The notes below the pieces were generated by a model. It had not been told where the DNA came from and searched no databases. It was given only the letters and a program-made list of their open reading frames with translations. DNA of 56,474 bases, filler included, from Diploschistes diacapsis (lineage: Eukaryota): NCBI GenBank assembly GCA_023645945.1. It is 6 parts of 6 records of this genome, joined end to end, with 100 filler letters (N's around TTAATTAATTAA, not from the genome) between each part and the next. Parts side by side here need not be neighbours in the genome. Positions count along the whole stretch, not along the records: positions 18,880 to 28,210 come from JALAIB010001056.1; 5 more parts are not named here. One strand, written 5' to 3'. Positions 1 through 56,474 of this stretch are shown here, in pieces. Numbering within the stretch: position 1 is the first letter of the stretch; every line of letters starts with the position of its first letter. Both the position numbers and the translations under genes were made by a program.

Positions 1-2054
1 GTCATGGGGTGGGAGTACTTTAATTGTGCGGTTAGGGATGATACAAGGGCGGGCCTGAGGGAGGATGAACCGTGGAGGTGGGCTCATATGGTGAGGGGCG
101 CCATGGTGGACTTTGGTGGCGATGAGACGTGGGATGAGAGGGCTACGTTATGGGATGGAAAATTGGGGGAGAGGGGGGACAACGGTCAGGGACAAGATGG
201 CAGATGGAGGTGAGATGAAGGGGGGAGGATCGAAGATCTAACGGATTCTGGTGGTGGCCATTCGTTAATCGTTTCTGCCTTGCCGCCGTTGATTTTCGCA
301 TGCCTTGCCTCCTCATTTCGCAACAAGCCATCCTCTCTCCACGTCTCCTTGCCTCTTTAACGCACTCCCACTGCTACTTCCGTTTTCCCAAAACCTCCAC
401 CACTAATCTCTTCCTTTCCTCCTTCCAATCCCGCAATGTCCCTTATCATTTTTCACCCAACAACATTCTTCTGCCTCCACAGCTGCAGACCTTTGTGCTG
501 ATTGTCCAGTCGTCCCCGGTTCCCACCGTCCCACATCGCCCCTCCAGCTCTGAGACCGCCAGTGGTATATGACCAATCCTTCCCAATGGGCTCGCGTCGC
601 GACTGGGGCTCCCACTCCTACTTCCACCCTCCTATTACGCCACAGCCGGTATTACCAACCTCTCCCCTTCATTTCCCTTCTTGCTCTTACTGTTCAGTCC
701 ACCGACAGATCCCCCCTTGATATCCTCTTCTTCGGGTCTTGGCTTTCGTACCCCCACATCCATTGCGCTTACACGTACATAGTCCTTGGCGGTAAAATGT
801 ACGGCGCTGGTAGAGGTTCAGGGCGACGCGGCTGAAGAGGGCGGTGGCACCAAATGCGACCCCGAAGAGACGATGGCTAGGATTATGTAGAGGACCGTAT
901 TCATTGTGTGCTTCGGGGCAGCTGGAATTATGGCGGAAGGCTTTTGAGAACAGCGGATGGTCTGACAAGGAGTGGATGGTTGAATAAGTAGATGGTATTA
1001 TGAGTATAGGAGCCAACGTCGGTACATAAGATTCGTGATAAGGACCGAAGGGTGGATGGTGTTGTAGTGGAATCATGATTACGCTAGTTCGGGATAGATA
1101 GGGCCTCGAACTGATGATTACGAGACATTTAAGATGCTGATGAAGGATGCTTGAGTACAGGAGGGAGAGACACAAAGGGACAGCATGCTTTCGGCGCATA
1201 CAAGCCGAACGTCTTTTGAGTTGCCCGTACAAACGCGTAGTAAAAAGATCCGAACTTCGCGGTCAAAGCACATTGTACTCAATATAGTTGGAGGGGTTGA
1301 GACATGTCTCTGCGGCTCTAGTTTGAAGAAAGTGATAAGTAACAGATTCCGATGGATATGCAAAAGGGCCTCGCTGCGCCTGGTGAAGAATTTGAGAAAA
1401 CAGTTTGCCGGGTAGAGTATCGACTTAGGCCCTAGCTGCTAGGCTTCTTAGACAGGTGGACAATTGCGAGCAAGAACCGGAAAAGCTAGTCCACTCAGAG
1501 GGGAAAGAAGGTGCTCGAGGGAATGTATAAAGTTCTGGCAGTGGGAAGAAAAGGACACTGAAGTAAATTGCTTTCCTATTAGTAAGTAGCCTGAACTGAG
1601 GCCCTTTGAGGAGAATTTTTATATCAGTGAACTGTTATCCAGATGTTGGGTAGTATATCCGTGGTCTAACATGAGGCTGTGCCTGTGCCGCCGCGGTTGC
1701 TAGGAGAAGCCCATGCCGGTGTTTCAAGAGTTACTGTTGACCGGCCATAGGTAGCTAGATATCACATAGCACAATGGGTTTTTGAGTTGTAGAACACCAG
1801 AGCTGCAATTGAGATCTTGGTCCTTGTACATGGCAAAGGTTGAGGAATGCGGAGCTCGCTTGTAGCCATTTAGGGTTTTACGACCTGAATGCTGCACGTG
1901 ACTGTCCAAGAGTAAGTGAGGACAATAGAAACGTTGGTACAAGAGCGTTGTCCTAGAGGGAAAATCGCAATGTTGACGCATAGCAGTTGGTCAGAAAACC
2001 GTGGTTCAATACCGGACATAGAACGTTGGCTATATATTACTCGGATCACAAAAG

Positions 2055-3123
2055 CTAGTTCTTTTGTGAAGCGGGCCCTTCGGCCCAGGGCTTCATCTCC
2101 TTCGATTCGCCGTTCCACTTATAGACTTCTCCCCTACCGACGTTATATTGATAGTAGTTTTCGGTCCCGCCTCTGACCATAGCCCTCCGAAAGGTGATGT
2201 TGATACGCCCTTTATCTGCCTCACCTCGCTTCCTCTTCGGAATGCTATGGAGCCAATTTGCCTGCGTTTTGCCTCGCATGAGGATCATATCCCCACTAGC
2301 AAGGGGTAAGCTGAGTGGTTTACTGCCCTGGCTGGCGGCGCCGTCCGGTTCTGCTTCTCCGTGTTTGGGAATCACCGGTTTGTGCTTCATCAGAAAATCC
2401 CTCTTGGCACCCAAGGAGAAGGATGCTATGGCGGGATCGGGTCCAAGGAAACGCTCATCGTCGCTATGATAGGAGATACTATCCTCTCCGCTAGCGTAGT
2501 AGTTAACCAAACAAAAGTTATAGGTCGAGCCTGTAAAGACCTCTGTAAGCTGGCGTAGGTGATCTAAGCAAGCGGGAATGGGCCTCGGTTTGCAGGTCTT
2601 ATACCGATCGGTTGGTATAGACTTTTTCGTATTGCTGTCTATCAAGGCCCCTGCATCATCAAATCTAGAGCTCTCATCGACACCAAACACGGTAGTACTA
2701 CCCAATGTTAGGCTAGATCGGGCGAAGAGGCCTGTAAGGAGCATACAATCTAGGGGTGCTTATATCTTTCTCTAACGGACCACGTTTGATCTTGTACTTT
2801 ACCCGGTAGAAGAAAAGCTCCCGTCTTAGAAACTCAAACACGGTATTTTCTAGAGACCTGGGAATATACGGCTGGAAATACAATAGATCAAGATCTTGTT
2901 GGTCCTTGATCTCTCTACCGTCCGAGGCAGGGATTTGAGAAGACAAGGCATCTTGTATCTCTGAAGGGAAACCTGGGATCGGAAATGGATATGTAGGGTG
3001 CCGGGAAGAAGGCCCATTCACTACTGGCGCATGAGGTCCGGAGTCGAAGCTTGATTCTCCGATGCGTGCCTTCTTAGTTGTAGCAGGCTGGAAAAAAGTG
3101 TCCAGAGTTCGCTTGGGCGTCAT
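2055..3123 (-). CDS. AlkB-family 2OG-Fe(II) dioxygenase (ALKBH2/3-like DNA repair protein); exons 3123-2747 and 2697-2055
   Basis: Two ORFs joined by a 49-nt intron (GTATGC...CTAAC...TAG, 2746-2698), giving ...ISTPRF-TTVFGVD. Motifs: NFCLVNYY, SISYHSDDE (HxD), WLHSIPKR, RINITFR. Confidence 0.9.
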
Positions 3124-3849
3124 TAGACAGAATTATGACAGAATAGCGGGAGTACGAGGAGGCTAGCTACTGCTTGTTATCCGCCATGCAGAGATGAATG
3201 CTTCTTTGGCAATACGTCATCAGTTCTCAAGGCCGGTATAGCGCGTTGTAACGCGTGAATTTCGTGACCATGCTTTCCTTTTTAGGCAAGAGCATACTTC
3301 AATCCTAACTTGAAGCTGTAAGCCTTTGTATAGAAGACGAAAGCTTGACGTGCTTAAAGACAGTATACACCTCACCCATGCTCATATCAACTTCCCAGAA
3401 TCGACGTATAGAAAGACTTTCAACTACCTAGGTATCCTCTAGTTGTGACGTGCCAGCATGAGATTATGCTCCTCCTTTCCTTCGCTGCTCCACTTTGACC
3501 GGTAAATACATTGATAAGCTTGTCCGGAATTTCTCAGATAGGAGGAGTTAGGGTGATTTTTGTTCTCGCATTTGGTGGGCGTACACTTGCAGGAGCTTCA
3601 GGAAGGAAGATGCCTTATCTGAATTGGCTTGTTGAATATGAACGTTGTCAAAGAGCGAACGGACCCCACAGGTGACTTCGATGGCATTTACCGAGCGACC
3701 GGACTTAAAGATGGATTGTCCTATAGTAATTTGTAGATGGCCGATTATTTCTTGGGCTCGCATTAGCTTCTTATATGTCAAACACTGACATGCAGATACC
3801 AGGATGGCACATACATTACCAGATGCAGTAACATCCTGAATAGTAGCTT

Positions 3850-4430
3850 CTAAGCACTTCCACCGCCTGCAGCAGCCCCACTTGACGCGTTCATTATGCT
3901 TTCCTCGATCATCATGATAGCCGCCAAGCTCAGCACCTCCAGCTCCTTGCCCAGCTCAGCCAAATAGTCGACCCGAGCCACGGGATTCCTTTTGAACATC
4001 TTCGTATTATTGATCCACACCGTAAGTACCTAGTCCGTCGCGTGGTCGACGAGCTTGAAGTCTGCTCCCCAAAAGAAGAGACGCCAAGCTCTTTCCTATG
4101 CGTGTTTGTCCAGGTAAAAGAGCGCCCGTTTCAGCGAAAGGCTCCATTTGGTGCTGGAGAAACCCTCACAGTGAAGTTCGGGCCAGCTGCTACTGTCGGT
4201 GGTTCCTGGGTCACCGAGAAATAGCCGCACGTGGCGGCTCATCGAGCGCGGCTTGCACGCCGCTAGGATCGACTCGTCACCTGTCTGAATGTTGAGCTGT
4301 GGAGTACGTAATAAACGGGCTTGCGTGCTGGCCCAGAGGATGGCCTGCCCGTTGTGTTGGACCTTCAAGCGCTGCAACTAAAGGTTCCGGGGTTGACGAC
4401 CTCATATTGCTTGACTTGCTGGTTCGCCAT
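3850..4430 (-). pseudogene. Disrupted fungal hypothetical-protein gene (about 190 codons)
   Basis: A protein-like path can be stitched across frames: MANQQVKQYEVVNPGTFS / RLKVQHNGQAILWAS...EGFSSTKWSLSL / NGRSFTWTNTHRKELGVSSF / GADFKLVDHATD*VLTVWINNTKMFKRNPVARVDYLAELGKELEVLSLAAIMMIEE...GGGSA*. This needs 3 frameshifts and one internal TAG. Confidence 0.55.
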
Positions 4431-6647
4431 TTTGCGGCTTTCGGGGACTGGTGCTCAAGTGAAGCGACGTCAAGTCGATGCTGAGATGGGCCACAGGAGC
4501 TCAGAACGAACCTCAGACAAGAATCAAACCGCGGATGTCCTAGCACGTGACTAGGCTTAATAGAATCCGTATTCCAGCCACCAAGTTGGAAATGGCTGCC
4601 GTCTTAGGGACACCATATCATATCACGTATATCTAGTTCCCATAGTAATTTGAGCTCTAACGTGTTTCAACACACAACGGATCACCCCACAAAGCGGTTC
4701 ACAATCCCTGCACCTTCGTAAATGTATTTCTTAACATTTTCACCTTTCGTACAAATAATTTTATGTGTGGTTATGGGGCTCAAAAGCTCGCTTAAAACTA
4801 TCTAGCGCATCTACATTATAATGAGTAACTCGCTTTGTGGTGTAACCCGTTTTGTGGTGAAAGACGTTAAAGTGACATTCAGATTATGTAATACATTGAT
4901 GTCACATGATATGGAGCATATGTGGCGACAGCCCTATAGTATTTGTGTGGAGAAAAAACACCGTTCCAAAAGCACATATTCCTTCTCAGAGACTGACTGC
5001 TACAGAGAACTTGAGCCAACTTTCCTGGCCGCCGTTATAATTTATCCAACTACCAATGCTGCAGTACCCCCTTCTAAACACGGCTGCTTTTCATAGCTTT
5101 TAACTATGTTGGAATTACAGCCAATCCAAGAATTCAAATGGGTTCATGGTACCAGGAGAAAGTCCTGCAACAAGTACAACCACACTTGCAGCCTTCTGGG
5201 CCAGCCGTGTGGCCTTATGCCACGGTATAATATCAAAATTTGTATTGCGCTAGAAATACACGGTGAGTTTCCATTGCAGATGCTGAGACTGACTCCGGGT
5301 AGGGTTACATCGACCAAATGAGTCAAAACAACCATATTTCCACATTTAGCCTCTGCTCGCTTTGCATCTACCGGCCGCCCGAGTCTCTGGAAGGGCCGTT
5401 CCCCCTGTAGGGGTAAAGAGAAGTATAGAGATCCCATGTGAAGGAGACGGTGGGAGTGGCTTGAGCCATCCGTTCTCTGCAGCAGTTAGTTGCGTTTGCG
5501 CCATGCGTGATTGCGTTCCTGGTCGCTATCAGTTTAACCGTCCGCTTGGCTCTTCTGTACAGAGTCATTTAGCCATACGCTTCTGGTTTTTCTATTACTG
5601 GGCAACGGCCTCAAATATTCACAATTCACGGTGGACAATACCACCACCACATGCACTGTGGTGTATGTGGTTTAGACTTTATTCCAACACCCGACACTAC
5701 CCACATTGCGACTTGCGATGGTACATTGGAGATACACCAAAGTTGGCAGAATCTCCGTTCAGGGCTAGTACAAAATTCAATCAATAACAGTATTTGCTTG
5801 GCCTCTGCCATTCTCGACCGACCTCCACGAGCAAGCGTAAGTTTCTTTCCTCCTGCTTATGTCTTATACAAATTTGTCTGCTGTCGAGTCGTCTCTTTCA
5901 AGCAGTGCTGAGAATAGACTTGACCGTTTGCGTGGTCAGTATCTAATTTGCTCGCTGAACCGCAAGCTAGAACAACATTGGGCGTGCTTTTGATTGCGCA
6001 CCCTGGCAACTCTCTTAGGGTTGGGCGGATTTTCTTGTCGTATGACTTGCAGCACAAGCGTATCGCTACGTGCATTCCTAGAGACCGTGTCTCGTCTATG
6101 TTTTCATAATTGTCCTTGAAACGTCTGCTACTTCGCGATGTGTATTTTCCAGTTATAGAAATGCCGCCATGTCACGTTGCAGCTCCCTGGTCTCTTTAGT
6201 CTTGTTTCTAAACCCGTTCACTTGACATTTGTTTCTGCACTTTACTGCTTATGCGTCTAATTTCGATTACGGAGTCTTCAACCAGGCTTTCTGATCAACA
6301 CAATCGTTCTACCATCCGCTCACGGCGATCCGTTTGAGGGTTCCATAGCTTGCTGGCAAAGTAGGCCAGGTTTCACACCACGTTGAGACCATAGATCCAC
6401 AGTGGCCACGACTGCCTGAGGTCGATCACTGCCTCAAGGTGAGGTTGTATGCTCACACTCACCACTAAGGTTGCAGGTCTTGGTACCAGCTAGCCCTGTC
6501 GCCATCTTCAGCTTTTCCTTCAATCCTCGCCTGATATGTTATCGTATAAAGGGAGGTTGGAGCCCTTGCTCGTATGCATGCACCGTACTAAGAGTCTTGG
6601 AATCCTGTCCACTTCGAGCTGCTAGTGCCTTTGCTGTCGCATTCATA

Positions 6648-7701
6648 ATGACTCGCTTCTCTATAGCATCTCTTGTCTTACTCGCCCTACAAGGAGCTGC
6701 ATTTCCTTTGTCCAGGCGATCAATTGCTGGCCCAGTCATCACCATCAATTTCCCCGATCCCTCATTCATCGAAGTCGATGGCTCGTACTACGCTTTCGGA
6801 ACGGACAATGGCGCCTTGATCCCCTTCGCCACGTCGCCAGATTTCAACGCCTGGACCGTGCAGTCCGGCTCCGCTCTGACCAGCGCCGGCTCGTGGAGCA
6901 ACGGCGCCAACGTATGGGCCCCTGATGTCGTGCAAATCGTAAGCCTCCTTCCTCCCTCCCTATGCCGATATACTAAGCTTTTCACCCTAGGGCAGCACCT
7001 TTGTGATGTACTATACCGCCCAGCTCTCCGATGGATCCACCAACTGCATCGGCGTTGCCACGGCCTCCGCCCCAGCGGGCCCCTACACTCCACAAAACAG
7101 CGCCCCTGTCGCCTGCCCCTCCTCCCAGGGCGGCGCCATCGACCCGAACGGCTTCCAAGACTCGGACGGCACAAACTACCTGCTCTACAAGGTTGACGGC
7201 AACTCCATCGGCCACGGCGGCAACTGCAACAACGGCGTCGCCCCCATCGTGCCGACGCCCATCATGCTGCAGCGCATGAGCGCCGACGGCACCGCGACCG
7301 ACGGCAGCGCGCCCGTGCAGATCCTCGACCGCGACGACGCCGACGGTCCGCTCGTCGAGGCGCCCAGCCTCGTCCGCGTGCAGGATCCGTCCTCGGCGGG
7401 GGGGTGGCTGTACATCCTGTTCTTCTCCAGCAACTGCTACTCCGGCAGCCAGTACGACACTAGCTACGCCGTCTCGACCAACGGCGTCGCGGGGCCCTAC
7501 ACGAAGGCGCAGGCGCCCGTCGGCCCGCTCCTGAAGACGGGCTCGCCGTACGGCCAGCTCTACTCACCCGGCGGGCTGAGCATCGCGTCCACGGGCACGC
7601 AGGTCGTTTTCCACGCGGACGAGGGGACGACAGCGGATACGAGGCAGATGTACACCGGGAACATCAACGTCGATGTCGCCGGGCGCAGCGTTTCGATTTG
7701 A
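6648..7701 (+). CDS. Secreted glycoside hydrolase family 43 (arabinanase/arabinofuranosidase-like); exons 6648-6938 and 6991-7701
   Basis: Signal peptide MTRFSIASLVLLALQGAA. GH43 motifs NFPDPS, VWAPDV, GAIDP, LVEAP, SPGG. A 52-nt intron GTAAGC...CTAAG...TAG (6939-6990) restores the frame. Confidence 0.9.
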
Positions 7702-8229
7702 ACCGGGCCACGTCGGTTGCGTGATGCTCTGTCTGGAAGACGGTCGGTGCTGACGCCTCATTTCCAGGGATTGATGCCCCGATACGACGCGTCCCTTTTT
7801 GTCTATCCCTTTCCGTTTTTGCCGTATAACGTGATAACGTTACATATTGCTGCTGCGAATCCGGTTGTACATAGCTTTATAGTTTTTTCTATACATATCT
7901 TTTTTCAAAAGAAGAACTTTCCATACCCAGCTACCGTCCGCGTGAAGTAAAGCGATGACTTGTCACTGCTTCTCACGAACAAGTACACACAGCGACCCCC
8001 CCGTTTTTCGGGAATCTTTTCAATTGTCCAGCATTCTTGGCAGAGGCTGTTAGCAGCGGTACCAGACACCGGCATGCTCGGAGCACTTCAAGCTTTCAAT
8101 ACCTCCCGTTCACTTCTCTTATGCCACACGCACACACGCACGAACACAACAAATTCCTTCTAATGCCCCTTAATAGTTTGAATCCACTTCCTCTTTTACC
8201 ATCGTCGAACCCCACGACTTGGGTAAAAT

Positions 8230-9340
8230 AAATCTGAAAACCCCTTTTTTTTTGATTAATTAATTTATTTATTTATTGCATATATCAATTCATGTATTAT
8301 CTATCCATGTCCTTTTCGGGAAAAAGCCAAGACAAGACGTTGGTTGGTTGCCAAAAAAAAACACCATGTAAAACATCAAAAAGACAGAAAGAACCGTGTG
8401 TTATGATCTCTATCTATACAAGGTATACACGAGTAGGATCAAGGTGGGTTTAGTCTCTGTTAGAAGAGGAATGTGGCAGGAAAAGAAGATAGAACAGTTA
8501 CAAATCTTAGACTATCTCTAAAAAGAAAGCTCTAAAATAATAAAAGTAACGAATATAGATTGATCCCGAATAATAACTTAAGATGTTTATAAAAATGAAC
8601 ACATCGAATAAAAGCATGTTTAAAAAAAAGACTATATACCTAAATCTCCCATAAAGCACCAGCGTTAGTTCCCTATGTTTTATCAATAACGAAGAAAGCG
8701 CCGGCGACGGTTCTTATGGAGCAGAAGGAACGCCGCCTATTGCTTCCATAGAGCGCACGGAACGGCGCCGCTCGCTTTAACAATTCACGTGACCCGAACG
8801 CCAGTAAATGTTTCTTAATAAATGGCTAGGACGTGATAGGTCAGTAACCTGGATCGTAACACTATTCCTCTCCTTTAGAATTATCGACCTAACAATAAAC
8901 CGAAGGGTCTAATTACATAAACGAAACTAATCTCCTTCCCGTTCTTCGACAATAGATTCTTTAACTCGTCGTCAACGCAAGATCACACACCGCAATAAAA
9001 GAAAAGAATGTTTCCGTCTCGCCGACGAAATCGAATCCCTTCGATATTTTCCTAAAATAACCTATAATTCTTATCTAATTTCCGATCATCTTTACTTTAT
9101 AATTCCTTTTAATATTAACGTTAATTCTAACAAATATTCTAAATATATCCGTTTAAAAAGATCTTATTCCTTTCGCTCGTGATTTTCGTTAAATAAGATC
9201 CGAAATCAACAAATTATTAAACTATTATCCTTAAAACGGGATCGCGATTAAAAATTTAAAGAACTTTTTAAGATACAAATAAGAATTAATAGAGAACGTA
9301 AGGTTTAAAAATTAACGCAAAAAAAAGCGATCACGAAGAC
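8230..9340. mobile_element. AT-rich, RIP-like degenerate repeat relic at contig end (family unidentified)
   Basis: Abrupt AT enrichment, many TpA dinucleotides, no ORF of 60 aa or more; runs into the gap. Confidence 0.4.
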
Positions 9341-9440
9341 NNNNNNNNNNNNNNNNNNNNNNNNNNNNNNNNNNNNNNNNNNNNTTAATTAATTAANNNN
9401 NNNNNNNNNNNNNNNNNNNNNNNNNNNNNNNNNNNNNNNN
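9341..9440. other. Artificial contig spacer
   Basis: N44-TTAATTAATTAA-N44 (stop codons in all six frames). Confidence 0.98.
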
Positions 9441-9901
9441 GTCGTTAATCGTGCCAGCTCTAGGCCGCATTAAACTAATAATTAAAAATATAATATATTA
9501 TGCTTCCTATTAGTAAACACACGTAGTTCATTTCGTTCCATTGGGCCAGACTGGTGCAAACTTGAAGAGCTCAGGCATACCCGCAGCCCACACACGCACC
9601 GTGTGGATGAAAGGCGGGTTTTGGCGCGCCTACCTCATCACCACCCAATTCCCTGAATGGTTCTTGCTTTCTGTAGCTGCCACTATTATTGCGCCGTTAC
9701 CAGCGCATCTGTCCCCTGATCGTTCTTCATTTCCCTTCCTTTTGCTTGTATTATCCCCCTCCCTTGTTTGCTCTTGCAGGCTCCAGCTTTGCATTGCTCT
9801 CTAGCATTTCCACCCATCTGTTGGGCTTACGGAGTCATACCTACCGTTATTGTCACTGCTATAGAAATCTTTAATTTCTAATCAATCTGGACTCAGCTAA
9901 G

Positions 9902-12900
9902 ATGGAAGAACCCATTGATTCCGATGTCCCCGTGGAGGAAGAAATACTCACTACAGCTGCTGAGGCCTCGAGGTCCAAGACAACTTCGACATCGCCCAAA
10001 AAAAACGCAGTTCCTCTAAAACGTCCCGTTACTGTTACCACAGCCAAGAGGCCGGGTGGCCCAGCATCAGCGGCAACTTCGAAGTCCACAACTACAACAG
10101 GCCGAAGCGTTGCTTTAGGCAGTACCTTAAGCAAGCCACCCACCCGTCCGCCACCTTCTTCGGCTGTACGGCGTTCGATAGTCCCCGCGAGCTCTGCAAC
10201 ACCGTCTCATCGCTCACGTTCTTCCATAGGCTCCATAGAAGGGGAAAAGAAGGGATCTGGAAGTCCCAATGCTGAAGCAAAGAGATCCATGGTGTCGGGG
10301 ATAGCGAAGCGGGCTTCGCTTACACCCTCCGCCGCCTCGAAAATGTCGGAGAACAGGCCGCCTACATCAGCTGCGGCTCGCCGAATACCCGGCAGCACAT
10401 CGTCAATTGGCGAGAAAAACATAGCTATGAGCTCTAAGGACGAAAGCAAGCCACTTTCAGACAGTCTAAGGAGCTCTATGACGGCCATCAACACCTCTCG
10501 CACTGTTCGGTCTTCAACTTTGACGAAAGGGTCCTCGAGCGGCTTAGCAGAAGGCAAGAAGAGGTTGAGCACAATACCAGCATCGCCCGCTACACAAGTA
10601 CCTCTGTCTCCCACAAAGCAAGAACGACCTGCTCTAGGAGCGCGTAAGTCTACCATGTCGGCCATGACGGAGCAGCGGCTAAGAGAATTTGAGCTTGTTC
10701 AAAATATGCTCAAGGTTGCAATGGCTCAAGACGCGGCCGATGACGAAGTAAAAGAGGAGTACACAAAACAGATGGATAAGAACCTTGCCACACTCAAAAA
10801 GGAACTGCAGGATGCCAGGCGAGCTGAAGGCCAGAAGCCAACTGAGCCCCTAGTCCCAGAAACAAAGCCAGGGGAGAGCGATGCAAGCACGTCGAATACC
10901 TTAGAGACGGAGTTACGGTCCAGTAAAGCAAGAGTGGCAGCCCTTGAAGCGGAACTGGCAGATGCCAAGCAAATCATGGACAAATTTAGCGCTCAGACCG
11001 AGGAAGCGTTGAAGGCCATTGATGCTTCCAAAGAAGACATGCAGCACGATTACGACCAGAAAATAAATGAACTCACTGCTTCCCATGCTGCCGACCTTGC
11101 AAGGGTTAGAACAGAACAGAAAGTTCGAGATAAACAAAATTCTCAGCAAAACGAGAAGGAAGCCAAAGGTGTTGCAGATGCTAAGAAGAGCCTCATACGT
11201 GATCATGCCACTGAGCTTGACAAACTTAAAGCCCAGCACGCTGGCGAGCTGGAGCAACTCCGTATAGAAATTGCCGAGAAAGACAGAGTACATAAGCAGC
11301 AAGCCGAGCAGGCAATAAAGGATGTTGATTTTGCGAGGGCCTCTGCCCGTCAACAGGGTTCTGACGAGGTGGCACGCCTTTTGGAGGAACAGAAGGAGAA
11401 GCACGGTCGGGAACTAAATGCGTTGCAAGCAAAATCCGAGGAAAATCAGAAGCAAGGGCTGGATGCTTCCTCGAAGGTTTCGGAATTAACTTCTCAATTG
11501 ACTGATTTAAGAACCCAACTTGCAAATGCGGAACAAGCTTCCGCAGATGACGTGAAAGCTTGCAAGGCCCAATTTGAGAAGGAAATCAACGCAAAGGATG
11601 AGCAAATTGTATCATCTACAGCCGAGCTCGCTGCTGTACGCAAGGAGTTGGCCGTGCTCAAGGAGTCTCATTCACGGGAACTCGATGAAGTCCAGGCGAG
11701 CTCTACGGAACGCATCAGGAGTGCTCAAGCAGATCACGAAGCTTCAAGACAAAGGCTTGTTGAGTTGGAAACGGGTATTAGCGCAACTTCCGCAGAGCAT
11801 GAGGAATTGTTTAGAAAAAAGGATGCAGAAATCCAGGACCATGTGCAAAAGGTGCAAGAGCTTGAGGCTTCGGCAACTGTGCTCAACCAGCAGCACAAGC
11901 AAATTTTGCATGCAAAAGACGCCGAAAAAGCCTCTGCGTTACAGCGTATCCAGCAACTGGAGGCTGACGCAAGCTTCAGCACATTCCAACACGCCGAAGC
12001 ACTTGCGGTGAAGGAGTCTGAGATTGAAGCCTCTGTGCAGAAGGTCAAAGAGCTGGAAAAATCTGCAAGCTCCTCTGCCGCTCAACAGGCCGAAGTAATG
12101 GCAGCAAAAGAAGCCGAAACCCAGGCCTTTGTGCAACGGATCCAGCAGCTGGAAGCTGATGCAAGCTTCAGTAACGTTCAACAAGCCGAAGCAATTGCAA
12201 TTAAAGAAGCTGAGCTTGAGGCCTCCGTGCAAAGAGTCAAGGAGCTTGAGCAGTCTTCGGAAACAGTAACTGCTCAGCAAGAAAGGGCTCAATCAGAGAA
12301 AATGGCCGAGCTTGAGTCCCTCCAGCAAAAGTTCCACGATCTCGAAGCTGTTAGCAAATCAGACTCTGCCCAACGCGGTGAACTCATTTCTCAGATTAAT
12401 GAGTTGAAATCAAAGATCCAAGAACTTTCAGATGCGAAGCAGGAACAAGCTACGAAGATGCTCGAAGAGAATCAGGCCCTGAGACAGGAGCGAGACCAAG
12501 CACTTGGCGCTTTACAGCAGAATGAATCTTTGCATGAAGAGGTTGAGGTGTACAAAAGACGTGCGGCAGAATGGGAAGCTACTGCTGAAGACCGGTTGAC
12601 AGAATATCAATCGACAATCTCAACGAAGAATGCAGAAGTACAGAAGCTCGAGGCGGCCATCCAGAAACTGCAAGAGCAAATTGAGAACCTTCACCAAGGG
12701 AAGCGAGACGAATTGGACGAAATGAAAGCTGCAATGCAACAAGCTCATGATGCTTTGATTGAACAACTCAACAGTCAGCATCACGTTGACCTGGAGACTG
12801 CCCTAGCGAACATCAAAGAGGAGTACAGCGACGCACAAGCCAAGCTTTCGGCTGAACTTGAGAAGACGAGAGAGGCTTATGCTATTTCTATGAAGCACAG

Positions 12901-14802
12901 TAATGACCTGTCTATTGAAGTGCAAGACACTAGATCCACGCTTCAAAAGACTATTGATGATTTCACTGCAGAAAAGACGTCTCTAGATCAGGTTCGAGAT
13001 GGCCTCAGCGAGGAACTTCAAAATGCCACCGCTAAAGCTTCCGAGCTGCAAGAAATCCTTGACACTTGTAATCAAGACAGTCAAGATAAGGAAAGGCAGC
13101 ATGCGGCCAGTTTTCAGAGAGTCAAAGATGAGCTCAAGAAGGCTACGGAAGAGTTGCAAGAAAAGACAGAAGAAGGCATGTCTCTGCTCAGCAATCACGA
13201 CATTCAGTTAGAATCTCTAAGGAAGGAGCACGCTGAAAAGATTGACCAGCTTGCATCCGATGCCAAGGCACATTCTACTCAGCTAGACTCCTTGAAGGCT
13301 AAGCAAGAAGCTCGTGTGCAAGAAATGCAGGAGCACCATTCGCGCGAACTGAACGATGCCAAGCAAGCGTACGAAAAAGCTGCAGCAGCTTCTCAGAAGG
13401 AAGTTCAAGAACTGCGGCAAAGTCTAGCCAATATGGAAAGTGAACTTCGTATAAGTAATGACAAGAGCGCAGCAGCAACAGCAGCAGAAGATTCACGCGA
13501 TAAGCACGAGGCTGAACTAGAGGAACTTCGTGTGCAGCTTGCCAAGGCCAACTCTGATTATGCCACTGCGCGCAAGGACCTTGAGTCTGCAGGGATAGAG
13601 CAAGGTCAAATAGAATCTCTGAAAGAGCAGCACGCCGCGCAACTTGAAGAGCATGAAAAGTCTTACCAAGAAGCCAAAGTCACTGTGGCCGAGTTCCGTG
13701 CAAAACTGGCGAGTGCAGAGCAAGCACTCGAAGACACGTCACAGCTTGACGCGCTCAAGCAGGAGAACACGAGACTCATTGAAACGTATGAGGCTAAACT
13801 CTCTGAGCTACAGCGAGAAATGGCAGCCGAAGCCGAAAAGCATGAAAAGCAAAGACAAACCGGCGCAGATGTCCGGGACAAGCTAGTGTCGCAACTAGAA
13901 GAGCTTGAACGTTTTCGTAGAGACTACCCTGCTGCTAAAGAAGAAGCGGAGAAGCATCAAGCAGATGTCCACGCTCTTCGAGGAGAGCTCCAAGAGAGCC
14001 AGGCGGAACTAGAAAAAGCGTTATCCGCTCATCGGGAAGAGCGAGCACAAACCGCAGCTGACCTCGAGGAAGTAAAGAATGAGCTTGAAAAGACCAGAAA
14101 GTCATGGAACCGACGTTCGAGGAGTAACTCGGGGCTCCGGGGGGACCTTGAAAAATGGCAACTTGCAACCGAGAACGCACGCAAAGGGAACGCTCAATTG
14201 AAACAGCAGCTAGAAGAGGCCACTGCAAGTATCGAGCGCCATGCATCCCGGATCCGAGAAGTCGAAGCAGCTCTGAAAGCAACCGAGGCAGAAATTGTGG
14301 AGCTCAAAACCAACGCGGCAAAATCAAAAGAGTCGCCTCTGGCAGCAGGACTTGAAGGCAGCCAAGGGGCATCCGAGGGTACGGATAATGTTGCTGGCAG
14401 TGATGACTCGGTCGCGGACCCGGAAGATACGGAGAGAGGTTCTCAAATCGCGGGAGCCGTAGGTATCTCTCGTTCTTTCACTCCTTAACCGTGGTCTGTC
14501 GGACATCAATATTTCTTTATTTAACCGTACCTTTCGGACCATGGGCTAATTCCCGCTATAGATGGCCGGACTTCAGGCCCAGCTCAGAGCTCTCGAGAGC
14601 ATTAACGAGGACATGATAGGCGACCATCAGAGGTGAAGGAATATGGATTGTCCCATTATTTGGCCAAGGTTAACAAATCAGCAGGATGGTTAACATACTC
14701 ACTCGTCCGCTCAGCTCCCACTCAAGCAAGAATCTGACCCCACGCTCGTCGAAGTCCAACCTTTCACCTTTTGCGGCCGCGTTCAAGCCTGCAGCTACTT
14801 GA
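9902..14802 (+). CDS. Large coiled-coil protein with basic Ser/Thr/Pro-rich N-terminus (about 1580 aa); exons 9902-14458, 14562-14632, about 14685-14802
   Basis: 1528-codon ORF, E/K/Q/A-rich and heptad-like. Introns GTAGGT...CTAAT...TAG (14459-14561) and GTGAAG...TTAAC...CAG (14633-14684) extend it with MAGLQAQLRALESINEDMIGDHQR...AAT*. Confidence 0.8.
11795..12370 (+). repeat. Six tandem 32-aa (96-bp) degenerate repeats inside the coiled-coil protein
   Basis: Units begin EHEEL / QHKQI / QHAEA / QQAEV / QQAEA / QQERA. QRIQQLEADASFS recurs 64 aa apart, as does EASVQ(K/R)VKELE. Confidence 0.8.
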
Positions 14803-15198
14803 TGAAGACTAATGGGTCGATGGAAGCTGTTTGATGGGTACGAACTGTTTATGATATGTTTTGTCGTTAACGAATACCCCTTATGCTTGTATTTCCTATA
14901 CTTTCACCACCGAGCACAAAACTGCATGTCTGGTTGCTAGCAGAAGGTGCATACGGCGCAAATCTGCAAATCATCTGCCGTCCAGAGTAAAAAGCTTTGC
15001 TGTAGTCGATTATAACCATTCAATTCAAGTCTTCATAAATACATTGCAATCATGCATGCCCTTCTTGTGAGCCTAATGGGCTGTACAAACTGACTCTCCT
15101 CGTCTGACGACCTCCAACTTTCCTCAACTGACACGTCTTATCTAGTGTACCACCCACCAACTACCTGCCCACACTTGCCCACCGCGTATGTAGTCCTC

Positions 15199-15369
15199 TC
15201 ACATGACCGTGCACGGAATGCAGCAGCACTGATACCCGTCGCAGTCCAAGCACTTCATCTTGCCCGGCTCGACGCCCGCGGGCTTACCGGACGTGATGGA
15301 GGAGCTCGAGGACGACGTGCCAATTGGGAGCACGGCGTTGGCGGGGGCCTGCTTGCTGGAGAAGGCCAT
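15199..15369 (-). CDS. 56-aa Cys-rich small protein ending in a CaaX box (CTVM)
   Basis: MAFSSKQAPANAVLPIGTSSSSSSITSGKPAGVEPGKMKCLDCDGYQCCCIPCTVM*, with GC-rich codons. The upstream in-frame extension overlaps a likely 5'-UTR intron (GTAAGT at 15585 ... GCTGAC ... CAG at 15425). Confidence 0.65.
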   Translation of the reverse strand: MAFSSKQAPANAVLPIGTSSSSSSITSGKPAGVEPGKMKCLDCDGYQCCCIPCTVM

Positions 15370-15855
15370 GGCGGATGAATTCGGCGGATAGAGGGGGGTT
15401 TGGATAGATGGGTGATAGGGCGGCCTGGTGGGGTTTGATGTCAGCTTCATCTTCTTTTCTTCTTCTTCGTGGTGGTCCATGGTATGAGGAGATAAAGTAG
15501 GGTTGGGGAGTTTGGTGTACACATGGAGGAACTTTTTCGGGGTTTGAAGACAGGTTTTTGCTCGGTGGATGGGTGGTGGACTTACTTTTTGGGGAGGATG
15601 TGGGCTAAGTGGGAGAGCGAGTGGGAGAGGGAGATGGAGAAGCTGGTGCTCTCTTTGGTGCTCTCTCTGGTTTTTCAAGGATGGATGTCTTTATGGGGCA
15701 ATAGGTATGGGGGAGTGAGAAGTTCTGGTTGAAGGAGGTTGGTAAAGGCTTCTTATACTCAAGTGCCTAATACGTATGTATGGAAGTGACGGTGACGTAG
15801 GGGCTACATATTAATGTCGCAAGCTCAGGTTTTACTGTACGAGTTAGTGGTGTGG

Positions 15856-15874
15856 AGATAAGATAAGATAAGAT
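15856..15874 (+). promoter_or_regulatory. Tandem AGATAA (GATA-factor-like) motifs in a divergent promoter
   Basis: AGATAAGATAAGATAAGAT lies between the CaaX gene and the MFS gene. It could simply be a microsatellite. Confidence 0.3.
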
Positions 15875-16091
15875 TGGGTCAGGTAAACAAAACTGCCCGC
15901 TCTGGACCCCTCATTGCTTTAATGAGAAATCATTTATTAGGACTCAGTCAAACGGTGAACGTCTCTCATCTTATGAGTCATAGGGACAGCATGGATTTCC
16001 TTTAATATATATAATATGAGAGTCCACTGCCCATAGTTCTCGTCTTCTGTTGTTATCTCTCTACCTCCCAGTGCAAAAAATCGGTAAAGCC

Positions 16092-17759
16092 ATGTCATTC
16101 CCACCGACAGCATCTGCATCCGAAGATGAAAGAAGACCTCTACTGCAAGACCCAAAATTGAATGGGAATGGAACGATTGAGCGAGCCCCAGAGCACAATG
16201 AGGAAGCTATAACCGACGTTGATGGGACACCTCTTGCAAAAGAGCCGTCGACATGGGAATGCCTCAAGGTCATGTTTGCTGTTTGGCTGGGAACATTCCT
16301 TGCAGCACTTGACTCAACGATAGTCGCCACGCTCACAGCACCCATTTCTGCATCGTTTAATTCTTTGTCACTGCTATCATGGATAGCTTCTGGCTATCTA
16401 ATCGCCAATGCCGCCTTCCAGCCCATCTCAGGCAAGCTAACGGACATATACGGCCGCCGAGCCGGGCTCATAGTGTCCAATATCCTATTTTGCGCAGGGA
16501 ACGTCATCTGTGCTTCAGCACAACAGGACTGGGTCATGATATTAGGGAGAGTAGTTGCTGGAGCGGGAGGAGGCTGCCTGAACACCATCTCGACTTTTGT
16601 TGGGTCGGATCTGATTCCCTTGAGGAGGAGAGGAGTCTGGCAAGGCCTAGGCAATATCAACTATGGATTGGGCATGGCACTGGGTGGCGTTTTTGGAGGG
16701 GTGGTTAACGATTCGTTGGGGTGGCGGTGGGCGTTCTGGATTCAAGTTCCCCTGACCATGTTTTCGACCCTCCTGGTGTTTTTCACGGTCAAGATACCTG
16801 TGAAGGAGACGGATGGCTCAAAGGTTCGACGGATCGACTTCCTAGGCTCGATCTCGCTGGTTACTTCCCTCGTACTGCTTCTACTTGGCTTGAATTCTGG
16901 CGGCAACGTCGTGCCTTGGAACCATCCTCTTGTGTACGTCAGCCTACCGGCCTCAGTCATCATGCTGACCCTCTTCGTCTATATCGAAACCCGAGTCGCG
17001 GAAGAGCCCATCATTCCCATAAGCCAAATGAAGCACAGAACTGTGCTGTCCGCATGCTTCACTAACTGGTTCTGTGCTATGGCTATGTTTACTCTAATCT
17101 TCTACGCACCCATCTACTTCCAGGTCCAAGGCTTAACACCGACGCAGGCAGGCGAGAGGCTGATACCCTTCTCCGTGGGAATCGCAATAGGATCACTCGG
17201 GACTGGGATAATTATGCGCTCCTTTGGCAAGTACTACTGGCTCAGCGTGGTTATAATGACGGTCAACTTTGCATCGTACTGCGTTACGAGTCTCTTCGAA
17301 CTCGACACTCCGACTTGGATTCCGCTCATATCATTCTTTGGTAATGGCCTCTGCCAAGCCGGCATGCTGACAGTCACACTCATCGCCCTCATATCCGCCG
17401 TTGACCACAAATACCAAGCCGTGATAACGTCAGCTTCGTACGCTTTCCGAAGCACAGGCAGTACTATAGGTATTACTATCGCCTCGGCCGTCTTCCAGAA
17501 TCTCCTCAAGTCGGAGCTATGGGAGCAACTTGGGGACAGAAAGAATGCCGCACAAATAATCTCGGAGATCCGGAATAACCTCGACTATGTCAAGAGCCTC
17601 CCTCCGGACTGGAAAGGCCCGGTTCTGGATATATACATGGATGCCTTGAGGGGCGTCTTCCTTACCACGACAGGCTTATCGCTGTTGGCATTGGTTGTGA
17701 GCTTGTTCATGAAGGAGCACAAGCTATATAGTAGTTTGGCGAGACGAAATTCCTCATGA
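16092..17759 (+). CDS. MFS transporter, DHA2/14-TM type (Vba-like vacuolar basic amino acid/drug transporter)
   Basis: Intronless ORF. Motifs FLAALDSTIVAT, GKLTDIYGRR, GRVVAGAGGG, LGWRWAFWIQVP. N-terminal acidic dileucine-like EDERRPLL. Confidence 0.9.
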   Translation: MSFPPTASASEDERRPLLQDPKLNGNGTIERAPEHNEEAITDVDGTPLAKEPSTWECLKVMFAVWLGTFLAALDSTIVATLTAPISASFNSLSLLSWIASGYLIANAAFQPISGKLTDIYGRRAGLIVSNILFCAGNVICASAQQDWVMILGRVVAGAGGGCLNTISTFVGSDLIPLRRRGVWQGLGNINYGLGMALGGVFGGVVNDSLGWRWAFWIQVPLTMFSTLLVFFTVKIPVKETDGSKVRRIDFLGSISLVTSLVLLLLGLNSGGNVVPWNHPLVYVSLPASVIMLTLFVYIETRVAEEPIIPISQMKHRTVLSACFTNWFCAMAMFTLIFYAPIYFQVQGLTPTQAGERLIPFSVGIAIGSLGTGIIMRSFGKYYWLSVVIMTVNFASYCVTSLFELDTPTWIPLISFFGNGLCQAGMLTVTLIALISAVDHKYQAVITSASYAFRSTGSTIGITIASAVFQNLLKSELWEQLGDRKNAAQIISEIRNNLDYVKSLPPDWKGPVLDIYMDALRGVFLTTTGLSLLALVVSLFMKEHKLYSSLARRNSS

Positions 17760-17859
17760 ATTATGAAACCGCTCAGAGGTTGTATATGGAAAGGCATCGC
17801 TTACAACATAGAATAGTAAATATCAAAACCGAGTAAAATGCAGGTATTCACCAGCAAAC

Positions 17860-18739
17860 TCACGACCCACTCCTCTCCTCACTCCTATCCCTCAACGGCA
17901 CCCTATCCGCCCCACCCCGCTCCCTGCTCTCCGTAGGTGTGTATGAAACGCTGACCTCCTCCTCATCCCTCAGCTTCCCGTACCCGGTCCTCAATTTCTC
18001 GTCCTGCTCCGAATGCGGCTCGTCACAGCTCAACGAACGCAGAGACGGATAGTACTTCCTGTACACAAAATGCGCCACCAGCAGCCCCAGCAGCGACCCG
18101 ACCGTGACGTCGTAGACATCATGCCTGTAGTCCTCGCACCGCGAAATAGCAATCATTATCGCGCCCACCAAGGGCGCCATGGCGAGCATGGCCCGCGCCA
18201 AATCGACCCGCGGCCGGAACACGTGCAGCTGGCCCGCCACGTAACTGTGCCGCCCCGTCCCGCATCCAGCGTCAGCAACTTTACACATACGATGATCGTC
18301 GTCGTCGTCGTCGTTGTAACCACCACAAGGCCCCCCCGGAAACGTCCCTGAAGCCCCCAAAAATTCGAAAAAAACATAATAGAAAGGGGGCCGACTTACA
18401 GCGCCAGATAGCCCAGCCCCGCAAACGCAAAACTGCTGTGCCCGGACGGAAAGCTCCGCCAGCCGTCGTGCAGCAAGTGGTGGTCCGTCTCCGTGCAGAC
18501 CTCGACCCCGACGAGCCTGTTCCGCGGCGTGCCGCCCGCGGGCTTGCACCTGGCCAGCAAATCGGGCCGCGGGCGGCCGACGGCGTTCTTGAAGGCGTCG
18601 GTCAGGAAGGAGGTGAGGAGGAGGCCGAGGAGGAGGCCGAGGACGGTGGCGTGCATCTTCTGCGATGAGGGGCGGGAGAGGGCGAAGGAGAGGAGGAGGC
18701 CGAGAAGTGGGAGGAGGAGGGCGTAGAGGAAGAGGAAGG
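17860..18739 (-). CDS. PAP2-family lipid phosphate phosphatase (DPP1/LPP1-like), 5'-truncated by gap; exons 18739-18400 and 18244-17860
   Basis: Motifs KNAVGRPRPD, SFPSGHSS, SRCEDYRHDVYDV. Intron 18399-18245 (GTAAGT...GCTGAC...CAG). Confidence 0.9.
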
Positions 18740-18779
18740 CTGGATTGGGGGGCGGCCGAGGTCAGTTTTGGAGATTGAG

Positions 18780-18879
18780 NNNNNNNNNNNNNNNNNNNNN
18801 NNNNNNNNNNNNNNNNNNNNNNNTTAATTAATTAANNNNNNNNNNNNNNNNNNNNNNNNNNNNNNNNNNNNNNNNNNNN
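18780..18879. other. Artificial contig spacer
   Basis: N44-TTAATTAATTAA-N44. Confidence 0.98.
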
Positions 18880-19992
18880 TGCCACGCCAACCCCCTTTCC
18901 TCCTCCCCACCTCGGGACCTGACAATCCTCATCTCCACCAAATCCGGCACCGGCCAATCCCCTTCCTTCTTCATCTCCATCCTCCAACCCCTCCTCTCCC
19001 TCCTCGGTCTGGCCCCAGAATCCTACACGCTCCACTCCACATCATCGGAGCGCTGGATCTCCGACTTCGCCGTCTCCACCCTCTGCGCCCGTGCAAACGC
19101 TGGGATCCCACAGACCATCATCCTCCTGTCCGGCGACGGCGGCGTCAGCGACATCGTCAACGGCCTCTTCAGCCAGCCCCAGAGCGAGCGCTACGTGAAG
19201 CCCACCATGGCGCTGCTGGTCCTGGGCACGGGCAACGCGCTCGCCAACTCCTCGGGCCTGAACCGGGGCGCTGCGAAGGGCTTGCCGGCCCTGCTGCGGG
19301 GCAGAGCGAGGAGGGTGCCGACGTTCGTGTGCAGGTGCGCGCCGGGCAGCGTGCTGCTCGTGGACGAGGGCCGGGGCACGGAGGAGTTGACGGTCGACGA
19401 CTCGGGGCGCGGGATCGTGCATGGCGCTGTGGTGGCGAGCTGGTGTCTTCACGCGAGCCTGGTGGCCGACTCGGATACGGCCGCGTATCGGAAGCACGGG
19501 GCTGCGAGGTTCAGCATGGCGGCGAACGAGCTGTTGGCTCCGGCGGATGGGAGCGCCTCGCACGTTTATAGGGGGAGGATCACGACGTGGCAGAGGGATG
19601 GAAAGGGGGAGGTGGCGAGGAAGGTGTGGGAGCGGGAGGGGCATATGTATGTGTTGGCTACGCTGGTGTCGAATCTGGAGGCTGCGATGAAGGTTTCGCC
19701 GGAGTCGAGGCCGCTGGATGGACAGCTGAGGTTGGTGGGGTTCGAGGCGCTGCCGAGCGAGAAGGTGAAGGAGATCTTTGGTATGGCGTTCGATGGGGGA
19801 AGGCATGTGGAGCACCCGGAGGTGGACTACGAGCAGATCAAGGGTCTGAGGATTGACTTTTTAGAGAGTGATCCGAGGTGGCGGAGGGTTTGTGTTGATG
19901 GGAAGATTGTGAGGGTGCCGGAGAATGGATGGGTGGAGATCTGGAGGGAGCAGAAGGATGTTGTTGATCTCGTTGTTGATCATCAGATATAG
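18880..19992 (+). CDS. Diacylglycerol/sphingosine kinase-like catalytic domain protein, 5'-truncated
   Basis: Open frame from the contig edge with ILISTKSGTG, ILLSGDGGVSDIVNG, LGTGNALANS, WCLHASLVADSD, RRVCVDG. Confidence 0.85.
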   Translation, partial: CHANPLSSSPPRDLTILISTKSGTGQSPSFFISILQPLLSLLGLAPESYTLHSTSSERWISDFAVSTLCARANAGIPQTIILLSGDGGVSDIVNGLFSQPQSERYVKPTMALLVLGTGNALANSSGLNRGAAKGLPALLRGRARRVPTFVCRCAPGSVLLVDEGRGTEELTVDDSGRGIVHGAVVASWCLHASLVADSDTAAYRKHGAARFSMAANELLAPADGSASHVYRGRITTWQRDGKGEVARKVWEREGHMYVLATLVSNLEAAMKVSPESRPLDGQLRLVGFEALPSEKVKEIFGMAFDGGRHVEHPEVDYEQIKGLRIDFLESDPRWRRVCVDGKIVRVPENGWVEIWREQKDVVDLVVDHQI

Positions 19993-21400
19993 CTGATGAA
20001 TGGTTCATAACGCAAGTTGTTAACGGTTCAGATACAGCGCTCGTTCAGTCGTGACGGATATCGTATGTTGCAATCTTGACAGGTTGACTGCCAGTCCCAG
20101 TTCACTCACGCCCAGTTCAAGCACATTCCTATCAGCATCTATGCGAAATGCTGCCTTCACGCTGCCATGCCAGTTTGCGAAGGAACTAATATGTCAGCAT
20201 ACACGATAACATGTTCACCAGCGATATATGCTCCTGGTCAACATTGTAGTCTTTGTAATGGCAAATCGGCGTGCAGCACCAGCTTAGTAGAACCAGCCAC
20301 AGGCAGTCATCTCGAAGGCTTGAAACTACCGGTAGCCAGGGTGTTTATCAATTCCCAGCACAAGAACCAGGTGGTAAGGGCATAGCCATGTTATGGTCCA
20401 TCAACTGAGCCAAAATAACATCCACTGTTAATATCAGACAACAAAGGCAACGCGTTGAGAGCTCCTTAGACCCTCCCCATTACGGGTGTTTCATGTAGAT
20501 TTTGTATCTGGGAGGTTTGTCCTCGAAATAAGTGGTCGCCATCAGTACAGCTACCTATCCCCATGCCTAGCGCTTAATCCCATTCCCACTTTTTGTGAGC
20601 ATTACGAACTGTTACCGGCGCCGCTGATTCCTTAGCAACCAGGTGATATTAAGAATAACTTGCATACTAGACACCTTGTTCCACCGCTCTATCCCATACC
20701 AGAGCTTCGGGGGATGCTTCAGATCAATCAAGGACAGAATAGGTCTGAGTGCATCTCCCGCGCTCTCTCTTGTGGGCCCAAAAGGGCCGGAAACAAACGC
20801 TCAGAAGGAGCGGAACAACCATAACCGCTGCAGGAATGCTTATAATGCCTGAGTATCATTTTAGGTAGGGTTTGCTTTGGTAATCCTCATATCCAAGGGA
20901 GAAGTGTTTGCAAAGCAATGAATAATTCGGTGAGACAAATAAGCAAGATTATTCTTCATGGTCTCTTCAATCAGCAAAGAAGAGAGCCTGATCAACTGTC
21001 AAGATATTATTGGATAATTCGCTTAGCTAGGATCTCTGCTTATAAAGGGCCTCGCTTTCTATTTACGGTTTGGACTCTTCCGCATCAAAGGCTTTCGCGA
21101 CAATATGATATTCTTGAATAAGATAGGCTATTGCATCCGACGAGGATTTCGTCTATTGCAGCACATGCGCCCACAACATCATCCAAGTTGCGTCTTCGGC
21201 CCAAGGAACGAGAGGCAGCTCTAAAATCGAATCTCTCGCGAACACGACATTGAGAACGAAGCAGTAGAAATCGCTATGGCGTTGCTATTGCTTGGACGAG
21301 CACCTTCTGAGGGGAACCTCACCGCTCTATAGTCATCTGCGTCGAATGGATCAACTGTATCCTCCTGGACAGTAAGAGCTGGAATGCCTCCCCAAGACCG

Positions 21401-21831
21401 TTAAGCGATAGTCTGAGCCTCGTCTCGGGAGGCTATGGGCTCGCTACCCTTTCCATCACCTTGGACTTCAATATCTGCCTCCGCCGACCAGATGGAAGGT
21501 GTATCCTTGCCGCGGGAGGCCAGGGGATTAGTGCCTACTGTATCTGTTTTGGCTGAAGCACCTGGCCACCACATGAGAGGTGTATCCTCGCCGCGGGAGG
21601 CCAGGGGATTAGTGCCTACTGTATCTGTTTTGGCTGAAGTACCTGGCCACCACATGAAAGGTGTATCCTCGCCGCGGGAGGCCAGTGGAGAGCTTTGTGG
21701 GCCATCCGGTTCTAGAACAACGGTCAGAACGATATCAAGAATGAGAAGCAGTCGTGCCTACTATTGGATAGAGGAAGACTTTGGGCCAAGGCGCACAAAG
21801 TGCTCCCGAGAAGCATCAAGGACAACTTCAT
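21401..21831 (-). CDS. Putative RiPP (dikaritin-type) precursor peptide, 126 aa, signal peptide plus repeated cores; exons 21831-21762 and 21711-21401
   Basis: Spliced translation (50-nt intron GTAGGC...CTGAC...TAG, 21761-21712): MKLSLMLLGSTLCALAQSLPLSNKPDGPQSSPLASRGEDTPFMWWPGTSAKTDTVGTNPLASRGEDTPLMWWPGASAKTDTVGTNPLASRGKDTPSIWSAEADIEVQGDGKGSEPIASRDEAQTIA*. Lies about 1.5 kb from a DUF3328 gene. Confidence 0.8.
21498..21685. repeat. 81-bp tandem repeat (about 2.3 copies) encoding the 27-aa precursor unit
   Basis: GGTGTATCC recurs at 21498, 21579 and 21660; the units are nearly identical. Confidence 0.95.
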
Positions 21832-22470
21832 CTTTGCGGAAGAGGGCTTGAGAGATTTTTGAAGTCGTTCAATCAGGATGTTTTGAATGGTTTTAAAGAT
21901 CCAAACACGAGATGAAAGAGTTATTGAGTGTTTAAATAACCGTAGACCAGTCTCATTGCCCCTCCCAAGTTGTGTGGAGTTGTCTCAGGCCTCGATCCAG
22001 TGCATGAGGTGCACACTTAATCGTCCAAGAAATAGGGGAATGTCCTTTGATACACCGCTCACGACGACTATTGATGCGAGTAAAAGCTTTAATGCAGCTC
22101 AAGAGAGGTCGATTCTTCTTTCTGATGTTCATGATGCAGAAGAGGGTGCACTGTGAGCGGATATGTTTGCCTACAACACCTGTACGTACAACTCGACATG
22201 CATCTCTATGGGTAAGGCACCAATATACTAATAAAGTTTAGCTCAATGGTGAGCATCACCTGCGTGTTCAACGAACAGGAACAGTTTTACGAGAGTGGTA
22301 GGTCGGAATGATACGAATGTTGCACTGCATCAAGTCGACATGCACAGCCTCAAATCCAGGCTTTCCGTGGGTAACCTGCAATACATGTAGCATTGAGATT
22401 GTCCACATCTGTTATCATCGGCGTAATTCGTTAACCATCGTGCTCAACCTCTGGGGACTCTTGTGCAGTC

Positions 22471-23269
22471 ATGTCCGCCACAATCAACATCGTCCCAGCT
22501 ATGGAGGCCGATTTACCCTTGATAGCCAAACTCGCCGTCACGTCCATGTCTGTCCATCTTCTCTTCCGAATCATTTACCCCAGTAATAACCCGCTCGACA
22601 CCACCAAGGCAGAGCACGATGTCCTCAAGGATCTTCAACATCAGGCCAAAAATCCAGCCGCCCGCATTTTCAAGGCTTGTTCCACAGAGAACGGGGCGGA
22701 TATCGTCGGTTATATGATGTTTCGATTCGCGGATGGCCCAATCGATGACGTCATCGCACCTGCATCAGACAAGATAGTCAGCTCAGCGGCCGCTGAAGCC
22801 ACTACGAAGCTTGGTAACGATGGGGGAACGACCAATGTCGCGTTCCTGTCCAAGGTGAGCAGCCTGCTGAAGCCGGCCTACGCAAGGCACATGGGCGGGA
22901 AAGCCCACATCTGTAAGTCCTTCCCAACCCACCTTCTTGAATGGGCCATGTCGAACGAGATCAGCGCTGATGCACCGGCTTGGGACAGACTGGCACCACC
23001 TGTCGGTGTGGCCGCACTGGCAGAGAAAGGGGGTGGGGACTGCGATGATGCGCTGGGCGTTCAATGAGTTCGATCTCGACCACTTGCCCATCTATCTAGC
23101 AACCCAGACTCTCGGAGAGGCAATGTACAAGACTTTGGGGTTTCAAGTTGCCGAAATTTTCGACGTCGATCTTAGGGATTATGCGCCAGGGTATTTGGAG
23201 GGCTACGGACTGCACCGCATCGTTTGCATGCTACGACCCCCTGTCGCCCAATCTGTTATTGAGAACTGA
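22471..23269 (+). CDS. GNAT-family N-acetyltransferase (240 aa); exons 22471-22912 and 22989-23269
   Basis: Intron GTAAGT...GCTGAT...CAG (22913-22988) joins HMGGKAHI-YWHHLSVWPHWQRKGVGTAMM (acetyl-CoA motif A, QxxGxG). Also IYLATQ and MYKTLGF. Confidence 0.88.
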
Positions 23270-23364
23270 ACACCCTTTTTAGATCTTGCACCTATGGTGG
23301 GACTCATATTTGCTTGAAGAGTATACTGAAACATTCATGAGATGTTTAAGAAATAAATTGAATT

Positions 23365-24192
23365 TTAAAGATAAAGCGCCTTGCTTTCGGCCCATCTGAT
23401 GAGACTCTCGTAATCTTGACATTGGTGGTCTATTCCGATACCCGAGATGATTCGCGTTCCTGGGATATTCGGTTCAAGCGTGGCATCTGCAGCACACATT
23501 AACGCCTGCCGCAGGTAATCAACGCAGTGTATTATATGGTAATTAAACTCGTCAATCTTGGCCCTAGCGACCTCGGGATGAAGGGTCAGATCGTAATAGA
23601 TGCGACGAATGGAATTCTGGGCTGGTGAGTTAAACGACCACATTAAAGAGGCTTCCTCTGTCCATCAGGACTTACAAGGCAATGCATTTGATGGAACACC
23701 GCAACTCCCGCAATCTCCGGCTGGTCACTGGTATCGCCTTTAAGTGGAATGAGGCCTACAGCCTCGGACTTGCCGTTGATCTGATGCGAGGTGTGGCCCC
23801 CTTTGAAGACGAACTGCATTAGCTTCCTGCCTGAGAAAAGCCTATCGAGCTGACCCACCGGGGAAAAGCTCCTTCCAAGCGTTGTCTGTCTCGAATGATG
23901 GTGCTTGCCCGAAAGTCTCATTTCTCGTGAAGTTCTTCCTCAGACTTTCCCGCAGGAATGGAGCAGGAAACCCTCCTGCTGGGTTGCCAGTGGCCGTGGA
24001 AGAGTCGGTCTTCCTTACCGCCGCGATTGCAAAGAGTATCGAGACAGTCAGAAGAACTAAAGTCCATACTGTTCGTAAAACATCGCCTAACCGTAGTTTC
24101 GAGGAAGGAATCTTGATCTCTTCAAGTAGGGATTCGTCGGATCCTTTCGATGCGGCGAGAAATGGCTCAGAGTCAAGTGAGTTGCGGGCCAT
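23365..24192 (-). CDS. UstYa-like / DUF3328 oxidase (236 aa); exons 24192-23859, 23800-23676, 23616-23365
   Basis: N-terminal TM helix (VWTLVLLTVSILFAIAAV), PSFETDNAWKEL, and two HxxHC motifs: VFHQMHCL and HIIHCVDYLRQALMCAADATLE; C-terminal HQCQDY. Introns 23858-23801 and 23675-23617 are canonical and restore the frame. Confidence 0.93.
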
Positions 24193-24479
24193 TGGCGAGT
24201 GTTGAGGTAACAATTGAAGAGTTGAGTACGATCCATTACGGAGAGGGCGTTTAAGTAAGACCGTAGACTTTTCGATTTGTGCGGAATGAGTCCGAATGAT
24301 GCTTCTGTTCCGGTGTCCATAAAGCCATCATCCACTCGTTACGAGATCAATTACCCACTGTGGTCCGCTGATCGGTAAAATGATAAGCAAATAGGCGACC
24401 ATGGTGAAAATAGGTAACAACGGTTATTACCAGTGATTTGCTAGCTCAACCAGGCATTTTCGTACTTATCCTTACCTCA

Positions 24480-25550
24480 GTAGATACCTCAGACTATATC
24501 CTAACGCGCTAGTTGCGCGCCGGCCGGTTTGTCTCGAAAACACTACCTGCTCTCCGCTCACTCTCCACATATAATATGCCTACCAAGTAATTTAGCTCAT
24601 ATCTAGCTCCCATAATAATTTGTATATATTACATATACGAGCCATATTACGCCATAAGCGTACCCATTTCCGACGCATTTACATAGATCATCCAAAATTA
24701 ATTTTATAATAAATACTGTCAGAATACTAACCTAAATAGGGTAGTCAGATTGCTTACTAAGCTTCTAGCATGTTTAAATATTCTAGAAGGTTCTAGAATA
24801 TTCTAAAACATAATAGAATATTATCGAAGATAATCGAATATTATCGAATATCATCGAATATTCTAGAATATTCTAAAATATTCGGCTTATTAATGCATGG
24901 AATAATTTAAAAGGGTAAAGAACATTCTAGAATAATGATTACTAATTACACTAGCGTGAAATGTGCCTATAAAAGGCCTCTCACCCTCCATTGTTCCTAG
25001 TTATAACCTTCAACCTCTTCAATATCTTCACTGTATAATAGTCAGCTACCAGGCTAGGCAGGCTAGGATTATTCCCTAGTTAGGACTAGCTGCAGAATAC
25101 ACTCTTAGTCATCAGTTATCTATTAGGACTTCCACCACTTTCAACACAACCCTTATTTATTTATTTGATTTTTAAAGCGTGAAGTATGAAATGAATTTTT
25201 AGGGATATAATGCTTACAATTTAAAAAAGGTGAAGTGTAAGGATGTAATTTTTAATAATTATTTAGTTTTTAAGCTTTAATTACGTACCAGGAGTTTGGG
25301 GACGCAATCCCCGAAAAAAAAGCATGGTTTAAAGGTGCAACCCCTCATGACTTACCTAGTTTTTTAAGCCTAGATTTTTTATTTAGTACATACTGCTTCG
25401 CTTAGGAACTGCGAGGCTGTTTACCGACACTTGATATTTCTGTTTTATAGTTTATATATAAATAAGGACCGCGGTTGCATTATTGCTTTTAGATCATCTC
25501 TTATCTTTTTAAGCTAGCATTCTACTTCCTTAAGTGTGAATCACCGTCCA
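24480..25550. mobile_element. AT-rich RIP-like relic containing a possible solo-LTR-like segment (about 24717-25146)
   Basis: TG...CA-bounded segment with internal (A)ATATTCTAGA/ATATTATCGA short repeats and a TATAAAAGG box at about 24968. No clear target-site duplication. Confidence 0.4.
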
Positions 25551-25821
25551 GAAACACAATGCACGATCTACGATTTACAAGTATGTCTGCACGATGGCAT
25601 CGGTGTGCAACGTGAAACTGTTAGGAAAGGCTGTACCTTGAAACTATTTTCAACTACCTGGTGCCACAGAACTGTGTAGCCTGCAGAATCCTTACTACGT
25701 CAAGAACGCTAGTAATAACCATACTCTACCTCCGTAACCACTATATCCCAATGCCACGGAGGCCGAAAGCAGCGTTCCATGCCATCAAGCCACAACAACT
25801 AAGAAGTGCGTGTGCATAGCG

Positions 25822-27208
25822 TTAAAACTGGATAAAATCTTCTTGCCTTGACAAAGCCTGGTCTTCTAGCCCACCGGCTTCGAGTATGATGGCATCGCCT
25901 AGAGTCTCGGTGCCTGTACTGTCAGTAATACTAGGATTGCTTGCTTTTCCCTTGGCATAAACCTGTATTGCTTGGACAGCATGTTGTCTAAGCTGGCCGG
26001 CCCTATCCACATGTCGGAGACGACACTGAGCATTTAAACATTTACCTTCCTCAAAATAACCTGGACACTCGAACCTGTGCTGTGCAGGACAGGACGTTCC
26101 CCTGCTACAAAAACCAAAGCAAGAAAATGCCCAACATATCTCTGCAGCTGGTTTCACACGAACGTGTGGATAGCGGCAAGCTGACTTGAAACATGTACCT
26201 CGAATGAAGTGCACGCAAGCTGGAACACGTTCGTACGTGAGTTCATGGGATAAGTCGCAGTTCTGGTCTTGCTGGCACTCGCCATGTTTGAGGAAGTCAC
26301 GACATACGGCAACTTTTGCTGGATCATGACCGAAAGGACAACGAGAACCGAGGGGACATCTTCCTATCACACAAGTTAGTCTTGGTCATCCGCTAGTGAA
26401 GCCCCATCATAATTCTACTTGATGCAGGACAGAGGGGGAAGAGAAACGGTACCAGTCTTAGTAAACCTTTTGCACTGTTGCGTTTTGATTGTAGCGGTCG
26501 GTGTGCTCCTAAGCCGTTCATGTTTAGCTGAAGTATATATCCGGAAAATTGCCTGGCCTTGCTGATTGGGCTTACCCGTGGCTGTTTGACTGCAAATCAA
26601 AATGGCCAGCTCCTATGGAATGAGAGAGCCAGAGCTGTCGAGAATTACCAGGTCCTCCTTTACAATATCTTGTTAGATGCACAGACGAGTCAGTATGGAG
26701 ATACGGGTCAGAGCCCCAAGTTACATCTTCATACCTGATTTTGCCAGTCAAGATATTCTGCTTGTGTACTGAAGGGCTGATTAGCTGCAAATGCCGATCG
26801 TGTTTGGACACCCATCCCTCTATTGGCATATAGCTATCACAAGAAGGCTCTGTCGACACTGGGGATCGTGTCTGGTCTAGGATCTCCAAGGCGGAGCCGT
26901 GGACGTTATGAGATAATGCTCTCGGGGTCTGCTGGATGACTATTGATCGATGGTGGTGACCAGGCATGCGAGTAGATACTTTTGTGATTCTACCTGTTCG
27001 AGGATGGACATGCCCACATACAGTGGACTTAGTGCTTAGGGTTTGGGGACGTGGTATATTAGCAGTGGGTGGCTGCTGAAGTGATTCTTGTTGATCTCTA
27101 TGAAGATTGATCCGACCTTATAATTGTTATCGCTGTTAATTGGCATTGATTGGTGAGCTTACCTGCAAGCTGTGAGATGCGAGACAGTATATCTTCGTCT
27201 TCGCCCAT
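25822..27208 (-). CDS. CCCH zinc-finger protein (ZC3H3/Red5-like), 4 exons
   Basis: Start MGEDEDILSRISQLAG-RINLH; WVSKHDRHLQLIS; tandem C-x8-C-x5-C-x3-H-type fingers (CKRFTKTG-RCPLGSRCPFGH, CRDFLKHGECQQDQNCDLSH, CVHFIRGTCFKSACRYPH...). Introns at about 27162-27117, 26575-26509 and 26452-26364 restore the frame. Confidence 0.75.
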
Positions 27209-27299
27209 TTTTGATCATGAGATCACTGTAGCTGGCAAGACCAGACACATCTGTTTAATACTGTTGTGGAATTGGTGCGCAGGTCCCTAGCGATAATAA

Positions 27300-28210
27300 C
27301 AAAGTGGCTAAGATTTCTTAACTAGGAAGTTATTCTTAGCCTACCGAACCTACTTAAATTCACAAAGGGTTTACGTTGCAAAGTTAATAAAATTGGCATG
27401 ATGACTTGGGTACTTTTTCGAAAATAATAACTAGTTTTCCTATAATATGTTGGACGGGGCTTCCGGCCACCTTTAGATTCCGGCCGCTTTAAACCTTCAT
27501 CGCTAATATTCTACGGATCATTTATTTGTCATAATTAAAATTTAATCCATGCGAGTAATTTTTTTAACTTGTTTAACGGTCTATCCGGTTACTTCCCCTT
27601 CTGGCCATTTTAAATCATTATTATCATTCTATTTTCAATCTTTCTCAACAATAGCAGTCTCGCTTCGAAATAAATCGTTATTAATAGAATTGTGAGATAA
27701 GATATGCAGTAGGGTGAAACGCCAGTGCAGGAAAGGATGCTACTCTACCGGGGGCTGGGCCTGATCCGGAAGGATTAGGTGTAGCTTAGACATCTGCAGG
27801 TAAAAGGTTTCGATTCGAAAAGCTGAAGAAGAAACTATCTAAATGGGAAGAAGGTACCGTTAATTAGTGTAAATGCTAGACTTACCGGGATTCAGAGATT
27901 ACCCGTTTATACAACCATTTGCTAATCTTGTCGTGTTTTAACAAGCATTTGGGTATTGATTTTGCCGTGGCTTAGCAAATATTTAGGTATTAATCCTATC
28001 GTGGCTTGGTAAGTACCTGAGTACTAATCCTACCGTGGCTTAGCAGGCCCAGCTTAGCAGGCCTTTGGGTTAAACTATTTCATTATTTCTTTTTTTAGAT
28101 GTTTATATTTCTTATAAACGCGATATTCTTTTTTAATTAATTTTTATCTCGATTTTTATTTCTTTTTTAATTTGTTTAAAAGGATATTTATTATTTTTTT
28201 ATAATAAATG
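27300..28210. mobile_element. AT-rich RIP-like relic with degenerate ~33-bp repeats (CGTGGCTT core, about 27930-28050)
   Basis: No ORFs, high AT/TpA content, three CGTGGCTT(A/G)G units; runs into the gap. Confidence 0.4.
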
Positions 28211-28310
28211 NNNNNNNNNNNNNNNNNNNNNNNNNNNNNNNNNNNNNNNNNNNNTTAATTAATTAANNNNNNNNNNNNNNNNNNNNNNNNNNNNNNNNNN
28301 NNNNNNNNNN
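28211..28310. other. Artificial contig spacer
   Basis: N44-TTAATTAATTAA-N44. Confidence 0.98.
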
Positions 28311-28683
28311 CGGTTGGGATGGTCGGGGCGGAAAATATGGAAAATAGGGGATGTGAGCTTGTGGGATGTAGATGGAAGCAAGGCAAGGGAAGGGCTCTAA
28401 TTCTCAAGCGTTACGTAAGGGAAGAAAAAGGGAATGTAAAAGAGAAGCGTACGAGGAATTCATGAAGTTCTTGTGGTCGTCGATCTCATCCCAGTCAACC
28501 AGAAGCCTGATGTTCGTAATGTTTTCGACTTCACGACCCCAGTAGATGCGCTGGCACCCTGGTTGACTGGAGACCGTGTTAAGCAGGTCCTGCCATAGGG
28601 AACCTGCTGGGCTGCTTGGGTCTTCAAGGGTTGAGCCGGCATGCACCGGGATAATGGCGATTTCGGGTTGCTGTAGGCATCAT
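28311..28683 (-). CDS. Dimeric alpha/beta-barrel (ABM-like) protein, 3'-truncated, with an apparent 1-bp frameshift near the start
   Basis: MMPTAT-(extra C)-EIAIIPVHAG...LNTVSSQPGCQRIYWGREVENITNIRLLVDWDEIDDHKNFMNS, then a GTACGC donor. Confidence 0.65.
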
Positions 28684-29333
28684 GTGGAGGATTGCTATCG
28701 AGGACAAACTGTAGTTCAATTTCTTCGCAGGGATTGGGGATTCACCAAAAAATTAGTTGTATTCTGATTGAAAGGGGTTTGAGGTTACATGAGCATAGGT
28801 GATGCAGAAGACCTCCCCCACATGAGGTATATGACGATGATGCAATAACCTCCATCGACACCAATGCATTTAGCACTGCAATTGGACCCGACCAAAGAAA
28901 ATAAGAACAAGCACTTGCAACGATTCGGGTACAGCTGGATCAATCGGTCTGGAGTGCTCTGGCATCCTAGGAGGCTGTGTCTACTTGGCGATCGATGCTG
29001 ACAACTTCATAAGAGACTGCTGCCATAGTTCCAAGGGCACTAGACAATCGATTGAAGCTACCAGTATAACATGGATGCAGATACCACTATCAATGTCAAC
29101 TATTGCAGAAGTGGGTCTTCCTCTTGGTTGAGACTGGAGATTTTCCACATTCTTGGGTGTCCCACTTTATCCATAGACATAGATAGTCTTCCTTCGAATC
29201 TCCCGAATTGGTAGCATGAAACCTTCATTCAACGTGCACGGATATGCGAATTGTAGGCGCGTAAGCTCTGTCCCTGCATTATGCAGCGGGAAAGCATCCA
29301 TCTCAATGCTCTCTGATTGCCAAACAAGGAATG

Positions 29334-30374
29334 TTACCAAATCCTGTTCTCCTCGATTTTGCGCCGCGACCGAGCTTGAGCTGCGCGTTTCTGTGCATTC
29401 TGCTCAGTCGGCGGTCGGAAGTACAGACTCGGGCCGCGACCCTCTTCGACCGTATAGGCCAGGTATCCCCTATGCGCCGGATCACGGTAGTATTCAATCG
29501 CTTTTCGAGATATGGCGTCTGGAAGTCGTAGAGGATACTGTTTGGTACTCTGTAGAGCAGCATTGGTCGCATTGGGCTCTTCAGAGCGCGTGGTGTTCTG
29601 CTCTCCTGTGATTGCCGATGGGGCTGACAGATGCGCTTCTGGTTCCGTTCGCAGTGAGACCATAGGATCCATCTTGCCAGCAACGATCTGCTTGATCGCC
29701 CATTCTGTGTAGTACCTGGTTGTTACTTTACCACCCGCTTGCTCGACAGCCGCTATTGCCGAGGCGCTTGCTCTTGAGACGATAATATGAAGGGGATGCG
29801 TCAAAGGTGGCTGGGCGTCAAGTGAGTTTTTATGAGAGAAAGATGTCGCTAGCAGTTTGACTCCATCCTTGGGCATAGATATACAATTCGAACGGACGAG
29901 TTCCCGTACTGTAATAGGATGGTGCGGCGAAATGCGGTTCTGTGCAATCCAAGACTGTATCCGTGAGAGAGGCAGCGTCGTGAGATCCGCGGAGAAGCTA
30001 CAATGCCGTCAGTCGTGTAGTATTCTATAGTAGAGAGGCAATGCATACACGTTCTTGAACCCGCGCTTGCCATGCACTACCTCGATGGGTGTTTGACCAC
30101 CTTCAAACCCTCGGGGAACCTTGCCATGCTGCTTCTGGCCCTTGTGTCCACGTCCAGATGTTTTCCCCTTCCCAGACGCAGGTCCTCGCCCTACCCGTTT
30201 TTCCTTATGATATGCGGCAGGATTGTCAGAGAGCTGCGCAAGGATAGAAGCTTGTCTTTGTTGCGGTCGCGCAAGAAGGGAGCTGGAGCAACGGAAAGTG
30301 GGAATGATAGGAGTACTCTGCACAAAGTTCCTCGCACAGGCCAAACAAACCAGTCGCGGTAGCATCATTGGCAT
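29334..30374 (-). CDS. MRPL10: Mitochondrial ribosomal protein uL15m (YmL10); intron 30048-29998; exact start ATG uncertain (30365-30386)
   Basis: [68 protein letters not shown]. Arg/Ser-rich presequence. Confidence 0.93.
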
Positions 30375-30642
30375 GCTGTATGGCATTGATCCTTTACGGA
30401 TAAGGGTAAATTTTGCAGCGGTATCATCTACACGTGACAAACTCTGAAAGGGTACAATACGTATGTTAATAGAATTGGCTTGGCATTTTCGGCGTAAGCA
30501 GCCGATTATTGAATGTCGAGCAAAATAGCTGTAGAAATCTGTTTTTAGGTATAAAACAGGCATCACAGCCAATTTGAAACGATAAAAATTTAACTGAAGA
30601 TGCTCCTTGTTCTGCTTTACCTCCCTATACTATAGATTTGCT

Positions 30643-31250
30643 ATGGCGACCCCTAAGCGCAAAGCAAAACCGAATGCGACGGCGTCAAAAGCACCCGCGA
30701 AGCGACAGCGAGCCAGAACACCGTCGAGAGATCGATTAAAGCCGCCAATAGCTCCTTTATCGCCCCTAATATCGTCTGAAATAAAGGCGTTAAAGTCTTA
30801 GCATATCGTCGCTTATATTCTCTTTTTCGAAACTAAATAGCTGCTTAAATCCATCAGCTTAACTGTAATCGCGATAATATTATAAATAAGCTGTCGAAAT
30901 TGTATTTGAAGATCCTTCTCTTTTAATCGAGACGCAACGTTACGCTCGGCAACGACGACGGCGAGTTTCTTTCGATCGTGAAGGAATTCCGTTATATCGA
31001 AAAAATCGGCCTATACGCGATCATTAATAAAGCTCTAAAGGGACTAAGCAGACGAGACCTCCTTATTATATCAAACGTCTGCATTAGCAACAGACCAGAT
31101 TCCCGCCAGCGATTATAATAAAAAGCTCGAAATAAAGCTTCAAACGCTTGAAAAATGCTTCAAAATTAGTATGGGAGAACTAACTATTGTTTCCGAAAAA
31201 AGTGCCAAGACGCCAAGACAATTCTATTAACGTTTGCAACGTACTGTAGG
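30643..31250 (+). pseudogene. Stop-riddled ORF relic (MATPKRKAKPNAT...), RIP-like, possibly transposon-derived
   Basis: Basic NLS-like start followed by repeated TAG/TAA stops; TpA-rich, CpA-poor. Confidence 0.35.
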
Positions 31251-31552
31251 GCTGACCAGATCCTTCGTAAAACGCGGCCAAAGACCGCTCCAGAAGGGGG
31301 CATAGTACCCTGGCATTAGGTGAAGGCAGGAATAAGGATTCAGCTCCTAATTTTTCTACTGATCGGTAACTACATCTTCCATGTATCTTCAAAGGCTTTC
31401 GTTACCTCATTGAATTACCACAAATTCTGGACGGTCTAATGTGCGACGGCATATCGTAATGCTACCTGGACAGCCACTGCGCTCAGGCTGTCCACTTCAG
31501 CTGACAATCGAGGCCTCGCTGCGCCGTACGCTGAACGTGCAGCTGCGGCGAC

Positions 31553-33605
31553 ATGGGATTCGCTCCAACACCGCGAAGATGGCTACTTCTCTTCGCCACT
31601 ATAGGTATCTTCTTACTTGCTATTCACCTACTTGGCGTACCGAGTTCGAATCTGCAAGATGTCCTTGACAAAGTCCCAATACCGGGTCGGCCGAAACCTG
31701 ACAGCAGTACCTTTTCGCCTTACAAAACGAAAGGGAACGACGAGAATGGCACAGGTGAGGAGGCGTCTGAGGAGCCTAGATTCCTCAAACTTCAATGGGA
31801 TCCGCGAGACAACCATCCGATCTCCAAATTGATCGCGGAAGCGGACAAGAGGTGGCGCGCATACGAAGATAGCAGGTCAGAAACTTTTCGAGATTTGGTC
31901 GCCAACTACCGGAGGAAGTACGGAAGACACCCGCCTCCTGGTTTCATCGAATGGTACAGATTCGCTCGTAAGCGCAACGTTCATAACATCGAGGACTTTG
32001 ACCAGATCATGGGTGACCTGAGACCATTTTGGGCAATACCACCTAAGACCATTAGAGCATTGGCAGCGCATATGTGGGAGCCAGATGACGGTGTGAGCGG
32101 AATCCACATCAGAAAGGGCAAGGTTGTCAAGAACAATAAAGAAAGCTGGCGACCCGAGACGCTGATTACGCTCATTAAAACGTTCGTACAGCACCTGCCA
32201 GATATGGATATCGCTGTCAACATACTCGACCAGCCTAGGGTAGTTGTTCCATGGGAAGACCTCCAGCAGCACTTGGATGCGGAGTTCAAATCGAGGCAGA
32301 CCGTTCCTGACGCTCTCAACGAATTTACTCCTGGGATGGATGGACTCTTGAAGTTGGAATCAGAACCAGACCAGGACAACAGTACTCGAGAGGACGCGGC
32401 CTGGTTTCGCGCCCCGGGCAAACCCTATATGGACATCGCGAAGGTCGGCTGCCCTCCAGAGTCGCACGCGAACAATGGCACTGATGTCGTATTTGCCGAA
32501 AATACTTGGAAGGTTGCCGCCAGTGGAATTGTGACGAACTTCAACCTCTCTTCTGATCTGTGTACGATGGGTCCAGAGATTTCTGACAAGCATGGTTTGT
32601 TATTCTCTGCGTCTACAATAATAGCCACCAAGAGACTAGTACCAATATTCGGGGAGTGCAAGGTCAATGTCAACAACGACATTCTCTTCCCTGCAAACAT
32701 GTATTGGCGTCACGACCAGAGGTATGACTATGACAACAGACATGATGTGGAATGGTCTGAGAAGAAGGATGTGATGGTATGGCGGGGGGTCACGTCTGGA
32801 GGGGTCCAGCTTGAAGACAACTGGGAGCGAATGCATCGGCAAAGGCTGGTACAGATGACGAACTCTACGGTAATGAAAGGAAAGGAAGTGAGACTGTTCG
32901 CTGAGAAGGCTCAACGGCCGGGCGATTACGATGTTTTGCCCAATTTTCAACCCTCTCAATTTCTTGACAACCACACAGACGTGGGCTTTGTCGAGGCTTG
33001 GGGCTGCGTACCGGACTGCCACTTCTACGACAGCGTAATGACATGGAAACCACAGATCACGCTCGGGAAACAATTCGAGGACAAATACTTGATAGATGTC
33101 GATGGACACTCTTTTTCTGGCCGGTGGCGTGCCTTCTTGGAAAGTAAGTCGCTTGGGCTCAAAGCCACGATATTTCGGGAATGGCATGATTCAAGGCTCT
33201 TCGAATGGCGGCATTTCGTTCCGCTGGACAATCGATATGAGGAGTTATACTCCGTGCTTGCATACTTTATTGGCATTGGCGAGCGGGAACAGCGAGCTGC
33301 AGGCCAGCCTTTTATACCCGAGCATGATTTGGAAGCCAAGAGGCTTGCACTCCAAGGAAGAGAATGGGCTAACAAGGTGTTGAGGCGGGAGGATATCGAG
33401 GTACGTTAATATATAACTCATCAATATTTCTGGTCTCTGACATCCTTCAAAGGTGTACATGTATCGTCTCCTGCTCGAGTATGGTCGAATAATCGACGAC
33501 AACCGTGATCGCATAGGGTACTCCGGAGATGGCAGTGAGATCGACCGAGAGGAAAGCGAACCGATGATCAAGATTTGGTGGCCTGGTCTTAGCGTACACA
33601 TGTAG
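31553..33605 (+). CDS. Glycosyltransferase family 90 (CAP10/Cxt1-like); exons 31553-33400 and 33453-33605
   Basis: Type II N-terminal TM; YRRKYGRHPPPGF, DLRPFW, WRGVTSGG, YLIDVDGHSFSGRW, ATIFREWHDSRL, VLRREDIE-VYMYRLLLEYGRIIDDNR. Confidence 0.92.
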
Positions 33606-34200
33606 TTATAAGTATGGGTATCGGTATTGGATTCTGCGGCGTTTTTTCTCATGATGGCGGCGGCCTCGGTTAGTGAACATGCAGATACCACGGGTTTTGG
33701 CGTCCTATTTAGCTGGGTAGGCTTGTTCGAGCCAGCAAGTCTAGCCAGCGACGTTGTACATAGTTGGTTGTATAAGTCAACAACAAAGGAAGACTTCTTC
33801 ATATCACGATTTCCAAGCCTGTTTTCCGGCTCTTTTTTCATTCTCTGTTGGCCAAAAAAAGCAGCTTCCCCCTCCTTGGTGACTGTGCCCTATTGTTTCC
33901 CCCAAGACCTAAGCCCGGGAGCCGGGATGCAATAATGTTAGCTTTTAACACAAACTCTTTGCACTCCGTATATATGACATAGTACATTTTATTGCCAGGT
34001 GGCTGAGTGGAACAATCTACCAGCAGAGGTCTTTCTCACTCCATCTGTCGCACAAATTGTGCCTGTGCTGTGTCTTTCTCTGTTTCGGAGCTATGTCGGC
34101 CCGATGTTAGTTTCTGAGAGCGTGCTTAAGACGAATCTCAAATTCTTTCTTGCAAGTTTAGTCTCTCTATACATCCGAATTACCCCAGTTTGTACAGCTC

Positions 34201-34222
34201 TGATGATGATGATGATGATGAT
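34201..34222 (+). repeat. (TGA)7 microsatellite
   Basis: tgatgatgatgatgatgatga. Confidence 0.85.
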
Positions 34223-34624
34223 AACTGTTAAGAAACCAACAGAGACTGCCACAGCCATCCGAAAGAAGAGAAAGAGTGTTGAACGGGCGGTGTATTCCTT
34301 TCAGCTGTGCCCTTGCAGTGGTGTCTTCTGAGTGCGGGAGCTAACCGCTTGTGTAAGTAAGGCCAGAACTTTGCCCTGATCACGATTCAAGAGTCGACAA
34401 GGCTGTCCTGGCTGGCTTACAGGAATAATAAATCTGGCTGCTGATTTACCATTATTCGAGCTTCTGACCATCTTCCCCCATCAGCCTTTTTTCTGTCTCT
34501 ATCTTTAACCGTTGGTACTGTCTCACATCTCGCATGCGAACTTGTCGGGTTCAGCTGGATGGGAGGCATTCTTTATTCAAGCCCCCCCCCAAAGTCATAG
34601 ATTACACGAGATCGAGCTGTCGCA

Positions 34625-37600
34625 ATGACCCGCCCGCAAATCATTCGAGCCGGTAAGTTCGGATCTCCTTCTACCAGGATCGAAGCGCATGCGAGGGACC
34701 ACGAAAACTTGTCTAGAAACTTGCTAATTGCATCAACCCAGATACGATTGACCTCCAGAACACGGACAGTCCTTCAGCGAAGGACCACAGTCGACAGCCA
34801 ACTAGTCCGAATGCTATGGGGGAAGGCCCGCCCGCGCCTCATCAGGCCGCGACCCTGAAAAGTTCGGGTCTTGATGGCTTTGAAATGCACAGTCGTAGCC
34901 CGCGCGCATCGCAAGATCTCTCCTCTAAGGAGCTGCAACTCCTGCACGACCATACCGATGGCGATGAGGCGGAGTCGGTAGAGGGCGATGGCGCTTCGGG
35001 CCAACGAAACGGATCGAGCGAAGATGGTGACGTTGATGATGAGGGCGAAGAGGGACTGGATGACGATATGATGGACAAGATCTCAAGTTCCCCTTCCATT
35101 GACGACGGTGGGTACCACCGCGACCCAATTCCATCGGCACATTTCTTTGCATCCCCTGCAGCATTATCAGAGCACAGCGGTCATTCCTCAGGCTGTAGTA
35201 CCTGTTCTTCGCCTTACATAGCGATTCCAGAGCACTTGCCCCTTCCTTGTTCGCAGCAACGAGGAAATATGTCAGAGGTGCATCATCATCATCGTTCAGG
35301 TAGGTATGACGGGAGTCAGGAATCGTTCAGCAATACCCAAGATAGATCCTCGAGTTTGTCAACTCCGTTGGCGGAACAAAGTAGCAGCGGTAGTATCTTT
35401 GATGACTTTAGATCATGTTATGAAGACCTAGAACCTGCCGAAAACAACAATGTTGGGGAACGATACAACCTGGACTCTCCCTCTCTCCTAGTCGATGACC
35501 CTCTCCTAGACAATACTTTTGATTCCGGATCCGACCCAATGCAATCGGACGAAGACGAAATAAATGACATTGAGGATCGGCCGCCTTCCTGGGCCTTCCA
35601 AGGTTATTGGCCACGACTGCAACTACCGAGCCGCAGTCCTCTTGCGCTCCCCTACGAGGATCACGATAGCGATGAAGATGATGACACTAAAGACATTTCC
35701 TTTAATGACCCTCGCTTCATCGATTCAGGCTGGGGAGGACGCTGCTTACGTGACTTAGAAGATATTGATTTCGAGTTCGTCTACGCCCTGCACACGTTTA
35801 CCGCGACGGTCGAGGGCCAGGCAAATGCGACAAAGGGCGACACCATGGTGCTTCTTGATGATAGTAACAGCTACTGGTGGCTGGTTCGCGTCGTCAAGGA
35901 CAGCAGCATCGGTATGGTTTGGAATCAGATTTTTTACCTGCAGTAATTTGACCATGTAGGATACCTGCCAGCGGAACACATCGAGACTCCTACTGAACGG
36001 TTAGCACGGTTAAATAAGCATCGCAACATAGATGTGGGTGGCTCCGATTCAAAGCTTATAATGAGCCTGACTGACTAGCCCAAGTTGTCTCAAACAATGC
36101 TTGGGGACAACCCAGAGAAGTTCAAAAACCCTTTGAAGAAAGCTATGAGAAGACGCAATGCGAAGACAGTAGCATTCGCTGAACCGACGTACTTCCCAGT
36201 TTCTGACAATGGCTATTCTTCTGAAGAAGAGAACGAAGAAGATCTGGATTTCATCACCACTGCACTAGACGCCAAAGAAGTTCATTCTGACGAGACAGCA
36301 GAGACTGGAGTGCATACTGTGGAACCTCTCAAGATTCGTGACGCACCGAGAGAGAATGGCACGGTAGAACCTTCCAGTTCTAACCAAATAACGATACCGC
36401 ATTCCAGCGATACTATTAATTCTCAAGGAGACGGCTTCCGCACCAGCGCGGAAGCTGTTGGATTGCAAGGTACATCCGCAGACCCAGCCGTCTCTTAATG
36501 CATTCGCTGACTGAAACAGATGAGAACATGAGAAGAAGTAACCGCCAGATGCGCAACACGGATAGTTTCTTCAAAGATGATAGCGTTGAACCGAAAAAGA
36601 TCAGCTTGACTCCGGGTATCCTGAGAGACGAGTCAGATACTCAGACCACGAACACTCCGGAGGTGAGTCTTAAATTGTTTTCATCTTACTTGACTAATGC
36701 ATGCAACTAGACGCGGAGCAGAAGCAGCCTGGAATCAACAGCGCCAAAGTCATCAGGTTCCGAGAAAGTCAAGGAAGACAAGCGTAAAGAGAAGAAGGGC
36801 ATGTTGGGCGGCTTCTTCAAACGGAGCCGCAAGAGCAAACAGCAAACCGACGAAGACGACCCTGAATGGCTTGCGAAAGAGATTGCCGCGCAGCGCCAGT
36901 CACCAACGCCAAAAATGTCTTCTGAGTCCGTTCCTAGCGAGCACTCTTCAACGCCAAGCAGTCCACAGAGGAACCAACAACCTGCGCGCCAGATAAGCAA
37001 GTTGAAGAAGGATCCACCTCAAAAATCTAATTCTTTCAACAGAGGAGCACAGAAGAATATTGCTATAGAGCCAACGTCTACGATCACAGCTGCCGCTCCA
37101 CAAAGAGCCGCCGCTCCTCCTCAAATCGAAGCTTCGCACAAGATCTCGCCACTCAGTAATCCATTCGAGAACATTACGACCGATGATCTTATAACCAACC
37201 ATAGTGTTTTAGAGCAAAACCCGTCTGTACAGATCAATCCTTCTACTGCTCTTGCCTCTACCGATCCGAAGTCCTCTCTTGACTCCCGGCCTCGCAATGT
37301 CTTCTCGCCCATACGTGACGTGCTCCGTCCGCCTCAGAACGCTACCGTTGAGAGCAAGCCTGAGAAGGTGAAGAAGGCCACTACCCGCATGACTTTGGAT
37401 GATTCGGACCAATCCCAGGACGAAGCACCAATGGAAGCACCAATAAAAGTATGGGAGCCAGTCAGTGCTCGGCCCGAAGTCAAAGGACCCTCCCCAACAA
37501 AAGACAATCTATCCGAATCCCCCGTCCACGTCACTCCCGTCCTCAGCGCTACTCAGCCCCCCGCTCTGGCCGGCGATTCCTCCCAAGACGAAGCAGCTAC

Positions 37601-37637
37601 ACGCTCCGTCTCCTCCCCCACCTCCTCCCCCGAACTC
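34625..37637 (+). CDS. teaC: Cell-polarity SH3 protein, TeaC/Tea4/Bud14-like, multi-exon, 3'-truncated
   Basis: MTRPQIIRA-DTIDLQ start; SH3 IDFEFVYALHTFTATVEGQANATKGDTMVLLDDSNSYWWLVRVVKDSSIG-YLPAEHIETPTERLARLNKHRN; PP1-docking-like KTVAF. Introns at about 34653-34741, 35912-35959, 36034-36084, 36470-36519 and 36663-36710. Confidence 0.82.
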
Positions 37638-37737
37638 NNNNNNNNNNNNNNNNNNNNNNNNNNNNNNNNNNNNNNNNNNNNTTAATTAATTAANNNNNNN
37701 NNNNNNNNNNNNNNNNNNNNNNNNNNNNNNNNNNNNN
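37638..37737. other. Artificial contig spacer
   Basis: N44-TTAATTAATTAA-N44. Confidence 0.98.
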
Positions 37738-37883
37738 CTGATCTATATGCGCCTATAAGCTCAGAGCGCTCCCAGAGCTTCAAACGACGATATGGTGGCA
37801 TTATTGTAGAAATAATAGTAGGCATTTATTGTTTATTTGCACCGATTTAACCGAGGGACCATTACTTTTGGACTAGTACTGTA
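37738..37883 (+). mobile_element. Possible end of a Tc1/mariner-like DNA transposon
   Basis: Ends ...TTACTTTTGGACTAGTACTG|TA (reverse complement TA|CAGT..., typical of Tc1/mariner termini). A similar end occurs at 52949-52970. Confidence 0.4.
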
Positions 37884-38192
37884 AGGCAAACTGACTTTGC
37901 CGAGTAGTTAATGTCATGTCGGCCCGCTGAATAAGCACAAGCAAGCTCATTAACCCCTGCAGCCACAGCCAAACTTACGTCGTTGAAAGCTCAACAGCCC
38001 ATAATGGGACATCTGGCGGGCTGGTTTGGCGCTGCTCATTCTTGTAATCGTAGCACACATCGGACTAGTCGCGTTCTTTAGCATACTTGACAATATCCTC
38101 TTTCCTCCGTTCTATTTTGTACTGTTATTTGGGAGTGCTCTAAGCTTCCATAGCCCTAATCGCGTTGCGTTATCTTCACAGTGCAGGTCGCA

Positions 38193-39819
38193 ATGGACAA
38201 GGAAACAATGTCGCCAGAAAAAGGCTCAGAAGAGTTCTTCGAGACGGGGGTGCAGCCGACTCGAACCCAGAGAGAAGCACCGCCATTGATCCGAAACCTT
38301 GGTGCGGAGGAGCGTCTGCTGCTTGAGAAGCGCCTCAAGCGGAAAATGGACCTGCGCATCCTCCCCATGCTCGTCCTTATGTATATCATGAACTATCTCG
38401 ATCGAAATAACATCGCCTCGGCTAGGTTGGCAGGCTTACAGACGGACCTTGGCCTCAGCGACACGCAGTACCAGACTTCTGTCAGTATTTTGTTCGTTGG
38501 TTATCTGCTCATGCAGGTTCCCTCGAACCTGATGCTGAACAAGTTTGGCAAGCCGTCGATATATTTGCCCTGCTCAATGGTAGTTTGGGGCACGATATCT
38601 GCGGCAACGGCGGCGGCGAATAGTTTTGGCGGACTGTTGGCCATACGGTTCTTCCTAGGCTTCGTCGAAGCGGCGTACTTCCCTGGATGCTTATACTTTT
38701 TATCTTCGTGGTATACGAGGAAGGAGTTAGCTCTTCGCTCGGCCATAATGTACTCTGGCAGCCTACTGTCCGGCGCTTTCTCCGGCTTGATTGCCGCGGG
38801 TATTCTAGACAATCTCGACGGAGCGAGAGGAATTGCCGCATGGCGATGGCTGTTCATAATTGAAGGAACTGTCACCATCTTCATCGCCTTCTGTGCCATC
38901 TTTGTCTTACCCGACCTACCTAGAACAACCACCTGGCTTACGGAAGAGGAGCGCCAACTCGCCATCTGGCGCCTGAATGAAGACATTGGCGAGGACGACT
39001 GGCTTGGAAGCCAAGCGCAGACCTTCTGGCACGGCTTCAAGCTCGCCATGGCCGACGTCAAAATGTGGATCCTGGTACGTTTCCACCCGTCTTCTAGTGA
39101 AAATTTGCTAACACTTTTGGTAGTCTCTTATGTTTATCGGCATCGTGTCGTCTGGCAGCGTTACAAACTTCTTCCCCTCCGTCGTCGCCACGCTGCCCGG
39201 CCCGGTCGACGGCCACATCTCCAACACCGAAGCCCTCCTCCTGACAGCCCCGCCCTACGTCTTCGGCGTCATCTTCTGCCTCGTCAACGCCTGGCACGCG
39301 GACAAGACAGGCGAGCGGTACTACCACATCGTTTTGCCTCTCTGCTTGGACGTCATCGCATTTATCCTGGCCGTGACCCGGCAGGACTTTGCGCCGCGAT
39401 ACATTGCCATCATGCTGATGATCCCGGGGACGTATGCCGCGTTCGTGGTGGGTCTCGGGTGGATCTCCAACGTGATGCCCAGGCCGCCCGCCAAGAGGGC
39501 CGCGGCGCTGGCGTTTATCAATGCGATTTCGAATGCGACGAGTATATATGCTAGTTATATGTACATCGGGGCGCCGAGATATGGTCTGTCTTGTGCAGTC
39601 TGGGCTCGAAACACAAATGCTAACGTTTCGGTAGTGATTGCCTTTACGGTCAATTGCATCACGGCGTTCATCTCTATTCTCAGCGCAACCGTCCTACGCT
39701 TCCTTTTGATTCGTCTGAATAAAAAGCTTGATCGTGGAGAGCAGATAAGCGGAGTTGCGGCCATGGTGGAAGGCATTCCAGGGGAGGCCGCAAAGAAGGG
39801 CTTCAGGTTTCTTTATTAA
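38193..39819 (+). CDS. MFS transporter, anion:cation symporter (Dal5/Tna1-like); introns 39075-39123 and 39584-39634
   Basis: KMDLRILP, NYLDRNNIASARLAG, RFFLGFVEAAYFPG, SSWYTRKELALR, AWRWLFIIEG, RPPAKRAAALA. Confidence 0.92.
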
Positions 39820-40364
39820 GATTGCATGGCGGCTTGTTGCTTCAGTGTATGTATACATACATATTCACGTTGTATGGGAATTGAGGAGTCCCTCAATTGT
39901 CCCAAGTGCTTAAGTGAGTGAAATCTTTTTGTGCAAAAAACATGTTCCGAAGGTTTAGGACGCCCCATAATTTTACAGTTACCGTTTGCGATGCTATCTA
40001 CGCTGTATAATCTTGATTCTTTCAGCAATTTCCACTACGCCAGGAAAAACCCGAGCTCTTTGAGAACAAAGAAGACTGATAACTGCTAAGAGCATTCTGA
40101 AAGCGCTGCAACAAGCGCAAACGCTCAGGGTGGCGGTGAGCTTTTCAACTGAGATCTGAAGAAGCAAAGGAAAAGATCAGCAATTCACCGGCCAAGTACT
40201 CTCCGAAATAGTCGAAAACGAATGCGGTAAGGGTTTCGGTCTCGAGCGTCATAGCTCTTCGTCTTCTATGACACCTACCTTGGTACTGTTGCATGTTGCT
40301 ATTGTCGTTGCCCTGAGTCGTGATTGGTGCTCGCAGTCTATCTCTTCCTCGACCACCACGAGCC

Positions 40365-41255
40365 ATGCAAGGCAGATCGAAGCTATTGCTGGCTCTTGCA
40401 CTCCGACCATGTCTTGCGGATTACCTTTACGAGCGTACGGCCGAGGCAACAGAGCCCATGGCCGCAGCTACCGTCGCCGTAGCAGCATACTCCCGAGGTT
40501 TTTTTTCCCCTACGCCACAGGCGTCATGAACCTCGACCTTCCGCAACGACGTGCACCTGGCAACGCGTAATACAGATTGTAACACTATAGCCGTTCCTGA
40601 CCACGCACCTTGCTACACCTAGGTGCGCGGCGTGGTGAACTGCGCGACCCTTCCCAAGAAGACACATGCTACAGAAGCGCTGCCGCCGCTAACCACGAGC
40701 TCGTTACCTCCAGTGGACTCTCCCGCTGCCACCTTGCCCGTGAACGTGGATCCACTGGGGCCGTTCGATCCCAGCGACTGCCTGCACCACTTCTCGTCCA
40801 ACATGCACATGACGGTGTGGAATACCAGTACCTGTCAAGGCCCGGGGTTTGACCTGGCCGAGCTAACATGCTGCCTATCGACCGCCATCAACGAGTCCTT
40901 CCAGAGCTTCGAGATAACTCGCAACGTCGACGAGAACGAGACACTCGCCTCTTTCAACTTTGGCGTCTCCGCTTTGACGACATCCGACTCTCCCAACACT
41001 CTGATCTGGTATAATTGGGATTACGGCACGCAGTTCGGTGGAATGCTCTCGGACGAAGATAACATGTGGGATCCCGACAACTGCGTGAACACGCCGAGCG
41101 ACGGAAGTGCAACCGTGCGTGCAGCTGCAGCGACAGGGGCATCTGCGAGGCAGAGCGCAACCGGCCGCCCAGGTAACAACAAGACGAGCCCGCCAACAAG
41201 CGCGGCGCTGCCAGAAACGGGATGTGGAATTCTGGTATACGGAGATGAGGGATGA
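40365..41255 (+). CDS. Putative secreted Cys-containing protein of unknown function, with an apparent 1-bp frameshift in a T8 run
   Basis: Signal-like MQGRSKLLLALALRPCLA. Removing one T at 40499-40506 gives ...PLRHRRHEPRPSATTCTWQR, then an intron (GTAATA...CTGAC...TAG, about 40567-40622) into the 210-codon exon VRGVVNCATL...WNTSTCQG...TCCLS...NCVN. Confidence 0.45.
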
Positions 41256-42402
41256 AATCGAGGCCCGCAGCCGCAGCCCTTACTTGTCCGTCGCCGGTCA
41301 AGGTTTGCGAGCACGCTCCGAACGCCCCGAGAATGTTCGCCAGGAGGCCCTTTGACAGCTGCTTTGTGTCATTAGGGATGACTGGTGGGAAACCAGCAAG
41401 TACACCTGCAGGACAGCGAAAATATACCACTCCAATATTGTGATCATGTGGTTAGCACGACTATGCAAAGGACATGATATGTTTTTTTTCGTTGAGCAAC
41501 ATGTTCCACGCTGAAAGCGGGCCAAGATTTAAGACCGTAGATGAACCTCACATAATATGCAGAGAACGAGATGCTATACAGGTATTAGCTATGCATAGGA
41601 AGTAATCGCTTCTGTCATGGAGCGATGAAAGAGGAAAATCCTCTAAGAACGGTGCGTGGAGATCCAAGTTTCTAGCCTATGTGCTGTATTTTCCAATCAA
41701 TAGCCTACCAATGTAATCCTAGGAATAGCTGCCCTTCTGCTCGAGCGACATCTTCAGATCTTGTTGGATTTGCTCGAAGCCATGAGATGTCGTCTCCAAA
41801 CGTTGGACTATTCCATGATAGAACACCGTTGGATTTGGTAGGTAAGATACCATATTTAAAAGCGATTTCTTCTCAAGACAGATCAATTGGGATTGCTCTC
41901 CTCCATTTCATCATAGACTAGTATTTCCTTGCTTCTTAACACGAGCTCTATGCTCTTGAGATGAATGCCGGCCTTGATCACGGGGGAGACTGTCCGCAGC
42001 GCTTAGCCAAACTCAACCATGGCTGAAATATACGTAGTTATCCGAACCTGTCGATGAATGACAGAGTAGGCTAGTTGGAGTCGTTTAACACAAGCAGGGT
42101 CTTTTACCATATATGCTTGTGTGGCGCCGCATTAATCGGCGCTAACCTTTTGTTCTGGGCGTCACTTCGTACTATCATGAGGACCTCTAGTGGAAGCTTC
42201 AACTTTCCATGACTTTGACGTCCCAACATGATCCACATTGCTTTGCGTATCAGAGGAGATCCTCCGTGATAACTTAAAATCCTAAATAGCATAATTTCTG
42301 CGCTACTAGACATGCCGCATGTCATCTCTCTCTTTCTCGTCAAGTGTTTCTAAATCTCTTTTCATTTCAATCAAAGGAAAATGAGAAATGTCTCTTTCTG
42401 TC

Positions 42403-43055
42403 ATGATGGCTTTTACGCTCTCCCGAGCCAGATCCATTTATATAGTTGCGTTCTTTGCAGTCTTTTGGTCTGCTTTCGTTACCGCAGCTCAGGCAGTTCT
42501 GAGTTTCTTTCCTGCAACGTGACATGCAATAACAGCACAGATGTCAGTAACTGCTGTGGGGGTGCTTCGGCTTGTCTGGCCAATGGCCTTTGTCTAGTCA
42601 CAGCGATACTGATACTATCGAGTTTGGAAGAGGCTCATGTGCCGACTCCCCGTGGACGTTGCCAAAGTGTTTTCTCAGTGTAGAACAGACCCCAAAGCAG
42701 GTTTTCTGCCCCTTTCCTGCTGCTATCGACGGCATGCTTACCAGATTCACCCTGTAGCCGGAGCATTATTCGCCAATGGAGCTGCTGTTTTCGAATAGGG
42801 ACCGTGGGCTTCCAGAACAAGGCCAGCTACTGTTGCGAAAGCGGCACAAACTCGAAAGATGCCTGTTGTACTACTTCCTCTTTGATATTCCAACTCGCTA
42901 CTGGCACGCCGACTTACTACAGCCTCAACCTCAGGAGCTTGGGCAGACGTCCAGGGCTTCAAGAACTTTCGAGCTGGACGGATCTCCCCATCGATTCTAA
43001 CTGTTTCCGACCCAACCTTGTATCGTCGAGTATCTACCGCCGCGGCGAGGATTAG
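42403..43055 (+). pseudogene. Frameshifted secreted/membrane Cys-rich protein gene (CC-x5-CLxNGLC ... RGSCxDxxW family)
   Basis: Signal-like MMAFTLSRARSIYIVAFFAVFWSAFVTA. Fragments CNNSTDVSNCCGGASACLANGLC, FGRGSCADSPWTLPKC and YCCESGTNSKDACC are not in one continuous open frame. Confidence 0.55.
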
Positions 43056-44059
43056 GGACGCTTTTGCAAGAGTCACAATTTTCAAGAGGATGCTATCCTC
43101 CATGGTATGCACTTTCCAACCTGTTTAAGGCTGGGTCCACTGCTGATCCTGAATATCAAAAACTCTAATGTGGAGCATTAGAAAGAGCTTTAGTGCATGC
43201 GTCCAATCCAAAGCTACTGCAGTGTGGAAAACAAACTCAAGGATCGTCCTTAATAATCTCAGAAAGCCGATCTTCTAGATCCGAACTCAGAACCTATGGG
43301 CAAAGGAGTTCGAACAAAATCACCAAAGAACACGTCGTGCAAAAGACGTGATCATAACTCCAAAATTGCATTAATACTCCAGTTTGAAGAAGGGAAGGAA
43401 TGATATGCTTTGCCGAATTCAACGACTTCTATACCGGAGCCATTTGGGCGAGCTTTGTGGAGGTCAGGTTTGCGGGCGTTACAAGGATGCAAGCTATGAT
43501 TTCAACCAAGACAGGTAGATACGGTCAATCCTACCGTTTCGAAAGTGGGAACAAGTGGTCCTGGGTGCCGTAGCTCGCTCTCACGAACAAGGGGCGGATG
43601 CGGTAATTATCATGAAGCTACGAGCCCGCCATTGTGATATTACAAAGCGCCAGTTTAGTACCGCTAGGCCACATAGCCAAAAGACCAACATACTGGATTC
43701 TGCCAGTATTGAACTAAACTGATATATATAGCGAAACCACACCATGTTACTGCTAAGAACACGTGACCCAGCTTGCCTCCCAGAAGATCGGTGATGGTAG
43801 CGATTGGTGCAAGTTCGTACAGCACACAATACTGGTCCTCGTATATAGTCTACGTCTAGCGGATGGTACAATCTAAGCCCCAGGGCGCGCCGGTCAGTAT
43901 CAGTATCAGGGCAATTGAATAAATTGCAGTTTGAGCGTGCCAACAAGGTACAACTGAGTATCGTTTTAGCCTATCTAGCTCCTAAACTATACGAGGATGG
44001 CGGAGATTGAGTTGTATGTTGCAGCAGCTGCGTGGTGGTCAGGGCTCTGGGATCAGCAA

Positions 44060-44131
44060 GGTAATTGGTAATTGGTAATTGGTAATTGGTAATTAAGTTG
44101 ATGTGTTTCGAGCGTGTTTCGAGCGTGTTTC
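44060..44131 (+). repeat. Short tandem repeats (GGTAATT)x5 and (GTGTTTCGAGC)x2.5
   Basis: Seen directly, about 1.1 kb upstream of the ferric reductase. Confidence 0.8.
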
Positions 44132-45212
44132 ACATCCACCTCCTTGGCGCCAAGTCTGTCCCAACGACAGATTAGTAAAATGCTTAAATGCATATATGCA
44201 TAATATGTGCATATAGTTTAGTATAAAACAAGTAATTTGATGCACATGTTAGCGCTGGTAAGCCCCCAAAAAGGCTAGTGCCTCTCATACGCCTTCGACT
44301 CTCTGATGAGAGACTCCATGATTTCCTTCAGTCTCCAATCAGCAAAAGCCAGCCAAAATGTCGTGATAGAACCCACACGAACTGCGTGCACACTGCGGCC
44401 CTATCGATGGCTCGGCCTCACCTCAATTGGCGGCAATCCCTGGCTGCACAAGTCTACTTGACCATGCAATGGCCTCGGTGCCTTTGTGACCACGCGTACT
44501 CTGACTTGTTTCCCCCCTAACTGCTTTCTTTGAGGACCTGAGTATCTAGCCTTGAAACACAGAATGGGTGTAGCGTATAGTTATAGCTTACTTACATATA
44601 TCTGCCCGAAAACCTTGGGGACCTTCCGAGTACTTGATCCAAGCCAAATTCTCTATTATCATCCAAGCCTCTTCAACTACGTGGCCGTTCCATCAGTAAA
44701 ACTATAACATGGCTTACTTACTATTCTCGAGAATCATGGATCTCGCCAACAAAATCACGCACTGCTAGGAACGGAGCTGGGGTTACCTTGTATTCGGATC
44801 CGGCCAGAGGTTTTGTATCTGTGGTTTTGTTCTGCTACTAATACCTAGTTCTTTCTTTGTCTTATTGTTTATCGAGCTCGTGGCCTCCTCCTATTGTGCC
44901 CTGTTGGTATTGTGATTGGAAAGCTTGCGTCAACAAAGGCTTGCTCATTGTTGTGATTGAACAGCTCCCACGTGCACCGATATATCTCTCCCCCAAGACT
45001 TTGACTCTTTTCAACCATTTCCGAGCCCTCAGCTGAAAATTTTGATTACTGCTTTATATCTGCTATACACAGCAAACATCTTCTTGAGCTTGGATCTCGG
45101 TTGTCAGGACCGCCGGGCCGCCTCGTGCTCTTTTACTCTGAGATATCACGCCTGCGTCACTCGTATCTGCAATCCTCATCAGCCGTGGCTTGAGGCCTCA
45201 CCATCGACCAGA

Positions 45213-47056
45213 ATGTCTGCACTTCGACTACGTGCTTTGGTTGCTACTGCCACCAACGCGAATGCAGCTCCTCCCAAAAACTCCACGATGCCGACGCCCA
45301 GCATAGCACAGTTCACCTACGGGTTGAACGGTGTCAATATAGGAATGGACAACGTCTCCAGCCAGGTACTATACCTCTCGATAGGCGTCATCTGCGTCGT
45401 CATAACAGCGGTGCGATTACTACAGAGGGGGAACGGTTACCTACGACAAGTAGTCTCGCTAGGCCGAACGCCTGAGCAACAGGCCTTTTGGAAGTACGAC
45501 CCGAATTCATGGTGGCCCAGTCTCAAGCGACACCTTCTCTATGCACCCTTGAGGCACAAACGACACAACCGCGAGATTCAGCTTTCTAAAGCAGTCAACA
45601 TGGGCACAATTCCCGGCCGCTTCCACACGCTACTTCTCTCCCTCTACCTTATCAGCAATATCGCCTACATAACGATCTTGGACTACAGCGGCCAGCCTCA
45701 TGCAGAGACCCTTGCCGAGCTTCGAGGGAGGTCGGGACATCTTGCCACGCTCAACTGCATCGCGCTGCTGGTAATGGCTGGCAGGAACAACCCTTTCATC
45801 CGGATCTTGAAGGTTTCGTTCGACACCTTCAACCTGTTCCATCGGTGGATCGGACGCATTGTCGTTATCGAGGCAATCATACACACGATCGCTTGGAGCG
45901 CGGACAAGGTCGCCGCGACCGGCTGGGACGGGATCAAAGAATCCTTGGTCGGTTCTGATTTCATCCAGTGGGGCACGGTCTCCTTGTTGGCGATGATGAT
46001 CATATTCGTCCAAGCTGTCTCTGCGATCCGCCATGCCTTCTACGAAACTTTTCTTCACTTGCATAGGTTCCTCGCTTTCTTCGCGATTCTCGGTCTCTAC
46101 CAACACGCAAAGCTTGGCGACCTGCCGCAGCTTCCTTTCGTCGTCTTCGTTATCCTCGTCTGGGCCTACGACTGGATCATGCGAGGCTTCCACATCGTCT
46201 ATCGCAACTTTACCTTCGGCCGAGGCATCACTCGCGTCGTCGTTGACGCTCTACCGGGTGAAGCATGCCGCGTGACCTTCCACACCCCCCGGCCATGGAC
46301 GCCTGCACCGGGCACCCATGTCTACGCCTACATACCACGCCTCTCTCTCTGGATGTCTCACCCATTCTCGGTCGCTTGGACCACCACAACCGCCAATCCG
46401 GAATCTGGCTACGCCGACGACCTGGGGAAGGAAAAGCAGCCTGTCCCCGTCAACCGGAAGCCCGAAACGACCATATCGCTCGTCATGTCCGCGCGCTCTG
46501 GCATGACCCGCACCCTCTACAACCGCGCCTTGCTCGCCCGCAACGGCCGCGTCACATACCGTGGCTTTCTCGAAGGGCCGTACGGCTCCCTCGAGTCTCT
46601 CCACTCCTACGGCACCATCGTCCTCTTCGCGGGCGGCGTCGGCATCACGCACCACCTCCCCCACCTCCGGGACCTCCTCGCGGGCCATCGCAACCGCACC
46701 GTCGCCGTCCACCGCATCACCCTGGTCTGGGCCGTGCGCTCCAGCGACATGTTCGAGTGGATCCGGCCCTGGATGGACGAGCTTCTCGCGCTGCCGAGCC
46801 GGCGCGACGTGCTGCGGATACAGCTGTTCATCACGAAGCCCAAGGGCCCGCGCGACGTGGCGTCCGCGAGCGAGCGCGTGCAGGTGTTCCCCGGACGGCC
46901 GAAGCCGGGCGTCATCGTGGAGAGGGAGTTCAACGAGAGGGTCGGGGCGATGTCTGTCGGTGTCTGTGGGCCGGGGGCGCTGGAGGACGACGTGCGGAGC
47001 GCGGCGAGGGCGGTGATGGAGAGGGGGAAGGTGGATTATTGGGCGGAGTGCTTTAC
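45213..47056 (+). CDS. Ferric-chelate reductase (FRE family), last codons cut off by gap
   Basis: AGRNNP, FNLFHRWIGR, FYETFLHLH, FAD motif SHPFSVA, EGPYG, NADPH motif FAGGVGITH, VCGPGALEDDVR. Confidence 0.92.
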
Positions 47057-47156
47057 NNNNNNNNNNNNNNNNNNNNNNNNNNNNNNNNNNNNNNNNNNNN
47101 TTAATTAATTAANNNNNNNNNNNNNNNNNNNNNNNNNNNNNNNNNNNNNNNNNNNN
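47057..47156. other. Artificial contig spacer
   Basis: N44-TTAATTAATTAA-N44. Confidence 0.98.
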
Positions 47157-47209
47157 CTCCATCATTTCCCACAAAACAACTAAACCCCCACCTCTTCCCC
47201 CCCGCTTAG

Positions 47210-47871
47210 CAACATGATCTGCGCCGTCGCCGGCATGACAGCCGACGCCAACATCCTGATCAACTACGCCCGCCAAGCCGCGCAGCGCTACCTGCTCGTC
47301 TACAACGAGGACATCCCCTGCGAGCAGCTGGTGCGGCGGCTGTGCGACCTGAAGCAGAGCTACACGCAGCACGGCGGCCTGCGGCCCTTCGGCGTCTCGT
47401 TCATCTACGCCGGCTACGACCCGCGCCGCCACTTCCAGCTGTACCAGAGCAACCCGTCCGGCAACTACGGCGGGTGGAAGGCCACCAGCGTCGGGGCCAA
47501 CAACGCGAGCGCCCAGAGCCTGCTGAAGCAGGACTACAAGGAGGAGTGCTCGCTCAAGGAGGCCTGCGGGCTGGCGGTCAAGGTGCTGAGCAAGACCATG
47601 GACTCGACGAAGTTGAGCAGCGAGAAGAGTGAGTTTCGAGAATTTTTTTTGGGGGGTTTTTTTCCCTTGCGAGTTTTCGCTCCTGCTGCCGCTGCAAGAG
47701 GTGAGTTTGGAGAGTTAGGGTTGAGGCTGACGCTATTTTTTAGTTGAGTTCGCGACGGTGGGCAAGACCAAGGATGGGAAGGTGTATCACCATCTCTGGG
47801 CTGCGGAAGAGATCGATACGTTGCTGAAGGAACATGGACTGGCGAAGGCGGAGGAGCAGGCGGAGGGGTGA
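47210..47871 (+). CDS. PRE9: 20S proteasome subunit alpha-3, 5'-truncated; exons 47210-47628 and 47744-47871
   Basis: [79 protein letters not shown]. Confidence 0.95.
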
Positions 47872-48268
47872 GGAGGAAGGGGAGGAGGAATTGCATTGGG
47901 CGTTTAATGGCGCAGGCACTGGCATGTAGAATAGACGTCGAGAAACTGGTGTGCATCATGCAAGGAGTAAGATCCCTCTTTCGCGGTCCTACAACGCTAC
48001 TGCTGCCAAAATGCAAAATGCAAAACCGTGATAATCTTCGACCCCTGGCTGCCGAACCGCCTAACCAATACGAAGTGGATGGCCCCGTTATAGACCCATG
48101 AAAGAGCCCAAACGCCGCGCTATGACACAACCGCCGCTACATGCATCCAAAACGTTGAGAAACCGACACGATCTATACCCATGCAAGTACAGGTCACAAA
48201 AGCATGGGGCAAACCACTCAGAACGCGTGGAGCACCCACACAGCGAGTGCTTCAGGTAGCCGCCACTC

Positions 48269-49409
48269 TCATTTATCACCTTCCTCGCGTCTCCTGCGGC
48301 CGCTCCCCGACGATTCCCCGTCCTGCTCCGAATCGTACTCATCCAGATCCTTCTGCGTCGCCCCCGGCCCTTTCTTCTTCGCCCTCCTCTTCTCCCTCTT
48401 CCGCTCCAGCTTCTTCGCCCTCCCCACTTCATCCTCGTCGTCGTCGCTCTCGAACGTCGCATCCCACGCGTTCCTCAACCCCCTCCTCTCCTCCCCATTT
48501 TCTCCCTGCTCCCCCTCTTCATCACCCTCCGCAAGCAACTGATGGTGTCCCCCGCTGTCCTCGCCGTTCTTGATAAACCCGTCGATAATGTAATACTGCA
48601 GCGCGTTCATGATCAGTGGGAACAGGAGCATCACGAAGGCGATCTGCAGCTGCTCGTTGCCCTCGGTCCACCGTAGGGCCCAGTCACCCGCGTAGATGAT
48701 CCAGGGCAGGATGATGAAGAGGAAGTAGACGCAGAGCTTCATGCCCAGCAGGCCGAGGAAGTAGATGAAGGACTGCTTGAGCCACCAGCTGGCGCGGGGC
48801 GGGGAGCCGTAGTTGCCGGATTTGATGCTCTCGGCAGGTCGGCCGAGGGGCGTCTTGGAGAAGCCGACGGTTAGGACTTTGAGCCAGAGAATGAGGATGG
48901 GGATGCCGATTGTTGTCTGCGGGGATTCGTTAGCAAGGGTGGAAAAAGGGTACCAGGGGGGGAGGTGGGGTTTGTGTTACGTCTATGCCGAGATTGAGGA
49001 GGTAGAAGGAGCATGGATTTGCTTTGTAGTCCCCGGATGCTGGCGGTCCGGCTGTCATGTCGCCCGAAGATACCATTGATAGTAGCAGGTTTGCTAGGTG
49101 CAGGAGTACCGATCCCACGACTTGCTTCGAGGCGTCAAAGGCCCATATCTTGACGGGCCGCTGCGGCCGTTCCCTCCACCTCTTGTAGACCAAAGAAAGT
49201 AGCGCTAGCCCTCCAAGTGCAGCTTGCACTAGTATTGCAAATGGGCCTAATAGTTCGCATTTGCCATCTTTTGCCCCCGCTGTTGAGTGGACGGACGTGG
49301 ATGATGGTGCGGCGGATGCGGTAACTGTGGCTGTAGCTGTGGCTATTGTTTGCGAGAGGGTAGAGCTGGCGGAAAGTAATGTCGCGAATAGATGGTCAGG
49401 CGCAGACAT
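48269..49409 (-). CDS. STIMATE/DUF3661-family (YPL162C-like) membrane protein; intron 48980-48917
   Basis: CELLGPFAILVQ, KRWRERPQRPVKIWAFDASKQ, NPCSFYLLNLGID-TTIGIP, FVMLLFPLIMNALQYYIIDGFIK. Confidence 0.88.
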
Positions 49410-51379
49410 TCTGCAGTCGTGATAATGAGAGGCTGTGGGATTACTATCTTCCAGCCATGCGCCTATCTGTGGCGAAGTCTATCTTTCTGTGGACTTGAAG
49501 TCTTCAAAGGTTCCTGAGCCAAGACCGCTATATCAGACCTCTGCTTCCTGCTGTAAGCGTTTTCGTCAAAGAGTGATCGCTGGCACGTAGGGGTTTGCGA
49601 AGGCCTCCAATTAACGGAGATGCGTCCAGGGGAGTAAAGGCTGGGAGAAAGAAGGGAAAGAAGGGAAAGCAAGCGAAAGATATTGGCAGTTCTGGAGAAT
49701 AGACGGACTCGAATGGTATGTCCTGTCAAAAGGACTGATGCAGTTTGGAAATGAGATATCGAGTCATACAAGACGACATATGCACCCTTGGCGTATATAA
49801 CCGTTCGGCTCAGCCACATGGAAAGCTTGGCATTACTCGAGATCAAGAGAAACTTTGTCACGACTCACAACTACGAAATACCACGCCCTCTTTTGTTCAA
49901 CATATCGTCACAAGCCGAGATATCTGCTAGACCTTCCAAGTTATCGGATCTCGTCTTTAGCAAAAGCCAGCGTCGTGCCTCATCCATTGACCAAGGTGGA
50001 CGGCTGATATCTTGCAGAGGCCAGGCAGAGCCAAAGAAGGTAAGTTGACGGACTTTAGCTTTAGAAAAAAGCGAGGTTCTGGCTCCCTTGTTTTTATACG
50101 TCCTGCATTACCACCTACTCCTCGAAGATCGATCACATGTGTTGAGATGGACCGTTATGGGGAAATGGAACGCAAGTAAGGAGGTTTTACGGAGGGTGCT
50201 AGTAACGGGAAGGAAAGTGACTGAGATCACGTATCAATCGCACCGAGCACACACATCGCGGAATGTCGAGAAGGGCTGTCGCAAGGCAGAAATAACATAT
50301 TGGCATTGAGCCTTTGTCAGAAAGTTGTCTCGTGGCGTAACATGCCTAGCGTCTCGTCTACCATATCAAATCAAGATACTGGTGAAGATATACAGAGTCA
50401 TTGGGATATGCCATCAATCCCATGCACTCAACTCTTCAAAGGATAAGCGAGCTTACACTTTAAGATTCGATCGCATTATGGCCGTTACGAAGCTGATGTT
50501 ACAAAAAGGCTCAATACTGACAGGACTATTTTCCCCCAGGTGCACTCAAAGCCGAATAAGAGTTGCTGAGGTATATTATGGTGCTGTTGATATCCAAGTC
50601 ATCCATGCTATGGTCCGTACTTCTCGAATCTACCAAGACGATTACCACTAAAGAGCACACGCTTGAAGTACCGATAGCTATGGCTGTATATTGGTGGCTC
50701 CGTCCAGACCATCGGCCGTAATAGTTTACAAGTAACCTTATTGGAATCGATAACAGTTTGACAGTGGGCCAGAATGAAGGACCTAAGGTGGAAGATGCGT
50801 TCCACAACGGTACCATTTATCGAGCCTATGGCTAGGGCAATATAGACATGACAAGGTAAAACGGTAAAACACTCGGAGCAGTCAAGGGTTTGAACAATCC
50901 CCTTTTATTCGTTCTCGAGAAGCTCCTGTCTACTTTAGGCATTCTCTGCGCAATAAGGTAATGAAATCCAAATATTCATGAGATTAGTGGGAACACAATC
51001 ATCTTGTTTGAACGCTAGGGTTGGAGCCTCAAGATCCTTTGGATGCAACAAACTAAGAGTTTAGTACTCCTTGCGGAAGGATTGCTTTTGCCTTCACACT
51101 GTGGCACTTTCAGTATCCACGAGTTCCAGCCACTTCCTGCCTTTTTACCAAAGCGCTCATTCATACCTGCCTCAACAGTTGAACCCTAGGTTTGGGTTGG
51201 AACCTGGAGTCAACCTGTCACCTTCCGGGGCATTCACTGGCACTAGCATAGTGTTAAAATTAATCCCTTTCGCTGTCCTCATGATGGAAGGGCCCACTTG
51301 GGTTGCTGCCACCGTAATGAAAGGCGTACAGTCTGCGCGGGCGAGGTAAAGACAGATGTCCTACCCAAACGAGTTGAAG

Positions 51380-52620
51380 CCTAAATCTATACACGCCGGG
51401 CCCCCTGCCGCCTTGCCTCAACGAAAGGCCCCCAAGATTGATTGCTGAAGCATCCATGGCAGTAGGTTTGACGACCAAAGTCCTTGGCTATCCTGCAGCA
51501 TGCCCATAGCCCAAGTTCCGTTGGTTTTTGTATGGATACCATCGGCACAAGTAATCCAAGGGTTGTCCACATCGCCGCCGGCAGAAGCTGGTGGGACCTC
51601 AAAAGAGCACTTATCATATTGAAATCATCACCGCAAGGGTCGAAGCCCCGCTCCGGATTCCAGTCGCTCGCGGAAAGACCACGCAACCATAGACGCCGGT
51701 CGATATGTTGCCAGGAGTAGGCGACCAGGCCCTCTTCTATCGTCCGCGCCTGGTGCGGTCGTCGAGTTCCCCTCCGGAAAGTGGGTGCTTGATTTCCAGG
51801 GCAAGGCGGCTGAGGCTGCAGCAGATGCGATGGGACCTTTTGGAACGGAGCCGCTCCGATTTACATGATCAAACGGCCAGTCATTGCTGCTTGGTCCCTA
51901 ATTTCACGGTGTCCAGTCTACACAGGCTACCATTGAGCATTCACCGGTGGGAACGACCGAAACGTGCGGATCGAAGCACCATGGATTGTCGCCATTCTGT
52001 CCATTAATATCTGGTTTATCAGACATCTTGTCCGTCAGGTTACTATTCCAGGTGTAGGCAGTGGATTCTTCTACCACTGTGGCATGTTCTGTAACCCAGC
52101 AAGCGCCCAAGTTCCGTTGGTTGCTTTATCTCCCTGCATCGTCCCATCGGTACAAGTAATCCAGGGCTTGGCTGTATCTCCTCCGGCGGATTACGATGGA
52201 ACTTCGAGGCCACAATAAGCATATGGGAATCTGGTCCAATTCGTGGATGTGTCCCAGCATTGATTCCACCCTTCACAGTTAGGAGAAGCAAAGTAGGAAC
52301 AAGAGAAGAATAGCTCACTAATAGGTGGTTTCCAAAAGCTAGTGGAAACACAACGCATGAATATGTGCCACTAGCTGAATCGTCCTTTTTTATCACGGCG
52401 GAAACCGATCTATCGCCTGCCCCAGGCGCTATCCTAGCAACGCTCTCTAAGAAGGAATAGTCCGCACCGTAGATAGCCCATGGATCAGCGTCTTTGCCAT
52501 ACTTTATGTCGGCGGAGGATTTGTCGTGGAGCTTGGGCATTGGCGCTACCTAGAACATTCAAAGCTACGAAGAAAGACAAGCAGTGAAGGAAAAGGGACA
52601 AGGAAATAGGATAGCCGCAC
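51380..52620 (-). pseudogene. Degenerate gene for a Cys/Trp-containing, probably secreted protein with an internal domain duplication
   Basis: Two related segments translate as SAGGDTAKPWITCTDG...ATNGTWALAGLQ (about 52190-52085) and SAGGDVDNPWITCADG...KTNGTWAMGMLQ (about 51585-51490). They are separated by stops and frameshifts. Boundaries are approximate. Confidence 0.4.
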
Positions 52621-52799
52621 ATTGTGACCTAAGGATACCTACCACGGCTGCAATGTCTAGCAGTAGAATGGAGAGAGACCGAGAGGAGGATCATGACAGA
52701 GGAGAGTTCAAGGTACAGAATGATAGGACAAAGCGCATCCTTGATCGAATGCGGTAAGTGTACCCTCGCCTTTTTCGTCAACGTCTTACGGCCCCCAGG

Positions 52800-52970
52800 A
52801 AAATTCTAAAAAAATGGAGATAAATGAGAATAAATAATTTAGAGCTTTGGAAGCTTCTAGAGTTTTCTTCTTCATTTTTAAAACCGTTTCCCTAGAGATA
52901 CATGGGCTAGAAAAGTGACCTTTTTGGTGAGACATGTGAGGCACCTAACTATTTCTGGCCTAGTACTGTA
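52800..52970 (+). mobile_element. Possible Tc1/mariner-like terminal remnant
   Basis: AT-rich tract ending CTATTTCTGGCCTAGTACTG|TA, 18/22 identical to 37862-37883. Confidence 0.35.
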
Positions 52971-53627
52971 TCATACATGTGATCGATAGACATGGTCACG
53001 TGAGAGTCCTTGGTCCTGTAACTTAAACACCATAAATACGAGTTTTTGAGGTGTCAGAGTACGTATTTTAGGCCCAACTGAGCGCAAAAAAACTCGATAC
53101 ACTCAATAGATGACCAGACTTGTACCTATCGAGCTTAGCGCATGTCTGACAAATTGAATCCTCTTAATCCCAATCCAATACAACATTCACCCTCTGAACT
53201 TCCACTCAAGACTTCAAAGTTCCTCCACAAGCGCAAACCCATCATCACAGCTCCAAACCGCTTTGCGCTCTATCCATTTCAAGCTTCGTTATTCATCAGC
53301 ACTACTGCACCTTGCGTGTCGCAACTGTTGAGATCCCCTGTTTCGCAACAATTGGTGGGGTAGTTGCCAGTCCGTCTCAGACTTAACTCAGACTCGTTGG
53401 GGAAAGGATTGCGACTCAGCTTAGGAAAAGTCGGAAGGTCGTTTCATCGCAGGCTCTTGAATCAAGCTCATTTTGGCATTGCTGCCTCTAGAGTAGCTTG
53501 CGCCAACCATACATGCCTGCTTGTAGAAACCTATGCGAAAGCCTTGATTTCTAGAACCGTATACCCATCCATTACTGCTAGAAGTCAATTAGCCAATCTC
53601 TGTAATTGAGCTTGTGCAAGCGCAATC

Positions 53628-56474
53628 ATGGCTGGTGAGTCACCCGTGTGCTTTGAGTGTGCGGCCTCTGTCCGACCGCGCCACAAGCAAATAAATGTGA
53701 TGAATAATCTGCTAACTTATCACAGATGAGCCGCGCAGATCAGGAAGGGCTACGAAAGGCCAGCATACTAAAAATAGTGAAGAGCCACCCGACGCCGTCA
53801 AGAAGCGCGCTGGGAAAGGCGGTAGAGGGAAAGCTGCCAAAAAAGCGGCAGAACAAGAAGAAGCTCAAGATCAGGAGGAGGATGCCATTATTCGATGCAT
53901 TTGTGGATACGTTGTGGAAGACAAGAACGACAAGAGAGCTATGATATGCTGCGACAAGTGTCTTGCGTGGCAGCACAATGTTTGCATGGGTCTCTCAGAG
54001 GATGACGATGAGTTGCCAGAAACATACTTTTGCGAACAGTGCAAACCAAAGGATCACGGACAGACTTTAACAGCATTATCGAGAGGAGAGAGCATATGGG
54101 AGACACGCCAGGCCGAAGCTCAGCGCGAAGAAGAGGAGAAGAGATCCCGCAAGCGTAAAGGGGGAAGGAAGAGCAAAGGCGCCAGAGCGTCCGAGATCGG
54201 TCCAGCAGAAAGGAAGGAGGTCTCCACGCCTGTTGTACCTCAGGTTCAGCCCGTGCAGGCTATACAAGCGCCCTCAACTCCCGCTCCCGCTCCTGCACCT
54301 GTTAAACCCAAACCCGAGACCAGCAACAAGCGTAAAGTTCCGACAGAGCTTCCGCTCGACAAGATTCAGGCCAATGAATCGGTAAGAGTTCATTCAAGAA
54401 ACGTTACTTTGGCTTTGCTAATACTGTTCAGGTTACATCCAACAAAGTTAGAAAGGTGTCGACACCAAAGGAACCCAAAGCAGCTGCGCGCCGACAGTCT
54501 AGCATAGCCGGACAACCAGCAAGACGGGACTCGAAGGAAGTACCATTGCAGGCAGAACTGGTGGAAAGCATTGATGAATTGCATAGCTCCACTAGACAGC
54601 GTGCTGCAAAGGCTTTGGTCAAGTTGTTTGTAGACTCAACGCAGCAAGCCATGAAGGACGGCACATTTAATCTACCTACTGGTCAGAATGTGGATGGTTT
54701 CGGGCTCAGGTTCGGGCTGACAGTAGAGTATTCCCTGTACATGAACTTCTGGGGCCATGGAGAGACTCCCAATCCACCCTACGGAGAAAAGCTGCGTACC
54801 ATCATGCATAACGTAAAGGACAATTCGAGCCTGCGCGATAAGCTTCTCAACGGTACTATCACCCCTCATGACCTTACAAATATGTCTTCCCTAGAGATGG
54901 CCCGGAAGGAGCTCCAAGAGGAGACGGCACAGATCATGAAGGAAAATGAGAAGCAGCACGTCCTTATCCACGAAGAAGGGCCAAGGATTCGGAGGACCCA
55001 CAAAGGAGACGAGCTCATAGTCGACGAGTCCAAGCACATGACAAGCAATGATGAACCAACAAGCAACGTCCCCCTGCGACGAGCCAGCAGCGACGCCGCC
55101 GAAGCTGCCAGTCCCGACCAGATGTCTCCTCGAAGTCCTAGCGCCATCGAGCTTCCCGACGACGTTGGCAGGTCTCCAGCAACATCTCGCCGCCCCTTGA
55201 CCGTCGACACCAAAGCCCGCCCCAAACCGCCGGTCCAACGCCGCAAATCAACGTCCACGAATTTCAACATGGAGAATGTCTGGTCGTCGGTCGACTCCCC
55301 AAGCATGAACCGCCCCGTCCCCATCCCCAACACACCCGCAAGCGTCGCTCCCGGACCCGGCGCCAAAGCCGACCCAGATATCGACCACCTCCTTAAGGAC
55401 GATGAAGACGAGGAGCCCTACTCTCCCATGGACTACGAGATGGAGCCCGGCACGATCTGGCGCGGCAACGTCGTGATGCCGCTGGTCGCCCACTTCCGCG
55501 GCTCGGCCCGCCACGTCGCCGGAGCAGACCTGCACGAGGTGTTCCCCTGGTCGCAGCTCATGCCGCCGGTCCTCACCATCGAAGGCCGCATCCCCGTCGA
55601 ACGAGCGAGCGAGTACCTCTGCGGCCTACGCTGGGGCCGGACGACGGACGTCAGCGTCGTGTCAGTCGTCCCCTCGGAGCACGAAGCGGACCGGGAGCAG
55701 TTCGACAAGCTCTTCACCTACTTCACCAGCCGCGCCAGATACGGCGTCGTCGGCAAGAGCCCCGTCAGCAGCGTGCGCGACGTCTACGCCGTGCCTCTCG
55801 AAGCCGGCGCCGCCAAGAGGCCGGACTTTATCGAGCTGCTGCAGGAGTCGGCTGTCGAGGATGTCCGCTCCGCACGCTCGCTGCTGATCACGTACGTTAT
55901 CAAAACCCGCACGGATAATGCGCCGGCTCCGGGATCGGGCGCCAGCGCAGCGTCCGCCACGCCTCGCCAACCGGATTTCGGCTCTCCCCTGCAAGCGTCC
56001 GGCCACTTCCGCACGCCTTCAACATCCTCCGCTGCGCCCCAATCTCAACCACCACCCGTAGCAGCAGTAGCAGCAGCAGGCCAACCCCACGTCTCGCCAC
56101 CCAACCCTCAACCCGCCTTTCCCTCTCCTGCTCCCCAACAGCAACAACAATCCCTCCCCCACCCAACCCAACAATCGCAGCATTCTTTCCAAGCCCAAGC
56201 CCAGCAGACCTCTCCCATGCCCATGCCCATGCCCATGCAGGGCGTACAGCAGACCGGCACCACGACTACAGCGGGAGACAACACACCAAGCAAGACCGGC
56301 CTCGAAGCAGCCAGATTGGTGCTGGGCCCGGAGCTCGCGAGCGCGTCCACGGTGCAGCAGCTACTCGCGACGGCGCCGGAGACGGGCGAGGCGCAGTGGA
56401 GGGTCATCCGCGAGGTGCTGGAGGAGGATCCGAGCACGAGGGCGGACTGGGGGGCGTTCATGGGGGGGTTGCAG
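53628..56474 (+). CDS. BYE1: Bye1-like PHD-TFIIS(central)-SPOC transcription elongation regulator, 3'-truncated; introns 53635-53725 and 54382-54431
   Basis: MA-DEPRRSGRATKGQHTK; PHD IRCICG...MICCDKCLAWQHNVCM...YFCEQC; TFIIS-M YGEKLRTIMHNVKDN; RIRRTHKGDE; SPOC IWRGNVVM...IEGRI. Confidence 0.9.

Follow-up and report, generated by a model that had tools for sequence, protein, structure and literature searches.

The analysed window is a 56,474-nt stretch of Diploschistes diacapsis DNA, in which six contigs of about 9.3 kb each are joined by spacers of the form N44-TTAATTAATTAA-N44. Genes for a candidate precursor peptide, a GNAT acetyltransferase and a UstYa/DUF3328 protein were found on the contig at positions 18880-28210, where they span 2.8 kb. 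The gene models confirmed the original prediction of three genes within this distance and at these positions, and all three spliced coding sequences are multiples of three and free of internal stops. The precursor and GNAT genes are divergent, with 639 bp between their start codons (21831 and 22471), and the GNAT and UstYa genes converge, with 95 bp between their stops (23269 and 23365); spacings of about 640 and 95 bp had been predicted. The ORFs of the divergent intergenic region (21832..22470, 639 bp) had no Pfam match, and a promoter common to the precursor and GNAT genes may lie there.

The UstYa gene lies on the minus strand and encodes a protein of 236 aa in three exons. Exon 1 (24192-23859) encodes the N-terminal tail and the membrane anchor and covers PF11807 profile positions 14-90. 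It is followed by intron 1 (23801-23858, 58 nt) and by exon 2 (23800-23676), which ends in the first HxxHC motif (HQMHC, residue 148) and covers profile positions 120-137. After intron 2 (23617-23675, 59 nt, GTAAGT...TTAAC...CAG), exon 3 (23616-23365, including the stop) carries the second motif (HIIHC, residue 180) together with two Cys residues outside the HxxHC motifs and covers positions 143-219. All three exons matched PF11807 collinearly along 220 profile positions, with 14.1, 16.6 and 57.9 bits, respectively; exon 3 was the sole one above the 25-bit cut-off (E 1.7e-15). A putative membrane anchor at residues 41-59 was assigned from hydropathy alone (peak 2.39). Profile search, hydropathy and motifs thus agree with the predicted PF11807 match, transmembrane anchor and pair of HxxHC motifs. 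A PDB search with the UstYa exon found no relative of known structure.

The GNAT gene, located on the plus strand, encodes 240 aa in two exons. Exon 1 (22471-22912) has a codon log-odds score of +36.7 bits and on its own gave neither a Pfam nor a PDB match. A 76-nt intron (22913-22988, GTAAGT...CTGAT...CAG) separates it from exon 2 (22989-23269, including the stop), which contains the acetyl-CoA motif QRKGVG and matched Acetyltransf_7 in Pfam with 29.0 bits against a cut-off of 27, so the predicted GNAT assignment holds. Exon 2 gave weak generic GNAT matches in the PDB, indicating no subfamily, and an NCBIfam search of the GNAT returned nothing useful. Since the protein has no signal peptide, it is expected in another compartment than a secreted peptide, a point against a joint RiPP pathway.

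The only other domains detected on the contig are a DAGK_cat domain at 18880-19992 and, at 25822-26385, a zinc finger of the CCCH type. The domain search of this contig revealed no tyrosinase, methyltransferase, peptidase or transporter domains, which bears out the minimal gene content proposed earlier, and no Rfam family was found on it. Core enzymes such as an NRPS or PKS are likewise absent from the contig, which is short at 9.3 kb, its ends being 2.5 kb and 4 kb away from the cluster. On the far side of UstYa (24193-25820) neither a second GNAT nor any other domain was detected; there, 1.6 kb of repeat DNA is followed by the zinc-finger gene.

The candidate precursor gene lies on the minus strand and has two exons, with a spliced coding sequence of 381 nt for 126 aa. 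Exon 1 (21831-21762, 70 nt) starts with an ATG at 21831, with A at position -3, and encodes a predicted signal peptide, MKLSLMLLGSTLCALA, followed by QS; by a simple filter it consists of MK, a 13-residue hydrophobic core and an A-L-A end before Q. The intron (21761-21712, 50 nt) has the donor GTAGGC and a branch-site-like CTGAC located 11 nt before the acceptor TAG. Exon 2 (21711-21401, including the stop) contains the repeat units and the C-terminal DEAQTIA. The underlying tandem repeat (21487..21689; period 81 nt, 2.5 copies, 94% matches, score 364) is in frame with the gene and comprises two full units and one diverged unit. The full unit, PLASRGEDTP(F/L)MWWPG(T/A)SAKTDTVGTN, occurs twice; the diverged third unit, PLASRGKDTPSIWSAE..., is followed by a fourth P-I-A-S-R ahead of DEAQTIA. 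Units 1 and 2 are only 3 nt apart (one synonymous change, F/L and T/A), and because just these two full, near-identical units exist, a recent duplication is the basis of the term "multi-core". The figure of 2.5 copies is insecure and may reflect a collapsed repeat, since the contigs of short-read runs X1 and X2 break within the repeat.

It is possible, albeit improbable, that no gene exists here and that a young 81-nt tandem duplication keeps both strands open, the upstream ATG and the hydrophobic stretch being coincidental. Both strands are indeed open across the repeat (118 aa minus, 144 aa plus), no homologue of the precursor was found, and the codon log-odds in the proposed frame are just +6.9 bits over 102 codons, i.e., a weak 0.067 bits per codon compared with 0.18-0.25 in the GNAT exons. 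The donor GTAGGC also departs from the commonest form in fungi, GTRNGT being the consensus. However, of the six frames across exon 2 the proposed one scores highest, the other five being at -14.5 bits or lower and at least 21 bits behind, and the 144-aa antisense ORF over the repeat scores -18.1 bits. Furthermore, the ORF ends shortly beyond the repeats, and excision of the 50-nt intron with its CTGAC branch site puts the two exons exactly in one frame. By a filter devised after the sequence had been seen, both strands of the window together (112,068 nt) contain just six signal-like starts; the start codon is one of these, and the repeat ORF follows it at a distance of 120 nt in the matching orientation. 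Judged from the DNA, the small two-exon secreted repeat gene looks real, as originally predicted, with the intron restoring the frame and the start passing the signal filter.

The encoded 126 residues include no Tyr, no dibasic pair and no Cys pair, five Trp, a variable position occupied by Phe or Leu, and four P-[LI]-A-S-R sites in regular spacing. A signal peptide and repeated units with Trp and Pro-Gly would also suit a mating pheromone of the alpha-factor type, whose precursor, a secreted peptide with multiple Trp/Pro/Gly copies, would merely be encoded near UstYa, and dikaritin and pheromone precursors are described as alike in general (PMC9233826). Nevertheless, a pheromone is very improbable, given that the sequence has neither KR sites nor a Cys pair and that Pfam detected no family at cut-off in exon 2, MF_alpha included.

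Searches for relatives were conducted at the level of proteins, metagenomes and literature. Among 1.84 billion protein representatives no genuine relative of the precursor was found. The single match, P0001 (E 2.7e-5), was spurious and was rejected as a homologous repeat precursor: the matching peptide is the translation of a DNA repeat from a bacterium, and the score was inflated because a repeat was aligned to a repeat. A relative of P0001 is located among bacterial genes on a Chloroflexaceae MAG contig (GC about 0.6), 6.5 kb of which contain a dispersed palindromic DNA repeat (a 54-nt element six times in direct orientation, a 199-nt element four times, and six inverted pairs). In a 5.8-billion word index of proteins, precursor exon 2 had seven candidates, none of which scored. 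UstYa exon 3 had 15 candidates among longer proteins in the word index, likewise with none scoring and with no full-length relative, and one match among proteins of similar length, which was the window's own ORF. In the JGI metagenomes, none of the 439 pattern matches to UstYa exon 3 and none of the 191 to the precursor/P0001 alignment was confirmed. No paper mentions "MWWPG", and this literature search together with the protein searches leaves the claim that the core matches nothing known standing.

The same locus was found elsewhere only as roughly 96-97% identical DNA in two other samples (X2 and X3). The 5 runs listed include none from RNA. In X2, one contig of 2952 nt starts inside the second repeat unit (21634) and extends over GNAT and UstYa, and the 3′ end of the precursor is on a separate contig. 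In X3, a rock metagenome, pieces of the locus are present, the bins 22000-22311 and 24184-24495 being without cover. At about 96-97% identity these copies are too close to inform on co-occurrence. Given the blank precursor searches, neither conservation of a precursor family nor synteny outside DNA of about 96-97% identity is in evidence.

Dibasic sites and Tyr are typical of characterised dikaritin precursors. Here, the 126 aa contain no Kex2 dibasic site (KR/RR) to flank the cores and no Tyr for the ether cross-link of ustiloxin, phomopsin and asperipin. Of the five-gene definition of dikaritins by Ding et al., as quoted elsewhere, the tyrosinase, methyltransferase, peptidase and transporter have no counterpart on the contig, and the repeats separated by KR, RR or KK that define Kex2-processed repeat proteins (KEPs, Umemura 2020) are not found either, as no dibasic site exists. 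The lack of Kex2 sites and Tyr and the presence of just two full repeats count against filing the locus as a dikaritin cluster. The original prediction had called a secreted repeat precursor with DUF3328 the "defining architecture" of dikaritins; this was overstated, as DUF3328 is described as serving NRPS and polyketide pathways too (PMC12048977).

Indeed, DUF3328 enzymes are reported from NRPS (cyclochlorotine, astins) and polyketide (atpenin) pathways (PMC12048977, PMC12435403). UstYa and GNAT could therefore form a two-enzyme module for another substrate, e.g., a precursor encoded elsewhere, a non-ribosomal peptide or a small molecule, with the repeat protein as an unrelated neighbour of cell-wall or effector-like type. 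The absence of Kex2 sites, Tyr and detectable relatives in the candidate precursor favours such a module, as does the lichen survey of Pasinato & Singh (2025, PMC12048977). By its account, UstY homologues are many in lichens, and those flanked by GNATs are conserved across Parmeliaceae as "Clan R2", with no precursor found and no repeat precursor recognisable. However, precursors of Clan R2 may have been missed, since a two-exon, KR-free gene would escape screens of annotated genes for signal peptides, Kex2 sites and repeats of the kind described there (PMC12048977). The contig, albeit short, also shows no NRPS, PKS or similar core enzyme. In addition, among 1461 fungal genomes DUF3328 genes are reported to be enriched beside secreted repeat-precursor genes, with a peak at the adjacent position, and 31.8% of all DUF3328 genes are located no more than 15 genes from one (PMC7329392); such closeness of a repeat gene with a signal peptide to UstYa, at most two genes away, should thus rarely arise by chance. 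We consider a module for another substrate a serious alternative, though on balance unlikely.

We lean towards reading the locus as a minimal UstYa-dependent fungal RiPP cluster, in which, to judge by the gene neighbourhood, the three genes plausibly make a modified peptide together. From the observed genes, families, motifs and spacing, we infer the following pathway, including its links between the genes, its cleavage sites, its chemistry and the role of the GNAT. The 126-aa pre-pro-peptide would enter the ER via its signal peptide. Anchored in the membrane, the UstYa homologue would then act in the Golgi/endosomal lumen and oxidise the aromatic motif TP(F/L)MWWPG in each unit, most likely by a side-chain cross-link or C-H hydroxylation at Trp or Phe. 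The units would then be excised at the four P-[LI]-A-S-R sites by monobasic cleavage instead of the usual Kex2 cleavage at KR. Finally, the GNAT may acetylate the released peptide at a free amine, whether that of a Lys or of the newly exposed N-terminal Gly, or it may instead serve to protect the producer. The oxidase would be of the type described for CctR, AprY and ApnU, which are disulfide-linked dimers with a binuclear copper centre held by two HxxHC motifs (PMC12435403). In particular, the putative anchor at 41-59 and the two extra, putatively luminal Cys resemble the transmembrane helix (38-59) and the inter-monomer Cys described for CctR (PMC12435403).

The closest likeness in surroundings is to Clan R2 as described in PMC12048977: in both cases a lichen-associated fungus has a single UstY/DUF3328 protein with two HxxHC motifs adjoining a GNAT, and tyrosinase, methyltransferase, reductase and transporter are absent. 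By this description of the architecture, however, the UstY of Clan R2 has GNATs on both sides, whereas here one GNAT lies on the 3′ side, and the repeat precursor that was not found there has a candidate here. The asperipin-2a cluster likewise combines a secreted repeat precursor, AprA, with a single DUF3328 protein, AprY, and no tyrosinase, as described in PMC12048977; AprY is reported to be copper- and O2-dependent (PMC12435403). In contrast to the present precursor with neither Tyr nor dibasic sites, the asperipin cores are cross-linked through Tyr and flanked by Kex2 sites, and the cluster, which lacks a GNAT, includes a reductase along with a transporter. The epichloecyclin gig cluster, according to PMC10540207, is similarly compact, with the repeat precursor gigA, one DUF3328 cyclase, gigB, and an amine-capping transferase. 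The latter, gigC, is a SET-domain Lys N-methyltransferase rather than a GNAT, and gig differs further in its dedicated kexin, kexB, and in cyclisation via a conserved Tyr.

Victorin is described as cyclised through Phe, so there is precedent for UstYa-type cyclisation without Tyr (PMC9233826). By description, its cluster differs: it is large, includes UstYa in several copies and a multi-core precursor of Kex2 type, and involves chlorination. Trp is cross-linked by the BURP-domain cyclases of plant burpitides, which are a functional analogue only, being of unrelated fold and kingdom and often fused to their own cores. Their side-chain cross-linking of repeat cores is reported as binuclear-copper- and O2-dependent, and their planar four-His site resembles the DUF3328 model (PMC12435403). 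A literature search for UstYa, tryptophan and macrocyclization yielded no fungal Trp cross-link, judged by the listing alone.

To our knowledge, lichen-forming fungi have yet to yield a characterised RiPP, and N-acetylation of RiPPs has so far been reported for bacteria only. A literature search combining DUF3328, precursor peptide and acetyltransferase gave the lichen survey (PMC12048977) as the sole relevant paper. The UstY+GNAT architecture in lichens has been known from it since 2025, and what is new here is the candidate precursor. Since no precursor is reported in the survey, the RiPP status of the UstY+GNAT clusters is left open there (PMC12048977). The present locus offers a concrete, testable candidate in the form of a two-exon, Kex2-free, Trp-rich precursor, which standard pipelines would miss because its signal peptide is encoded by a 70-nt exon of its own, no KR is present and the repeats are few.

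As a more tentative suggestion, which may well prove wrong, this small gene could be the first of the "missing" precursors of lichen UstY+GNAT clusters and represent a new fungal RiPP subclass, with monobasic release at P-[LI]-A-S-R, cross-linking or oxidation by DUF3328 at Trp/Phe rather than Tyr, and an N-acetylated product. Refutation of the candidate would make it more probable that UstY+GNAT acts as a module on non-ribosomal substrates. Its confirmation would add Tyr-free, Trp-rich cores to the known substrates of the newly defined DUF3328 copper enzymes and bring N-acetylation into fungal RiPP tailoring.

The window (56,474 bases) is composed of six contigs of ~9.3 kb each, with N44-TTAATTAATTAA-N44 spacers between them at positions 9341–9440, 18780–18879, 28211–28310, 37638–37737 and 47057–47156. 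It represents several molecules rather than one, and therefore nothing can be inferred across the contig joints. The sequencing-run search listed five runs, none of them RNA, and three contained part of the searched stretch: a lichen metagenome (X1), probably the origin of the stretch, had 0.99 of the sampled words, a second run (X2) 0.37 and a rock metagenome (X3) 0.14. The DNA is fungal, because ORFs of ≥130 aa on the other five contigs bear domains of fungal or general eukaryotic type (proteasome, ribosomal L27A, ferric reductase, MFS, GH43 and a TFIIS/SPOC/PHD protein). The second contig also carries an uninterrupted 1537-aa ORF (9875–14485, plus strand), a large unexplained fungal protein with no Pfam family at E ≤ 1e-5. 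On the first contig, a 2OG-Fe(II) oxygenase ORF (2058–2759, minus strand) and a GH43 glycosidase over two frames (6420–7698, plus strand; intron or frameshift) were found, the latter with a signal-like start at 6648 ahead of it.

The three-gene locus lies on the third contig (18880–28210). The gene models were rebuilt from the sequence, and every spliced CDS was in frame with no internal stops. The putative precursor (minus strand, exons 21831–21762 and 21711–21401) is modelled as 126 aa, the GNAT (plus strand, exons 22471–22912 and 22989–23269) as 240 aa, and UstYa (minus strand, exons 24192–23859, 23800–23676 and 23616–23365) as 236 aa. The original prediction of three genes was retained, except that its implied second UstYa acceptor would break the frame and had to be shifted by 5 nt (to CCCAG). 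Its spacing was exact: 639 bp separate the divergent starts and 95 bp the convergent stops.

Based on Pfam, PF11807 (the UstYa/DUF3328 family) matched all three UstYa exons collinearly, as the family assignment predicted; exon 3 alone exceeded the cut-off (57.9 bits, E 1.7e-15), the other exons being individually below it. The membrane anchor and both HxxHC motifs proposed for this protein were located as a hydrophobic helix at residues 41–59, HQMHC at residue 148 and HIIHC at 180, together with two additional Cys. This layout is shared with CctR, for which work in 2025 showed a membrane-anchored disulfide-linked dimer that has a binuclear copper site in HxxHC(x)nHxxHC and depends on electrons and O2; similar behaviour was reported for AprY and ApnU (PMC12435403). 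The GNAT assignment was borne out by exon 2 only, which scored 29.0 bits against Acetyltransf_7 (Pfam cut-off 27), and the protein contains the acetyl-CoA motif QRKGVG. Exon 1 had no match in family and structure searches, and no subfamily could be named from the profile and structure searches.

The 81-nt tandem repeat of the precursor (2.5 copies, 94% matches, score 364) is in frame and gives two 27-aa units differing at 3 nt (one synonymous, F/L and T/A). The third unit retains PLASRG-K-DTP-x-I-W and is divergent afterwards, and P-[LI]-A-S-R occurs four times, evenly spaced. With open frames on both strands throughout the repeat, openness by itself is no proof of a gene, and a 144-aa antisense ORF (21417–21851, plus strand) spans the same repeat; a non-gene reading of the small ORF is nevertheless improbable in our estimation. 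In codon log-odds trained on 14 Pfam-supported window ORFs, the proposed frame was the best of six (+6.9 bits; the next, −14.5), although per codon it was weaker than GNAT. Given its poor codon usage (−18.1 bits), the antisense ORF probably just results from the repeat. A separate signal-peptide exon had been predicted, and the sequence agrees: six ATG starts in 112,068 nt (both strands) pass a signal-peptide filter, a count that is indicative only, as this simple filter was devised after the sequence was seen. They include ATG 21831, which is on the correct strand and precedes the repeat exon by 120 nt, and another ahead of the secreted-type GH43 ORF. Removal of the 50-nt intron between 21762 and 21711 (GTAGGC...CTGAC...TAG), with the branch-site-like CTGAC 11 nt upstream of the acceptor, restores the frame exactly. 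The codon log-odds, the rare signal-like start and this intron favour a minus-strand gene, and we regard a real secreted-protein gene as quite probable. Its identity as a pheromone precursor appears very improbable. No Rfam families were found on the contig. Furthermore, there may in truth be more than 2.5 copies, since the short-read contigs (Logan) from two independent runs end within the repeat, at 21538/21610 in X1 and 21525/21634 in X2; summed depth in the repeat bin (21525–21634) was 116.7 versus flanks of ~83 in X1 and 119.6 versus ~62 in X2.

Judged by sequence, the precursor is an orphan, because all searches for relatives failed. Word-index protein searches with the precursor and UstYa returned nothing or the window's own ORF only, and neither of two JGI metagenome scans produced a confirmed match. 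A HMMER scan of 1.84 billion representatives yielded a single precursor match, P0001, whose four 26-aa repeats share PL-x-SRG...P..W. It was rejected as a homologue, being a chance repeat-on-repeat match in which the peptide is the translation of a palindromic DNA repeat dispersed through intergenic sequence. A P0001 relative lies on a Chloroflexaceae MAG contig (L001; GC ~0.6) with ABC-transporter, asparagine-synthase and epimerase genes as neighbours. On L001, the GC-rich repeat is dispersed between cell-envelope genes (7076–8271, 10219–10511 and 11291–11792) as 54-nt and 199-nt families in direct and inverted copies, read by gene callers as the repeat "protein" P0001.

Co-occurrence of the genes in homologous loci was not recovered: wider searches were blank, and only nearly identical DNA was present in X2 and X3. 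Among the other runs, only X2 yielded a long contig, of 2952 nt, covering 21634–24571, from inside the second repeat unit to just past the UstYa start, with 75 substitutions and 66 gap letters relative to the window; the precursor 3′ end is on a separate X2 contig. X3 contains pieces of GNAT and of UstYa. At ~96–97% identity, these copies are uninformative on selection for gene order.

The link between the precursor and UstYa is plausible, resting on neighbourhood and published statistics. In the Umemura survey of 1461 fungal genomes, a DUF3328 gene was reported within 15 genes of 22% of secreted Kex2-type repeat proteins, with a peak right beside it, and such a precursor was near 31.8% of all DUF3328 genes; one DUF3328-associated type had cores with "W accompanied by P", not Tyr (PMC7329392). 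A dibasic site and Tyr are both typical of characterised dikaritin precursors, whereas the present precursor contains neither. Victorin is cyclised via Phe (PMC9233826), and so Tyr is not obligatory. It is possible, though unlikely, that UstYa and GNAT use a different substrate, the small protein then being a neighbour unrelated to them.

As originally noted, no tyrosinase, methyltransferase or transporter domains were found on the 9.3-kb contig by Pfam, nor peptidase, NRPS or PKS domains. Apart from the three-gene locus, recognisable genes are a DAGK_cat kinase (left end) and a CCCH zinc-finger gene (right side). AT-rich stretches between UstYa and the zinc-finger gene (24496–25431) and near the right contig end (27616–27927) resemble dispersed repeats or the remains of transposons: in each of the three runs they are covered tens to hundreds of times more deeply than the flanking DNA, and joints and loose ends are numerous. 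A tandem array with a 10-nt unit is present at 24777–24883.

We propose the following mechanism, which we consider moderately probable. The pre-pro-peptide would enter the ER by secretion. UstYa, as a copper enzyme with a luminal catalytic domain, would oxidise TP(F/L)MWWPG by cross-linking or hydroxylation. Cleavage C-terminal to Arg in P-[LI]-A-S-R would then free the units. Kexins need Arg at P1, and an aliphatic P4 can compensate for a poor P2; L/I-A-S-R would presumably suit a kexin in this way. Finally, GNAT would acetylate a free amine or give self-protection. GNAT has no signal peptide, which is a topological difficulty for this mechanism. Several ustiloxin tailoring enzymes likewise lack one. 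GNATs are known to acetylate the N-terminus of bacterial RiPPs, microviridins, goadsporin and albusnodin among them (cited in PMC12048977).

In the fungal literature searched, PMC12048977 was the sole paper joining DUF3328, a precursor peptide and an acetyltransferase, and the core motif was in no paper, in line with the earlier view that the core matches no recognised dikaritin. In that paper, Pasinato and Singh (2025) surveyed 111 lichen-fungus genomes, whose RiPP-like clusters were mostly singletons, and "Clan R2" from Parmeliaceae is described as having one UstY homologue with GNAT acetyltransferases on either side and no usual dikaritin accessory genes (PMC12048977). By this description the present locus is similar but has a single GNAT. 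No repeat precursor was recovered for Clan R2. The survey's precursor search, as outlined there, screened annotated genes with SignalP and a repeat finder and for Kex2 dibasic sites, and would miss the present precursor because of its two exons, lack of KR and 2.5 repeats.

The three-gene observation is confirmed, and the RiPP interpretation is partly supported, from anatomy and neighbourhood. The locus is best called a candidate for a UstYa-dependent RiPP locus, of the UstY+GNAT type described from lichens. This architecture has already been published (PMC12048977); what is new is a previously undescribed candidate precursor, Kex2-free and Tyr-free.

Follow-up and report, generated by a model that had tools for sequence, protein, structure and literature searches.

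The window analysed here, a 56,474-nt stretch of Diploschistes diacapsis DNA (assembly GCA_023645945.1), consists of individual contigs put end to end, with N runs between them that start at 9341, 18780, 28211, 37638, and 47057. One N run was read through and carries a TTAATTAATTAA linker, and neighbours across the joins are artefacts; for the gene described below, the true neighbourhood is limited to its own contig (G000:C65, hereafter C65; 9331 bp, about 18880-28210). This contig carries a precursor gene on the minus strand (21831-21401) that starts with an ATG at 21831. Exon 1 (21762-21831; 23 codons plus 1 nt) encodes this start and a hydrophobic, signal-peptide-like N-terminus; a predicted 50-nt intron (21712-21761), with a GTAGGC donor, a CTGAC branch site, and a TAG acceptor, separates it from exon 2 (21401-21711), which encodes a short pro-region, 2.5 repeats of 27 aa, an acidic tail, and the stop. 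With the intron, which is predicted from sequence, removed, the product is 126 aa long and free of internal stops, whereas without splicing a stop is reached after 35 aa. Hydrophobic residues make up roughly the first 16 positions (Kyte-Doolittle mean over 9 residues up to 1.97, a value that depends on the predicted intron).

Tandem Repeats Finder reports a period of 81 nt (27 aa) at 21487-21689, in 2.5 copies with 94% matches and a score of 364. Units 1 and 2 differ at 2 of 81 nt (F/L and T/A), and unit 3 resembles them over LASR-G-(E/K)-D-T-P and is diverged thereafter. All four Arg residues of the protein lie in one motif: LASR at Arg36 (21674-21685, a putative Kex2 site with an aliphatic P4 and Arg at P1), Arg63 (21593-21604), and Arg90 (21512-21523), and IASR at Arg119 (21425-21436), after which a 7-residue tail follows. 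Between these sites stand the candidate cores F-M-W-W-P-G (21641-21658) and L-M-W-W-P-G (21560-21577), with boundaries that are putative, and the corresponding S-I-W-S-A-E of unit 3, which has a single Trp (21479-21496). The repeat units are as an earlier note on this DNA had written them, and its statement that Tyr and KR/RR are absent holds for the 126-aa product, which contains 0 Tyr, 5 Trp, and no KK/KR/RK/RR pair. A Pfam profile search of the precursor gave no match above the cut-off, and thus no folded domain or anchor. The feature is confirmed as a real gene for a small, probably secreted multicore precursor.

Two intact genes, both within 2.8 kb, accompany the precursor gene. The first (22471-23269, plus strand), oriented divergently from it, encodes a 240-aa GNAT acetyltransferase (Pfam PF13508, E 4.9e-7; predicted intron 22913-22988). 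The second (23365-24192, minus strand), 1.5 kb from the precursor gene, encodes a 236-aa UstYa/DUF3328 protein (Pfam PF11807, E 1.9e-15; predicted introns 23801-23858 and 23617-23675) with one hydrophobic, TM-like segment from residue 41, HxxHC at 148 and 180, and further Cys residues at 194 and 219. Judged by its sequence, this anatomy matches the published description of the family as dicopper enzymes that are anchored in the membrane, face the lumen, and carry HxxHC(x)nHxxHC (PMC12435403). On the precursor's other side lies a lipid-kinase-like gene fragment, and the flank running to the contig end (24600-28210) contains AT-rich, repeat-like stretches, with no further tailoring gene recognised in it. 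Two short tandem arrays in this flank (24777-24883 and 27965-28045, with periods of 10 nt and 34 nt) sit in AT-rich, TpA-enriched DNA and resemble degraded repeats. Among the scanned ORFs of the 9.3-kb contig, none was recognised as encoding a tyrosinase, methyltransferase, peptidase, NRPS, or PKS.

Near-identical relatives of the locus, here called X2 and X3, occur in two independent runs. In X2, which comes from an independent study, a single contig spans the 5' part of the precursor gene together with the GNAT and DUF3328 genes; this retained linkage, along with the intact DUF3328 gene adjacent to the precursor on C65, bears out the claim of a DUF3328-linked multicore precursor. Among 40 of the 113 differences, the X2 precursor shows the changes N23T, T40A, L69F, N85S, and I104T and no alteration of an Arg or Trp; two more changes, both synonymous, fall in the codons for the Pro and Leu that open the first PLASR. 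In X2 and X3 alike, the differences listed for these two codons are all synonymous. Position 21577 encodes Phe in every X2 contig piece covering it, so that the Leu of core 2 is a local single-base variant and the proposed F and L congeners find little support. The summed depth of X2 at this position (262 vs about 62) hints at extra repeat copies. In X3 (depth 2.8), exactly two repeat units (162 nt) are skipped in frame, which may reflect a real allele or an assembly collapse. The indels listed also include a 1-nt deletion at 23029 near the acetyl-CoA motif of the X2 GNAT gene and, at low depth, a 1-nt deletion in the X3 DUF3328 gene; two further indels, beyond those listed, could compensate.

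Beyond X2 and X3, no precursor homologue was found in protein, metagenome, ESM Atlas, or HMMER searches. With exon 2 as query, a word-indexed protein search gave no usable candidate (0/7), none of 523 pattern matches in metagenome contigs was confirmed, the ESM Atlas returned no usable match, and the genome itself returned the query only. P0003, the sole match of a full HMMER scan with this exon (E 2.7e-5), was rejected as repeat-inflated: it is a singleton, Arg/Pro-rich protein with no hydrophobic N-terminus, no Pfam match, and no W-W core. Because the only homologues found are two near-identical relatives, the constant and variable parts of the precursor cannot be separated. Searches with the last exon of the DUF3328 gene were likewise blank among longer proteins (0/51 candidates) and metagenome contigs (0/146), which reflects weak sensitivity rather than absence, and in the PDB gave weak syntaxin coiled-coil matches only, again a matter of weak sensitivity.

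The precursor can be compared with others in its own genome, where the PF11807 profile has 53 matches on 27 contigs. Stretches around DUF3328 on all 27 were scanned for repeats in stop-to-stop frames, and a short repeat ORF was found beside DUF3328 on 11 of them and on none of the other 16; most of these ORFs have a signal-peptide-like start upstream, in several cases on a separate small exon. No repeat ORF was seen in the control set of 20 stretches surrounding other GNAT matches (175,592 bases, inspected by eye for single-exon repeats). KR/RR is absent from 5 of the 11 precursors, namely those of C65 itself (LASR/IASR), C291 (L045:3140-3530; IVNR/IANR, with one IANR followed by DA-repeats of the Ste13 type), C106 (L050:3488-3800; LNAR), C4240 (L047:2491-3120; pentamers such as DLASR and DVAAR), and C1968 (L037:3300-6400; VEVR and VEAR, with one RK). 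Three others—C348 (L048:1733-4970; VAGR/VTRR/VTKR), C3848 (VHER/IRKR/VHKR), and C3821 (L032:7048-7434; VEAR/EKR)—place monobasic and dibasic sites in the same register, C160 (L049:4708-5253) has YETR followed by KR/RR, and C2835 and C1890 have KR. Over ten precursors, with C4240 left out, 24 distinct monobasic Arg sites were counted and 12 of them have an aliphatic P4, compared to 36/199 in ordinary ORFs (P 4e-4); the difference between monobasic and dibasic sites (12/24 vs 4/12) is not significant (P 0.48). Mature segments lack Tyr in 4/11 and contain Trp in 5/11. From these counts, the two apparent oddities of the C65 precursor are common in its own genome.

Several of these loci have features of their own. 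The C291 precursor is Tyr-free, has a core ending in N-S-W-S-A-K, shares W..S-A-K with the C65 precursor, and lies beside a convergent pair of DUF3328 genes. Its DUF3328 protein matches that of C65 at 47% over the last exon; the shared W-S-A-K follower made it a candidate for the nearest paralogue, which held for this exon but not over the full model, where C3848 and C1557 score higher. In C348, a GNAT gene, a DUF3328 gene, and a Trp-containing, Tyr-free precursor form a second cluster of three genes, built like that of C65, and C1968 combines Trp- and Tyr-containing cores with DUF3328 and GNAT genes. The DUF3328-linked C106 precursor consists of D-P-P-V-L-N-A-R repeats, in which there is no aromatic residue. 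C4240 encodes a secreted protein of about 40 pentamers D-x-A-(A/S)-R, all of which fit aliphatic-x-x-Arg, with DUF3328 adjacent. C3821 is of the KR type with K-E-D-F-V-D-F-Y cores, nearer to the ustiloxin-type pattern of ED then aromatic than C65 is, and the R-C-L-A-G-F cores of C160 (Cys, C-terminal Phe, no Tyr) lie between two DUF3328 genes.

We regard it as reasonably probable that the C65 gene, from a lichen-associated ascomycete, encodes a multicore RiPP precursor of the dikaritin type (ust-RiPS), which Kex2 would cut at aliphatic-x-x-Arg and whose core DUF3328 would oxidise; the cluster would be a minimal one, with one DUF3328 oxidase and one GNAT enzyme. Gene anatomy, linkage, motif pattern, kexin substitution, and GNAT enrichment are observed here, whereas we infer each chemical and proteolytic step, and their order, as follows. 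The signal peptide would take the precursor into the ER/Golgi, where the membrane-anchored dicopper DUF3328 enzyme would oxidise the aromatic core (F/L)-M-W-W-P-G. The ordinary kexin of the genome would then cut after each (L/I)-A-S-R, the aliphatic P4 offsetting the non-basic P2; with Ala in place of the Asp210-equivalent, one acid of the S2 pocket is lost, which may aid this cleavage. Exopeptidases would trim away both flanks of the core, the acidic lead-in G-E-D-T-P and the follower S-A-K-T-D-T, and the GNAT enzyme may N-acylate the released core.

A Tyr-free core is not a marked departure for this family. In a survey of 1758 DUF3328-linked KEPs, Tyr is present in 65.6% and Trp in 20.5%, and one widespread type combines Trp with Pro (PMC7329392); about 34% therefore lack Tyr, and the cyclisation of victorin involves Phe and Leu (PMC9233826), so that calling the C65 core unusual in this respect was an overstatement. 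AprY is a dicopper, O2-dependent cyclase that forms Tyr-O to Phe-C-beta links (PMC12186524), and plant BURP cyclases, which are also dicopper enzymes with a His arrangement likened to that of DUF3328 (PMC12435403), join the indole N or C of Trp to sp3 carbons (PMC11253845). DUF3328 enzymes also hydroxylate or halogenate non-ribosomal products (PMC12435403). By analogy, and because no Tyr is available in the core, a single cross-link from the Trp indole (N or C) to a neighbouring aliphatic carbon or amine appears the most likely product, an assignment that we make tentatively; Trp or C-H hydroxylation, or desaturation, would come next. Trimming of Gly, Glu-Asp, and X-Pro (Thr-Pro, or Ala-Pro in X2) would leave Phe N-terminal. 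The asperigimycins reportedly come from DUF3328 enzymes and involve both Trp and Tyr. No DUF3328 cross-link through Trp alone was found in the literature searched, most subscription papers being outside its reach, and motif searches of paper supplements returned nothing, a blank that is uninformative for the KEP survey, whose main table lists accessions (PMC7329392).

Kex2 might instead free linear, unmodified peptides of a signalling type, with the DUF3328 and GNAT enzymes acting elsewhere. Many KEP peptides are linear, several of them with terminal Trp motifs (PMC9769878), Tyr has been called mandatory for the ustiloxin, phomopsin, and asperipin-2a cyclisations (PMC7329392), and DUF3328 enzymes also serve NRPS/PKS products (PMC12435403). 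We nevertheless consider this rather unlikely: the adjacency of precursor and DUF3328 is systematic (11/27 vs 0/20) and kept in X2, and no NRPS/PKS was recognised on C65. An alpha-pheromone is excluded among such peptides, since the mature part lacks Cys and no XA/XP dipeptide stands right after Arg; the KR plus XA/XP dipeptides of ascomycete alpha-pheromone precursors are absent from this one, which has a DUF3328 neighbour, whereas pheromone KEPs are almost never DUF3328-linked according to the accessible text of the survey (PMC7329392).

Within the RiPP reading, the protease deserves separate consideration. All four Arg residues of the precursor fit an aliphatic P4 with Arg at P1, three of these sites being copies of one another, and are followed by G-E, G-E, G-K, and D-E. 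Kex2 tolerates variation at P2 and prefers an aliphatic P4, LxxR being a published motif (PMC8528282; bioRxiv 10.1101/2020.05.27.120113); it favours acidic residues at P1', P2', and P4' (PMC2515848), and KEPs expressed in Pichia were cut after a single Arg (PMC9769878). The "non-canonical processing" proposed in the earlier note thus goes too far, as LASR fits LxxR and V-x-x-R interchanges in register with KR/RR in three other precursors; because of this interchange, Kex2 is the likely protease at the ASR sites, as far as sequence can indicate. The suggestion that the ED motif of the ustiloxins is retained is also weak, given that ED is followed here by Thr-Pro, that unit 3 has KD, and that ustiloxin and phomopsin precursors have EDYXI (PMC6339444); the acidic prime-side preference of Kex2 explains G-E-D equally well. 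The KEP survey definition requires KR/KK/RK/RR between repeats (PMC7329392), and the C65 precursor, with no dibasic pair, falls outside it and would be missed by such a survey, as had been anticipated.

A protease other than Kex2, such as a yapsin-type monobasic endopeptidase, could in principle cut the same Arg sites in the same cluster. Ser, the P2 residue here, is poor for yeast Kex2, being outside the top five alternative P2 residues in the accessible part of the source (PMC8528282), and KEP peptides persisted in Coprinopsis kex knockouts (PMC9769878). A lone Lys follows the Trp core in C65 and also in C291 (there within W-S-A-K), after which a yapsin-type enzyme could also cut. This alternative appears improbable to us, considering that three precursors interchange monobasic sites, with aliphatic P4, and KR/RR in one register and that no peptidase gene was recognised on C65.

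The kexin was examined because Ser is a poor P2 residue for yeast Kex2. At least one kexin locus was detected in the genome (G000:C1324, L066:1093-2853, minus strand). Aligned with yeast Kex2 (E 6e-151), it has Ala opposite Asp210, a residue belonging to the four acids of the S2 pocket whose conservation among fungi has been described (PMC2515848). Among the best 120 of 6099 kexin homologues, Asp is the commonest residue at the equivalent position (97), followed by Glu (12), Ala (9), and Asn (2); all of the top six (86-100% identity) have Ala, and the nearest named homologues among the matches listed include lichen-forming ascomycetes. As read from these alignments, the substitution is a lineage trait and not a sequencing error, and it may relax P2 selectivity. 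A pattern search for the alpha-pheromone gene, intended as a control for P2 usage, did no better than chance, with 2 matches against 2 for the control.

Least probable of all is that the gene encodes a secreted or cell-wall repeat protein that stays unprocessed, or that the cluster is decaying and unexpressed. In favour of this, the spacers are Thr/Ser-rich, X2 and X3 have possible frameshifts in neighbouring genes, X3 shows a loss of two repeat units in-frame, and the cluster adjoins AT-rich, repeat-like DNA; against it, all three reading frames are intact in the genome, Arg occurs at motif positions only, the P-L codon changes seen are synonymous, and no folded domain or anchor is present (no Pfam match over the cut-off).

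Returning to the dikaritin-type reading, the role of the GNAT enzyme can be approached through the genome. Of 30 PF13508 matches, 4 have a DUF3328 match no more than 2 kb away (C65, C348, C1968, and C1034) where 0.14 would be expected (P 1e-5, or 4e-4 without C65, under a uniform-placement model). Three of these four loci have a Trp-containing precursor with aliphatic-x-x-Arg sites, and the fourth, C1034, is a 3.4-kb contig. A survey of lichen fungi describes DUF3328 clusters, among them a GNAT-flanked clan, in which, as far as its accessible text goes, no repeated precursor was found (PMC12048977). From the enrichment and this clan, the GNAT enzyme is probably more than a bystander. Acetyl-CoA chemistry is normally cytosolic, and the GNAT protein has no clear signal peptide; because of this contrast with a luminal peptide, and because of the deletion in X2, direct N-acylation of the released core can be put forward as a possibility that we are more inclined to doubt than to accept.

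The precursor probably makes a new modified peptide that standard gene searches would miss. Because KR/RR is missing from 5/11 precursors in this one genome and several encode the signal peptide on a small exon of its own, a search relaxed to aliphatic-x-x-Arg could recover many that have been missed, and the "missing precursor" question of lichen DUF3328 clusters becomes directly testable. The C65 locus comprises three genes and is easily expressed, offering a way to ask if Trp can be cross-linked by a DUF3328 dicopper enzyme in the absence of Tyr and if a fungal RiPP is tailored by a GNAT enzyme, and the kexin S2 substitution provides a one-residue test of protease-substrate co-adaptation. 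In our view, the interest lies less in the single gene than in the wider pattern of monobasic precursors, kexin S2 change, and GNAT linkage. Taken as a whole, this pattern might mean that a lichen-associated lineage whose single kexin has Ala for the Asp210-equivalent has expanded a hidden set of DUF3328-linked aliphatic-x-x-Arg precursors, a subset of which, at the three GNAT loci, would yield N-acylated, Trp-cross-linked, Tyr-independent cyclopeptides. This broad proposal is speculative and on present evidence unlikely to hold in full; if true, it would explain the lichen GNAT-DUF3328 clusters reported without precursors and provide a DUF3328 enzyme that cross-links through Trp alone.

Among known systems, asperipin-2a, with its precursor AprA and single DUF3328 enzyme AprY, resembles C65, whose precursor is probably secreted as well, in having a multicore precursor, an aromatic-rich core, and no tyrosinase in the accounts available (PMC12186524; PMC7329392). 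C65 differs in its Trp-Trp-Pro core without Tyr and in its monobasic (L/I)ASR rather than dibasic sites, and has a GNAT gene where the asperipin-2a cluster has a reductase and a transporter. The epichloecyclin system (GigA/GigB/GigC/KexB) likewise has one DUF3328 enzyme and 27-mer units of core plus follower, and the LXKR kexin site of GigA places Leu at P4 as in C65; GigA has Lys at P2 and a conserved Tyr, and its cluster includes a methyltransferase and its own kexin (PMC10540207), none of which was recognised at C65. Precursors of ustiloxin and phomopsin share with C65 the repeats, acidic residues past the cleavage site, and a nearby DUF3328 gene, and have a signal peptide, for which the N-terminus of C65 is a candidate; C65 has no EDYXI, no KR, and no tyrosinase or methyltransferase recognised on its 9.3-kb contig. 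The victorin precursor provides another Tyr-free DUF3328-type RiPP core (PMC9233826), although its product has no Trp in the link and is extensively modified and chlorinated. Lichen RiPP Clan R2 of the Parmeliaceae, to which C65 is likened by description, also has GNAT-flanked DUF3328 in lichen fungi, but with two conserved flanking GNAT copies where C65 has one, and with no repeated precursor noted in the accessible text (PMC12048977). Outside the RiPPs, K2PP effectors likewise combine Leu at P4 with Arg at P1 while P3/P2 vary, and their LxxR pro-domains are removed by Kex2 in vitro (PMC8528282; bioRxiv 10.1101/2020.05.27.120113), although these are single pro-domain cuts of folded proteins and not repeated cores. 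Lyciumin- and stephanotic-acid-type burpitides parallel the proposed dicopper cross-linking of the Trp indole (PMC11253845), but the BURP family of plants is unrelated and the analogy is for chemistry only. The C65 precursor would work like a dikaritin precursor yet lacks the dibasic sites, and is thus a variant rather than a plain member of that group.
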